Part shown: positions 1 through 39,153 of the stretch, piece after piece
Numbering within the stretch: the first letter of the stretch is position 1
Layout: each line of letters opens with the position of its first letter
IMG/VR virus record: IMGVR_UViG_3300044542_000221
DNA: 39,153 nucleotides
DNA from: a virus
Reading direction: 5' to 3' (one strand)
Translations under genes and position numbers: made by a program
Notes under the pieces: generated by a model
What the model saw: the letters and a program-made list of their open reading frames with translations, nothing else
What the model was told of the DNA's origin: nothing
Database searches by the model: none

Positions 1-127
1 CAGACATGATTGAAACCTTAGCGTCAGGCCAGTTGTTGCTGCCAAGCTATTTGACTTTCATTATTTCGACCGCTGGTTTTGATATGAACGTTCCAATGTT
101 CACTCAAAATTATCCTTATGCTAAAAA
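1..127. repeat. 127-bp terminal direct repeat, identical to 39027..39153; overlap of a circularly closed contig with unit length 39026 bp
   Basis: Bases 1-127 (cagacatgattgaaacc...cttatgctaaaaa) recur exactly as the last 127 bases. The repeat lies inside one continuous terL reading frame. Confidence 0.9.
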
Positions 128-1070
128 GGTTTTATCCGCAGAAGTTGAGGCTGAACGCTATTTCGCCTTCATTGCTGAGCAAGATAGCATTGAAGAAGTC
201 AAAAACAAGTCTACCTGGATTAAATCAAATCCATTGTTAGATGTTAATGCTTTAAAAGCTCAAATTACAGATTATTTATCAACTAAACTAAAGCAGGCAG
301 AAAATGATGGTTCAATCAATAGCAAATTGATCAAAAATTTCAATATTTGGCGACAGGCTGCTGAGGATAGCTATATGGATATTCAAAATTGGAACAGTGC
401 GGAAATTGATTCTATGAAAATTGATGGCCAGCGTATTTGGTTTGGAGTTGACGTTGGAAAAACATCAGATTTATTCGCAATTTCATGGATGATTCCTTGC
501 GAAGGGTACTGGTATGCTGACAGTTTTGCATTTGTGGGAACTAAATACGGCCTACAAGCAAAAATCAAAGCTGATCGACTTAATTATCCAGAATTAGAGC
601 GCAAAAATGAATGTGAAATAACCACATTAGAATCAGGAGTAATTGACACTGAACGTGTTTTTAACTGGCTTAATGATTTCGTTGAAAAACATCAGTTAGA
701 TGTTCAGGGGATCTGCTTTGACCCATACCAGTATGGGCCATTGCTAACTTTAATTGAAAAAAGGCATCCTGAATGGCAACAAATTGAAGTTAGACAAGGC
801 ACATTAACTTTATCAATGCCTACCAAGCAGTTCAGAGATGATGTTTTGGAGAAACGTATCAGACATCCGGAGAATCAAATCCTTACGTCGGCAGTTAATA
901 ACGCAGTGCTAAAAAGTGATAATAACGGCGTTAGAATTGATAAAAATAAATATGCAAATAAGATTGATGCTTTAGATGCACTGCTAGACGCATACGCAGT
1001 TTGTTTCAGAGAAAATATCGATGACTATTTAACTAGTGAAGACGTAATGAGTGATGACTTTGGATTCTAG
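1..1070 (+). CDS. terL: Terminase large subunit, C-terminal (nuclease) part; continuation of 38390..39026 across the circular junction
   Basis: The frame is continuous with 38390..39153 through the overlap, giving 568 aa combined. Track ORF 6..1070 is in the same frame, with stop TAG at 1068-1070. It sits directly upstream of portal. Confidence 0.9.
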   Translation, partial: DMIETLASGQLLLPSYLTFIISTAGFDMNVPMFTQNYPYAKKVLSAEVEAERYFAFIAEQDSIEEVKNKSTWIKSNPLLDVNALKAQITDYLSTKLKQAENDGSINSKLIKNFNIWRQAAEDSYMDIQNWNSAEIDSMKIDGQRIWFGVDVGKTSDLFAISWMIPCEGYWYADSFAFVGTKYGLQAKIKADRLNYPELERKNECEITTLESGVIDTERVFNWLNDFVEKHQLDVQGICFDPYQYGPLLTLIEKRHPEWQQIEVRQGTLTLSMPTKQFRDDVLEKRIRHPENQILTSAVNNAVLKSDNNGVRIDKNKYANKIDALDALLDAYAVCFRENIDDYLTSEDVMSDDFGF

Positions 1071-1081
1071 GAGGTGATGCA

Positions 1082-1258
1082 GTGAAAAAAGTATTTGAAT
1101 TTTACAAATTAAATGAACCACAGATTTTAATGATCTGTGGTTTTTTGATGCTTTCAATTGGAGCTTTTAAAACAAGCATAATTACAGGCTGGTTTGTAAC
1201 TGGCAGCTTGTTCATCATTTTGGCTCTGCTCTCTGCTTGGATGGCAGGAAGGGGGTGA
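1082..1258 (+). CDS. Small membrane protein (58 aa)
   Basis: GTG start lies 4 nt after GAGGTGA (1071-1077). There are two hydrophobic stretches (ILMICGFLMLSIGAF; GWFVTGSLFIILALLSAW). It fills the terL-portal gap and is below the ORF-track size cutoff. Confidence 0.45.
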   Translation: MKKVFEFYKLNEPQILMICGFLMLSIGAFKTSIITGWFVTGSLFIILALLSAWMAGRG

Positions 1259-1264
1259 AAATAA

Positions 1265-2587
1265 ATGCTATTTAGAACTAAGGAACCTGAAAAACGTGAT
1301 TGGGCGATGGACTTAATCAGTGATGGAGTAATTCCAGGCTATTCAACTGGTAGTTTTATAGGTATATCAGCTTTAAAAAACTCTGATGTGCTAACCGCTG
1401 TTTCAATCATTGCGTCAAACGTTGCTAGATTTCCTTTGCTGTTGCTTGATGAACAAACCGGGAAGCCCTTTGATAGTGGAGATTTAACATATCTGCTTAA
1501 CAAAAAGCCAAATGCAATGTTAGATGGTTACCATTGGAAATTTATCATGACGATTAATGCACTGTTAGCTAACGATGGTGTTTCACGAATTGTCAGGGAT
1601 CCAGTAACGCAGGAACCAGCTTTGATTCAATATTTTCCACCAAGCCAAGTCTATATTGACGATTCAGATATTAATAACATCAAATATGAATTTACACCAC
1701 TTGGAGCTAGTCAAACAATCGTTGAGCCAGCTCAAAATGTGATTCACTTTAAATTTTTTACGTATGACGGTATTCATGGACGCTCACCGCTTCTTAGCCT
1801 GGGAGATGAAATAAACTTACAAGAGTCGGGAATTCAAACCCTTTCTAAATTCTTCCAAAGTGGATTAAAAGGCGGCATTTTGAAGATGAGAGGCAAGCTG
1901 AATAAGCAAGCTAGAAAAAAAGCTCGTGAGGATTTTGAGTATGCTCAGCAGGGTGCGACAGGTGGTTCGCCAGTCGTTGTTGACGATACTATTGATTATC
2001 AAACGCTTGAAGTTGATACAAATATTTTGCAATTGATCAACTCAAACAACTATTCAACTTCCCAAATTGCCAAAGCTATGCATATTCCGGCTTACAAGTT
2101 GGGTGTTAATAGTCCTAATCAATCAGTAAAGCAGCTGAATGATGATTTTATTAAATCGGATTTGCCTTACTATTTTGAGCCAATTTCGTCTGAGATTGAA
2201 TTAAAGATGTTGAATGATCAGCAAAGACATCAGTTTAAAGTTCAATTTGATACCAGAAAAGAAACCGGTATATCTGTTGCGGATGCCAAAAATGCTGTTG
2301 ATGGTTCGTTGCTTGATCCAAATGAAGCACGATTCGAAATGGGAGTTAATAAGCGCGATGATCCTAATATGGATCGAATGCAATCTAATTTGAATAATGT
2401 TTATCTCGATATGAAAGAAGCCTATCAAAATCCTAATAAGCCTGACAATACGGTCAAAACAATAAATGAGCGTCGTAAAGCTCAAGGTCAAGAGCCGATT
2501 GAAGGTGGAGATGCAATTTATATGTCATCTGGTGATATTCCGGCAATAGATGTAAACGATACTGGTGGTGATTCTGATGGTTCTTAA
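1265..2587 (+). CDS. Portal protein, HK97 family
   Basis: 440 aa directly after terL. The N-terminal pattern SALKNSDVLTAVSIIASNVARFPL is typical of Phage_portal proteins. Synteny is terL-portal-protease-capsid. Confidence 0.9.
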   Translation: MLFRTKEPEKRDWAMDLISDGVIPGYSTGSFIGISALKNSDVLTAVSIIASNVARFPLLLLDEQTGKPFDSGDLTYLLNKKPNAMLDGYHWKFIMTINALLANDGVSRIVRDPVTQEPALIQYFPPSQVYIDDSDINNIKYEFTPLGASQTIVEPAQNVIHFKFFTYDGIHGRSPLLSLGDEINLQESGIQTLSKFFQSGLKGGILKMRGKLNKQARKKAREDFEYAQQGATGGSPVVVDDTIDYQTLEVDTNILQLINSNNYSTSQIAKAMHIPAYKLGVNSPNQSVKQLNDDFIKSDLPYYFEPISSEIELKMLNDQQRHQFKVQFDTRKETGISVADAKNAVDGSLLDPNEARFEMGVNKRDDPNMDRMQSNLNNVYLDMKEAYQNPNKPDNTVKTINERRKAQGQEPIEGGDAIYMSSGDIPAIDVNDTGGDSDGS

Positions 2588-3338
2588 ACCTTTATATGGT
2601 TCTATGAATTCGACACTTGCTAAAACGATAGCCATGAATAATCCTAACTATTCAAAAATAGTTGAACCATTTGGAGACGCTGGTTCCTATGCTTTATATC
2701 CACAGAAGAAACCGGCAAAACAACATATCGTAAATATTCAAGATGAAGAAATGCTTGCGATTATGCAATTTGCACAGTCATACAGCAATTCTGATTTTTC
2801 AACTCTAAAAAATGAAAATTGGAATAGTGATGAAGAAACTTTTAATCAGGTTCAAACAATTAGTGATTTAGATGGTGAAAAATTAGTATATAAGCATTTG
2901 TACAATAAGTGGTATGGGATGAGCATGACCGATTCCGATGAGGTCAGTTGGAATATGCTAACACTCAACCAAAATAACAAGAATAAGTTGTTTGCATTTT
3001 CATTGATGAAAGCACTTCTAAAACCGGTGGAGTTTCAAAATGTCGATCCGCTGAGCTTAATCCCAAGTGATGGGTTCATGATCTTAATTCCTGATAGTCA
3101 AAATATAGATAGTGTTAAAAGCAAGCTGACTAGTATATCTGGCCAGTTTTTCTTTGCAGGCAAAATTTCAGACGGATCACAAGCAATTCAGGATGCTCAA
3201 ACTATGAGTAACCTAAATGTACACGGCCAAGAGGTGGCTTCGATAATGATGAACAGCTACTCAATGATAACTAATTATGATTCAAGATTATCTAAAATTG
3301 ATCCGGCAAATTATTCAATGAAAGGAGGTGGTATGTAA
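2577..3338 (+). CDS. Dam-like (D12 N6-adenine methyltransferase-like) protein with degenerate motifs, function unknown
   Basis: ATG 2577 lies behind GGTGGTG; the track start GTG 2565 is also possible. N-terminus LKPLYGSM..P.YSKIVEPFGDAGSYAL..HIVNIQDEEML resembles Dam LKWAGGK..VEPFVGAGS..ILADINSDLI. No DPPY-type motif was found. Confidence 0.6.
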   Translation: MVLKPLYGSMNSTLAKTIAMNNPNYSKIVEPFGDAGSYALYPQKKPAKQHIVNIQDEEMLAIMQFAQSYSNSDFSTLKNENWNSDEETFNQVQTISDLDGEKLVYKHLYNKWYGMSMTDSDEVSWNMLTLNQNNKNKLFAFSLMKALLKPVEFQNVDPLSLIPSDGFMILIPDSQNIDSVKSKLTSISGQFFFAGKISDGSQAIQDAQTMSNLNVHGQEVASIMMNSYSMITNYDSRLSKIDPANYSMKGGGM

Positions 3339-3983
3339 ATGACAGTTGATTTAGAAAAACGCCAAGTATCGACAAAAATCAGTTTGAGAACAACAGATGA
3401 TCAAGAAGGTACGCCACAGTTGATTGAAGGCTATGCTTTAAAGTTTAATCGACAATCTGATGTTCTTGGAGGCGGATGGGGACCAACTTTTCGCGAAACA
3501 ATTGATCCACATGCGCTAGACAATACTGACATGTCAAATGTAGTCGCAACTTTTAATCATGATGAAAGCAAAGTCTTAGGCCGTACAGGAGTCAACTTAC
3601 AGCTTTCGGTTGATAATATTGGGCTTAAATTTCAAGTGCAGCCTCCAGATACACAATTGGCACGTGACTTAATGACAAATATTACAGCTGGTATTATTAA
3701 TCAGTGCAGTTTTGCGTTCACAATACCTGATGAAGCTACTGCACAAGATTGGGAAGAATCAGGTGAAAATAATGTTGACTACACTCGAAAGATTAACCAG
3801 ATCGATCATCTCTATGATGTATCTGTAGTGACTACACCAGCTTATCCTGATACAGAAGCAGTTGTTGGCCAACGGAGCAAAAAACTAGTTGAAAACTTAA
3901 TCAAGCAGAAGGATTCATGGAGACAAGAGCGAAAAAAGATGTTATTAGAACTAAAAAAACAAGAAATTTTAGATCAGATTTAA
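3339..3983 (+). CDS. Prohead (capsid maturation) serine protease, HK97/S78 family
   Basis: It carries the motifs ATFNHD (His) and QCSFAF (Ser). Its position between portal and capsid fits. ATG abuts the preceding stop. Confidence 0.9.
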   Translation: MTVDLEKRQVSTKISLRTTDDQEGTPQLIEGYALKFNRQSDVLGGGWGPTFRETIDPHALDNTDMSNVVATFNHDESKVLGRTGVNLQLSVDNIGLKFQVQPPDTQLARDLMTNITAGIINQCSFAFTIPDEATAQDWEESGENNVDYTRKINQIDHLYDVSVVTTPAYPDTEAVVGQRSKKLVENLIKQKDSWRQERKKMLLELKKQEILDQI

Positions 3984-4025
3984 AAATTTAGTCTTTTTTA
4001 ATACAAGAAATTAGGAGGGTCACAT

Positions 4026-5225
4026 ATGACTTTAGATGAAAAAATCAAGGCTTTAAAAGCCGATATTAAAGCTCAACGAGATAAACTGAGTGCAGATCAA
4101 GTTTCGCTTCGTAACTTAGTTGAAAAAGCAGAATCTGATGAAGATTTAGCTAAGGCAAAAGATGCAAGGGGTAAGGTTAATGACCTTAAAGAGGAAATTC
4201 GAAAAAATGAAGATAACCTTAAACTCTATCAGGAAGCTCTGGAAGGCGACGGCCAAAAAAAACCAGTAGCAGGTCGAAATAATAGTGATCCAGCAAAAAA
4301 TGATCGTCGCAAAGCTATCATTGAATACATCCGTTCGAAAGGTACAAAGCGTGACGGCTTGAAATTTGAAAAAACTGATGAAGGCACATTTGTGGTGATC
4401 AACAAACGTGATATTACACCAACAACTGATGGTGTATCATCAACAGATGTTGCTAAAACAATTCCCGACGCTATTTCTTATAACCCGCAGCGTGAAATTC
4501 AAACAGTTATTGATTTAAAACCATTTACTAATGTATTTCAAGCAACAACTAAGAAGGGAAGTTATCCAACTGTTGCTAATGCGACAACAAAAATGGCAAC
4601 TGTTGCAGAATTAGCAGCTAATCCAGCAATGGCAAAACCTGATTTTAACGAAGTTGACTGGTCAGTAGATACTTATCGCCAAGCATTGCCAATTTCACAG
4701 GAATCACTCGATGATTCAGAAATCGACTTAATGGATTTGCTCTCAACAAATGCAGATCAAATCAAACTTAATACTACCAATGATACAATTTCATCGATTT
4801 TGAAGACATTTACTGCTCAGACAGTAGCTTCTTTGGACGATTTGAAATTGGTTAACAATACCAAGTTAGATCCTGCATATGCTCGTACTTTAGTAGTTAC
4901 ACAATCATTTTATCAATGGTTAGATACTTTGAAGGATAACAATGGCCGCTATTTACTGCAAGATTCAATCATTTCTCCAAGCGGTAAAGTTGTTTTTGGT
5001 ATTCCTGTGGTAGTTGTTTCTGATGTGACTTTAGGTGCTACTGGAGAAGCTCATGCCTTCTTAGGCGACATCAAACGTGCTGTTCTGTTTGCAAATCGTG
5101 CAGATTTCATGATTCGTTGGGTTGACGATAATATTTACGGTCAATATTTGCAAGCTGGTATGCGCTTTGGCGTTGCTAAAGCAGACGCTAAAGCTGGTTA
5201 CTTCTTAACTTACTCAAAATCCTAA
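4026..5225 (+). CDS. Major capsid protein, HK97 fold, with N-terminal coiled-coil delta/scaffold domain
   Basis: 399 aa with RBS AGGAGGG upstream. A charged helical N-terminus (about 100 aa) is followed by a capsid-like domain. Synteny supports the call. Confidence 0.92.
   Translation: MTLDEKIKALKADIKAQRDKLSADQVSLRNLVEKAESDEDLAKAKDARGKVNDLKEEIRKNEDNLKLYQEALEGDGQKKPVAGRNNSDPAKNDRRKAIIEYIRSKGTKRDGLKFEKTDEGTFVVINKRDITPTTDGVSSTDVAKTIPDAISYNPQREIQTVIDLKPFTNVFQATTKKGSYPTVANATTKMATVAELAANPAMAKPDFNEVDWSVDTYRQALPISQESLDDSEIDLMDLLSTNADQIKLNTTNDTISSILKTFTAQTVASLDDLKLVNNTKLDPAYARTLVVTQSFYQWLDTLKDNNGRYLLQDSIISPSGKVVFGIPVVVVSDVTLGATGEAHAFLGDIKRAVLFANRADFMIRWVDDNIYGQYLQAGMRFGVAKADAKAGYFLTYSKS
5214..5220 (+). 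promoter_or_regulatory. Candidate -1 frameshift site UCA_AAA_U, two codons before the capsid stop
   Basis: Lys codon AAA (5217-5219) can re-pair on AAA (5216-5218). The -1 frame is open from 5192 to 5485 and encodes an Ig-like domain that begins upstream of the ATG at 5258. Confidence 0.45.
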
Positions 5226-5257
5226 CGCCTGACGGTATCACATTAAGTCAAAAGACA

Positions 5258-5485
5258 ATGAGCGGTACCACTGGCGCTGCTAAGTCAGTGACCGCAATTT
5301 TGACACCTGATGGCGCTTTGGGAGATGTAACAGCAACATCTAGTGATACATCAATTGCTACTGTTGCTAAAAACAGTGATGACAGTTTTACAGTTAACTT
5401 AGTTGCAGCCGGTTCAGCAACGATTACTTTCTCTGTTGGAAACGTAACAAACACATTAGCTGTTACTGTTAGTGCTGCTAGTTAG
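5258..5485 (+). CDS. Big_2-type Ig-like domain ORF, probably expressed as a -1 frameshift C-terminal extension of the major capsid protein
   Basis: The protein reads ...AKSVTAILTPDGALGDVTATSSDTSIATVAKNSDDSFTVNLVAAGSATITFSV, matching the Big_2 pattern. No RBS precedes ATG 5258, and the frame is -1 relative to the capsid gene. Confidence 0.7.
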   Translation: MSGTTGAAKSVTAILTPDGALGDVTATSSDTSIATVAKNSDDSFTVNLVAAGSATITFSVGNVTNTLAVTVSAAS

Positions 5486-5496
5486 GGGGAATATAA

Positions 5497-5817
5497 ATGT
5501 CCCTTTTGACAGATGACCAGTTTGCAACCTTAAAGCTTTACTGCAAAATTGATCAGGATTTTGATGATGATGTTTTAAAAAACCTAGTCGATTCAACGGG
5601 ATTAGAAATTGCAAGAGCAATTCAAGCAAGCTCGACTCCAGAAACTTTCGTCAACGATCCTCGGTTTTTAATTGCATTGATGAAACAAGTCAAAGAAGAT
5701 TATTACCAGCGTGGGTTAACGTCTGACAGTAGCTATCGAGCTGAACTTGCAAATGGCGTTGAAGATATTGTTAATCAATTGCGTGCAGAATTGAGTGATA
5801 ACGATGAAGTTAACTAA
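5497..5817 (+). CDS. Head-tail connector protein (gp6-like)
   Basis: 106 aa with RBS GGGGGA. N-terminus LTDDQFATLKLYCKIDQDFDDDVLKNL is typical of gp6-like connector proteins. Position after the capsid fits. Confidence 0.8.
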   Translation: MSLLTDDQFATLKLYCKIDQDFDDDVLKNLVDSTGLEIARAIQASSTPETFVNDPRFLIALMKQVKEDYYQRGLTSDSSYRAELANGVEDIVNQLRAELSDNDEVN

Positions 5818-6136
5818 TATGACTGAAAGGATTACTTTTTTTAGTCTAAAGCCGGGTGTAACAAATGGAGTCCCAACTAATAATGTTAAGAATGATGAAT
5901 TTACCTGCTGGGCAGAAGTTGCTAAGCTACCATACCGTGAATTTGTCAATAACTCAACAGAGGTTGGCTATCGGAAAGAAACGCCTGTTTTTATCATATC
6001 TTTTAAGCAGAAAAAAGAGATTCAAACAAATTGGCGAATACGTTGGAGAAATCAGGAATACGAAATCATTTCGATGGATCCAGACTATAAAACAAAGGAT
6101 ACGAATCAGATCGCTGGGAGAGTGATACATTCATGA
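5795..6136 (+). CDS. Head closure / head-tail joining protein (Phage_H_T_join-like)
   Basis: It shows the pattern CWAEV...REF...ETPVFIISF..I...WRIRW.NQEYEI. The start is ambiguous (GTG 5795, ATG 5804 or ATG 5819). Confidence 0.75.
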   Translation: MITMKLTNMTERITFFSLKPGVTNGVPTNNVKNDEFTCWAEVAKLPYREFVNNSTEVGYRKETPVFIISFKQKKEIQTNWRIRWRNQEYEIISMDPDYKTKDTNQIAGRVIHS

Positions 6137-6507
6137 GCGTTGAAGGAGAAGCTCAAATGCTATTATCTGTCACTCAGCTAACTGAGGGCTACGACAAACG
6201 GGCCCGCAAAGCAGTTCGAAGTGGTGGCCAAATGTTTGCTGAAAAGCTTAAGTCAGATACGCCCGTTTCAGATGAAGATCATAGCGGATTAGGACCGTTG
6301 GCTAATCATGTTAAGGTTGGCAGTGTTTCAATTAAAACGGGCGATTATTCAGTTGCTGTAGGATATGATAGCTCCAAGGGGCGTATTGCTCATTTTCCTA
6401 ACAGTGGAACATCTAAACAGTCACCACAGCATTTTATTGAAAAAACTCAAAGTGAGATGCGAGAGCCTGTTCTTGCAGAGTTTATTAAAGATTTGAAGGT
6501 GAACTAA
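6133..6507 (+). CDS. Tail component, HK97 gp10 family
   Basis: The C-terminal pattern GRIAHFPNSGTSKQSPQHFIEKT matches the family. ATGA overlap with the upstream gene. Confidence 0.8.
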   Translation: MSVEGEAQMLLSVTQLTEGYDKRARKAVRSGGQMFAEKLKSDTPVSDEDHSGLGPLANHVKVGSVSIKTGDYSVAVGYDSSKGRIAHFPNSGTSKQSPQHFIEKTQSEMREPVLAEFIKDLKVN

Positions 6508-6911
6508 TGTCTTTACCTGAAAGCATTATCTATGATTTATTGGCGAATAACCAACAAATTGTAGATTTGTTAAATGATATAAGAGGAGAACCGACTGATT
6601 TTCCTTATATTTTTATAGGGCAACCAAATGATACATTTACAACATCAGACAATGCTCCTTGGATTAGAATTACTTTAATACCTGACGATACAGCAGTGTA
6701 TGCTGACGATGAACGAGTTATGCAGGAATATCGCGTCCAAGTGGATTTTTGGATCAATAGGACGGATTTGCCTAATTTAGAAAAATTAGAGAATTTGATT
6801 TATGAAGCCCTTCATGCTAATGGGGTTGAAAGATACTATCGGAATCATGAACCAGACGCAGATATCGAAACATTAGAAATGGTTCAAGGAAATTTTGAAG
6901 GCTTTGTTTAA
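6507..6911 (+). CDS. Tail completion / tail terminator-like protein (gp17-like)
   Basis: 134 aa with TAATG junction to the upstream gene. It lies immediately upstream of the major tail protein. Assignment rests on the general sequence pattern only. Confidence 0.6.
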   Translation: MSLPESIIYDLLANNQQIVDLLNDIRGEPTDFPYIFIGQPNDTFTTSDNAPWIRITLIPDDTAVYADDERVMQEYRVQVDFWINRTDLPNLEKLENLIYEALHANGVERYYRNHEPDADIETLEMVQGNFEGFV

Positions 6912-6948
6912 AGCCTATTTTTATGCGAAAAATCAAGGAGGAAACAAA

Positions 6949-7545
6949 ATGGGATTAGTAAAATTTGGTGCTAGTAATTTTGAGTATGGTGTTGTTGATG
7001 ACACCACAAGTTTAGTTACTACGTCACGAAAAGTTCCAGGACTTTCAAGTGTGAAAGTTGATTTAACAAATGATTTAAAAAAGATAGCTGCTGATGATGG
7101 CCCTTATGCAGTTTTATCAGGTGGAATCACTGAAGCAAAAGAAACGATTGAGTTATACGACGTTGATTCTCAGATGAAACAAGATTTATTCGGCATCCAG
7201 GTGGTGAAAGGCGTTGAAGTTTATCCTAAGAATATGATAGCAGCTAATGTTGCTACTTTATTTAAGACAAAATTATCAAACGGTAAAAACTGCTGGGTAG
7301 CCTTACTAAAAGGAATGTTTTCTTTACCAAGCGTTGATGTTAAGACGGTTGATGGCACCCCTGATCCAAATGCTGATTCAATTGAAGGAGAATTCATGCC
7401 TCGTGGAGATCAAGAAAATGTTGTGTTAATTGGTCGAGAAGATAATGCTGGTTTTGATTTAACACAATTTAGAAAATGGGTATTTCCAACTACAGCGGCT
7501 GATTTAGTGATTAGCGCAACAACTACAGGAACATCGGGCTCATAA
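6949..7545 (+). CDS. Major tail protein
   Basis: ATG 6949 lies behind AAGGAGGAAA, preferred over track start 6895. 198 aa, positioned before the chaperone/TMP genes. Size is typical of phi13/TP901-type tail tube proteins. Confidence 0.85.
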   Translation: MGLVKFGASNFEYGVVDDTTSLVTTSRKVPGLSSVKVDLTNDLKKIAADDGPYAVLSGGITEAKETIELYDVDSQMKQDLFGIQVVKGVEVYPKNMIAANVATLFKTKLSNGKNCWVALLKGMFSLPSVDVKTVDGTPDPNADSIEGEFMPRGDQENVVLIGREDNAGFDLTQFRKWVFPTTAADLVISATTTGTSGS

Positions 7546-7643
7546 GACCAGTTCTAGTGCTTAGTTCGTTTTAAGTTAATAGAGTCGCCTATGAAATACA
7601 CAATAAACGCGCATGTGTTGGCGGCCAATATTAGGAGGAAAAC

Positions 7644-7991
7644 ATGGCTTACGAAATAGAATTAGATGTTGGTGGAGAAAAGAAAAAATTTGTTCGAAAT
7701 GAACCACCGATGTTACGAGAAATGACAAAAGCTTTGATAGTTCAGCAACAACAATTAAAAATGTATTCAAAAGACGATGGACCAACTGAAGATGATTTTA
7801 ATAAAAACGAAAAAAACTTAGCAAATTTTGCAGTTTCTTTTTGGAAGAACCAATTTAAGGCCGATCAGTTTATTGCAGGGTGTGACAAAAACAACATGGA
7901 CATTTTGAATTCAGCCATTGCTGATTCTTTAGGCGGAGGAAATGAAGATAGCCCAAAAAAATCACAGTCCAAGACATCGACAAAGCAATAG
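7644..7991 (+). CDS. Tail assembly chaperone (gpG analogue)
   Basis: 115 aa with RBS AGGAGGAAAA, immediately upstream of the tape measure gene. It contains a slippery heptamer near its 3' end. Confidence 0.8.
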   Translation: MAYEIELDVGGEKKKFVRNEPPMLREMTKALIVQQQQLKMYSKDDGPTEDDFNKNEKNLANFAVSFWKNQFKADQFIAGCDKNNMDILNSAIADSLGGGNEDSPKKSQSKTSTKQ

Positions 7992-8143
7992 ATGCGATTA
8001 ATGAATTTTATAAAGCCCGGATGCAAGAGGGCTATAAATTGCAAGAAGTTGATGAGCTTACTAGTGATGATTTAGATCATCTAATTAGTATCTACCAGGA
8101 AAAAGAAAAAACAATCGACCAAGCATTTCCTTGGCTATTTTAA
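7644..8143 (+). CDS. Tail assembly chaperone frameshift product (gpGT analogue)
   Basis: After a shift at 7955-7961 the -1 frame reads PKKITVQDIDKAIDAINEFYKARMQEGYKLQEVDELTSDDLDHLISIYQEKEKTIDQAFPWLF*. This is the conserved G/GT arrangement of long-tailed phages. Confidence 0.65.
7955..7961 (+). promoter_or_regulatory. Programmed -1 frameshift heptamer A_AAA_AAA
   Basis: Zero-frame reading is cc[A AAA AAA]tca. The -1 frame stays open to TAA at 8141-8143, just before the TMP RBS. Confidence 0.7.
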
Positions 8144-8160
8144 ATGAAAGGAGGATCTAA

Positions 8161-11100
8161 ATGGCAAGCAGTTTAGGGCATTTAGCGGCTACAGTCAGTC
8201 TTAATATTGATCCTTTTAAATCTTCTGCAACAGCTTTAAAAGCACAAATCAAATCGACAACATCTGCTTTAAAAGCTCAAGATCAAGCTATTAAAGGATC
8301 AGGAAGTAGTTTGAATAGTATGGAAGCTGCATATTCTACAATGGGTTCACAGATGAAGAACTATGAGGCCCAATTAGAACGGCAAAAGTCGGCTTACGAG
8401 GGATTACGCAATCAAACTGCATCAACCGCTGCTGAACAAGAAAAATTAACGGCTCGTCAAGCAAATGCTGCTAATCAAGTAAACAAAACATCTGCCAACA
8501 TGGAAGCTTTGCGTAATCGAATGGGAACTTTGAATAAATCAATAACTTTACAAAGCTCAGGGTGGTACACAGCTCAGCAAAAAGTTGGAGCTTTTAGAGA
8601 TGCGGCTGGAAAAGTTAGCAGCACGTTAACTCCAATTGGCGATACAATGACCACTCACGTCACGGCACCAATTTTAGCTGGCTTTGCTTATGCAGCAAGT
8701 AAAAGCATTAATTTTAAAAATACCATGAATGAAGTTAAAAACTTACTCGTAACCTCAGGCGAATCAACCAAGCAGGCTATTGCTGGAGTAAAAAATATGG
8801 AAAGCGATGCTTTAACATACTCTAACAAGTATGGTGTTTCACAACAGAAAATCGCTGAAGGATATGAAGAATTAGTAAAACGAGGTTATACTTCAAAACA
8901 AGCACTTGGTGCTATGAAATCAGAACTTCAAGCTGCTAAAGCGTCAGGAGATGATTTCAGCGATGTAGTAAACGTTGCAAGCCAAACTCTTGAATCGTTT
9001 GGTATGAAATCTAATACTACAGCCGGGATGACTAGAAATACCAAAACTGCTGTTAATGAACTTGCTTATGCTGCTGATGCGACATCAACTGATTTTCAAA
9101 GCTTGGGTGTTGGAATGTCATATGTTGGCTCAACTGCACATCAAGCTGGATTTAGTTTAGCTGAAACGAGTGCTGCGATGGGCGTTCTAAGCAATAATGG
9201 CCTTGAAGCCGACAAGGCAGGTACTGGGTTACGAAAGGTAATTAATAGCCTTGTTTCACCAACTAAAAACGGAGTTGCTGCATTAAAAGAATTGGGACTT
9301 AAAACATCTGATTTTGTTGATAAATCTGGGAAAATGAAGTCAATGACTGATATTTTTCAGTTGTTGAATAGTCATATGAAAGATTTGACTTCTACACAAC
9401 GTCAAGATGTTTTTCACGCGCTGTTTGGAACCACTGGTCAAACAGCTGGTATTATTTTATCTAAAAATGCATACCAATTAGGCAAATTGACACAAAAAGT
9501 TAAAGAAGCAGCTGATGGGCAAGGATATGTAGCAAAACTTTCTAAAAAGAATATGCAATCGGCTAAAAATCAGCTTGCAGTCTTGAAGGAATCACTAACT
9601 AATTTAGGAATGACAATGGCTAATGATGTTATTCCAGCAATAATGCCGTTAGTAAAAGATGTTGATAATTTAGTAGTAAAATTTAGTCACTTAAGCAAGG
9701 GAACTCAAGAAAATATAGTTAAGTGGGTTGCATTTGCAGCAGCTGCAGGTCCAGTAATTGGAATAGTAGGAAGAATTTCTGGAGCTGCAAAGGGCTTGGC
9801 TAGTGTTCTTTTTGGAACAATTGGCGGAATTAATAGAATGATATCTGCTGCTAAGCTTGGTGGGACTGGTATGCAAGTTCTTAAATCTGCTTTTTCTTCA
9901 TCAGCCTATTCAGCAGCAGGCTTTGCAGGTGCCGCTGGAACTGCTGGTGGGGCAGCAACAGAGCTTGGTGCTGCTGGAGGAGAAGCCGCAGCTGGAATCA
10001 GTCTATTAAATCCTGTAGTTTTAGGTGTCACAGCAACAGTTGTGGCTGGAGCAGCAGTATGGGAAATTTGGGGTAAGAAAGCCTATGAATCACAACAGAG
10101 AACTAACAAGTGGGGTTCAGATGTTGGCCAACAGGCTGATTCGGCATTAACTAAATTTCAAGGTTTTAGTAGTAAAGCTGGAAGTTCATTAACTGATTTT
10201 GAAAAAGCTAGTCACACCAGCACAAAGAATGTTTCTAAAGATTTTGGCGATATGTATTCAGATATGCAAAAGGATTCTCAGAACACTATCTCTCAGATGA
10301 AAAAAGATATGCAAGGATTGCCAAGTTCAGTCCAAGCAGATTTAAGGAAAGATGTTAAGCAGCGGCAAAAATATAATGCAAAGGTTTTGTCGGATGCAAA
10401 AGAAAATTACACCAATGCTGAAACAATTTTAAAGGCTCACAATGGAAAAATGTCCGATTTATCGGATACAGAAAGAGCTGCGCTACTAAATTATCAGCAG
10501 CAGATGAATGAAGACGAAATTAAATTATTAAAGCTTAGTGGAAGTAAAAAGAAGAACATTTTAGCTGCCTTGAATGGCGATATCAGTAATATGACGCACA
10601 ATCAGCGAAATACTACTATTAATGAACTAACTTCTTCAATGCAAAAAGAAAATAAATTATACAATGATCAGAAGTCTAAAATTGATTCAATGTACAGCAA
10701 GGGAGAAATTTCTTCTAAACAATATGCTCAAGCTTTAAAAGATTTGCAGACAGTTCATAAATCTACAACAGATGGAATGGCTGCTGCAATCTTGAAACTT
10801 GATAAAGCAAATGGTGCATCTAAGTCACAAATTGAACAAGATCTGTTAAATGTGGGGTACACATATAAACAAGCTGCTGCTATTGTTAAACAGCAAAATA
10901 CTGATATGGCTAATAGCACTTCATTAGTAGTAGCTGGCGTTTCTAATATGAGCGGCAAGGTTAAAAATGCTGCACAAGCATGGAATAGTTTAGTATTTGA
11001 TTCAAAAACAGGTAAAGTTAAAACTAATGCTCAAGATGAAGTTAATAAAGCTGTTCAAAGCAAAAATCAATGGAATCAGATTCAACTACTTGAAAGAAAG

Positions 11101-12288
11101 GGCAAGATGAGCAGTAATGCGAAAGCTATGGTTGCTGATGCATTGCTTCAAACTGGCAAGTGGGATTCACTTAGTTTTAAACAACAAAAAGCTTGGATTC
11201 AATCGAACGCGGGGACAGAAATTTACAAAGCGCTATCTGCTAATGGTCAATGGAATACGATGAGTTTTGCGGCGAAATCAGCAATCATTAATTCTAAAGG
11301 CTTGCCTGATTTGGCAAATGCAATCGTGAAGTACAATCTCTGGAATAGCTTGCCAACTAAAGTAAAGGAGCTTTTGGCTACTGACAAAACAGCTTCTGCA
11401 ACATTAAAACAAGCTGGCATTAACGTTGACTCATATAATAGCAAAAATCCAAAACATAAAGTATTAACCGGTGATTCGTCTAATGTTGATAATGCGTCAA
11501 GTAAAGGCAAAACCTCAATTAATATTTTTAATAGCACTGCTCCGTTAGGCAAAAGATTCCAAGGAGATTCTTCAAGTGTTGATAGTGCGTCCTCAAGAGG
11601 CCGCAGTTCGGTTACGAATTTTAGAAATACTTCGCCGGGAAGTTCCAAAAGCCTAAACGCTAGAGATAATGCTTCGGGTCCAGCCTCATCTGCTAGGAGT
11701 GCTGTTTTGCAATTTAGCTGGCTAGGGGATCATACAGTTACTCTGACGACGGTTAAAAGAACGGTACACGAAGTTGTTAATAAAGTTAGTTCTTTTTTTG
11801 GAAACCTATTTGCAACTGGTACTGAAGATGCTCCTGAAGGTATGGCTGTTTTGGGCGATGGCGGCAGAAATGAGCCGTATTTAACTCCAAGCGGAAGCCT
11901 TGGAATTTCTCCAAATGTGCCTACTCCATATTATTTGGAAAGGGGCACGAGAGTATGGCCATCGGTTCAAGCTTTTAAACAAGATATCCCACATTATGCT
12001 AACGGTACACTTGGTCATAATGGTGCGGTTAACACCTTGCTCGAAGCACGACCTGCTATCAATCAAATGACTGATACAAATGTTACTTTTAATAGTAATA
12101 ATGCTGATGTAGTTGCGGTTCTCCAACAACAGATGACATTGCAGAAATCACAAATAGCTTTGCTTAGTCGTTTACTGAATACAGCTACGAGTCCTAGTTC
12201 AACTCAAAATAATCGGAGTTTGATACGATCAATATCTCAACAAATAAATTCGCTCAATGTTGATCAGAAAAGAGGCAGTTTAGCATGA
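8161..12288 (+). CDS. Tape measure protein
   Basis: 1375 aa. It has a helical N-terminus, a TP901-type core (FGTTGQTAG), a Gly/Ala-rich hydrophobic segment and a repeat-rich C-terminus. Position fits. Confidence 0.95.
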   Translation: MASSLGHLAATVSLNIDPFKSSATALKAQIKSTTSALKAQDQAIKGSGSSLNSMEAAYSTMGSQMKNYEAQLERQKSAYEGLRNQTASTAAEQEKLTARQANAANQVNKTSANMEALRNRMGTLNKSITLQSSGWYTAQQKVGAFRDAAGKVSSTLTPIGDTMTTHVTAPILAGFAYAASKSINFKNTMNEVKNLLVTSGESTKQAIAGVKNMESDALTYSNKYGVSQQKIAEGYEELVKRGYTSKQALGAMKSELQAAKASGDDFSDVVNVASQTLESFGMKSNTTAGMTRNTKTAVNELAYAADATSTDFQSLGVGMSYVGSTAHQAGFSLAETSAAMGVLSNNGLEADKAGTGLRKVINSLVSPTKNGVAALKELGLKTSDFVDKSGKMKSMTDIFQLLNSHMKDLTSTQRQDVFHALFGTTGQTAGIILSKNAYQLGKLTQKVKEAADGQGYVAKLSKKNMQSAKNQLAVLKESLTNLGMTMANDVIPAIMPLVKDVDNLVVKFSHLSKGTQENIVKWVAFAAAAGPVIGIVGRISGAAKGLASVLFGTIGGINRMISAAKLGGTGMQVLKSAFSSSAYSAAGFAGAAGTAGGAATELGAAGGEAAAGISLLNPVVLGVTATVVAGAAVWEIWGKKAYESQQRTNKWGSDVGQQADSALTKFQGFSSKAGSSLTDFEKASHTSTKNVSKDFGDMYSDMQKDSQNTISQMKKDMQGLPSSVQADLRKDVKQRQKYNAKVLSDAKENYTNAETILKAHNGKMSDLSDTERAALLNYQQQMNEDEIKLLKLSGSKKKNILAALNGDISNMTHNQRNTTINELTSSMQKENKLYNDQKSKIDSMYSKGEISSKQYAQALKDLQTVHKSTTDGMAAAILKLDKANGASKSQIEQDLLNVGYTYKQAAAIVKQQNTDMANSTSLVVAGVSNMSGKVKNAAQAWNSLVFDSKTGKVKTNAQDEVNKAVQSKNQWNQIQLLERKGKMSSNAKAMVADALLQTGKWDSLSFKQQKAWIQSNAGTEIYKALSANGQWNTMSFAAKSAIINSKGLPDLANAIVKYNLWNSLPTKVKELLATDKTASATLKQAGINVDSYNSKNPKHKVLTGDSSNVDNASSKGKTSINIFNSTAPLGKRFQGDSSSVDSASSRGRSSVTNFRNTSPGSSKSLNARDNASGPASSARSAVLQFSWLGDHTVTLTTVKRTVHEVVNKVSSFFGNLFATGTEDAPEGMAVLGDGGRNEPYLTPSGSLGISPNVPTPYYLERGTRVWPSVQAFKQDIPHYANGTLGHNGAVNTLLEARPAINQMTDTNVTFNSNNADVVAVLQQQMTLQKSQIALLSRLLNTATSPSSTQNNRSLIRSISQQINSLNVDQKRGSLA
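11470..11718 (+). repeat. In-frame 31-33-aa repeats in the TMP C-terminus (GDSSxVDxASSxGxxSxxxFxNT...)
   Basis: Copies start at 11470 (ggtgattcgtctaatgttgataatgcgtca) and 11563 (ggagattcttcaagtgttgatagtgcgtcc). A degenerate third copy starts near 11662. Confidence 0.5.
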
Positions 12289-13001
12289 TAAGCACATTCG
12301 ATTTTAACAGTCATAACTCAAAAGAATTTAATATGTATATCAATGTTGAAATAAACATCTCAAGTTCACAGCCTGATTATTCAACAATCGAAGTTCCAGG
12401 ACGCGATGGTGATCTAATTTTGCCTAACAACAGATATAAGTCTTTTAGCCAGACTGTACCTGTTATTTTTTTAGGTGGATATAAAGATACAATGTCGAAA
12501 ATAGAACAAGTTCGTAGATGGCTGCTAAGTGACACAGAATTTCATGATTTTAAGTTGTCAAGCGATTCAGGATATACGTATCGAGCAGCATATCTTGACA
12601 ATTTTGAAGTGAAAAAAACAGCAGATGGATTAAGTGCTGATTTAAGTTTTGAAATGATGCCCTACAAGTATCTTAACGGTGGTTTGAGCAGTCAAACTAT
12701 TTCGAGCGGGACTACTTTAACCAACTCAGGAAATATTCCCGCATTACCATTGTTAAAAATTACTGGTAGCGGAGATATAACGGTAACTTTAGGCATCCAG
12801 ACACTTTCTTTAAAAAGTGTTGATACTGGAATCATTTTGGATTGTGAATCACAGCTATGCACTAGCTTAGACGAAACGAGGACTCAATTCGATAAGCTAT
12901 ACAGCAATTTTCCTAGTTTGCCTGTTGGAAGTGCAAAAATTAGTTGGTCGGGGACAGTTAGTGATTTTAAAATAACTCCGAGATGGAAGGTGAGAACGTG
13001 A
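12285..13001 (+). CDS. Distal tail protein (Dit)
   Basis: 238 aa with ATGA overlap with the TMP stop. This is the canonical TMP-Dit-Tal order, and the size is typical of siphovirus tail component proteins. Confidence 0.8.
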   Translation: MISTFDFNSHNSKEFNMYINVEINISSSQPDYSTIEVPGRDGDLILPNNRYKSFSQTVPVIFLGGYKDTMSKIEQVRRWLLSDTEFHDFKLSSDSGYTYRAAYLDNFEVKKTADGLSADLSFEMMPYKYLNGGLSSQTISSGTTLTNSGNIPALPLLKITGSGDITVTLGIQTLSLKSVDTGIILDCESQLCTSLDETRTQFDKLYSNFPSLPVGSAKISWSGTVSDFKITPRWKVRT

Positions 13002-16000
13002 GCGTACCGGTTTTATATGAAGCGAATGCTACTGATTTTTTTAATAAAGGATTAGGAACACTCCCTGATGCACTAACAGCTGTAGTAACGGAAGAGCGGA
13101 ATGGAGAGTTCATTTTTGAGATGGCCTATCCCGCCGATGGAGCTAGAGCTGATTTACTTGAAAATAATCGAATAATCAAAGTAGACGCTGGTCATGTTTT
13201 AACGGATCAGCGTTTTGTTATCAAAAAAGTCACTCCACAAATGAATGAAGATGGCAAGATTTACATTGATGTATATGCAGAACATATCTCATATATCACT
13301 AATGATTTAGCTTTAAAACCAAGTGTTAATGTTAGTGGATCAGCTAATGATGCTATGCAACAATGGCAAAAAGCTATTATTGATAGTAATGAAATAACTG
13401 CTGATTCAGATATCTCAACTAATAATTCAACGACTTGGACAATTGATAAAGTGCAAAGCGCTAGACTTGCTCTTGGCGGTGTTGACGGATCCATTTTGGA
13501 TGTATGGGGTGGCGAATATCTTTTTGATAACCTCCATATTAGCTTGAGAAAGCAACGAGGAAGCTCAGCTAATACCTTGCTAGCGTATGGTCGCAATATC
13601 ACAAGTTTTCAACAAGAAGAAAATGTTGAGGATACTTACACATCAATTTATCCTTACGCAACTTTAAACTCGGTAAGTGGAGATACTTCATCTCTCTATA
13701 CAATTGATAATTATGTAGTTGACAGTCAGTATGTTGGCAATTATCCCAGCAGAAAAATTTTGCCAGTTGATTTCAGCAGCAACTTTGAAAATGTCAAAGT
13801 TGGGACTAAGGCAAGTGATGCAAATGATAGCGATACTACTGTTTATATGACAGTAGCTGAAGTTCAATCACAATTGAAAGCCTTAGCTCAGCAATATATT
13901 ACTAATAATGATGTTGGCATTCCCACTGTTTCAATTAGCGTTTCATTCGTGGATTTATCTAAGACGAGTAACTATGCTGATGTAGCACCACTTGAGCAAT
14001 TGGATTTGTGTGATATTGTGCCCGTTAGATTTACTAAATTAGGCATTGATACGACTGCTAAAGTGACTCATGCTGAATGGAATGTATTGACGGATTCATA
14101 TGACAAAATTGAATTAGGTAGTATTACAGCAACATTAGGTCAGACGCTAAACACGCTAACAACAGTTGCTCAAGCAGCCAAGCAGGTAGCACAAGATGCG
14201 CAAAATAATGCCACAATTGCATGGCAGTCGGCTGATGGAAAAACTACTACTTTTAAAGGGAGCAGCTCTCAGGATTTCCCAACTGCACAGCATATTGGAG
14301 ATTTATATTGGCGAGAAAATGGTGATACTACTGAGGTATATATTTGGGATGGCTCAGAGTGGGCGTTTCAATTTTCGAATAAAACTGGCCAAAACATTAG
14401 TGAAGTTGTCGATAAAGCCATGTCCGAAGCAGATACAGCTAAGCAGAATGCTAATGCTGCGGTTGAAACTGGGAATCAAGCATTAACTAAAGCACAATCA
14501 GCTATTGATACAGCTAATGCAGCAGCAGAGAATGCCAGCACAGCAAATGCTAATGCAAGCGCTGCTATAAGCAATGCAGCAACTGCTATTCAACAAGTTC
14601 AAAGCGCAGCAAGTGATGCAACCTCTGCTACAAACATTGCTAATGCTGTTAAGCAAGATGTTACTACTCTAAAAGATGGCTCGACTATGACAATTGCTGA
14701 ACTAGAGAGTGGTTTAGCAGTAAAAATTACTAAAGATGATATGAACACAGCTTTACAGCCATATGCGACACAATCTTGGACTAGTACAGAGATTTCTGCA
14801 ACTGCTGATGAAATTAACAGCAGTATAGCTTCTGTTAAGAAAACAGCTGATGGGAATACTACAGATGTTACTAGTTTAAAGCAGCGCGCTGACGGATTTG
14901 ATACATCAATAAGCAATTTAAGTACCAATAAAGCTGACCAGACTTGGACTACAAATCAAATCCAAGCTAGTGCTGCAGGACTTAATGCCACGATTACTAG
15001 TGTTCAGACACAAGTTAATAATTCTGCTGTTGGGACTAATATTCTGACCGGTACTAGTTCGACAAACAGCACTACGATTTCAGGTACTGGTTGGTATACC
15101 TTATCTTCAGCATCAAATAGTATGAATAGTCTGTTAAAGCCTAATACTGTTTATACTTATTCTATTAACGTACTATCTGCAACGTGGAATTGTTACCCTG
15201 AAATACAAGAATTTGATAGCAATGGTAATTGGCTGGATAATACTAGTGGTCAACCTAGTATGAGCACTGGATTACGGTCTGTTACATTCACTACGTCTGC
15301 TAATGCTGCAACATGGCGGTTTCATATAGTACTACAAAATCCATCAACCACACAAACAATTGTATGGAATTCTGAAAAAGCAGAACTTGGCTCTCATGCT
15401 ACTGATTGGTCTGCTAACCCCACAGATAATGCAACGGTTACATCGGTTACTAGTTTGTCAGTTACAGTTGATGGACTGCAAACGACAGTCTCTAAAAAAG
15501 TTGATAATGACACTTACCAAACACAAATCCAGCAACTTTCTGACAACATCAATCTGCGTGTTCAGAAAAACGATGTAATTAATCAGATTAACGTCAGCTC
15601 GGAATCAATCCTGATCGCCGGCAACAAAGTCCACATCACCGGGTCAACCACGATAGACAACGCTGTAATCAAGTCAGCAATGATTGATTCAATCTCCGCA
15701 GATAAAATCACGGCTGGCACGCTTAATGCGGCTAACGTTAACGTGATTAACTTGAATGCAAACAATATCAGTAGTGGCACACTAACAGGAGTATCTTTTC
15801 ACCAGTCTAGTTCAGGTCATGACACCTGGATAGATGGTAATGGTGTCCATGATTATGATGGCTCAGGAAATAATGCGTGGATACAGAAAGGAACATTGCA
15901 GGTCTATGATAAAAACGGCGATGGTTTTTTCATGGACAGTGGTAAGTTAGAACTTACAAGTCAATATCTCTGGCAACAGGGACAGTCCGTTAAATACGGA

Positions 16001-16843
16001 TTAATAAAATTAGATGACGATATTCTTGCATTAGGAAAAGCAGGAATGCACATTCAGGGATATAACGGACTTAGACTTGATACAGGTCATTCCATGTTCG
16101 ATGGTCTAACGGGTGCACTCGATGATAATTACACGGGGGCAGCTATAAATTTATCAGATAATGGTCAAATTGCAATAGGTAGTTATGCAGAGACATGGCT
16201 TAGTGCTGGTGCTCCGTATACTATGGCCGATAATAGTTCTCTGACTCAGAAGCCTAATATTTATATTGGGACAGCCATGTGGGATGATCGCTCAACTGTT
16301 GGACGTGGGCAGAATATTATTATGCAAGCTAATGGCATAATACTACAAACTCATGGTGAAATAAAACTTAAACCAAATAATGGTGACCTCTGGCTTGGTT
16401 ATGCTCGTATTAACACTGGTAGTGATACAAACACCTGGTATTCAGGGCCAACTGGCACAGCATGGTGGTTTAGAACTTATGGTGGTGACATGGCGACCAT
16501 TCACGTTCAGTCCGTTGCTCAATCATCATTGTTAAGCTTAAAAACAAATCTTAACAAGTTAGATCCAGCTAAAGCATTGGCAACATTAACAAATACAGAT
16601 ATATGCAGTTACAATTACAAATCTGATTTAAAAAATGGAATATCTAAAACCTATGCAACAGCGGTTATCGATGATGTTAATGATAAGCCACAGTATAATA
16701 CGCCATATGATTTCATTAGTGCTGACGGAACCGGACGTGACGATGGAACTATTTTAGGATATGCAGTTGCATCTATCCAAGAACTAAATAGTAAAATAAC
16801 TAGTCTCGAAACGGAAATCAAACAATTAAAAGGAGCAGCTTAA
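12983..16843 (+). CDS. Tail-associated lysin-like (Tal) protein fused to a fibre/receptor-binding region, with a C-terminal S74 intramolecular chaperone domain
   Basis: The N-terminus (PVLYEANATDFFNKGLG) is like phage minor structural/Tal proteins. The middle has Ala-rich coiled coil and a CBM-like module. The C-terminus SSLLSLKTNL..ICSYNYK..ILGYAVASIQELN..LETEIKQLK is S74-like. An alternative GTG start at 12998 gives a GTGA overlap with Dit. Confidence 0.85.
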   Translation: MEGENVSVPVLYEANATDFFNKGLGTLPDALTAVVTEERNGEFIFEMAYPADGARADLLENNRIIKVDAGHVLTDQRFVIKKVTPQMNEDGKIYIDVYAEHISYITNDLALKPSVNVSGSANDAMQQWQKAIIDSNEITADSDISTNNSTTWTIDKVQSARLALGGVDGSILDVWGGEYLFDNLHISLRKQRGSSANTLLAYGRNITSFQQEENVEDTYTSIYPYATLNSVSGDTSSLYTIDNYVVDSQYVGNYPSRKILPVDFSSNFENVKVGTKASDANDSDTTVYMTVAEVQSQLKALAQQYITNNDVGIPTVSISVSFVDLSKTSNYADVAPLEQLDLCDIVPVRFTKLGIDTTAKVTHAEWNVLTDSYDKIELGSITATLGQTLNTLTTVAQAAKQVAQDAQNNATIAWQSADGKTTTFKGSSSQDFPTAQHIGDLYWRENGDTTEVYIWDGSEWAFQFSNKTGQNISEVVDKAMSEADTAKQNANAAVETGNQALTKAQSAIDTANAAAENASTANANASAAISNAATAIQQVQSAASDATSATNIANAVKQDVTTLKDGSTMTIAELESGLAVKITKDDMNTALQPYATQSWTSTEISATADEINSSIASVKKTADGNTTDVTSLKQRADGFDTSISNLSTNKADQTWTTNQIQASAAGLNATITSVQTQVNNSAVGTNILTGTSSTNSTTISGTGWYTLSSASNSMNSLLKPNTVYTYSINVLSATWNCYPEIQEFDSNGNWLDNTSGQPSMSTGLRSVTFTTSANAATWRFHIVLQNPSTTQTIVWNSEKAELGSHATDWSANPTDNATVTSVTSLSVTVDGLQTTVSKKVDNDTYQTQIQQLSDNINLRVQKNDVINQINVSSESILIAGNKVHITGSTTIDNAVIKSAMIDSISADKITAGTLNAANVNVINLNANNISSGTLTGVSFHQSSSGHDTWIDGNGVHDYDGSGNNAWIQKGTLQVYDKNGDGFFMDSGKLELTSQYLWQQGQSVKYGLIKLDDDILALGKAGMHIQGYNGLRLDTGHSMFDGLTGALDDNYTGAAINLSDNGQIAIGSYAETWLSAGAPYTMADNSSLTQKPNIYIGTAMWDDRSTVGRGQNIIMQANGIILQTHGEIKLKPNNGDLWLGYARINTGSDTNTWYSGPTGTAWWFRTYGGDMATIHVQSVAQSSLLSLKTNLNKLDPAKALATLTNTDICSYNYKSDLKNGISKTYATAVIDDVNDKPQYNTPYDFISADGTGRDDGTILGYAVASIQELNSKITSLETEIKQLKGAA

Positions 16844-16844
16844 A

Positions 16845-17282
16845 ATGACAAAAATAATTAAATTACAAAATGCAGATTTAGTACCAGTAGGGAACTTTTT
16901 AGGAAAACTAAAACTTAAAGGAAAGGCAAGCCGTGGACGTACTAAGTTGATTAAGTTACTGGAAGCTAAAAATAAAGAATACAACGAGGATCGCGAAGAA
17001 ATTCGTGATCCTTATTTTGAACACGATGATAAAGGCGAACGGGTAACAAAAGATAATGCTTATGTGCTGAAAGACTCAACGAAAGGAGCTGATTTAAACA
17101 AGGAATTAGTAGCTTTAGCAAAAGAAGAAGCAGTCGTTGAGTTTACGGAATATTCAGAAAAATTTCAGGCGCTGTATGACGCGCTCAATGCTTATCCATA
17201 TGAACTAGCTGATGCAGATGCAGTGTTGTACGACTTAGTCTTAGATGAGTTAGAAAACAATTTTGAAAAGGAGAATGATTAA
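16845..17282 (+). CDS. Hypothetical protein (145 aa) downstream of the tail fibre
   Basis: ATG lies 1 nt after the Tal stop. The protein is charged and soluble. I recognise no motif with confidence. Confidence 0.6.
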   Translation: MTKIIKLQNADLVPVGNFLGKLKLKGKASRGRTKLIKLLEAKNKEYNEDREEIRDPYFEHDDKGERVTKDNAYVLKDSTKGADLNKELVALAKEEAVVEFTEYSEKFQALYDALNAYPYELADADAVLYDLVLDELENNFEKEND

Positions 17283-17284
17283 CC

Positions 17285-17515
17285 ATGGAAATTAAATTAA
17301 ACAGGCTTTCATATCAAATTGACAATGACGGTAACACCTCGGGAGTTTCAGTTGGCTTAAACGGTTCGGATAATGGCGATGCGGTTAGTGCTACTTTACA
17401 GATTACTTCTACTGATTTAGTAACAGGCAAGACTTTTGATGACATGACCAAAGCTGATTTTGAGACACTTGCTAAAACTAAATTGGCTAGTTTAACAGCA
17501 GTAAAGAGTGCTTAA
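17285..17515 (+). CDS. Hypothetical protein (76 aa)
   Basis: Tightly packed after 16845..17282 with RBS GGAGAA. No recognisable motif. Confidence 0.55.
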   Translation: MEIKLNRLSYQIDNDGNTSGVSVGLNGSDNGDAVSATLQITSTDLVTGKTFDDMTKADFETLAKTKLASLTAVKSA

Positions 17516-17617
17516 TATAAAAATGAAATTTTTTATCAGAATTAAAAATGCATTGTTGATGTGCTTGCCGTTTTGGGTAGCGCTATTTTTATTGTCAAAA
17601 TTAGTATAAGTAGGTGA

Positions 17618-17914
17618 TTGAATGTGCATAGAATTTTAGGACTTGGTTGGGACGAATGGGCATCGATTATTGTTATCATTTCGACAATTTTCGGTGCCTT
17701 TTCGTACACTGGAAAAAGTATGTTAAAGCGTTACGTTAAGGAGCCAATGGATGGTATTCGAGATGATTTACAAAAGTCACACAAGATGCAACAAAAGAAT
17801 ATCGATGCCCTTGAAAAACGTGAAGCTCAACAAGATAAATTGCTTGATCAGCATGACAAAATGTTGCTTAAGCACGATTTGAAAATTAATAATTTGGAGG
17901 AAAAATACAAATGA
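17618..17914 (+). CDS. Membrane-anchored coiled-coil protein of the lysis cassette (holin accessory?)
   Basis: An N-terminal TM (WASIIVIISTIFGAFSY) is followed by a charged helix. The likely true start is GTG 17624, 6 nt after AGGTGA. ATGA overlap with the next gene. Confidence 0.6.
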   Translation: MNVHRILGLGWDEWASIIVIISTIFGAFSYTGKSMLKRYVKEPMDGIRDDLQKSHKMQQKNIDALEKREAQQDKLLDQHDKMLLKHDLKINNLEEKYK

Positions 17915-18291
17915 AGGAATTTAAAAAGATGTTAGCAACTAACATTGGTAAGCCAAGCTTTTGGATTCAGTTGGCTACAGTTATGATTGTACTGTTTGTG
18001 CTGATTGCTAAATATGGTTTCCATGTGATTTTTAGCCAATCAGATGTTATTATTATTGGTCTTCTATTAAGTTCAGCATTAGGATTTGCAGGTAGTTTTA
18101 CTGGAAACAAAGCTTTAATTGAAGCTTCCAAATCAATTGATACATCTGGAATTGAAAAGAAGATTGAAGAGATTAGTGCGGTAGTCGATAAATTGACAGA
18201 AGTGAATACTGATTCTAAGGCTAATTCGCTTGGGATTGTTTTAGACAAAGATGGAAACATTGTTGGCACGGATACACCGAAGGAGGGCTAG
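17911..18291 (+). CDS. Putative holin
   Basis: 126 aa with two hydrophobic helices (FWIQLATVMIVLFVLIA; VIIIGLLLSSALGFAGSF) and a charged C-terminus. It lies immediately upstream of the endolysin. Confidence 0.7.
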   Translation: MKEFKKMLATNIGKPSFWIQLATVMIVLFVLIAKYGFHVIFSQSDVIIIGLLLSSALGFAGSFTGNKALIEASKSIDTSGIEKKIEEISAVVDKLTEVNTDSKANSLGIVLDKDGNIVGTDTPKEG

Positions 18292-18295
18292 TTCA

Positions 18296-19717
18296 ATGAA
18301 GAAACTTTTAACTGGGGTAGGAGCGGCGGCAGCTGCTCTTTTTTTATGCGCACAATTAGCTTCAGCAGATACGTTGCCAGTCTATGATATGTCAGAGTGG
18401 CAAGGTCAGAAAACTGAACAACAATTTAAAAATGTTAAATCGGAAGTTTCTGGATTGATTATCCGTCAACAATACGGATCAAACTACATTGACAAATACG
18501 CCTCATATAATACAAGCATGGCTGATAAAGTCGGTGTTCCTTATGGCCAATATGCTTATGCTCGTTTTGTCTCAGCCGACGATGCTCGTCAGGAAGCTAA
18601 GGACTTTTACAATCGGTCTGATAAGGATGCAAAGTTTTATGTATTAGACTTTGAAGAAAATACTGTTAAATATGGTACTACTCAAGCGGCAGTGCAAGCT
18701 TGGTTAGATGAGATGAAGTCATTGACTAATAAACACATAGTCTTTTATTCGTATCGAAACTTTGCTGACTTTTATGTTGGCCAAAGTTTAATTAATAAAT
18801 TTGACGGCTACTGGTTAGCAGCTTACCAGGGTGCTTGGCCAAACCCACGAAATTATGATATGTGGCAAAATAAAGATAATCAATCTTCGGTAGCGTTCGC
18901 GACCTCACTAGATAGTTCGTTAGTTGATACTAATCGGAAGTCTGTTAGCTGGTGGTTTGGGTCTGAAGCTAAAACGCAAAATAAGAAACTCAATAACGAC
19001 AGTCGCAAGCAAGGTTTTAATGTTGGCCAGAATGTCGTTTTAAAACAATCGGCAACAAAGTGGTATCAACCTAGAGTAAATATTGCCAGTTACGCAAAGG
19101 GTCAGACTTATACGATTAAAGACACGCAAGATTTAGTTTTGAGTAAGTCTAACCAAGCGGTTTTGCTTTATAAAGGAAGTACACCAATGGGTTGGGCATT
19201 AGCACAAGACGTACAGCTGACCAGTTCGAATGTATCTAGCCAGCATAGTAGAACATACACTGTTCGTTCTGGTGATTCCTGGTGGGAGATTGCTAACACG
19301 GTCGGAGTAGATATGAATTTGCTTGCTAAGCTCAACGGTAAAACAATTAATTCAGTTATTTATCCCAATCAGGTTTTGAAGATTTCAGGAACAATTGAAA
19401 ATAATGTTTCTAAGTCTGCTGCTAAAAACACTAAAGTTACTAGTTCGGTAGCTAACTCAGCTAATAGCCTACCGTCCGGAGTTCATGCACAATCAGGCTA
19501 TTTCACGCCTAATCAGCGCCTAATGGTCTGGCATGGGGCTGGATATAATGAAACCTACCAATATTACTACAGTGGCGAAACGATTAAATATGTTGGCTAT
19601 ATCGATAATTGGAGTGCTGGCTATCGTTATATCGTTTACAAAGGTGCTAGCGGTAATTGGTGCTACGTTGCTGACAGACACCTACAGCCTAACTACATGC
19701 TAGGATATGTTAGATAA
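18296..19717 (+). CDS. Endolysin: Sec signal peptide + GH25 muramidase + SH3b-like + LysM + C-terminal SH3b-like domain
   Basis: ATG 18296 lies behind AAGGAGGG. MKKLLTGVGAAAAALFLCAQLASA/DT looks like a signal peptide. GH25 is supported by YDMSEWQG...YAYARF...LDFEE. LysM is supported by YTVRSGDSWWEIANTVGVDMNLLAKLNG. Confidence 0.9.
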   Translation: MKKLLTGVGAAAAALFLCAQLASADTLPVYDMSEWQGQKTEQQFKNVKSEVSGLIIRQQYGSNYIDKYASYNTSMADKVGVPYGQYAYARFVSADDARQEAKDFYNRSDKDAKFYVLDFEENTVKYGTTQAAVQAWLDEMKSLTNKHIVFYSYRNFADFYVGQSLINKFDGYWLAAYQGAWPNPRNYDMWQNKDNQSSVAFATSLDSSLVDTNRKSVSWWFGSEAKTQNKKLNNDSRKQGFNVGQNVVLKQSATKWYQPRVNIASYAKGQTYTIKDTQDLVLSKSNQAVLLYKGSTPMGWALAQDVQLTSSNVSSQHSRTYTVRSGDSWWEIANTVGVDMNLLAKLNGKTINSVIYPNQVLKISGTIENNVSKSAAKNTKVTSSVANSANSLPSGVHAQSGYFTPNQRLMVWHGAGYNETYQYYYSGETIKYVGYIDNWSAGYRYIVYKGASGNWCYVADRHLQPNYMLGYVR

Positions 19718-19766
19718 TAACAGGGGCTTTTGCCCCAAACATAGTTGATCTACCACATTAAAGGTT

Positions 19767-19798
19767 CCACTTCCTTAATTGGAGGTGGGGATTTATTT
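19767..19798 (+). terminator. Rho-independent terminator of the late/lysis operon
   Basis: Stem ccacttcc/ggaggtgg (one G-U pair) with loop ttaatt, followed by the T-rich tail ggatttatttgt. Confidence 0.6.
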
Positions 19799-19837
19799 GT
19801 GTGTAAGAAAATAATTAAATGGAAAATATCCGAGTTC

Positions 19838-19866
19838 TTGGTAATACAAATTTGTAAAAATATGAT
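19838..19866 (+). promoter_or_regulatory. Sigma-70-like promoter of the M78/DUF4411 cassette
   Basis: TTGGTA-17 nt-TATGAT, located 45 nt upstream of ATG 19912. Confidence 0.5.
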
Positions 19867-19911
19867 AAGATTATGGCATAAGATTTGTCTAGTTTGAAAG
19901 GAGGCGAGACT

Positions 19912-21105
19912 ATGGCAATCGTACGAATAGATGTTAAACCAGAAATTCTTCATTGGGTTCAAGAAAATACTGGTACTGTATTGGATGGTGAATGGAGTGA
20001 CAGGATTAATAAATGGGTGACGAATGAAAAAAAGCCAACTCTGAACCAGCTTAAAAATTTAAGTAAAAAGGCTCAGGTTCCTTTTGGATATTTTTTCTTG
20101 GAAAGTACGCCTAAAGAAAATCTTCCTTTACTTAAATATAGAACTGTTGATAATGTTTATATAGAGAAGCCATCTAGGAACTTAATTGATACTATTCATG
20201 ATATGGAATTAAAGCAAAGTTGGCTTAGCGATTATCGCGAGAAAAATGATTACCCAGCTAGTCCTTTTTCGTGTGGATATAAGATGATTAGCAATTTGAC
20301 GCACAAAAATGATGAACAGATTGCTTCCGAAATTATGAGATCTCTTGGTATAAAATCCGGCTGGAATGTTGGCTTCAAGAACCGTGAAGGATTCAAATTT
20401 TTGCGAAAAAAACTCAATCGGGTTGGAGTTATTGTAATGTTTAGTGGTATGGTGGGCAATAATACACGTCGATTATTATCGCAAAGTGAATTTCGAGCAT
20501 TTGCTCTTAATGATACGTTTGCGCCACTGATTTTTATTAATTCGAATGATAGCTATAATGCAATGCTTTTTTCTCTTGTTCACGAGTTGACTCATATTTG
20601 GTACGGCACTTCTGAACTGTACAATGATGATTTTAAAGAAGAACAACAAATTTTAGATCTTAAAAATGAGCAGAAAATTAATCATATTAGTGAAGCAATT
20701 ATTTTTCCAAAACTTTTATTTACTGATGAATGGCAACAACAAAGTGGAGAGAAAATAATTGATAAAATAATTGCTGTCGCAAAACATTTTAATGCGAGTC
20801 CATTGTCAACGGGAATTCGAGCGTTTCATCTTGATCTCATTGAGCAAAATTCAATTGACCAGTTAAAAAAAGAATTAGATCGTGATTATCAATATAAAAA
20901 AAATAATAAAGAGGGTCAAAAAGATAACGGGGGTCCAACTTTTTATATAACAAAAGCTACTCAAATTGATTCATCTTTCACAAAAGATATCAAACGTGGG
21001 GTTATTGGCGGAGAATTAGAATTCAATAAAGCTTTTGAGTTGTTGGGTGTCAAAAACAGTACTGCTTTTGACAAACTTTTATCTAAAATAGAGGGAAAAG
21101 GGTAA
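19912..21105 (+). CDS. HTH (XRE-like) + ImmA/IrrE-family (M78, COG2856) zinc metallopeptidase fusion
   Basis: ATG 19912 lies behind AAAGGAGG. The N-terminal PTLNQLKNLSKKAQVPFGYFFL is HTH-like. The HEXXH motif is SLVHELTHIWYG. Confidence 0.85.
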   Translation: MAIVRIDVKPEILHWVQENTGTVLDGEWSDRINKWVTNEKKPTLNQLKNLSKKAQVPFGYFFLESTPKENLPLLKYRTVDNVYIEKPSRNLIDTIHDMELKQSWLSDYREKNDYPASPFSCGYKMISNLTHKNDEQIASEIMRSLGIKSGWNVGFKNREGFKFLRKKLNRVGVIVMFSGMVGNNTRRLLSQSEFRAFALNDTFAPLIFINSNDSYNAMLFSLVHELTHIWYGTSELYNDDFKEEQQILDLKNEQKINHISEAIIFPKLLFTDEWQQQSGEKIIDKIIAVAKHFNASPLSTGIRAFHLDLIEQNSIDQLKKELDRDYQYKKNNKEGQKDNGGPTFYITKATQIDSSFTKDIKRGVIGGELEFNKAFELLGVKNSTAFDKLLSKIEGKG

Positions 21106-21109
21106 GATA

Positions 21110-21655
21110 ATGAGTAGTAACACAAGTATGAAATCTAAATTTGTTATTGACAGTAACTCATTTGTTGAACCTTCTAGACTATATTATTCTATGTCCCGTT
21201 TTCCAAGCTATTGGGCATGGATAGAAGGATGTATCACAGGCGCATCAAAGTATATTATTATTCCAGGAGTGGTATATGATGAGCTGTCTGGGTCAAATGA
21301 TAACCTTTCACAATGGCTAGAGAGTACAATTAAACCATTTGTTTTTAGAAGCTATGAAACTAATCCAACTTATTTAACACAGTATGGGAAGATTATGAAC
21401 TACCTACAAAATTGTGGGTATTATGGTAACGCAGCAATTGCAAATTGGAGTCAAGAATGGAAAGCTGATCCGAAATTGATAGCGATGGCTGCAACATATG
21501 ATTGGAAAATCATTACTCGAGAGCAGCCAGCAGGTTATCTAAGTACAAAAAATAGGTCTAACAAAGAACCCAAAATTCCTGATGTTGCTTCAGCCATGGG
21601 TGTGGAATGTGTTTCACTTTTCGAGGTGGAAGAGGCGCTTAAACTTTCAATTTAG
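21110..21655 (+). CDS. DUF4411-like (PIN-like nuclease fold) protein
   Basis: 181 aa, 4 nt after the M78 stop. The N-terminus FVIDSNSFVEPSRLYY...FPSYWAWIE...IIPGVVYDEL...LSQWL matches my memory of the DUF4411 pattern. Confidence 0.7.
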   Translation: MSSNTSMKSKFVIDSNSFVEPSRLYYSMSRFPSYWAWIEGCITGASKYIIIPGVVYDELSGSNDNLSQWLESTIKPFVFRSYETNPTYLTQYGKIMNYLQNCGYYGNAAIANWSQEWKADPKLIAMAATYDWKIITREQPAGYLSTKNRSNKEPKIPDVASAMGVECVSLFEVEEALKLSI

Positions 21656-21704
21656 ACTTACTGTACATATATATTGTTTAGGATCAAGTAAATAAATTTA
21701 AAGC

Positions 21705-21733
21705 CTCATTCTTAATTGAGTGAGACTGTTTTT
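21705..21733 (+). terminator. Rho-independent terminator after the DUF4411 gene
   Basis: Stem ctcattc/gagtgag with loop ttaatt, then actgttttt. Confidence 0.6.
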
Positions 21734-21776
21734 ATTATAGGCATAAGTCTAATCGCCAGTTTCGGTTGGTATACAT

Positions 21777-21812
21777 AAAAGCCCACCCGATTAATTTCGG
21801 GTAGGCTTATTT
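21777..21812. terminator. Bidirectional-type terminator hairpin
   Basis: aaaa-gcccacccga-ttaatt-tcgggtaggc-ttattt. The core cccacccgattaatttcgg is 17/19 identical to 23464-23482. Confidence 0.5.
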
Positions 21813-21876
21813 AAGTAGGGTTGTAATTATCTACAAAATAAGCTAAAATATTAGTTGCATGTATATTGCATAGACT

Positions 21877-21912
21877 AAAAAGCCTATCTCATTTGAGGTA
21901 GGCTTATTTTTT
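21877..21912. terminator. Bidirectional-type terminator hairpin
   Basis: aaaa-agcctatctc-attt-gaggtaggct-tatttttt. It shares the 3' arm ggtaggcttattt with the hairpin at 21777. Confidence 0.6.
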
Positions 21913-22040
21913 ATGCGCATTCTAAGGTCACTTTCGTATTTCAGACGTGTAGTTATACGTGAAATCAAATTTGAGAGTGCAAAAAAATAAGCCAGCTACG
22001 CTGACTTAGAAAATATGCTATAATTAGTTGATTAAAAAAT

Positions 22041-22219
22041 GTTGTCTCGAAGTTGTCTAAAAGACTTGTAAGCATTGACTTTTAGGTATACTAAAATGCG
22101 CCACGTGGGAGTTCTGATAAGATTTTATAAGTCTTGATTACCTTTAAATCGGCATTTTAGCCCTGAATGAATCACTAATTGCTGTTAAAAAATATTATTT
22201 TGTTGTCCTCTTGTTGTCC
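22041..22219. other. Candidate attP region (arm-type repeats plus inverted repeat), 3' of int
   Basis: GTTGTC[T/C] occurs at 22041, 22052, 22202 and 22213, as two pairs each phased 11 bp. The inverted repeat aagactt/aagtctt lies at 22061-22067 and 22129-22135. The core cannot be defined without the host sequence. Confidence 0.3.
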
Positions 22220-23305
22220 TAGACTGTCCGTCAACTTCTCAATCCTATCATCAGATCGAGCTTTGTATTCAGCGATCAAGTAAGCATATTTTTCGGCAGT
22301 GATTGACATGTTAGAATGGCCTAGTCTTTTACTAATTGCATAAAGGCTGACACCTTTAAAGAGGAGATAGGCTACATGAGAATGTCTGAGAGAATGGAAG
22401 TGGAAGTTATTTTTTTGAATTTCACATTTTTCCATGATTGAATGTAAAGTCTTATTAACTGCATTAGAGCTTGGCAACTGTCTAGCCTTATTTTCAAAAA
22501 CCATCTTTGAGTTATTTATTTTTAATTGTTTTAAAAGATTAAGCAGGCTAGAACCAACTCGGATAATTCGATATGATGATTTAGTTTTAACAGATTTAAA
22601 ACCTCCGCCTGCATGATAGTCCCAAGACTTATTGATTGATATAGTATGCTGTTTAAAGTTAATATCTTTCCATGTGAGAGCCTGTATCTCTCCAAGTCTC
22701 ATTCCTGTATAGATAGCAGTTAAAATCATGTAGCGGCTAGTATATTGAGTATCTAATCCATCTTCAATGCCTTTTATTAATTTATTAATTTCAGCTACCG
22801 AAAGGTACTCAACTTTGAGTGTTCGTTTCTCGTCATATACAAGCTCAATACCCTGTGTAAAATCTTTTCTGATTATTTCATCAATCATAGCTGCTTTAAC
22901 ACAAGCACGAATTATATTATTTGTTTTTCTAACGGTATCTTTTGCGTGGTTCTTTCCGTAACTGTTAATAAAATGCTGGTATTGATTGCGAGTGATTGAT
23001 TTTAATTTTAAGTTTCCAAAATTTTTTTCAATTATATGTGATACATAAATGTACCGTTTCAGATTACTAGCTGCTACACGATTCTCTTTATAGGTTTTAT
23101 ACCAGTCGATGTAGTATTGGAGAAAAACAACATCGTGATGAGCTATGAGTGAACTATCATTTTGTGCTTCAATTTGAGCAGCGTAAACTCGAGCATCATT
23201 TTTAGTTTTGAACCCTGACTTAGAAGTTTGATGCAGGTTACCAGCTGGATCCCGTTTGGAAACTGTAACTTTCCAGCCACTGCTTAGTTTTCTAAAACTA
23301 GCCAT
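22175..23305 (-). CDS. int: Tyrosine integrase (site-specific recombinase, phage integrase family)
   Basis: Start at MASFRKLSSGW (ATG 23305) lies behind AAGGGAG. It has catalytic-type motifs ...GMRLGE..., HSLRHSHVAYLL and GHSNMSITAEKYAY. Confidence 0.92.
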   Translation of the reverse strand: MASFRKLSSGWKVTVSKRDPAGNLHQTSKSGFKTKNDARVYAAQIEAQNDSSLIAHHDVVFLQYYIDWYKTYKENRVAASNLKRYIYVSHIIEKNFGNLKLKSITRNQYQHFINSYGKNHAKDTVRKTNNIIRACVKAAMIDEIIRKDFTQGIELVYDEKRTLKVEYLSVAEINKLIKGIEDGLDTQYTSRYMILTAIYTGMRLGEIQALTWKDINFKQHTISINKSWDYHAGGGFKSVKTKSSYRIIRVGSSLLNLLKQLKINNSKMVFENKARQLPSSNAVNKTLHSIMEKCEIQKNNFHFHSLRHSHVAYLLFKGVSLYAISKRLGHSNMSITAEKYAYLIAEYKARSDDRIEKLTDSLGQQEDNKIIFFNSN

Positions 23306-23381
23306 TGAAAAAACTCCCTTCATAATATAAAATATGGATGTAAGGGCTGATTGTTCCTTACAAATTTAATAATTCTTTCTA

Positions 23382-23727
23382 AGCACACTTTATCTTCCCG
23401 GAGCGAGTGTGTTTTGTGATATAATATAGGTGGTTTGAAAAAACCACATTAAAAAAATCCCAACCCACCTAATTAATTTCGGAATTAGATGGGTTCTTTG
23501 TTATTTTGTGTTATAATACTGTGTGAGAATCTGTGGATTCTCTATCATATATGGGCACACTCAAACTTTTAATTAAGGGCGAGTGTTTTTGCATATAGGT
23601 GTATAATGTTAGTTGGGTAGGATTGCCTGCCTGCAGTACCCCCAAACAACACCCTATTATTATATTAGTAGGGTGCTTTTTAATGAGTAGAGCACTCAAA
23701 CTTTAGGTGGGGAGAGTGTGCTTTTTA
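23382..23727. repeat. Array of related hairpins interleaved with TATAAT boxes in the int-sie intergenic region
   Basis: Three related hairpins (gcacact..gagtgtg) lie at 23382-23413, 23557-23586 and 23691-23722. Two other hairpins lie at 23462-23495 and 23650-23675. TGnTATAAT or TATAAT boxes end at 23425, 23517 and 23607. Confidence 0.6.
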
Positions 23728-24357
23728 TTCAGCAATTTTATTATAAGATTCTGAAATTTGCTTATCGTATTTCTCAAAATTTGACCCAAAACTGTTATAG
23801 CTTCCACTTGGACTGCTAACCAGTTCTACTATATTTTTCATTTTGTAATATGCATCTTTATATTGGCTGTAATTAAGTTCACCTGTGTTATTGGCCTTTA
23901 AAAGTACTAAAAATCCTTCTAAATCATTCATATCACTTTTTAATTTGCTAATAGATTTATAATTTCTTTCAGCCGCAGCTGTGATTACTTTGTCAACGTT
24001 AAAATCGCTTTGATCATAGGATTCATCAATTTGATTTCCCCAATAATTATATTCGCTGTTACCGACATCCTCCGCTATATTTCCTGTAGAAGCGTACAAC
24101 TTGTTAAACTTAGAACTGTAATATTGGAACTCACGGTTTGCCTCTGCATGTTGCTTTTTTATCTCAAAATTAGCGCCATAAACGCTTATGCACGAAACAA
24201 CAAAAATAGTTCCACCAACAATTAATCCTAGTTTCCCAGTACGCTTCAAACTATCTTTTTTATTTCCAAAACCGACTATTAAAACTACGCCAAAACCAAT
24301 AGCCATCACGCTTGAAATGATAGCTGCAAAAAGCATTATAACGCCAAAAGTCTCCAT
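23725..24357 (-). CDS. Membrane protein (2 N-terminal TM + about 140-aa extracytoplasmic domain); candidate superinfection-exclusion protein
   Basis: ATG 24357 (METFGV) lies behind GGGGGA. TM helices are VIMLFAAIISSVMAIGFGVVLIV and LGLIVGGTIFVVSCISVY. Its position between int and cI is the classic Sie slot in LAB phages. Confidence 0.65.
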   Translation of the reverse strand: METFGVIMLFAAIISSVMAIGFGVVLIVGFGNKKDSLKRTGKLGLIVGGTIFVVSCISVYGANFEIKKQHAEANREFQYYSSKFNKLYASTGNIAEDVGNSEYNYWGNQIDESYDQSDFNVDKVITAAAERNYKSISKLKSDMNDLEGFLVLLKANNTGELNYSQYKDAYYKMKNIVELVSSPSGSYNSFGSNFEKYDKQISESYNKIAE

Positions 24358-24427
24358 TTTGGTTTCCCCCAATATATTTTTATAAGTATGTGTATCTAAA
24401 AAAGATTATAAATCATTATGTAAAAAT

Positions 24428-24504
24428 ATCCGAGTATGTGCTATATTTAACTCGGATACATTAAGCCTTAGCTCGTTGCCCTCCACAGCGATTGAGCTAG
24501 GGCT
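24428..24504 (-). terminator. Tandem hairpins downstream of cI
   Basis: The hairpins are agccttagctc...gagctagggct (24464-24504, overlapping the cI stop) and atccgagt...actcggat (24428-24457), the latter followed by attttta on the minus strand. Confidence 0.5.
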
Positions 24505-25177
24505 TATTTTTTTGCGTGATAACTTTTCCAATAACTCTTACATCTTGAGCTGGAAAAACCATATCATCATATTTATCATTGATTGACTTCAATCTGATTT
24601 TTCCATCTTCCCTATATATCTTCTTACAAGTAACTCCTACATCTTTTATTGAAACGATTACTATCTGTCCATCATCGTCAGGAACAGGCTGATAATGTAC
24701 GAACACTTGTGAGCCTTTCATGAGAAGTGGTTCCATTGAATCGCCAGCAATTGTTATAACCTCATCAGCACCGCGCGGCACTTCATTTCTTACTACTATT
24801 TCTTGTTGAGCATCTTCATAATCTCCATCAATAGGAGCACCAGCGGCAGATGAACGTCCTGAGCGCATATACCCGTTTTGCTCAGACAATTGATCTTCTG
24901 CAAAACTATAAACACGTTTCTTCCTTAAAGGCTCAAGTTTATCATATATAGAAAGAATATTATCATCTGAATTAATTCCTAAAAGATATCTTGGATCTAA
25001 ATTTAATGCTTTAGCAAATGCTTCCGTTTTATTAACAGGAAACTCTCTTGAACCATTTTCATATCTGGATAAAGCGGCTTTTGAAAGGCCAACTTTTTCT
25101 CCTAATTCATCTAACGACATTTTTTTACTTTTTCTTGAGTCGGTAATTATTTTTAATATTTCTTTACTTGATCTCAT
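24497..25177 (-). CDS. CI-like repressor: XRE HTH + S24 (LexA-like) self-cleaving peptidase domain
   Basis: ATG 25177 (MRSSKEIL) lies behind AGGAGGTGA. The HTH is MSLDELGEKVGLSKAALSRYENG. The S24 motif is IAGDSMEPLL with a downstream Lys. Confidence 0.9.
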   Translation of the reverse strand: MRSSKEILKIITDSRKSKKMSLDELGEKVGLSKAALSRYENGSREFPVNKTEAFAKALNLDPRYLLGINSDDNILSIYDKLEPLRKKRVYSFAEDQLSEQNGYMRSGRSSAAGAPIDGDYEDAQQEIVVRNEVPRGADEVITIAGDSMEPLLMKGSQVFVHYQPVPDDDGQIVIVSIKDVGVTCKKIYREDGKIRLKSINDKYDDMVFPAQDVRVIGKVITQKNKP

Positions 25178-25203
25178 TTTTGTATCACCTCCTAACAATC
25201 TTT

Positions 25204-25232
25204 ATTATATACTCGTTGTTACCACAAGTAAA
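25204..25232 (-). promoter_or_regulatory. Leftward (cI) promoter
   Basis: The minus strand reads TTTACT-17 nt-TATAAT. The -35 overlaps operator O1. Confidence 0.6.
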
Positions 25233-25233
25233 C
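25218..25233. promoter_or_regulatory. Operator O1
   Basis: gttaccacaagtaaac. Its reverse complement matches O2 at 13/16 positions. Half-sites are GTTAC/GTAAC-like. Confidence 0.6.
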
Positions 25234-25258
25234 AAAATATATTAAATAAAATAAAAAT

Positions 25259-25274
25259 GTTGACAAGTGGTAAC
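25259..25274. promoter_or_regulatory. Operator O2
   Basis: gttgacaagtggtaac, overlapping the -35 and spacer of the rightward promoter. Confidence 0.6.
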
Positions 25275-25288
25275 AAATGATTTATAGT
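25260..25288 (+). promoter_or_regulatory. Rightward (cro/early) promoter
   Basis: TTGACA-17 nt-TATAGT, located 27 nt upstream of the cro ATG, which has RBS AAAGGAGGAAAG. Confidence 0.7.
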
Positions 25289-25314
25289 AAAAATGTGGAA
25301 AGGAGGAAAGTGAA

Positions 25315-25554
25315 ATGGAAATCAATTTAAACAGAATTAAAGCAGAAAGAATTGCCGCAGGTGTTTCACAGCAACAAATGGCAAAGACTTTAGGAATTTC
25401 CCGTGGAGCTTATTGGAAACGAGAAAACGGTAAAACCCAAATAGGAGTTGAAGAACTAGCCAAGATTGCTGAGACAGTTGGGATTGACAAAAATAATATT
25501 GGAATTTTTTTTAAATTCAGTGTTACCGAATGTCAACATTTAGTCAAAGAATAG
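25315..25554 (+). CDS. Cro-like XRE-family HTH regulator
   Basis: 79 aa, divergent from cI. The HTH is VSQQQMAKTLGISRGAYWKRENG. Confidence 0.85.
   Translation: MEINLNRIKAERIAAGVSQQQMAKTLGISRGAYWKRENGKTQIGVEELAKIAETVGIDKNNIGIFFKFSVTECQHLVKE
25522..25537. promoter_or_regulatory. Distal operator O3 inside the 3' end of cro
   Basis: gttaccgaatgtcaac matches the reverse complement of O2 (gttaccacttgtcaac) at 13/16 positions, with both hexamer arms identical. Confidence 0.5.
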
Positions 25555-25565
25555 GAGGAACAATT

Positions 25566-25673
25566 ATGGAACCAGAAAAAAAGACAGATTGGGAATTTAT
25601 AATTTTAACAATTAATTTCTTTCTTTCGCTAATTGCTTTAGGTTTTTCCACTTATCTTTTGATTCAACAGTAA
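25566..25673 (+). CDS. Small single-TM protein (35 aa)
   Basis: ATG lies behind the strong RBS AGGAGGAA. Sequence is MEPEKKTDWEFIILTINFFLSLIALGFSTYLLIQQ. Confidence 0.45.
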   Translation: MEPEKKTDWEFIILTINFFLSLIALGFSTYLLIQQ

Positions 25674-25789
25674 GTATTTCTTGACCATTAGATGTCTTTA
25701 AGTTTAAAGAGAGAATGAAAGCTGAAACTGACAATATTATTACCTCGATTCGCTGGGATAACTAATTATACAACGAAAGGAAGATTTAA

Positions 25790-25939
25790 ATGACAAAACA
25801 AAATAGAAAAGAATCCACGTCTGCAACACGTGAATCCTCAGTAAAAAACATTAAGGCTTCAAAAATTACCAGTGGAACTGTAAATGCTAATGAACTTGAC
25901 TTCATCAATATTAATAGTAATCATGAAAGTCTTTCTTAG
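25790..25939 (+). CDS. Possible small protein (49 aa)
   Basis: ATG lies behind AAAGGAAG. The 3' end overlaps the convergent minus-strand gene by 29 nt. Composition is hydrophilic. Confidence 0.3.
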   Translation: MTKQNRKESTSATRESSVKNIKASKITSGTVNANELDFININSNHESLS

Positions 25940-26159
25940 CATTAGCTAAGTTAGCATGGTAGAAGCCTTTAGAATCTTTCATGAGTTCATGGCTGAAATC
26001 CATATCTTTAAATTTACCATCTGGAGTTTTGGTATAAATCATAGTGAACCCGTTGTCTAACTCAACCTTGATAACATCATTTCCACTATCCTCATGTCTA
26101 GCCCAACGCTGCTTGATTGAAGCACCGTCAGCATCAAAATTGAATGTGCCTACATTCAT
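25911..26159 (-). CDS. Hypothetical 82-aa protein, reverse-oriented accessory (moron) gene
   Basis: ATG 26159 (MNVGTFNFD) lies 8 nt after GAGGTGA. The track start GTG 26171 sits inside that RBS. It has its own promoter element at 26188-26202. Confidence 0.6.
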   Translation of the reverse strand: MNVGTFNFDADGASIKQRWARHEDSGNDVIKVELDNGFTMIYTKTPDGKFKDMDFSHELMKDSKGFYHANLANAKKDFHDYY

Positions 26160-26187
26160 AATATTTTTCACCTCACTTTCTAGTGAG

Positions 26188-26202
26188 AATTATATACCAA
26201 AA
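26188..26202 (-). promoter_or_regulatory. Minus-strand extended -10 promoter element, copy 1 of an exact 15-bp repeat
   Basis: The minus strand reads TTTTGGTATATAATT (TGgTATATAAT). It is identical to 27124-27138 and lies just upstream of the minus-gene RBS. Confidence 0.55.
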
Positions 26203-26215
26203 GGAGTGAAACAAA

Positions 26216-26398
26216 ATGGAAAGACTTTCAAAAGAAAAAGTTCTACTGAATCTTCAAAAAAATAACCCTTATCGTGTAGGAGTTGAAAAAATTATTCACA
26301 TAACAACAAGGATTGGAGATGGAACAGAAACTAATCCAGTAAGGCTTATCGAACATTACTACGATATGACGGGTCAATTACTATTTGAATCTGAATGA
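26216..26398 (+). CDS. Hypothetical 60-aa protein
   Basis: ATG lies behind AAAAGGAGTGA. The 3' end overlaps the convergent DUF4145 gene by 25 nt. Confidence 0.5.
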   Translation: MERLSKEKVLLNLQKNNPYRVGVEKIIHITTRIGDGTETNPVRLIEHYYDMTGQLLFESE

Positions 26399-27105
26399 TA
26401 AGCTCTTCCGGCTGGGGGATTTGAAATTTGCAATTTTACAAGAACGGAATTAATGAAAATTTCTAAGTAAGTTTTAACTATATTTAGATGGTCTTCTGGA
26501 TTGAAATCGTCAGGTCTGCTCCAATGAGTAAAGTCATTTCCAACTGCTCTAACTACGTCTGATGAGGCAAAAGCTTCATTATCATCACTCAAGAAATGAG
26601 CAATTGCATCATTCAATGAATAACGAGCAATTTTGCTTTTATCTTCACCTGAATACTCTAACGCCCAATCCTTTATTAATACTTCTAGGCTAGCACGATA
26701 TCCCATGCCAGCTAAGTCTATATGACCGTTTTGTTCTGCATCAAAAGCCGAATTGTATATTTCAATAAATCTTGGAGAACATTTTTGAAGTAGACTATCA
26801 AAAACTCTAATTGAATTACTTGGATACTGTGCAAGAAGCTTCCAAGGCTTAGTATTTTCATCATTTTTTGATAAGGCTTCGACTATTATAAAGCTCCAGT
26901 GCTCGCATGCTAAACACATACAGCTTATATATGATACTGGACCGTCTGTGAAGTTTCGATATCCCTCAATAAAAAATTGAGGATTGTTTGAAACACCACA
27001 ACTAGGACAAAATTTAGGTATTTCAATAGATTTGTCTTTCATATAGGTGCCTACAGAAGACGGCAGTTTCTGAACTCTAGTTTTTTTCAACACAGTCACT
27101 CCCAT
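26374..27105 (-). CDS. Zinc-ribbon + DUF4145 (HEPN-like) domain protein, reverse-oriented accessory (moron) gene
   Basis: Two Cys pairs are present, CPSC..CMCLAC. Patterns YPSNSIRVF, GMGYRASLEVLIKDW and VRAVGNDFTHW match the DUF4145 architecture (R..GN...H). The start is uncertain (ATG 27105 or TTG 27090). Confidence 0.8.
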   Translation of the reverse strand: MGVTVLKKTRVQKLPSSVGTYMKDKSIEIPKFCPSCGVSNNPQFFIEGYRNFTDGPVSYISCMCLACEHWSFIIVEALSKNDENTKPWKLLAQYPSNSIRVFDSLLQKCSPRFIEIYNSAFDAEQNGHIDLAGMGYRASLEVLIKDWALEYSGEDKSKIARYSLNDAIAHFLSDDNEAFASSDVVRAVGNDFTHWSRPDDFNPEDHLNIVKTYLEIFINSVLVKLQISNPPAGRAYHSDSNSN

Positions 27106-27123
27106 AAAAAATATTATCACCTA

Positions 27124-27138
27124 AATTATATACCAAAA
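27124..27138 (-). promoter_or_regulatory. Minus-strand extended -10 promoter element, copy 2
   Basis: Exact repeat of aattatataccaaaa. The adjacent leader (aggtgataatatt) also resembles that of copy 1 (aggtgaaaaatatt). Confidence 0.55.
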
Positions 27139-27161
27139 ATTTTATGAAAGGGGATGTAAAT

Positions 27162-27488
27162 ATGCCCACATTAATTAACGAAACAGCAATTGCAGACCTA
27201 ATCAAAGAGCAAGTCAATAAGCTTACTGATCAGCAATTGCTAAGCAAACTTGATGGCATCACTTGGTCAACTGACCAGTTCCGTAAAGCTTGCTGTGGTG
27301 GTAAAGATAGTGGCTGGGTTACAACTTTCGTGCTAGACAAGTTTCTTGATGAAATTGACTACTATCGTGGTGGTTGGCTGATACGTGGTGGTCGTGGAAA
27401 GGCAAATATCATTTTCGCCAAACCTGCTTGTGAGTGGATGGAGGAAAATCGTAACCGAATCGATTGGGAGGCGAAGCTACCAAAATGA
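27162..27488 (+). CDS. DUF771-like protein (possible excisionase-type DNA-binding protein)
   Basis: ATG 27162 lies behind AAAGGGGA. The pattern ITWSTDQFRKACCGGKDSGWV..FVLDKFLDEID..GGW...G.GKANIIFAKPACEWMEEN resembles DUF771 proteins of LAB phages. Confidence 0.6.
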   Translation: MPTLINETAIADLIKEQVNKLTDQQLLSKLDGITWSTDQFRKACCGGKDSGWVTTFVLDKFLDEIDYYRGGWLIRGGRGKANIIFAKPACEWMEENRNRIDWEAKLPK

Positions 27489-27586
27489 CGGGATTTCAAA
27501 TTGCTTTTTTATGCTGGTTGTCATTTATGGCTGGAGTGTTTTTAACGGCTGCTTTAGCAGCAAATGGAAAGGACGATGATGAATGA
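27485..27586 (+). CDS. Small hydrophobic peptide (33 aa)
   Basis: ATGA overlap with the upstream stop. Sequence is MTGFQIAFLCWLSFMAGVFLTAALAANGKDDDE. Confidence 0.4.
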   Translation: MTGFQIAFLCWLSFMAGVFLTAALAANGKDDDE

Positions 27587-27702
27587 AAAAAATAAATGAA
27601 TATTTTGGTGTCGATGGTTGGCAAGCAGTAGGGTTCTACTCAATCTTTATCATCCCTACAGTTTGGATGATTATCTTGGAGGTGGTCTTACGCAGTATTT
27701 AA
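27583..27702 (+). CDS. Small hydrophobic peptide (39 aa)
   Basis: ATGA overlap with the previous peptide and RBS GGAAAGGA. Sequence is MKKINEYFGVDGWQAVGFYSIFIIPTVWMIILEVVLRSI. Confidence 0.4.
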   Translation: MKKINEYFGVDGWQAVGFYSIFIIPTVWMIILEVVLRSI

Positions 27703-27780
27703 CGAGTACGTTACAGGCTGTTACTCTTTTTCTTTTACTCAGTCTGTTGGCAATTCAAATTAAAGATAATCTCAAAAAAT

Positions 27781-27808
27781 AAAAAACGAGCCTACTGGAA
27801 TAGGCTCG
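27781..27808 (-). terminator. Hairpin with its T-run on the minus strand (leftward-facing terminator/insulator)
   Basis: Stem cgagccta/taggctcg with A-runs on both flanks. Only the minus strand gets a proper U-tail. Confidence 0.4.
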
Positions 27809-27826
27809 ATAAAAAAACAAATTTAC

Positions 27827-27991
27827 GTGTTTAGTATAGCACACGGAGACACTTTTATTTGCCTAGCTGACAATTACGAGGAAATGGCTAAAAAGCTTGG
27901 TGTTAGCGTTAGGACGGCTAAATGGCTGGGATATAAATCGGTTCACAGCAGAGGAAATCGAAGAAAACTTGTTTACGAATATGAGGATTAA
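27827..27991 (+). CDS. Possible small HTH-like protein (54 aa, GTG start)
   Basis: VFSIAHGDTFICLADNYEEMAKKLGVSVRTAKWLGYKSVHSRGNRRKLVYEYED resembles small phage proteins of the form (yaiy.gd.fi..gt..elA..lGvs..t). There is no clear RBS. Confidence 0.35.
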   Translation: MFSIAHGDTFICLADNYEEMAKKLGVSVRTAKWLGYKSVHSRGNRRKLVYEYED

Positions 27992-27995
27992 TTAA

Positions 27996-28745
27996 ATGAA
28001 CGACGAACGGTTTGCGGGCCACTTGCTAAACGTAAAAAATGATGAAATTACTTTACGAGTTGATGACATTGAAGGTTTAAAAACTCTTTTTCGTCGCGGA
28101 AAGATTGATTTTGACCTTAAACCGCATTCCATTGAATTAATTTCTCCACTTCAGCAGCGCAAAGCTTATGCAATGATTCGTGATATTGGGGAATACCAGG
28201 GCTTTGAACAACGTTATGAGTTTGAAAATTTAAAACAGCATTTAAAATCACAATTTTGTCATGAGAGCAGTTATCGAAAGTTTAGTTTAAGTAATTGTCA
28301 TAAAGACATAGCAACTGAATTCATCTCCTGGCTAGTTGAATACTGCTTTTACTTTGGCATCCCATTTGAATTTAAAGACTTGGCCAACACGTTTGATACT
28401 GGCCGACAAGTTTACTTATGTTTGGTCCATAAACGTTGTACCTGTTGTGGATCAACCAGGAACATCCAAATCAATCATGAGGATACGGTCGGAATTGGCA
28501 ATGACCGAACTCATCTTGATCACAGAGGACACAGATTAGAAGCTCTGTGCAATCTCCATCATCACGAGTTCCATCAGCTAGGACCAACGAGTTTTGCCGC
28601 TAAGTGGCATTTTCACGGCGTTAAATTGAATGATGATCAACTCGTTAGTTTGAAATTAATGTCTCGAAAGCAGATGCAAGAGTTTGACCTGCAGTACGAG
28701 CAAGAAAGACTTGCAGAAAAGTTGAGGTATGACCATGAAAGGTAA
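27996..28745 (+). CDS. Putative HNHc-type nuclease (HNHc_6-like)
   Basis: The C-terminal pattern is CTCCGSTRNIQINHEDTVGIGNDRTHLDH...LCNLHHHEFHQLG..F..KWH. RBS GAGGA precedes the start. Confidence 0.7.
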   Translation: MNDERFAGHLLNVKNDEITLRVDDIEGLKTLFRRGKIDFDLKPHSIELISPLQQRKAYAMIRDIGEYQGFEQRYEFENLKQHLKSQFCHESSYRKFSLSNCHKDIATEFISWLVEYCFYFGIPFEFKDLANTFDTGRQVYLCLVHKRCTCCGSTRNIQINHEDTVGIGNDRTHLDHRGHRLEALCNLHHHEFHQLGPTSFAAKWHFHGVKLNDDQLVSLKLMSRKQMQEFDLQYEQERLAEKLRYDHER

Positions 28746-28938
28746 AAACAAACAGAAAAAGAAACGACCAATTAGGCTGGTCAGTACTGGTGGCAGATTT
28801 GCCAAAGATTTTACAAGCTTTAAAGCTGCTAGTTGGTGGTTAAAGGAAAGCCCTGAATTTATTTCAGAATTAATTAGTCGGGGCATTGTTCACGCAGGAG
28901 AGTTTGAATTATTGATTGGAGGGATGTTAGATGACTGA
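28735..28938 (+). CDS. Hypothetical basic protein (67 aa)
   Basis: ATG 28735 lies 6 nt after GAGGT; track start 28729 is also possible. It overlaps the neighbouring genes by a few nt. Confidence 0.5.
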   Translation: MKGKNKQKKKRPIRLVSTGGRFAKDFTSFKAASWWLKESPEFISELISRGIVHAGEFELLIGGMLDD

Positions 28939-29791
28939 ACAACCAAATTATTACGCAATCATTCCCTCTGATGTCCGTTATGATCATGACCTAAAGGCAA
29001 ATGAAAAGCTTTTATACGGTGAGATAACAGCCCTTGCTAATACTGCTGGTTGTTGCTGGGCTACCAATAGCTACTTCGCTAAATTATACGGAGTTTCACC
29101 AGTTACAGTTTCAAATTGGATTAGCCATTTAATCAAAAAAGGGTATCTTGTTTCTGAATTTGAGTATAAGCAAAACACAAAAGAAATTGAAAAAAGATTG
29201 TTATATATCCAGCACCCTATTAATAAAAAAATTAAGGGGGGTATTAATCAAAACATTAAGACCCCTATTAATAAAAATGTTAAGAGCCCCCTTAATAAAA
29301 ACATTAAAGAGAATATTACAAGTATTAATAATACAAGTATTAATAATAACAATAACAAAGGGGTCGAAAAACAAACGACTGTCAATGCATTTGAAACACT
29401 TCAAAAAGCAAACATATCTCTGAATGGAATTACTACTCCAATTTTCTTAGACTATGTCGAATCACTTGGAAATGAGGTCGTTGATTATGCAATTAACAAA
29501 ATGTGCAGTTCAGCTACTCGAGCATCATGGGGCTATCTGAAAGTGATGTTGAATGATTATGAAGAACACAATGTCAAAACGCTTGAGCAGATTAAAAAGT
29601 TAGAAGCTGATTTTGAAGCAAAGAAAGAGAAACGAGTCTTCCGTAAGAAAAAGGTTGTTCAGAAAGAAGCACTTCCTGATTGGGCTGCTAATCCACCTGA
29701 ACAATCTGTTCAATCAAAGCCAAATGAATATACAGACGAACAAAGAGCAGAACTAACAGCTAAGTTGGCCAGACTGAGTGAAAAAAGGTAA
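28931..29791 (+). CDS. Replication initiator / replisome organiser: N-terminal winged HTH + C-terminal DnaD (DnaB_2) domain
   Basis: The N-terminus reads YYAIIPSDVRYD..L.ANEKLLYGEITALAN..G.CWATNSYFAKLYGVSPVTVSNWISHL. The C-terminus ASWGYLKVMLNDYEEHNVKTLEQI is DnaD-like. A central repeat linker separates them. Confidence 0.85.
   Translation: MTEQPNYYAIIPSDVRYDHDLKANEKLLYGEITALANTAGCCWATNSYFAKLYGVSPVTVSNWISHLIKKGYLVSEFEYKQNTKEIEKRLLYIQHPINKKIKGGINQNIKTPINKNVKSPLNKNIKENITSINNTSINNNNNKGVEKQTTVNAFETLQKANISLNGITTPIFLDYVESLGNEVVDYAINKMCSSATRASWGYLKVMLNDYEEHNVKTLEQIKKLEADFEAKKEKRVFRKKKVVQKEALPDWAANPPEQSVQSKPNEYTDEQRAELTAKLARLSEKR
29218..29361. repeat. Six tandem 24-bp units (TATTAAT-rich iterons); putative replication origin inside the initiator gene
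   Basis: Units start at 29218, 29242, 29266, 29290, 29314 and 29338, for example tattaataaaaaaattaagggggg and tattaatcaaaacattaagacccc. They encode INKKIKGG/INQNIKTP/INKNVKSP/LNKNIKEN... Confidence 0.6.
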
Positions 29792-29796
29792 GTCGG

Positions 29797-29997
29797 ATGG
29801 CACGAACGAATATTAAGCAGCTGAGAAATAGGCATCGAATCAGTCAAACAGACTTAGGGAAGTTTATCGGTGTTACAGATGGAACTATCAGCAAGTTAGA
29901 AAATGGTCGGAACTATCCAAGCATGGAATTAGCAATCAAATTGGCAGATTTTTTCGACGTTAGCTTGGATGAATTAATCGGGAGGAGCAAATTATGA
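29797..29997 (+). CDS. XRE-family HTH protein (66 aa)
   Basis: ISQTDLGKFIGVTDGTISKLENGRNYPSMELAIKLADFFDVSLDELI is a canonical HTH_3 pattern. Confidence 0.8.
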   Translation: MARTNIKQLRNRHRISQTDLGKFIGVTDGTISKLENGRNYPSMELAIKLADFFDVSLDELIGRSKL

Positions 29998-30239
29998 CCA
30001 AGAATAAACTGAGTGATCTTAATAATCACTTATTTGCAGAGTTAGAACGTTTGGGGGATGAAGATTTAAAGGGCGATTCGTTGAAAGAAGAAATCAATCG
30101 AGCAAAAGCTATTTCAAGTGTAGCAACGAATGTCGTTGAGAATGCTAACTTGGCGTTAAAAGCGGCGATTGCTTACGATGATCGTCAAGGCGGGATGAAG
30201 TTACCAAAGATGATTAGTGTTGATGAGCATGGGGGCTAA
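29994..30239 (+). CDS. Hypothetical protein (81 aa)
   Basis: ATGA overlap with the upstream gene. The protein is helical and charged. Confidence 0.55.
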   Translation: MTKNKLSDLNNHLFAELERLGDEDLKGDSLKEEINRAKAISSVATNVVENANLALKAAIAYDDRQGGMKLPKMISVDEHGG

Positions 30240-30840
30240 CCTTTTTTCGAAAACACAGGAGATTGCCATTAGAGAATTGTCAAAGGGAAGAAGTGCCAGA
30301 GAACTTACAAAAATCGTAAATGCAAAATTCAACAGAAATCTTAAAGTTTCCCAAATGAAAAGTTGGAAAGTTAATCATCAGGCTAACAGCGGAAGAAATG
30401 GTCAATTTAAAAAAGGCATCATTCCCTGGAATAAGTGAAAGAAGACTGGCAACCACGGCCGAATGGCTGAGACTCAGTTCAAATCAGGACCTCACTTAGA
30501 AGACAGAAAGCCACTAGGAACTAAAGTAATGAGGGCTGATGGCTATATCTGGATTAAGATCAACAACGATTTGCCATTCAAAAACCGCTGGAAACAGTTG
30601 CATCGATTAATTTGGGAAGAACACAACGGGTTGATTCCTAAAGAAAAAAAGCTTATGTTTCTCGATGGTGATCCCACACATGTGGTAATTGATAATTTAG
30701 CACTGGTTTCTTCAAGAGAAAATCTCGAGATGAACAGGAATGGGTTAAACTCCAAGGATCCAGAATTAACCAAAACGGGAATTAATATTGCAAAAGTAAA
30801 TATCAAGCTCAGAGAAAGGAGCAAAGGCAAAAATGATTAG
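30217..30840 (+). pseudogene. HNH_3-type homing endonuclease interrupted by an in-frame TGA (30436-30438)
   Basis: ORFs 30217..30438 and 30463..30840 are in the same frame. The joined reading is ...FKKGIIPWNK*KKTGNHG..., where homologues typically have PWNKGKK. The second half has GYIWIK...HRLIWEEHNG.IP....FLDGD..H..IDNLALVS..EN. Confidence 0.6.
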
Positions 30841-30985
30841 ACCTGGAATGACAGTTATTTACCAAGAAAATTGTTACAGAGTTAGAACAATTGTCGATTA
30901 TCAGCCATACCAACTAGCTCAGTTGCCAGTTAGAAATGGCGATATCTGGGTGCCAGTTGAGCAACTAACAAAATTGGAGGGATGA
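30833..30985 (+). CDS. Possible small protein (50 aa)
   Basis: ATG lies behind AAAGGAG. The stop overlaps the next start (ATGA at 30982-30985). Confidence 0.4.
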   Translation: MIRPGMTVIYQENCYRVRTIVDYQPYQLAQLPVRNGDIWVPVEQLTKLEG

Positions 30986-31401
30986 ACATGGAAAAACAAA
31001 TTAACTTTGATTTATCAAACGTGGCCAATGGTGGTTTACAGGAAAAATTGGATAGGGCATTAAATCAGGTGACAGAAAATATCATGGATCCAAATACGGA
31101 CCAAACGAAGAAAAGAAAAATTACAATCAATTTGGTATTTGAACCATCAAAATCAGAGGATGCAGTTGATGTTGATATTCAGACAAAAGTAAGCCTTGTC
31201 CCAGAACAAGGTGTTGGCACAACAATGTTGATTGGTCGCGATGGGAAAGGAAAGACGGTGGTTAATGAGCTTAAATCAGGAACACCAGGACAAACATTTA
31301 TTGATCCTGATGATGGTGAAGTAAAGACAGATACAGGAGTACCAGTTGCGGACATTGAGAAAGAGCAAAAAGTCATTGATCTACAAGCCAAGAAAGGATA
31401 G
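30982..31401 (+). CDS. Hypothetical protein (139 aa)
   Basis: RBS TTGGAGGG. No motif recognised. Confidence 0.65.
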   Translation: MNMEKQINFDLSNVANGGLQEKLDRALNQVTENIMDPNTDQTKKRKITINLVFEPSKSEDAVDVDIQTKVSLVPEQGVGTTMLIGRDGKGKTVVNELKSGTPGQTFIDPDDGEVKTDTGVPVADIEKEQKVIDLQAKKG

Positions 31402-31410
31402 TGAACAGAG

Positions 31411-32142
31411 ATGGAAATGAAAGAATTAAATGATTTAGTTGAATTAGCACGCGAGGCAGAGGGAAAGAAAACATTTGTTGTGGGTGAGCAGACCTGGTTC
31501 GTTGACGGAGATGGAGCAGCACATCGAATAAAAGAGACATGTGTTCCTGAACGGAAAGTTGAACTGCACACACTAACTGGTTTGCTTGATTATATTCAAA
31601 GTGAACAAAGCAAATTGGATAAGCCGAGATTACGAATTGATAGCCCCACAAGAGTTTATTTTGAGGGAGCTTTAGATAAATATGGTCGACGTGCTATTGA
31701 AGCAGTAGCGGAATTTCAAACACCAGGTTTTACGTTTGAAAATTTCTATGAGCAAGAAACGATGAACATTGCACTTCAATCACGCTTTGTTTCAACACCT
31801 GATAGAGAAATCCTATTAAAAGTAATTGGCAACTTACAGGAAAGTGAAGTTAAGCAAGCTAGTGATGATGGTGTATCGCAACAAGTTCAAATCAAATCAG
31901 GTGTTGCAAGTGTAGCCGATGTAAAAGTTCCTAATCCTGTTTCACTTGCTCCATACCGAACATTTTTAGAAGTTGAACAGCCCATTAGCAAATTTATCTT
32001 CAGGATGCGTTCAGGAACGCAATCGGCAATTTTTGAAGCTGATGGCGGTATGTGGAAGATTGAAGCTACTCAAAAAGTTAAAAAGTATCTGGAAGATGAA
32101 TTAAAAAATCGTGATTTGAATGCTATTAAAGTGATTGCGTAA
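31411..32142 (+). CDS. Hypothetical conserved-looking phage protein (243 aa)
   Basis: A long clean ORF in the early operon. No motif that I can name with confidence. Confidence 0.7.
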   Translation: MEMKELNDLVELAREAEGKKTFVVGEQTWFVDGDGAAHRIKETCVPERKVELHTLTGLLDYIQSEQSKLDKPRLRIDSPTRVYFEGALDKYGRRAIEAVAEFQTPGFTFENFYEQETMNIALQSRFVSTPDREILLKVIGNLQESEVKQASDDGVSQQVQIKSGVASVADVKVPNPVSLAPYRTFLEVEQPISKFIFRMRSGTQSAIFEADGGMWKIEATQKVKKYLEDELKNRDLNAIKVIA

Positions 32143-32149
32143 TAATCAC

Positions 32150-32198
32150 AAGCTCACGTCAGAGGATGCATTGCCCGTTCGCTACGGAACGTGGGCTT
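32150..32198 (+). terminator. GC-rich long stem-loop after the early gene block (terminator/attenuator-like)
   Basis: The outer 10-bp stem aagctcacgt/acgtgggctt (one G-U pair) encloses 29 nt with an alternative inner hairpin. It is followed by aaccggttaaatattttt. Confidence 0.4.
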
Positions 32199-32227
32199 AA
32201 CCGGTTAAATATTTTTGAAAGGAGAAC

Positions 32228-32437
32228 ATGATGAGAAAAAAAATCAAATTCACTGATTGTAACGGAGCAGTTTTAAATGAGATGGACTCGGTAGAATATG
32301 AGGGCGAAACGTATGTAATTGAGAGATTTTATAAGAATACGGCGGTCCTAGTTAATTTAAGTGGTAAATCAAGTTGGACTCATCGAGCATTTGACTTTGT
32401 ATCCATTCAAATGATGAAGAAGGTACAGCCTGGTTAA
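32228..32437 (+). CDS. Hypothetical protein (69 aa)
   Basis: RBS GAAAGGAGAA. No motif. Confidence 0.55.
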   Translation: MMRKKIKFTDCNGAVLNEMDSVEYEGETYVIERFYKNTAVLVNLSGKSSWTHRAFDFVSIQMMKKVQPG

Positions 32438-32458
32438 ATTTGAAAGGAGAATTTTAAA

Positions 32459-32644
32459 TTGAAATTTACACCGAAAGAGCTATTAAAAACAAAAGATGAA
32501 AGAGGAGCTGACTTTGTCAAATTGGTTGAAATTGGCGGAGAGGATGTTGCAATGATTTTAAGTGGCTACATAGTGTCATTGGACATCCCTGATGAGTTGA
32601 TCAAGGAGAAGCTAGATGAAAAAGCCCAGACGAAAAATGATTAA
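32459..32644 (+). CDS. Hypothetical protein (61 aa, TTG start)
   Basis: RBS AAAGGAGA lies 8 nt upstream of the TTG. The protein is acidic. Confidence 0.5.
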   Translation: MKFTPKELLKTKDERGADFVKLVEIGGEDVAMILSGYIVSLDIPDELIKEKLDEKAQTKND

Positions 32645-32880
32645 GCTACTGCAAGAGGAAATAGTTCATTATCGTAACAAAGCAGGAGCAATTGATTTTA
32701 GGGATGCAACAACAGATAAAATTGTTATTTAAGCTTAATCAGTGAGAATTATTAAGCAATTAAGCGTATTGATCAGCTAAGAGCAGAAATTAAATGATGG
32801 TGTTAATAAATATGCTTTTATTGATGTTAAAAACCATATTCTATATGCAAGTGTGATAAGGGAGGGGAGACATTAGAGCA

Positions 32881-32913
32881 AATAAAAATTAGCACAATTA
32901 TTAATCATGCTAA
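32881..32913 (-). terminator. Rho-independent terminator of tspO
   Basis: The minus strand reads ttagca-loop-tgctaa followed by tttttatt. It lies 13 nt past the tspO stop. Confidence 0.6.
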
Positions 32914-32925
32914 TTAAAATTGAAA

Positions 32926-33417
32926 TTAATTTAGTATTGCTACGCTTAAAGTGAGATAAGATGCAAAAATAATCCATATTAAGTAAGGAACCATAAGGAT
33001 AGATGCTAAACGACTATTTTTGTAAAAATGAATTATACAGCTTAATACAACGAGGTCTAATACGATAATTATTAAAAAGCCTAACCAATAGGCACTAACT
33101 TTAAAGAAAATAATACTCCAAACAAAGTTTAAAATTAACTGGGTAAGAAAAAGTGAATAGTCAATTAATTTAATATGTTTAGGGTAAACCTGTTGGTATA
33201 TTAAATAGCCAGAGATGCCAATTAGTGCGTAAAGTATAGGCCATACAATTCCAAATAGATAGGTTGGTGGAGATAAGGCGGGAAGACTAAGATGATTGTA
33301 GATGGCTTTAATGTCACCCGCAAAAAATGCTGATAGACTTCCAATAAACTCTATAACCAATATAAAAACAATCAAACGGATCCAACTGAATTTTTCTTTT
33401 TTCGTGTATTCGTACAT
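32926..33417 (-). CDS. tspO: TspO/MBR family (tryptophan-rich sensory protein) membrane protein
   Basis: 163 aa with five hydrophobic helices. The hallmark is IYNHLSLPALSPPTYLFGIVWPILYALIGISGY (Y..L.kP...PP..F..VW..LY). RBS AAGGGGG. The gene is flanked by about 190-bp AT-rich noncoding DNA on each side. Confidence 0.85.
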   Translation of the reverse strand: MYEYTKKEKFSWIRLIVFILVIEFIGSLSAFFAGDIKAIYNHLSLPALSPPTYLFGIVWPILYALIGISGYLIYQQVYPKHIKLIDYSLFLTQLILNFVWSIIFFKVSAYWLGFLIIIVLDLVVLSCIIHFYKNSRLASILMVPYLIWIIFASYLTLSVAILN

Positions 33418-33603
33418 TAAATTGCCCCCTTTGATACAATTTTACCATTAAATTCAATTTTTAGGTTGGTGATAGATAGCAATTAGGATCATATGAAAAA
33501 ATGTTAGGGATCTTAAGGCGAAGAAAGCAAAAATGGTTCTAGATAAAAATTAAAACAATTTGAATTAATTTTATCGTTTCAATAATTATGAGGGGATGAA
33601 TAA

Positions 33604-34110
33604 ATGGGTGTACCTAATTATATGAGATATAAGATATCTGAACATGCATTTGATAGAATGCAAAAAAGGTTTGGAATACCACGTGGTGAAGCACAAAGAT
33701 GGATTGAACGCTTTTTACAGAATGCTACTTTTTATGCAAGTCAAGAAGCCGGAAAACAAAAATTTAAGTGGAATGAAATTACAGCAATCTTAAATGTAAA
33801 TGATTATGTCGTGATTACAATCTATCCAAAATCAATTGAAGCTGATAAAACAGTAACCAGACAAATTAACCCAGAAATCAAAACAGTTATTAACCGTTCC
33901 CTTGGAGAATTTGTTAAGGCAAAGCGTAACCAGCTTTTAGTCAAAATAAACGGGCCAATGATTGAACTATATGACAGCTGGAGATTGTTGGAAAAAGATA
34001 GCAGTCAAGTGGATTTTAGGCAAAAATTGAATATCGTCAATGAGTTAATCAATAGGAATGATCTAGTGGTTGAGGAAGCAGAGCAAATTATTGGCAAGGA
34101 GGTGAATTGA
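33604..34110 (+). CDS. Hypothetical protein (168 aa)
   Basis: RBS GAGGGGA. It lies directly upstream of the late activator. No motif recognised with confidence. Confidence 0.65.
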   Translation: MGVPNYMRYKISEHAFDRMQKRFGIPRGEAQRWIERFLQNATFYASQEAGKQKFKWNEITAILNVNDYVVITIYPKSIEADKTVTRQINPEIKTVINRSLGEFVKAKRNQLLVKINGPMIELYDSWRLLEKDSSQVDFRQKLNIVNELINRNDLVVEEAEQIIGKEVN

Positions 34111-34113
34111 TTA

Positions 34114-34527
34114 GTGAAAAGATCAACATTTAATTACATTGCAGACATAATACGTGAATATCCAACATCTGAAATGTACATCAAGAAGCGTGAAGATGAG
34201 CTGATAAACAGGTTTCAGGAGTTTAAAGATGAAAATGTTGGCGGTGGTCGAGCACAGAATAAAAAAGATGAGGGTGTTGAGTGCATGGCGATTACGCTAG
34301 CTGAGGACAGACGATTAAATAATCTCAAAAGAAATGAAGAAGCTGTTCGGAAAATTTTAGAGTCGTCTGACCCAGTAACGCGAGATATTATCTATGAACT
34401 TTACTTAAGAGAAAACTGCATTTTAACGCTTGAGGGGATTGCGCAAGAAGCTCACCTGTCAGGTACAGCTGTGAAGAAAAGAAGACTAAAATTTTTTGAA
34501 AAAGTGGCAGCAGAGTTGGGTTTATAG
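34114..34527 (+). CDS. RinA/ArpU-type late gene transcriptional activator
   Basis: 137 aa with a GTG start. The C-terminus LEGIAQEAHLSGTAVKKRRLKFFEKVAAELGL parallels RinA ...IHISDRTAHRIKRKIISRLAEELG. It occupies the last regulatory gene position before the packaging genes. Confidence 0.75.
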   Translation: MKRSTFNYIADIIREYPTSEMYIKKREDELINRFQEFKDENVGGGRAQNKKDEGVECMAITLAEDRRLNNLKRNEEAVRKILESSDPVTRDIIYELYLRENCILTLEGIAQEAHLSGTAVKKRRLKFFEKVAAELGL

Positions 34528-34550
34528 TTTCTAGATTAATAGAGTTGATG

Positions 34551-34597
34551 AAAAGTGTCCAAAAAGTGTCCAATTAGCATTAAATTAAGTGTCAAAA
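34551..34597 (+). promoter_or_regulatory. Three direct AAGTGTC(C/A)AA boxes; candidate activator-binding sites of the late promoter
   Basis: aaaagtgtcca occurs in tandem at 34551-34561 and 34562-34572. A third box, aagtgtcaaaa, lies at 34587-34597. The boxes begin 24 nt downstream of the activator gene. Confidence 0.45.
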
Positions 34598-34599
34598 TG

Positions 34600-35054
34600 A
34601 TAGCATAAGAAACTTAGGGATGAGTTTCCGGGTTATCTCCGATATCAGATCAGCGGTCGATCGAGCCGCTATTTATGTAGTAAATGAGGGACATCCCTCA
34701 TGAGCTGCTAACAATCATTTAACGGATACTTGCTATCTGTTAGATACTAACTGACAACCGGGAAAGACCGATAAACACTCGTGTTAGTGTTCATCACTTC
34801 TGCAGCTGGAAGATAAAAACACTCGATTGTAGCGGAAAATACAGTCACTCGCTAGCGTAAACCGCAAAAAATATTTCTTTCTATCGCTAGCAAAAAAGAG
34901 AATGGCATTTGATTTCGTCCATCGAAAGAAAATGGTGTTTGGATTGCGAAGTCGGTGAAATTCCGACATACATATTTGTCCGGAATGACGTTAAACTATT
35001 ATTTTCCCCAAGAAAATATTTTATCGGTAGCAATCAGTGATGGTTGCTATTTTT
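34600..35054 (+). ncRNA. Candidate large structured noncoding RNA or highly structured late leader (about 450 nt)
   Basis: Stops are dense in all plus frames, with no RBS-start pairs. There are many local hairpins (34652-34670, 34685-34700, 34774-34791, 34913-34927, 34951-34967) and palindromes. The region ends at a terminator. Strand and ends are inferred. Confidence 0.35.
35028..35054 (+). terminator. Rho-independent terminator closing the noncoding region
   Basis: Stem tagcaa/ttgcta with a 10-nt loop, then ttttt. Confidence 0.6.
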
Positions 35055-35108
35055 GTTTACTTTTTAAGGCATTAGAGGTTTAATTTAAGAGGTAAAAATA
35101 TTTGTTTT

Positions 35109-36122
35109 ATGGGGGAATTAAAGTTGACAAAGCAAAAAAGGCGTATTTATTTTGATAGAATTTACCTAGGAAAGAATAATTCGGTTTATTTACCCAGCAA
35201 ATTAAGCACAATATTTGATAATTTTACAAAAAAACAATATGATAGCATACCAGAGCTTGATGTTAATGAAAATCATCTTTATGTGTCTGGCATGAAGAAA
35301 ATTAAACTTAAAGATGATATTGATAAAAGTGTTACGCCGGCTGTTGCTCACAAAAGGTTTGCTTATGCGATTAATATAGCCAGTGTTAACCCAGAGGAGG
35401 ATGTGAAATATGGTGATCTCAACAAAGTGGTTGATAAAAGAGAAAATATTGTAGCACCAAATAAGGGTAAAGATGATGAAGAAGAAGAGGAAGAAGAGGA
35501 AGACGAAGATAATTTGATTGGGCCGCTGGTTGACACACAAGTTCTAATAGACCCAAGTAGAAGAATATTAGCAACTTCTCGTGGAATAAACAGATTAAAC
35601 AAGTGGTATATAAAAAAGTTTATGAAGAATTTATTGGGAGTTGATGTTTTTAATTTACAGATTATTTTAAATAAAAAAGGAATAGAAGATATACGAAATT
35701 TGAATGTCAGAACAAAATTAAGTTATTCGGTTGCTAGTCCTGACCATTTCAAACAGTTTAGGAATGCTAGTAAGAAAGAAAGATCAGAAATGGCTTTTGC
35801 TGAATATATGAAAGCAAATAGTTTTAAAATAGTTATAGATTCTGAAAATATGCCTAAACAATTATTAATAGAGAAGGTCAGCCAACTTTTAAAGGCTAAG
35901 GAAGTAAAGTCCATAAATGTTGAAGGTGTAAATGATGGTCAAGAGGAACAGTTAGATTTGGTTAGGAATAAATTATTACTAGATACAGAGTTAGAATATG
36001 AAGATAATATAAAGGTAAGGAATTATATTAATATGCTTGAAGAAGGCTATCTTAGAATATATGATTTTATAAAAGATACTTTTAATGCTGACGCCATAAT
36101 AGTGAAGGATGATGAAAAATGA
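35109..36122 (+). CDS. Unknown 337-aa protein with an internal poly-acidic linker (cassette gene A)
   Basis: Clean ORF. An alternative TTG start at 35124 lies 7 nt after GGGGGA. The run DDEEEEEEEEDED is at 35472-35510. No catalytic or NTP-binding motif recognised. The sequence is AT-rich. Confidence 0.8.
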   Translation: MGELKLTKQKRRIYFDRIYLGKNNSVYLPSKLSTIFDNFTKKQYDSIPELDVNENHLYVSGMKKIKLKDDIDKSVTPAVAHKRFAYAINIASVNPEEDVKYGDLNKVVDKRENIVAPNKGKDDEEEEEEEEDEDNLIGPLVDTQVLIDPSRRILATSRGINRLNKWYIKKFMKNLLGVDVFNLQIILNKKGIEDIRNLNVRTKLSYSVASPDHFKQFRNASKKERSEMAFAEYMKANSFKIVIDSENMPKQLLIEKVSQLLKAKEVKSINVEGVNDGQEEQLDLVRNKLLLDTELEYEDNIKVRNYINMLEEGYLRIYDFIKDTFNADAIIVKDDEK

Positions 36123-36574
36123 AGGAAGGACGAATAAAAAGGAACATAATTACCATTACCCTAATGGTATTGGTATGTATTGTTGCAGCTTGTTTGAAAT
36201 TTTCTCCTTCTAAAATTGCTAATTTCAGTGATGCAATGAACGGAACGTTGTCTTTTGCAGCGATAGCAACCGCTCTTTTATTTTCGTGTTTTTCTTTGAT
36301 TCCCTCGTTTTCAAATTCAAAGTTAGTGGTTATTTTGAAAGACTTAGGAACAGATATAAAAATAATGGATCGTCTTTTAATAGCGACGTCAATTTTTTTT
36401 GCTGTTTCCATATTTTCTCTTGTTGAATTATTTTTGCCCAGTAGTTCTTCCAGTCCATTTTCTATTTTTCTTACATCTACGTGGTTAGCGTTGTTAGTAG
36501 GAGGAATTAACGAACTTATTGAAATAATAAGGCTAATGTTTCAGGCATTGCAGATGTTTTCAAATGAAAAATAG
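36119..36574 (+). CDS. Unknown 151-aa integral membrane protein, four predicted TM helices (cassette gene B)
   Basis: ATGA overlap with gene A. Helices are IITITLMVLVCIVAACL, LSFAAIATALLFSCFSLI, LLIATSIFFAVSIFSLVELF and FSIFLTSTWLALLVGGI. Confidence 0.8.
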   Translation: MKEGRIKRNIITITLMVLVCIVAACLKFSPSKIANFSDAMNGTLSFAAIATALLFSCFSLIPSFSNSKLVVILKDLGTDIKIMDRLLIATSIFFAVSIFSLVELFLPSSSSSPFSIFLTSTWLALLVGGINELIEIIRLMFQALQMFSNEK

Positions 36575-36581
36575 AATTTTA

Positions 36582-36605
36582 AGCAGCCGTTGAGCTGCTT
36601 TTTTT
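36582..36605 (+). terminator. Rho-independent terminator after the cassette
   Basis: Stem agcagc/gctgct with loop cgttga, then tttttt. Confidence 0.75.
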
Positions 36606-36654
36606 GTACGTGAAAATTAAGGATTAATCTATATACTACGAGGAGGATTTAACT

Positions 36655-36870
36655 ATGAATATACCACATATCAGAATTGAAATAGATGATATTGGGAAAG
36701 TGCCAGCTGTTTATATTGATGGCAAACTTATAAAACATCTAATCGGAGTTCATGTTGACTGGGATACAGCAGATCAAGATGGCATTAAATTGAATTCCTA
36801 TGGTATTGAAGCAGTAGGTGATAATGGCACACAACAAGGATGTGGACAGCAAGAATATTCAAAACTATGA
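36655..36870 (+). CDS. Hypothetical protein (71 aa)
   Basis: Strong RBS GAGGAGGA. ATGA overlap with the next gene. Confidence 0.6.
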   Translation: MNIPHIRIEIDDIGKVPAVYIDGKLIKHLIGVHVDWDTADQDGIKLNSYGIEAVGDNGTQQGCGQQEYSKL

Positions 36871-37652
36871 GTAAACCTATTAAACTATCTCGCCTAAATG
36901 GTAAGCCTACTCTTGTTCCTTATGACGCTGCCAATCGTAAAGACAACGACCGTGCATATAATCAAAGACGGTCTACTAATCAAAGTAAGTACGTGGCGTT
37001 TTACAAGACCAGGGAGTGGCTGCATACCAGACAGCAAGTGCTAACTCGTGACTACCATCTATGTCAACGATGCGGACTTGAAGGTTCATTAGTTGATCAT
37101 ATTGTTCCAAGCAAAGATGATTGGGAAGATCGGCTTAACTTAGATAACCTTCAAACGTTATGCAAGGATTGCCACAGCATTAAAACAAAACGTGAGTGGA
37201 TTAAGCACCATAAGGGGGCTGAAAGATATATGATCATCAAGATGGTATGCGGACTGCCCGGAAGTGGTAAGTCAACTTATGTTAGCAAACACAGGACAGA
37301 TCACGACTTGATATATGATTACGATGTGTTGATGTCAGCCTTATCAGGATTGCCATTGCATGAACGCAATCAAGACATTCATGATTATGTGATGTTGTTC
37401 TATGATCAACTATTACGCAAGCTAAGAGCTGAGAAGACATTCAATAGTGTTTGGATCATACAGACTTATCCTGACGAGCGACTAGATACATTGCTATCTA
37501 ACTATCATCATATTGATCACATATTGATCGATACAGACAAATATATTTGTATTGAAAGATTAAAAAAGCAAAATCGTTTCAACGAAAGAATGAATTCAGT
37601 TTTTAACGAATTTTTAAAAAAAGATTTTGGAAAGTTCCGACGCGTTCACTAG
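36867..37652 (+). CDS. HNH endonuclease (packaging-associated type) fused to a C-terminal P-loop NTPase/kinase-like domain
   Basis: ATG 36867 (MSKPIKL). The HNH motif is CQRCG..GSLVDHIVP...NLDNLQTLCKDCHSIKT. Walker A is VCGLPGSGKST. An internal ATG at 37230 (MIIKMVCG...) lies 11 nt after AAGGGGG. Confidence 0.85.
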   Translation: MSKPIKLSRLNGKPTLVPYDAANRKDNDRAYNQRRSTNQSKYVAFYKTREWLHTRQQVLTRDYHLCQRCGLEGSLVDHIVPSKDDWEDRLNLDNLQTLCKDCHSIKTKREWIKHHKGAERYMIIKMVCGLPGSGKSTYVSKHRTDHDLIYDYDVLMSALSGLPLHERNQDIHDYVMLFYDQLLRKLRAEKTFNSVWIIQTYPDERLDTLLSNYHHIDHILIDTDKYICIERLKKQNRFNERMNSVFNEFLKKDFGKFRRVH

Positions 37653-37811
37653 AAAAATCTTTGAAGCCCCCACCTAAAAGCATCGGGGTGGGGTTTTAAA
37701 AGCGTTCTTGAACGTACGTCCTCTTTTTTGCGTCCCAATTTCTATCAATTTTTAATTCTCTAGTGGTAGGTAGGACCCAAAATTAATGAATGGAAGGAGT
37801 GAAAGTGGGTA
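37653..37811. other. Probable cos/packaging-recognition region between HNH and terS
   Basis: This is the expected position for HNH-dependent cos phages. It contains the GC-rich hairpin ccccacc/ggtgggg (37668-37693) plus tttt, the palindrome acgtacgt and repeated cgtcc. No termini can be defined from sequence alone. Confidence 0.3.
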
Positions 37812-38393
37812 ATGGCTAGAAAACAAAAGCTACTATCGAAATCAACAGCTAATTTAACTGTTTTACAGCAGGAAGCTAAATTTAAAGCGGAATTCTTAGC
37901 AGCAGATGGACTGCCAGAACTGCAAAGAACTCCGCCAAATCATTTAAAGGGGGCTGCAAAACAAGAATATAAAAGAATTGTCCAAAGCGTTGGAAAGTTA
38001 CCACTTAGAAATCTTGATAGAGCTGAACTTGAAAATTATTGTACATGGTATGGAATATACAAAGATATCTCAATTCGAATTCAAAAATATGCGGTGATGA
38101 TTCCAGAAGCTGAAAAAGAATTGGAACGTGCTGAGAGAAGATTAAAGACAGCTGACCAAGATTCAGATAAAGAGACACTAAAGAAAATAATGGCAGAGTT
38201 AAAAAGAGCTTCTTCAGATTTAGACAATTTAGAGTTTAAACGAGATACGGAAATTAAGCATTTAGATAAAGCTACAAAAAGTTTGAAGGGCCTTGCATCT
38301 GATCTGGGATTGAATGTCAATTCACGGATGCAGATGAATATGCCTAAAACTGATGAAGACAAGCCAAAATCAATTAAGGGGGTATTTGGATGA
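37812..38393 (+). CDS. terS: Terminase small subunit, P27 family
   Basis: 193 aa. The pattern TPPNHLKGAAKQEYKRIV..L....LDRAELENYC.WYGIY matches Terminase_4. ATGA overlap with terL. Confidence 0.85.
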   Translation: MARKQKLLSKSTANLTVLQQEAKFKAEFLAADGLPELQRTPPNHLKGAAKQEYKRIVQSVGKLPLRNLDRAELENYCTWYGIYKDISIRIQKYAVMIPEAEKELERAERRLKTADQDSDKETLKKIMAELKRASSDLDNLEFKRDTEIKHLDKATKSLKGLASDLGLNVNSRMQMNMPKTDEDKPKSIKGVFG

Positions 38394-39153
38394 CATTTGA
38401 TAATCCAATGCCTTTTTTCGTTGATCGTGTTTCAGACGGGTCTTTGATTGTAGGTAAAGCTGTTAACTCAGCAGTCAAAAGGCACCTTAACGATTTAAAA
38501 AAATCTGATTGGCGATGGAAATTTGATGAAAATCTTGCGGGTAAAGCAGTTAAGTTCATGGAATTGCTTCCTGATCCCAAAACGAGAAAACCAAACGAAT
38601 TAGCGCCATTTCAAAAATTTATAATTGGTTCAATTTACGGGTGGGTTGATAAAAATAATTCATCAATCAGACGATTTACTGATGTTTTTATTTCAATGGC
38701 TCGGAAAAATGGCAAATCATTGCTTATTTCGGGCGTTATTCTTTATGAATTTTTGTTTGGGAAAACACCGCCTAGAAATAGGCAGTTGTATACAGCTGCA
38801 AATGATAGAAAACAGGCAGGAATTATATTCGGGATGGTCAAGGATCGTTTAAAAGAGCTAATGGTTAAAGACGAAGGCATAAAGCGTATGTGCCAGATTA
38901 AACGTGATGAGATCATCAATCTGGATGATGGTTCTATCATACGTTCATTTTCAAGAGACGCAGGGCTTGTTGATGGTTATGAACCTCATGTGGCAGTTGT
39001 TGATGAATACGCAAATGCTAAGACGACAGACATGATTGAAACCTTAGCGTCAGGCCAGTTGTTGCTGCCAAGCTATTTGACTTTCATTATTTCGACCGCT
39101 GGTTTTGATATGAACGTTCCAATGTTCACTCAAAATTATCCTTATGCTAAAAA
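38390..39153 (+). CDS. terL: Terminase large subunit, N-terminal ATPase part (runs off the window and continues at 1..1070)
   Basis: Not in the ORF track because no stop falls in the window. Translation is MTFDNPMPFFVDR...FISMARKNGKSLL (Walker A)...PHVAVVDEYA (Walker B)...MIETLASGQ, which continues as ORF 6..1070. Confidence 0.92.
   Translation, partial: MTFDNPMPFFVDRVSDGSLIVGKAVNSAVKRHLNDLKKSDWRWKFDENLAGKAVKFMELLPDPKTRKPNELAPFQKFIIGSIYGWVDKNNSSIRRFTDVFISMARKNGKSLLISGVILYEFLFGKTPPRNRQLYTAANDRKQAGIIFGMVKDRLKELMVKDEGIKRMCQIKRDEIINLDDGSIIRSFSRDAGLVDGYEPHVAVVDEYANAKTTDMIETLASGQLLLPSYLTFIISTAGFDMNVPMFTQNYPYAK
39027..39153. repeat. Second copy of the 127-bp terminal repeat
   Basis: Identical to 1..127. 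Confidence 0.9.

Follow-up and report, generated by a model that had tools for sequence, protein, structure and literature searches.

Two genes in the same orientation lie between the endolysin and integrase genes of a virus genome (IMG/VR record IMGVR_UViG_3300044542_000221), raising the question of what kind of system they encode and what it does in the phage that carries it. The stretch of DNA that was analysed, 39,153 nucleotides in length, is referred to as the window. Taken as a whole, the cassette is best explained, with fairly good confidence, as a type II toxin-antitoxin operon that is self-contained and moves horizontally, here in a temperate Lactobacillaceae-type phage of low-G+C Firmicutes. 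Under the same overall judgement it is probably a member of the VapBC52 type, which branches within the ImmA-protease-antitoxin / RosmerTA-like group. The protease-gated nuclease proposed in an earlier sequence-only reading of the locus was broadly right, as a PIN nuclease appears to be controlled by an M78-bearing protein in a toxin-antitoxin-like module.

The cassette and its boundaries

The genes of the locus and its surroundings are as follows:
18251..19717, plus strand: endolysin with GH25 and LysM, the 5' flank of the cassette
19912..21105, plus strand: gene 1, putative antitoxin of 397 amino acids, Peptidase_M78, VapB52 homolog, RmrA-like
21110..21655, plus strand: gene 2, putative toxin of 181 amino acids, DUF4411, predicted PIN-fold nuclease, homolog of the tRNase VapC52
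22175..23323, minus strand: tyrosine integrase, the 3' flank of the cassette
24497..25198, strand opposite to the cassette and 3 kb away: CI repressor with HTH and Peptidase_S24 domain

Both genes, separated by 4 nt, and both flanking genes were confirmed as the sequence-only reading had described them, although attP could not be placed. The start of gene 1 was taken as the ATG after GAAAGGAGG; its longest open reading frame reaches back to a TTG at 19885. With 31-36%, the G+C content of the cassette is slightly lower than in the structural genes (35-42%) and the same as in the lysogeny module, and being near the one and equal to the other it is uninformative. No tRNA genes were found in the window, so the phage itself provides no tRNAs as targets. 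Neither the cassette nor window positions 1-19700 gave a megablast match among INPHARED phages, and the module is rare among deposited phage genomes, occurring in three INPHARED records. Two further loci (L090 and L091) were considered as a second cassette-bearing phage variant and rejected, since their sequence matches the window at 100% identity and they represent the same phage in other samples.

Candidate signals around the two genes are:
19723-19736: second G+C-rich palindrome or hairpin, 3' of the endolysin stop
19765..19790, plus strand: terminator-like hairpin with a 10-pair stem followed by ATTTATTTGT, 3' of the endolysin stop
19838..19866, plus strand: sigma-70-like promoter candidate TTGGTA-17-TATGAT, 9/12 match
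19865..19885, plus strand: ATAAGATT twice as an exact 8-nt direct repeat, the copies 13 nt apart, overlapping the -10 hexamer and lying just 3' of it
19897..19905, plus strand: Shine-Dalgarno sequence GAAAGGAGG, 6 nt 5' of the gene 1 ATG
21705..21733, plus strand: weak terminator-like hairpin (21705-21724) with T-rich tail, 7 pairs of which 3 are G-C
21779-21808, both strands: stronger hairpin 3' of the weak cassette hairpin
21880-21905, plus strand: another stronger hairpin 3' of the weak cassette hairpin

The promoter and terminator of the cassette are predictions at the level of consensus. The promoter sequence claimed for the cassette is present at 19838-19866 and plausible, but it is not evidence by itself, being statistically indistinguishable from chance: 24 promoter-like sites were found against 19.3 +/- 5.2 in shuffled sequence, no excess. 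Terminator-like sites are enriched in the region as a class (10 vs 2.8 +/- 1.9) and concentrated in both intergenic gaps flanking the cassette. Two hairpins lie 3' of the endolysin stop, and the terminator claimed for the cassette itself exists as a hairpin with a T-rich tail, though not as a strong one. The ATAAGATT repeats are a possible operator for the HTH-like N-terminal domain of gene 1, a weak indication in DNA this rich in A+T.

Linkage of the two genes and their homology to VapBC52

The pairing on which the cassette was defined recurs far beyond this phage. DUF4411 was encoded directly 3' of the gene 1 homolog in 76 of 78 evaluable GTDB loci, a count conditioned on gene 1, by which these loci were recruited. 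The genes mostly overlap, gaps of -4, -7, and -1 nt being the commonest. In the converse direction, loci recruited by DUF4411 had a gene 1 partner, in the same antitoxin-first order and mostly overlapping, in 8 of 8 evaluable IMG/VR cases, this toxin-side check comprising the eight viral loci and five look-ups. The antitoxin-first pair was also found in Staphylococcus, Listeria, and Bifidobacterium. Gene 1 and DUF4411 form an obligate module whose co-occurrence is far above chance, which bears out the pairing noted in the sequence-only reading.

Around the pair little is constant. Its neighbours vary widely, 167 Pfam families being represented in 138 flanking ORFs, and no conserved third gene was present beside it in the 78 loci (HTH_3 in 3 of the 138 flanking ORFs). 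Similarity to relatives in other genomes, about 70% at the nucleotide level, is restricted to positions 19894-21656, with the 5' edge at 19894-19897. At least seven loci carry an intact gene 1 beside a truncated or split DUF4411, a toxin-like pattern of decay. Defence genes are scattered near relatives (MADS, type I R-M, DpdF, PifA, Hhe, and a retron PRTase), for which no enrichment is claimed. At 50% identity the DUF4411 family falls into 6,393 clusters, and gene-1-type loci number 304 in GTDB species representatives.

Gene 1 matched Peptidase_M78 above the Pfam cut-off (E 8.1e-8, 32.6 bits, cut-off 22), as did gene 2 for DUF4411 (E 3.2e-28, 99 bits, cut-off 23.5), so both family assignments of the sequence-only reading held; Peptidase_M78 was matched by all 118 gene-1 relatives. 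The AlphaFold model of gene 1 (pLDDT 85.6) is divided into an HTH-like N-terminal domain (NTD, residues 1-72), a disordered linker (73-83), an M78 peptidase that includes a helical subdomain (about 89-335), and a four-helix C-terminal domain (CTD, 344-396). Its top structural matches include CapP (7t5t), IrrE (3dte), and PprI with ssDNA (8sln), and its N-terminus matched C.Csp231I and BswR, structural neighbours also reported for the NTD of VapB52 (PMC13273310). The HTH-like N-terminus noted earlier is thus predicted from modelled structure and from homology to the VapB52 NTD, but Pfam HTH models matched it in none of the 118 family members. Four sites carry the comparison with VapB52:
20137..20145, plus strand: Y76-R77-T78 linker motif, aligned with VapB52 F75-R76 (segment DFRRL)
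20581..20595, plus strand: HELTH zinc-binding/catalytic motif with H224, E225, and H228, invariant in 118 of 118
20620..20625, plus strand: Y237-N238, aligned with the VapB52 cysteine switch C229-D230
20668-20670, plus strand: E253, candidate third zinc ligand, invariant in 118 of 118 and aligned with VapB52 E245

H224, E225, and H228, which belong to the VHELTHIWYG motif previously picked out and present in the translation, align with H216, E217, and H220 of VapB52. In the linker motif, which lies within the part of the model with pLDDT below 50 (73-83), R77 and T78 are invariant and position 76 is Y in 82, F in 34, and H in 2 of the 118 sequences. Position 237 is Y in 83, F in 33, and L in 2, with N238 invariant, and no cysteine occurs in loop 229-252 of any of the 118 sequences of the clade; residues 236-248 of this loop were modelled at low confidence. 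As the cysteine-switch residue is missing from the clade, its auto-inhibition may not work as in VapB52, and its trigger might also be a different one. This touches a regulatory detail and leaves the homology intact. Among defence-system models, 12 PADLOC RmrA models matched gene 1 (best E 6.3e-11, 39.8 bits, residues 30-330), as did the PADLOC capP model (1.2e-5). Gene 1 was rejected as a RipB equivalog, its match to the NCBIfam 'spr1629 family repressor/antitoxin' reaching 23.8 bits against a cut-off of 335.

Gene 2 is, by sequence and model, a PIN-fold nuclease with its four-acid active site intact, as the sequence-only reading had supposed. D14 (21149-21151), which lies in the FVIDSNSF motif present in the translation, E58, D120, and E138 are invariant across 110 DUF4411 sequences, and the AlphaFold2 model reached a pLDDT of 94.9 and a pTM of 0.90. 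In a Foldseek search of the PDB the top 15 matches were VapC/FitB toxins (probability 1.00, target-normalised TM 0.55-0.65), with VapC proteins from Salmonella, Shigella, Rickettsia, and M. tuberculosis, and the PIN-like HARP RNase P was also matched. The library held entries to April 2026, 9vzy not among them, and the link to VapBC52 is drawn from sequence profiles. PADLOC gave no match for gene 2 at E <= 1, and none of the 110 relatives matched an RmrT model at E <= 0.01. The residues invariant in the 110 DUF4411 and 118 antitoxin sequences indicate that the active sites of both proteins are under selection.

The structure and biochemistry of VapBC52 (Rv2514c/Rv2515c of M. tuberculosis; PDB 9vzy and 9vzz) were reported in 2026 (Singh et al., NAR 2026; PMC13273310), so that the earlier statement that the mechanism had not been characterised is out of date; the pairing of COG2856-Xre with PIN proteins had been predicted in 2009 (PMC2701414) and 2017 (PMC5499597). 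VapB52 combines an HTH-like NTD, an M78 peptidase, and a helical CTD and masks a PIN tRNase. It cuts itself when ssDNA is present, the proposed site being the 'FR motif' F75-R76 in its linker, and a cysteine switch auto-inhibits both VapB52 and CapP (PMC13273310). The gene 1 family profile matched 9vzy_A (VapB52) with an E of 1.8e-27 over profile positions 8-359 of 388 and chain positions 2-362 of 393. The DUF4411 profile matched 9vzy_D (VapC52) with an E of 1.7e-17, its acidic residues aligning with those mutated in VapC52. Single-sequence matches gave E values of 1.7e-5 for gene 1 and 3.2e-3 for gene 2.

Proposed mechanism, trigger, and biological role

All mechanistic steps are carried over from the remote homolog VapBC52. 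By analogy with it (PMC13273310), a toxin dimer would be clamped by one antitoxin, whose NTD would bind the dimer from outside while its CTD blocked an active site. The peptidase would be switched on by a nucleic acid that signals danger (ssDNA for VapB52, as for CapP and PprI) and would cut its own NTD-peptidase linker at [Y/F]-R, and loss of the NTD would free the toxin. Cleavage of tRNAs, the activity expected of gene 2, would then occur at the anticodon loop or the variable loop and arrest translation. By further extension, in a lysogen a superinfecting phage may be aborted and/or loss of the prophage penalised.

Of these two outcomes the second could be the only one selected: the same toxin-antitoxin module may serve prophage addiction and stabilisation, or its own selfish persistence, with no anti-phage function. 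We consider this unlikely. The lysin-integrase moron slot often houses lysogen-expressed exclusion genes, which counts against addiction alone, as does the fact that some relatives adjoin R-M, MADS, PifA, retron-type or other toxin-antitoxin genes. RosmerTA, with a like antitoxin architecture, also defends against phages (PMC10440598). The conservation of the two ORFs alone between hosts in heterogeneous surroundings speaks for a selfish mobile unit, however, and antitoxin genes outlasting decaying toxin genes and the rarity of the module in deposited phage genomes point the same way. In M. smegmatis, over-expressed VapC52 alone protected against phage D29 but toxin plus antitoxin did not (PMC13273310). 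As the pair gave no protection, defence by an intact VapBC52-type module is not demonstrated, which also favours the addiction role.

A second alternative keeps the architecture and changes the gating: the peptidase would be latched by an element such as Tyr237/Asn238 or the toxin bound to it, and released by a phage protein or other signal instead of ssDNA. This, too, seems improbable, yet the alignment of C229 of VapB52 with Y/F237, the invariant N238, and the low confidence of loop 236-248 agree with it, and the very narrow phage specificity of RosmerTA (PMC10440598) is easier to reconcile with specific triggers than with ssDNA in general. On the other side, IrrE/PprI-type M78 proteases also answer to ssDNA, 8sln is among the structural matches, and conservation extends to the cleavage motif and the remainder of the catalytic core. 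An ssDNA-triggered toxin in a prophage induced by DNA damage raises a self-targeting problem, a point against the proposed mechanism. A more speculative possibility, rather doubtful at present, is that the Firmicutes/phage clade swapped the cysteine switch for an aromatic-Asn latch, perhaps with a new trigger, and either discriminates replication intermediates of a rival from those of its own phage or co-fires at induction. If so, co-firing on induction would be a host shut-off or anti-competitor device, and either wiring of a self-cleaving antitoxin into the temperate phage life cycle would be previously undescribed.

Very unlikely, finally, is a three-component system in which the M78 protease cuts a separate Xre-type repressor or antitoxin, perhaps the lysogeny switch of the phage: historical predictions for COG2856-Xre fusions beside PIN toxins (PMC5499597, PMC2701414) and the cleavage of partners by ImmA, IrrE, and CapP (ImmA-ImmR, CapP-CapH) favour it, but the 78 loci lack a conserved third flanking gene, CI, 3 kb off on the other strand, has an autoprotease domain (S24) of its own, the pair is found in non-phage contexts with no repressor neighbour, and VapB52 cleaves itself (PMC13273310). 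The analogy with ImmA/ImmR and IrrE/DdrO drawn in the sequence-only reading is not supported, VapB52 being an antitoxin that cleaves itself and a conserved third gene being absent. As CI has its own HTH and S24 domains, the phage needs no ImmA-type switch. Gene 1 as an anti-repressor of the lysogeny switch was likewise rejected, because CI is LexA-like with S24 and the pairing of gene 1 with DUF4411 persists outside phages.

Significance and comparison with known systems

The module type, its predicted pairing, and the mechanism of a homolog were already known; new is the phage-borne member. It indicates that a VapBC52-type module moves with temperate phages of lactic acid bacteria, as a moron running from promoter to terminator. 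A toxin with no PADLOC model marks a gap in defence and toxin-antitoxin annotation for a large family. The phage also offers a natural setting for the question posed by the M. tuberculosis study, namely intact module versus over-expressed toxin in phage protection, and the absent cysteine switch turns into a concrete structure-function question. The general picture of how such systems operate is unchanged.

The closest likeness is to VapBC52, with which the cassette shares a bicistronic operon and the antitoxin gene first. Both antitoxins have about 400 residues, three domains in the same order, zinc ligands from HExxH and a Glu, a linker that contains an aromatic-Arg motif, and a CTD of four helices. 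Both toxins are DUF4411 PIN proteins in which D6/E48/D99/E117 of VapC52 correspond to D14/E58/D120/E138 of gene 2. VapB52 has a Cys switch where the clade of the cassette has Tyr or Phe (116 of 118), the cleavage motif is F-R-R there and Y-R-T in the gene 1 protein, and the gene 2 toxin is about 20 residues longer. VapBC52 resides on an actinobacterial chromosome, whereas the cassette belongs to a temperate phage of low-G+C Firmicutes, and the homology is remote.

RosmerTA (RmrT/RmrA) systems are toxin-antitoxin systems that act against phages (Millman et al. 2022; Ernits et al. 2023, NetFlax node D25), and the ImmA/RosmerTA antitoxin is a hub with swappable toxins, PIN-like ones included (PMC10440598). 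An N-terminal HTH-type domain joined to an ImmA/M78 zinc peptidase in the antitoxin is common to RosmerTA and the cassette, as is occurrence in phages and bacteria alike. The gene 2 toxin lies outside the catalogued RmrT families, and because it matches no RmrT model PADLOC 2.0 would miss the locus. RmrT toxins tested in the cited literature are membrane-depolarising (Gordonia phage Kita) or DnaN-targeting (RipA).

The M78 fold and catalytic motif are also shared with CapP/CapH (CBASS regulation), IrrE/PprI-DdrO (Deinococcus), and ImmA/ImmR (ICEBs1), together with the logic of a danger signal that turns on a silent protease. CapP, IrrE/PprI, and ImmA cut a separate repressor and act on transcription, whereas in the cassette, by analogy with VapB52, the protease would be its own substrate and the output a pre-made toxin that is released. 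With canonical VapBC systems the cassette has in common a PIN-fold toxin and expected tRNA cleavage. Canonical VapB antitoxins are small (8-13 kDa) RHH, AbrB or PHD proteins that insert a C-terminal tail into each active site; the cassette antitoxin, in contrast, is a 45-kDa enzyme-containing protein, for which the solved homolog suggests 1:2 binding.

An operon of two VapBC52 homologs

The cassette is a conserved antitoxin-first operon encoding an intact M78 peptidase protein and an intact PIN nuclease, both homologs of the VapBC52 pair of M. tuberculosis. The two genes are co-oriented and 4 nt apart, the Shine-Dalgarno sequence GAAAGGAGG precedes the gene 1 ATG, and both motifs quoted in the sequence-only reading, VHELTHIWYG and FVIDSNSF, were found in the cassette. 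The flanking genes also agree with the placement described there, next to the endolysin; a tyrosine integrase lies on the other side.

Genes and hairpins of the cassette and its surroundings
18251..19717, + strand: endolysin, GH25 and LysM
19723-19736 and 19765-19790: hairpins after the endolysin stop
19912..21105, + strand: gene 1, putative antitoxin, 397 aa
21110..21655, + strand: gene 2, putative toxin, 181 aa
21705-21724: weak hairpin past gene 2
21779-21808 (both strands), 21880-21905 and 21988-22008: stronger hairpins past the cassette
22175..23323, - strand: tyrosine integrase
24497..25198, - strand: CI repressor, LexA-like, HTH_3 and Peptidase_S24, beyond the integrase

The families proposed for the two proteins were confirmed, with gene 1 assigned to Pfam Peptidase_M78 (E 8.1e-8, above the gathering score) and gene 2 to DUF4411 (E 3.2e-28). 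In PHROGs, gene 1 was assigned to phrog_2439 “transcriptional regulator” (1.9e-35) and gene 2 to phrog_11126 of unknown function (4.4e-26). Twelve PADLOC models of RmrA, the RosmerTA antitoxin, matched gene 1 (best E 6.3e-11, residues 30-330), as did PDC-M69B and capP, while its score for the NCBIfam RipB/spr1629 antitoxin equivalog was far under the cut-off. Gene 2 had no PADLOC match, and RmrT models were matched by 0 of 110 DUF4411 relatives. The DUF4411 family is large, with 6,393 clusters at 50% identity that reach E <= 1e-3, but the module is scarce among phage genomes on deposit (3 records in INPHARED).

Residues D14, E58, D120, and E138, a four-acid set that is the signature of PIN nucleases, are invariant across the 110 DUF4411 relatives. 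AlphaFold2 modelled gene 2 with high confidence (pLDDT 94.9, pTM 0.90), and the best PDB matches of the model were VapC and FitB toxins, followed by the PIN-like HARP RNase P, so that the PIN-like character first read from the N-terminus is upheld by both fold and acidic active-site residues. In gene 1, H224, E225, H228, and E253 are invariant across 118 relatives, all of which matched Peptidase_M78. In its model (pLDDT 85.6), residues 1-72 form a small helical domain at the N-terminus and residues 73-83 a low-confidence linker; the alpha/beta peptidase core, a low-confidence loop (236-248), and a helical region with the last four helices at residues 344-396 make up the rest. CapP (7t5t), IrrE (3dte), and ssDNA-bound PprI (8sln) were the best structural matches. 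The HTH-like N-terminus claimed for gene 1 found support in the structure search, where this part resembled the HTH proteins C.Csp231I and BswR, but not in Pfam HTH models, which matched 0 of 118 relatives; the HTH is therefore visible only in structure.

In a PDB sequence search, the gene-1 family profile matched the VapB52 chain 9vzy_A over near full length (E 1.8e-27) and the DUF4411 profile matched the VapC52 chain 9vzy_D (E 1.7e-17). The single proteins reached E 1.7e-5 for gene 1 and 3.2e-3 for gene 2, which points to a remote homology. Rv2514c/Rv2515c was characterised as VapBC52 by Singh et al. NAR 2026 (PMC13273310). VapC52 is a DUF4411-type PIN tRNase whose catalytic D6, E48, D99, and E117 align with D14, E58, D120, and E138 of gene 2. 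VapB52 is a 415-aa three-domain antitoxin of HTH-like NTD, IrrE/M78 peptidase, and four-helix CTD, of which the NTD binds the toxin and the CTD occludes its active site in a 1:2 antitoxin:toxin complex (PMC13273310). Its H216, H220, and E245 align with H224, H228, and E253 of gene 1. VapB52 self-cleavage is induced by ssDNA, depends on HExxH, and releases the NTD, at a site that the authors proposed to be the conserved “FR” motif of the NTD-peptidase linker (PMC13273310). This motif aligns with [Y/F]76-R77 of gene 1, inside the disordered linker of the model, and all 118 sequences have the same R77 and T78.

Linkage, mobility and toxin decay

A pattern scan of GTDB species representatives based on the gene-1 alignment confirmed 304 loci, of which the best 80 were examined. 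The suggested co-occurrence of the two families was borne out from both sides. Among the 78 of these 80 loci with enough downstream sequence, the gene-1 homolog was immediately followed by a DUF4411 ORF in 76, most commonly with gaps of -4, -7, or -1 nt, that is, in overlapping or abutting frames. Starting from DUF4411, a ~380-aa M78 gene lay immediately upstream in 8 of 8 evaluable IMG/VR viral loci, in the closest non-phage relative (P0002), and beside the DUF4411 of Staphylococcus petrasii, Listeria monocytogenes, and Bifidobacterium pseudolongum. The two exceptions without a downstream DUF4411 are L046 and L072. At L046:4902-6173 the orphan gene-1 homolog is followed by an unrelated 353-aa ORF, and at L072:4182-6167 an upstream extension in high-G+C sequence brings the ORF as listed to 661 aa, a length that could reflect either a fusion or an artefact of ORF calling.

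In at least seven loci (L010, L014, L048, L063, L081, L088, and L089), gene 1 is intact and the adjoining DUF4411 is truncated, split, or a fragment, the kind of decay that a toxic DUF4411 partner would be expected to show. The decayed DUF4411 lies downstream of position ~6150 in each of these genomes, and in L014 an IS-like ORF comes after the truncated toxin.

Nucleotide similarity of ~70% to Lentilactobacillus, Companilactobacillus, and metagenomic relatives is confined to 19894-21656, from the ribosome-binding site through the gene 2 stop codon. The immediate neighbours in the 78 loci were very heterogeneous (167 Pfam families, 138 ORFs), the commonest family being phage integrase with 4 of 138 ORFs; defence genes were scattered and no third conserved partner gene was found. 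The pair is a self-contained mobile two-gene unit, since it occupies different slots in viral contigs: in L001 and L002 it adjoins an integrase, whereas in L008 and L009 it lies upstream of three ORFs of about 176-226, 437-440, and 531-578 aa, whose sizes alone suggest a terminase/portal block. In Bifidobacterium pseudolongum (L098:2369-5800), the module belongs to a small toxin-antitoxin island, with a YoeB toxin gene on one side, a Fic and SocA/Panacea pair on the other, and a DNA methylase nearby. Contigs from two other sequencing runs, L090 (SRR16377032) and L091 (SRR16377030), match the window at 100% identity over 19267-27167 and 19257-21860, respectively; the same phage and cassette therefore recur across samples.

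Flanking signals and prophage setting

The promoter claimed for the cassette, TTGGTA-17-TATGAT at 19838-19866, is present with a 9/12 consensus match, but such sites occur at chance level in the region (24 versus 19.3 +/- 5.2 in shuffled sequence); it is plausible as the cassette promoter and not counted as evidence. Two exact ATAAGATT repeats, spaced by 13 nt, overlap the -10 region and may, on weak evidence, be a candidate operator. Terminator-like hairpins are enriched (10 versus 2.8 +/- 1.9) and clustered in the two gaps flanking the cassette. The 520-bp cassette-integrase gap (21705-22175) carries four hairpins and presumably contains attP; no att core site or tRNA fragment was identified in it, and ARAGORN detected zero tRNAs across the entire window.

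The endolysin ORF as listed opens with an ATG inside the preceding ORF, 17911..18291. Read from Met16 (about 18296), the protein sequence is MKKLLTGVGAAAAALFLCAQLASA, and because this stretch resembles a signal peptide, the endolysin is suggested to be of the secreted type (Sec-type or signal-anchor-release). Between the integrase and CI repressor, a slot typical of lysogen-expressed exclusion genes, lies a 215-aa protein (23725-24372, - strand). Its N-terminus has a hydrophobic segment, Pfam assigned it to no family, and phrog_24226 (unknown function) matched it only weakly; given this position, the prophage may carry it as a second accessory gene. A 248-aa minus-strand gene (26374-27120) within the otherwise rightward early region matched phrog_1305 “DNA binding protein” (6.3e-34) and no Pfam family. 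Further products of the early region are a DUF771 protein and a putative HNH nuclease of the HNHc_6 family (27144-27488 and 27996-28745, + strand).

Proposed mechanism and comparison with described systems

By analogy with VapBC52, one antitoxin would clamp a toxin dimer, a nucleic-acid danger signal would switch on the peptidase, the peptidase would sever its own NTD at the aromatic-Arg site, and the released toxin would cleave tRNAs, so that translation stops. We infer that the module is expressed in lysogens, where it would abort superinfecting phages and/or penalise prophage loss, because the cassette is a moron with hairpins of the lysis module on one flank and of the integrase side on the other, and because RosmerTA relatives with the same antitoxin architecture defend against phages. 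In the M. tuberculosis study, protection against phage D29 was obtained with the over-expressed toxin only, not the co-expressed pair (PMC13273310). As CI has an S24 domain, SOS-type induction of the prophage itself would likewise supply an ssDNA trigger.

The protease-gated PIN toxin of the sequence-only reading is thus right in outline, but its analogy with proteases that cleave a separate partner regulator is not supported, as by VapB52 homology the protease would cleave itself and the loci share no conserved third gene. The statement that the mechanism is uncharacterised is out of date: papers of 2009 and 2017 already contain the pairing, and a homologous system was solved in 2026. Makarova et al. 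2009 (PMC2701414) described COG2856-Xre fusions, named Rv2515c, and predicted toxin-antitoxin-like operons with PIN and RelE toxins that are frequent in phages, and Matelska et al. 2017 (PMC5499597) placed DUF4411 genes downstream of fused DUF955(COG2856)-HTH genes. Millman et al. 2022 named Zn-peptidase-antitoxin systems RosmerTA, citing the earlier prediction, and in NetFlax 2023 (PMC10440598) the ImmA/RmrA antitoxin is a hub with many toxin partners, including PIN-like ones. In the Rosmer-type system RipAB of S. pneumoniae, the toxin targets DnaN.

The cassette is a phage-borne addition to the already described VapBC52-type systems. VapB52 at rest has its zinc site blocked by a cysteine switch, C229 (PMC13273310), whereas in the gene-1 family C229 aligns with Tyr/Phe237, followed by an invariant Asn238. 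With a different latch residue, auto-inhibition and possibly the trigger may differ, and the missing cysteine switch is a small point that distinguishes the phage-borne cassette from VapB52.

Follow-up and report, generated by a model that had tools for sequence, protein, structure and literature searches.

Gene content and borders of the cassette

The window analysed here, a single stretch of viral DNA of 39,153 nucleotides, derives from a phage that carries an integrase gene and is therefore temperate; megablast of the region against phages did not find a close relative of this phage. Between rinA, which encodes the late activator, and the packaging genes lies a cassette of two genes, here called A and B (Table 1). 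Both open reading frames were present as originally predicted, and the ATGA overlap between them could be read directly from the DNA; through this overlap, translation of B is predicted to be coupled to that of A. Translation of A may start at a TTG at 35124 instead of the ATG at 35109, with a GGGGG Shine-Dalgarno sequence located 8 nt 5' of the TTG. The AT-richness that had been noticed earlier was also confirmed: the GC content of the cassette was 0.309 versus a window mean of 0.365 ± 0.022, and no other 1550-bp segment in the window had a GC content as low; over 1.55 kb, AT-richness in this temperate phage is therefore highest in the A-B cassette.

Table 1. Features of the A-B cassette and its borders (positions in the window).
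Feature	Position	Strand	Description
Upstream terminator-like hairpin (GGTAGCAATC..GATGGTTGCTA) and T-run	35026..35054	+	11-pair stem
Weak sigma-70-like promoter candidate, TTTACT-17-TTTAAT	35056..35084	+	read directly; putative
Gene A	35109..36122	+	337 aa; soluble RexA-like, divergent DUF6731 member; predicted sensor / DNA-binding component
Acidic insertion DDEEEEEEEEDED	35472..35510	+	disordered loop, restricted to the lineage, that directly precedes the conserved acidic-G-hydrophobic-T motif
Gene B	36119..36574	+	151-aa four-TM membrane protein; RexB-like architecture; predicted membrane effector
Invariant LGTDIKIMDRLL motif, B residues 76-87	36344..36379	+	invariant columns in alignments A2 and A4
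Canonical intrinsic terminator AAGCAGC-CGTTGA-GCTGCTT and T7	36581..36605	+	7 nt 3' of the B stop codon

The cassette had been proposed to be bracketed by terminators, and hairpins followed by T-runs were indeed found on both sides, at about 35026-35051 and 36581-36600. The upstream hairpin would insulate the cassette from rinA/early transcription. The number of terminator-like sites in the 5.5-kb region was not above chance (4 found versus 3.2 ± 1.6 expected); despite this count, we consider the positions meaningful, because the order of hairpin and T-run, A-B, and hairpin and T-run recurs in four other divergent cassettes. A hairpin with a T-run was located 45-60 nt 5' of A in all five of these divergent cassettes, and an equivalent of the terminator 3' of B was likewise present in 5/5. 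The proposed promoter stood in part. The TTTACT-17-TTTAAT pair is present, but it failed the criteria of the promoter scanner, having no A at position 2 of the -10 element, and promoter-like sites were not enriched in the region (18 found versus 23.8 expected); we therefore judged this promoter candidate to be weak by consensus. In the EG-TP1 and L004 cassettes, a TTTAAT -10-like element with a TG extension stands in the corresponding position, and the layout of terminator, -10-like element, A-B and terminator is common to all five cassettes.

Protein A is probably a distant relative of lambda RexA

Although the two genes had been described as an orphan pair, A belongs to the DUF6731 superfamily and the pairing of A with B is conserved across phyla. 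The superfamily comprised 174 cluster representatives at E ≤ 1e-3. When the A family was aligned with canonical DUF6731 (PF20505, a profile of about 295 residues) by hhalign, the two matched over 281 columns (99.5%, E 3.8e-22). Furthermore, PF20505 was matched by 95 of 131 superfamily members, profile searches recovered DUF6731 proteins at E 1e-5 to 1e-12, and an intermediate from E. hirae carries the NCBI name 'DUF6731 family protein'. A alone gave nothing against Pfam DUF6731 at E ≤ 10; as it falls under the Pfam threshold on its own, we classify A, judging from its sequence, as a full-length but divergent outlier of DUF6731. In PHROGs, A matched phrog_11507 at 3e-38, a family of unknown function. 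Direct family scans of A and B against Pfam, NCBIfam and PADLOC gave no match, and the Pfam RexA/RexB and PADLOC models left A, B and ten distant relatives all unmatched. Pfam RdgC matched neither A nor superfamily members, no enzymatic motif was recognisable in A in the family scan, and PDB sequence searches with the A3, A4 and A9 profiles returned no meaningful match. Literature searches on DUF6731 and PF20505 found no published function and no Rex link, and a search on SepS25B found nothing.

The fold of A was modelled with AF2 from 131 sequences (pLDDT 90.2, pTM 0.87); this model replaced a poor one built from 17 close sequences (pLDDT 49). In Foldseek searches, the only significant PDB matches of the model were lambda RexA (8twq; E 3.2e-6, prob 1.00) and RdgC (2owl; E 1.3e-3, prob 0.95), and CENP-N/L ranked next after RdgC. 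The published structural neighbours of RexA are RdgC and CENP-N/L (PMC11077077), exactly the matches of the A model. As modelled, A has the RdgC-like architecture of RexA, with a split globular domain, a dimerisation domain and a kinked C-terminal helix, the last being a broken helix at residues 303-316/318-324. Global TM-scores of the model against RexA were low (0.30-0.36, RMSD 18-19 Å), plausibly because RexA is a hinged, two-domain protein that was crystallised in a closed state.

The relation to RexA was also apparent at the profile level. The superfamily aligned by hhalign with a four-member RexA family over 226 colinear columns, corresponding to residues 36-273 of the 279 of RexA (95.1%, E 3.4e-8), and the score of 57.5 compared with 13.1 ± 2.5 (maximum 19.7) for column-shuffled nulls and 18.7 for the reversed alignment. 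This link is visible only with the deep superfamily profile; the streptococcal/lactobacillus A subfamily alone gave no signal against RexA (hhalign, 0.1%). Among the 131 superfamily members, two matched DUF4747 (8.5e-5), the domain by which Sbash gp30 and CarolAnn gp44 were tied to RexA, and one weakly matched Pfam RexA (PF15969; 0.03). No basic residues of A were aligned with the DNA-binding residues R219/K221 of RexA in the hhalign alignment. The closest structural relatives, RexA (an exclusion protein) and at lower similarity RdgC (which is associated with recombination), are neither virion nor packaging proteins. Taken together, A is probably a remote RexA homolog, with the RexA/RdgC fold and a place in the DUF6731 clade, and this would connect two families, DUF6731 and Rex, that were previously unlinked. 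The most likely role of A is that of a cytoplasmic sensor that forms dimers and binds nucleic acid through a basic core.

The acidic run in A had been interpreted as a linker that splits the protein into two domains. The run itself is present (Table 1), but it is not a domain-splitting linker: in the alignment it is an insertion of 13 residues that homologs lack, and in the model it is a low-confidence loop inside a globular domain (pLDDT 56-79 for residues 111-140). Once residues 120-135 were removed, the pI of A rose from 5.7 to 9.2. The insertion prolongs an acidic motif that is conserved in DUF6731 and RexA.

Protein B has a RexB-like architecture

B is a small N-in/C-in inner-membrane protein, and its four TM helices, which had been predicted, were confirmed. 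The helices span residues 10-28, 40-58, 86-104 and 112-130, versus 8-26, 48-66, 84-102 and 109-127 in RexB; the positions thus nearly coincide, and a basic N-terminus and a basic central loop are common to both proteins, which have 151 and 144 aa, respectively. The central loop of B between TM2 and TM3 is basic, contains the invariant motif (LGTDIK..DRLL) and is predicted to be cytoplasmic. In Sbash gp31, substitutions in the central loop led to loss of defence (PMC6426596). B is homologous to the partners of canonical DUF6731 proteins (hhalign, 95.5%, E 1.5e-8) and its conservation far exceeds that of A (identities of 43-64% and 28-45%, respectively). None of the 24 B-family members matched Pfam RexB (PF15968). 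By hhalign, B matched the RexB family over 58 columns that cover only TM2 and the loop (3.2%, E 0.014), which is not significant, and the comparison was not significant with either a single RexB sequence or the four-member profile. The score lay slightly above shuffled nulls, but such a null is too lenient for TM proteins, and we therefore do not regard B as a demonstrated RexB homolog. RexB homology is not taken as a defining feature in the field, since it is also missing in the validated P. putida and actinophage systems.

A and B are obligately linked in a mobile cassette

A B-like gene adjoined an A-like gene in 36/36 loci from at least five phyla, namely Firmicutes, Cyanobacteria, Planctomycetota, Nitrospirota and Desulfobacterota, with the cyanobacterial pairs being convergent. 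The Firmicutes prophages with the pair include those of S. pyogenes, S. suis, S. uberis, Enterococcus and Lacticaseibacillus, and all phage-borne homologs were within prophages or induced temperate phages. When presence and absence were compared among syntenic relatives, the pair was not strictly conserved: only 11 of the 135 streptococcal phage records sharing the flanking DNA contained it. Among prophages of streptococci it takes the form of a discrete insertion. Javan454 has an empty site with a breakpoint 109 nt 5' of A, and LFP01 has an empty slot. In an Enterococcus phage the cassette occupies a slot unlike the streptococcal one; in EG-TP1 the pair is located between the endolysin and the integrase. 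Some cellular copies have defence-related or mobile surroundings, lying directly 3' of type I R-M hsdM-hsdS, near AbiE or beside TniB/TniQ; in this small sample, the neighbourhoods of cellular copies are mixed, with housekeeping genes among them. The presence/absence polymorphism, the varied accessory slots, the moron-like layout and the remote homology of A to RexA together support the core of the original prediction: the two genes look like an accessory module that is autonomous, moves horizontally and probably serves defence or abortive infection.

Comparison with known Rex-type systems

Rex was the first abortive-infection system to be discovered. The cassette had been taken for a novel module, but in kind it is not novel, as lambda RexA/RexB shares its gene order, protein sizes and four-TM partner. 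In both cases the soluble gene comes first and the membrane gene lies immediately downstream (279/144 aa in lambda, 337/151 aa here), and both modules are carried by temperate phages for which they are dispensable. The two differ in context and in detail: RexAB lies beside cI and is expressed from PRM, whereas the cassette lies at a late-operon junction with its own terminators and a weak promoter candidate; A has the 13-residue acidic insertion and lacks R219/K221 of RexA, and B has no detected homology to RexB. 'RexAB' in the Gram-positive literature usually denotes an AddAB-type helicase-nuclease, a name collision that is irrelevant here.

RexABpp (PP_5643/PP_5644) of the P. putida prophage P1 is a validated defence system in which both genes are needed (Sci Rep 2026, PMC12894663). 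HHpred gave 98% to RexA for this pair, and its four-TM partner has no RexB homology (PMC12894663). The evidence pattern is identical to that for A and B, with a prophage-borne pair whose soluble protein is RexA-like by profile and structure methods only; the differences are the host phylum and the location of RexABpp near a CI-like repressor. In actinobacteriophages, Sbash gp30/31, CarolAnn gp44/43 and Butters gp30/31 each combine a soluble DUF4747-type protein with a four-TM protein in prophage-expressed heterotypic defence. The Sbash pair resembles the cassette in being expressed from its own promoter outside the immunity region and in having an essential central cytoplasmic loop equivalent to the loop of the B motif. 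The CarolAnn proteins are larger (370/178 aa), and gp44/gp43 gave no signal against the A/B profiles by hhalign; in Butters, the roles of the two proteins are reversed. Canonical DUF6731 proteins have the same four-TM partner of ~150 aa, homologous to B, but most of them are encoded on the chromosomes of Gram-negative bacteria, cyanobacteria or planctomycetes, and the cyanobacterial partner is convergent. RdgC shares the two-domain fold and a length of about 300 aa with A, but it is a solitary ring-shaped dimer without a membrane partner, is encoded by a chromosomal housekeeping gene, and is less similar to A than RexA is.

The cassette is probably a Rex-type phage-exclusion module

On this evidence, the cassette is probably a moron of a temperate Lactobacillales phage and constitutes a RexAB-type two-component module for phage exclusion or abortive infection. 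Other explanations would assign the two proteins different tasks. The pair could serve mainly the phage's own life cycle, with A as a RdgC/RexA-like DNA-binding modulator of recombination or of the lysogeny-lytic switch, and with B tuning or sequestering A at the membrane, or shielding phage proteins from proteolysis in the manner of RexB. Among the structural matches of A, RdgC ranks second, phage RdgC proteins occur in BFVD, the core of A is basic (pI 9.2), and the cassette sits between RinA and the packaging genes; moreover, RexA of lambda biases the CI/Cro switch even when RexB is absent, and RexB for its part inhibits proteolysis by Clp (PMC11077077). We nevertheless regard such a role as unlikely. 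The pair is dispensable, being absent from most syntenic relatives and moving among unrelated slots, and the terminators insulate it from the phage operons. RdgC has no membrane partner, whereas A is invariably linked to B, and a role in lysis-lysogeny would be senseless for the cellular non-phage copies beside R-M and Tn7-like genes. Quite improbable, in our view, is a toxin/antitoxin-like arrangement with reversed roles as in Butters gp30/gp31, where soluble A would be the growth-inhibiting effector and B would sequester or neutralise A until infection releases it. In Butters, the effector is the RexA-like gp30, and defence does not require gp31 (PMC12894663); the strict co-occurrence, the translational coupling and the much better conservation of B than of A would all suit a stoichiometric toxin-neutraliser pair. 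However, the membrane protein is the effector in 3/4 of the other characterised Rex-type systems (PMC12894663), A has no recognisable enzymatic motif, and the convergent cyanobacterial genes must be transcribed separately, an unusual arrangement for a TA pair that depends on tight balance.

It is very unlikely that B acts alone, as a superinfection-exclusion or holin-like protein that blocks injection or times lysis, with A as an unrelated co-transcribed passenger. Small multi-TM prophage proteins are often Sie proteins or holins, and one B homolog faintly matched Phage_holin_2_1 (E 0.064); but A is no passenger, as its linkage to B holds across phyla and through changes of orientation, and most relatives lack the cassette and lyse normally, while EG-TP1 has its own annotated holin and endolysin beside the cassette. 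A mechanism like that of Kiwa, with which the pair had initially been compared, has hardly any chance of being correct. In Kiwa, the four-TM protein senses attachment at the membrane, and the soluble protein binds incoming phage DNA and blocks late expression (summarised in PMC13276650). The sizes match superficially (a four-TM protein of ~150-200 aa and a soluble protein of ~300 aa) and the soluble partner probably binds DNA. However, PADLOC KwaA/KwaB matched neither A and B (E ≤ 1) nor ten relatives, DUF4868 was absent among 25 of the 81 Pfam families matched for the 131 superfamily members, the two genes stand in the opposite order (the membrane gene comes second here, whereas KwaA is encoded upstream), and the top 50 Foldseek PDB matches include no Kiwa entry and are headed by RexA. 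RexA/RexB is thus the right comparator.

For the favoured Rex-type exclusion module, a mechanism can be proposed by analogy with lambda RexAB, Sbash gp30/31, CarolAnn gp44/43 and P. putida RexABpp. The prophage would express the pair in the lysogen from its own promoter, and infection by another phage would activate A through a phage protein or a DNA-protein intermediate of replication or recombination. Activated A would then engage the conserved central cytoplasmic loop of B, and B would compromise the membrane by depolarisation or a leak, so that ATP would drop, growth would halt and the infection would abort.

More tentatively, and with somewhat less than even confidence, we suggest that DUF6731 and its cognate four-TM partner represent a large branch of Rex-type abortive infection with membrane effectors, one that spans many bacterial phyla and had so far escaped recognition. 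In A itself, the poly-acidic loop by the conserved acidic motif could mimic DNA and, through autoinhibition, set the threshold for triggering. The clade is wholly missed by current models for finding defence systems (PADLOC v2, Pfam RexA/RexB), and a 2026 paper counted only five Rex-like systems, none of them from Firmicutes. If the suggestion is true, Rex would grow from five described cases to a widespread family, with chromosomal copies outside prophages in R-M operons and Tn7-like elements among its members, and DUF6731 and its unnamed membrane partner would acquire a testable function. Rex-type immunity would also reach lactic-acid bacteria, in which phage resistance is industrially relevant, and the prophages of streptococcal pathogens. 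With hundreds of diverse pairs, co-variation, for example between the LGTDIK..DRLL loop of B and A, could then reveal how sensor and effector communicate.

Protein A as a remote homolog of lambda RexA

In an exhaustive search with the A-family profile (174 cluster representatives), Pfam DUF6731 was found in the distant tail (84-116 bits), and hhalign aligned the A family with canonical DUF6731 over 281 columns (99.5%, E 3.8e-22). An E. hirae intermediate is already named 'DUF6731 family protein' by NCBI; a literature search found no mention of DUF6731. When the AlphaFold model of A (131-sequence alignment, pLDDT 90.2, pTM 0.87) was compared with the PDB using Foldseek, only two folds were significant, lambda RexA (8twq; E 3.2e-6, prob 1.00) and E. 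coli RdgC (E 1.3e-3), with kinetochore CENP-N/L next (E at least 0.1). These neighbours coincide with those published for RexA itself, RdgC and IML3-CHL4 (PMC11077077). In BFVD, uncharacterised ~300-aa phage proteins matched first, followed by phage RdgCs. Rigid-body TM-scores between the model and RexA were low (0.30-0.36), plausibly because RexA is a hinged two-domain protein whose crystal captures the closed state (PMC11077077). Furthermore, the superfamily profile and that of a four-member RexA family aligned over 226 colinear columns (RexA 36-273; 95.1%, E 3.4e-8), scoring 57.5 against 13.1 ± 2.5 (maximum 19.7) for column-shuffled nulls and 18.7 for the reversed alignment, and the best-conserved motifs of the RexA (LADDESLGFPSFLF), DUF6731 (LDDDEGLGE.TAFLYDP) and A (EDEDNLIGPLVDTQVLIDP) families aligned with one another. 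Two superfamily members matched DUF4747 (8.5e-5), the domain through which actinophage proteins Sbash gp30 and CarolAnn gp44 were tied to RexA, and one matched Pfam RexA (0.03). Taken together, these results support remote homology of A to RexA.

The acidic run of A lies where the original prediction placed it; in the model it is a low-confidence loop insertion directly before the best-conserved motif, and it is absent from homologs. Minus this run, A has a pI of 9.2 (RexA, 8.6). The homologs have shorter N-termini than A, and translation of A may start at the downstream TTG instead of the ATG.

The four-TM partner protein B

Protein B indeed has four hydrophobic helices, at 10-28, 40-58, 86-104 and 112-130 (RexB: 8-26, 48-66, 84-102 and 109-127). 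Its charge distribution is the same as that of lambda RexB, which suggests an N-in/C-in topology; sequence homology between B and RexB was not demonstrable. Conservation is stronger in B (43-64% identity) than in A, and LGTDIK..DRLL is invariant in its basic TM2-TM3 loop. In addition, B is homologous to the ~150-aa partners adjoining canonical DUF6731 genes (hhalign 95.5%, E 1.5e-8), and HMM matches to cyanobacterial DUF6731 partners reached 25-35 bits.

Gene B is systematically mis-annotated across records (this window, L005/L006, and L001 at 6856-7317). The JGI annotation is a 136-aa, N-truncated protein, Logan has a 109-aa antisense ORF in its place, and the Javan484 GenBank record also carries an antisense ORF over B; the conserved N-terminus MKKGRxKRN supports the 151-aa start. 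In Enterococcus phage EG-TP1 (L002, 5983-6945), the A homolog is labelled 'SepS25B protein' and the B homolog '7TM_GPCR_Srx domain-containing protein'. A literature search for SepS25B found nothing, and both labels seem to be artefacts that arose when structures or names were transferred automatically.

A conserved, mobile two-gene module

The two ORFs with their ATGA overlap and the genomic setting were as originally described, and terminator-like hairpins bracket the cassette (see table). The proposed promoter pair TTTACT-17-TTTAAT is present and is weak relative to the consensus; promoter-like and terminator-like sites were not enriched across the region as a whole. The predicted AT-richness was confirmed: cassette GC is 0.309 against a window mean of 0.365 ± 0.022, making the cassette the most AT-rich 1550-bp segment of the window.

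Features of the cassette and its surroundings in the window
Feature	Position	Strand	Remarks
Tyrosine integrase	22175-23323
TspO/MBR-family membrane protein	32926-33417	-	Pfam 9e-38; AT-rich patch, GC 0.307
RinA-family activator	34114-34527		upstream of cassette; TIGR01636, 5e-27
Non-coding stretch, ~500 nt	34560-35060	+	between rinA and cassette
Upstream terminator	35026-35051		hairpin + T-run, terminator-like
Promoter-like pair	35056-35084
Gene A	35109-36122		337 aa
Gene A start	ATG 35109		GAGG SD ~16 nt upstream
Candidate alternative start of A	TTG 35124 (35109-35126)		GGGGG SD ~8 nt upstream
Acidic run of A	35472-35510
Gene B	36119-36574		151 aa
Downstream terminator	36581-36600		hairpin + T-run, terminator-like
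71-aa ORF			downstream of cassette, ahead of HNH + P-loop fusion
HNH endonuclease fused to P-loop (AAA_33-like) domain	36840-37652	+	phrog_4581
terS	37812-38393		Terminase_4

The pair had been regarded as an orphan; this was refuted. A matches phrog_11507, and with tblastn the homologs of A and those of B fell in one and the same set of 11 phage records, side by side and in unchanged order, namely Javan prophages of S. pyogenes, S. dysgalactiae and S. uberis, and EG-TP1. The streptococcal phages and L004, an unrelated phage from a metagenome, carry the pair where the window does, just upstream of HNH/terS; in EG-TP1 it lies between endolysin and integrase. The suspected presence/absence polymorphism was found, with the pair in only 11 of the 135 streptococcal phage records that contain DNA flanking the Javan484 cassette. 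In Javan454, 171 bp join the flanks where the Javan484 type has 2.3 kb, with the left breakpoint 109 nt upstream of the A start. The activator adjoins HNH directly in LFP01, the closest packaging-module relative, and unrelated genes occupy the slot in Lrm1. A single layout is common to the five divergent cassettes (hairpin and T-run, -10-like element, SD, A, B, and a canonical terminator within ~25 nt of the B stop), which is a classic moron organisation.

A RexAB-type reading and its alternatives

Architecture, fold and mobility match the RexAB type, and on balance we favour the cassette being a RexAB-type exclusion/abortive-infection moron. In the model for lambda, infection is sensed by soluble RexA, which activates four-TM RexB; RexB in turn depolarises the membrane and aborts infection (PMC13276650). 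P. putida RexABpp presents the same pattern of evidence: its soluble protein is RexA-like only via HHpred or structure, and its four-TM partner lacks RexB homology; RexABpp was validated experimentally (PMC12894663). The Rex-like pair of Sbash provides two further precedents: it lies away from the immunity region, where a promoter of its own drives expression, and its central cytoplasmic loop is essential. By analogy, we infer expression of the cassette, contact between A and B, a membrane effect and a phenotype. Only five Rex-like systems have been counted, none from Firmicutes (PMC12894663), and the PADLOC v2 and Pfam Rex models missed the cassette family. Three points are new here: DUF6731 and its partner are assigned to the Rex type, the family is broad, and it occurs in Lactobacillales and streptococcal prophages.

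Competing explanations are a life-cycle role, such as a RexA-like effect as on the lambda switch or RdgC-like recombination control, and a swap of the A and B roles as in actinophage Butters. The Kiwa analogy of the original prediction was rejected, since PADLOC Kiwa models gave no matches to A, B or ten relatives and the gene order is reversed. A further alternative, that B by itself serves as a Sie protein or holin, is unlikely because a B-like gene adjoins the A-like gene in 36/36 of the loci examined in which the A-like gene is intact. Both genes point the same way and are closely spaced or overlapping in Firmicutes, Nitrospirota, Planctomycetota and Desulfobacterota; only in four cyanobacterial loci (L029, L030, L033 and L038) is the pair convergent, with 3' ends overlapping by ≤8 nt or spaced by ≤10 nt. 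The convergent pairs imply separate promoters, possibly with antisense interplay at the 3' ends, and the fact that linkage persists when orientation changes suggests that A and B are functional partners.

Neighbours of the cellular copies included type I R-M hsdM-hsdS, AbiEi/Eii, Tn7-like TniB/TniQ and P2-like baseplate genes, as well as housekeeping genes; the defence and mobile neighbours are suggestive, not decisive. In one Nitrospira lineage, hsdM-hsdS lies directly upstream of the pair (MAG loci L027 and L028, about 1880-6350), and an aggregate scan found EcoEI_R_C-domain ORFs among the neighbours, so the pair may lie inside an R-M operon there.

Surrounding phage genes

The phage in the window is temperate and its sequence is circularly permuted; TerL and portal come after terS, both in sibling contigs and at the start of the window. 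Its packaging genes are similar to those of Lactobacillus phages LF1/LFP01, A2 and Lrm1. The HNH/P-loop fusion is called 'terminase small subunit' in phrog_4581 and several RefSeq records, despite the genuine Terminase_4 terS that comes after it.

The non-coding stretch upstream of the cassette gave no Rfam family, tRNA or blastn match among phages. It folds much more stably than its shuffles (MFE -139.5 versus -110.1 ± 5.2 kcal/mol, z -5.6), and one hairpin within it, GTCGGTGAAATTCCGAC, is T-arm-like. In streptococcal relatives, the corresponding activator-to-terS gap contains tRNA genes or tRNA-like sequence, which the left breakpoint of the cassette adjoins. Possible identities of the stretch are a cos/late-promoter region, a degenerate tRNA array and a structured RNA. 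The TspO gene, an unusual cargo in a phage, looks like a second moron unrelated to the cassette.
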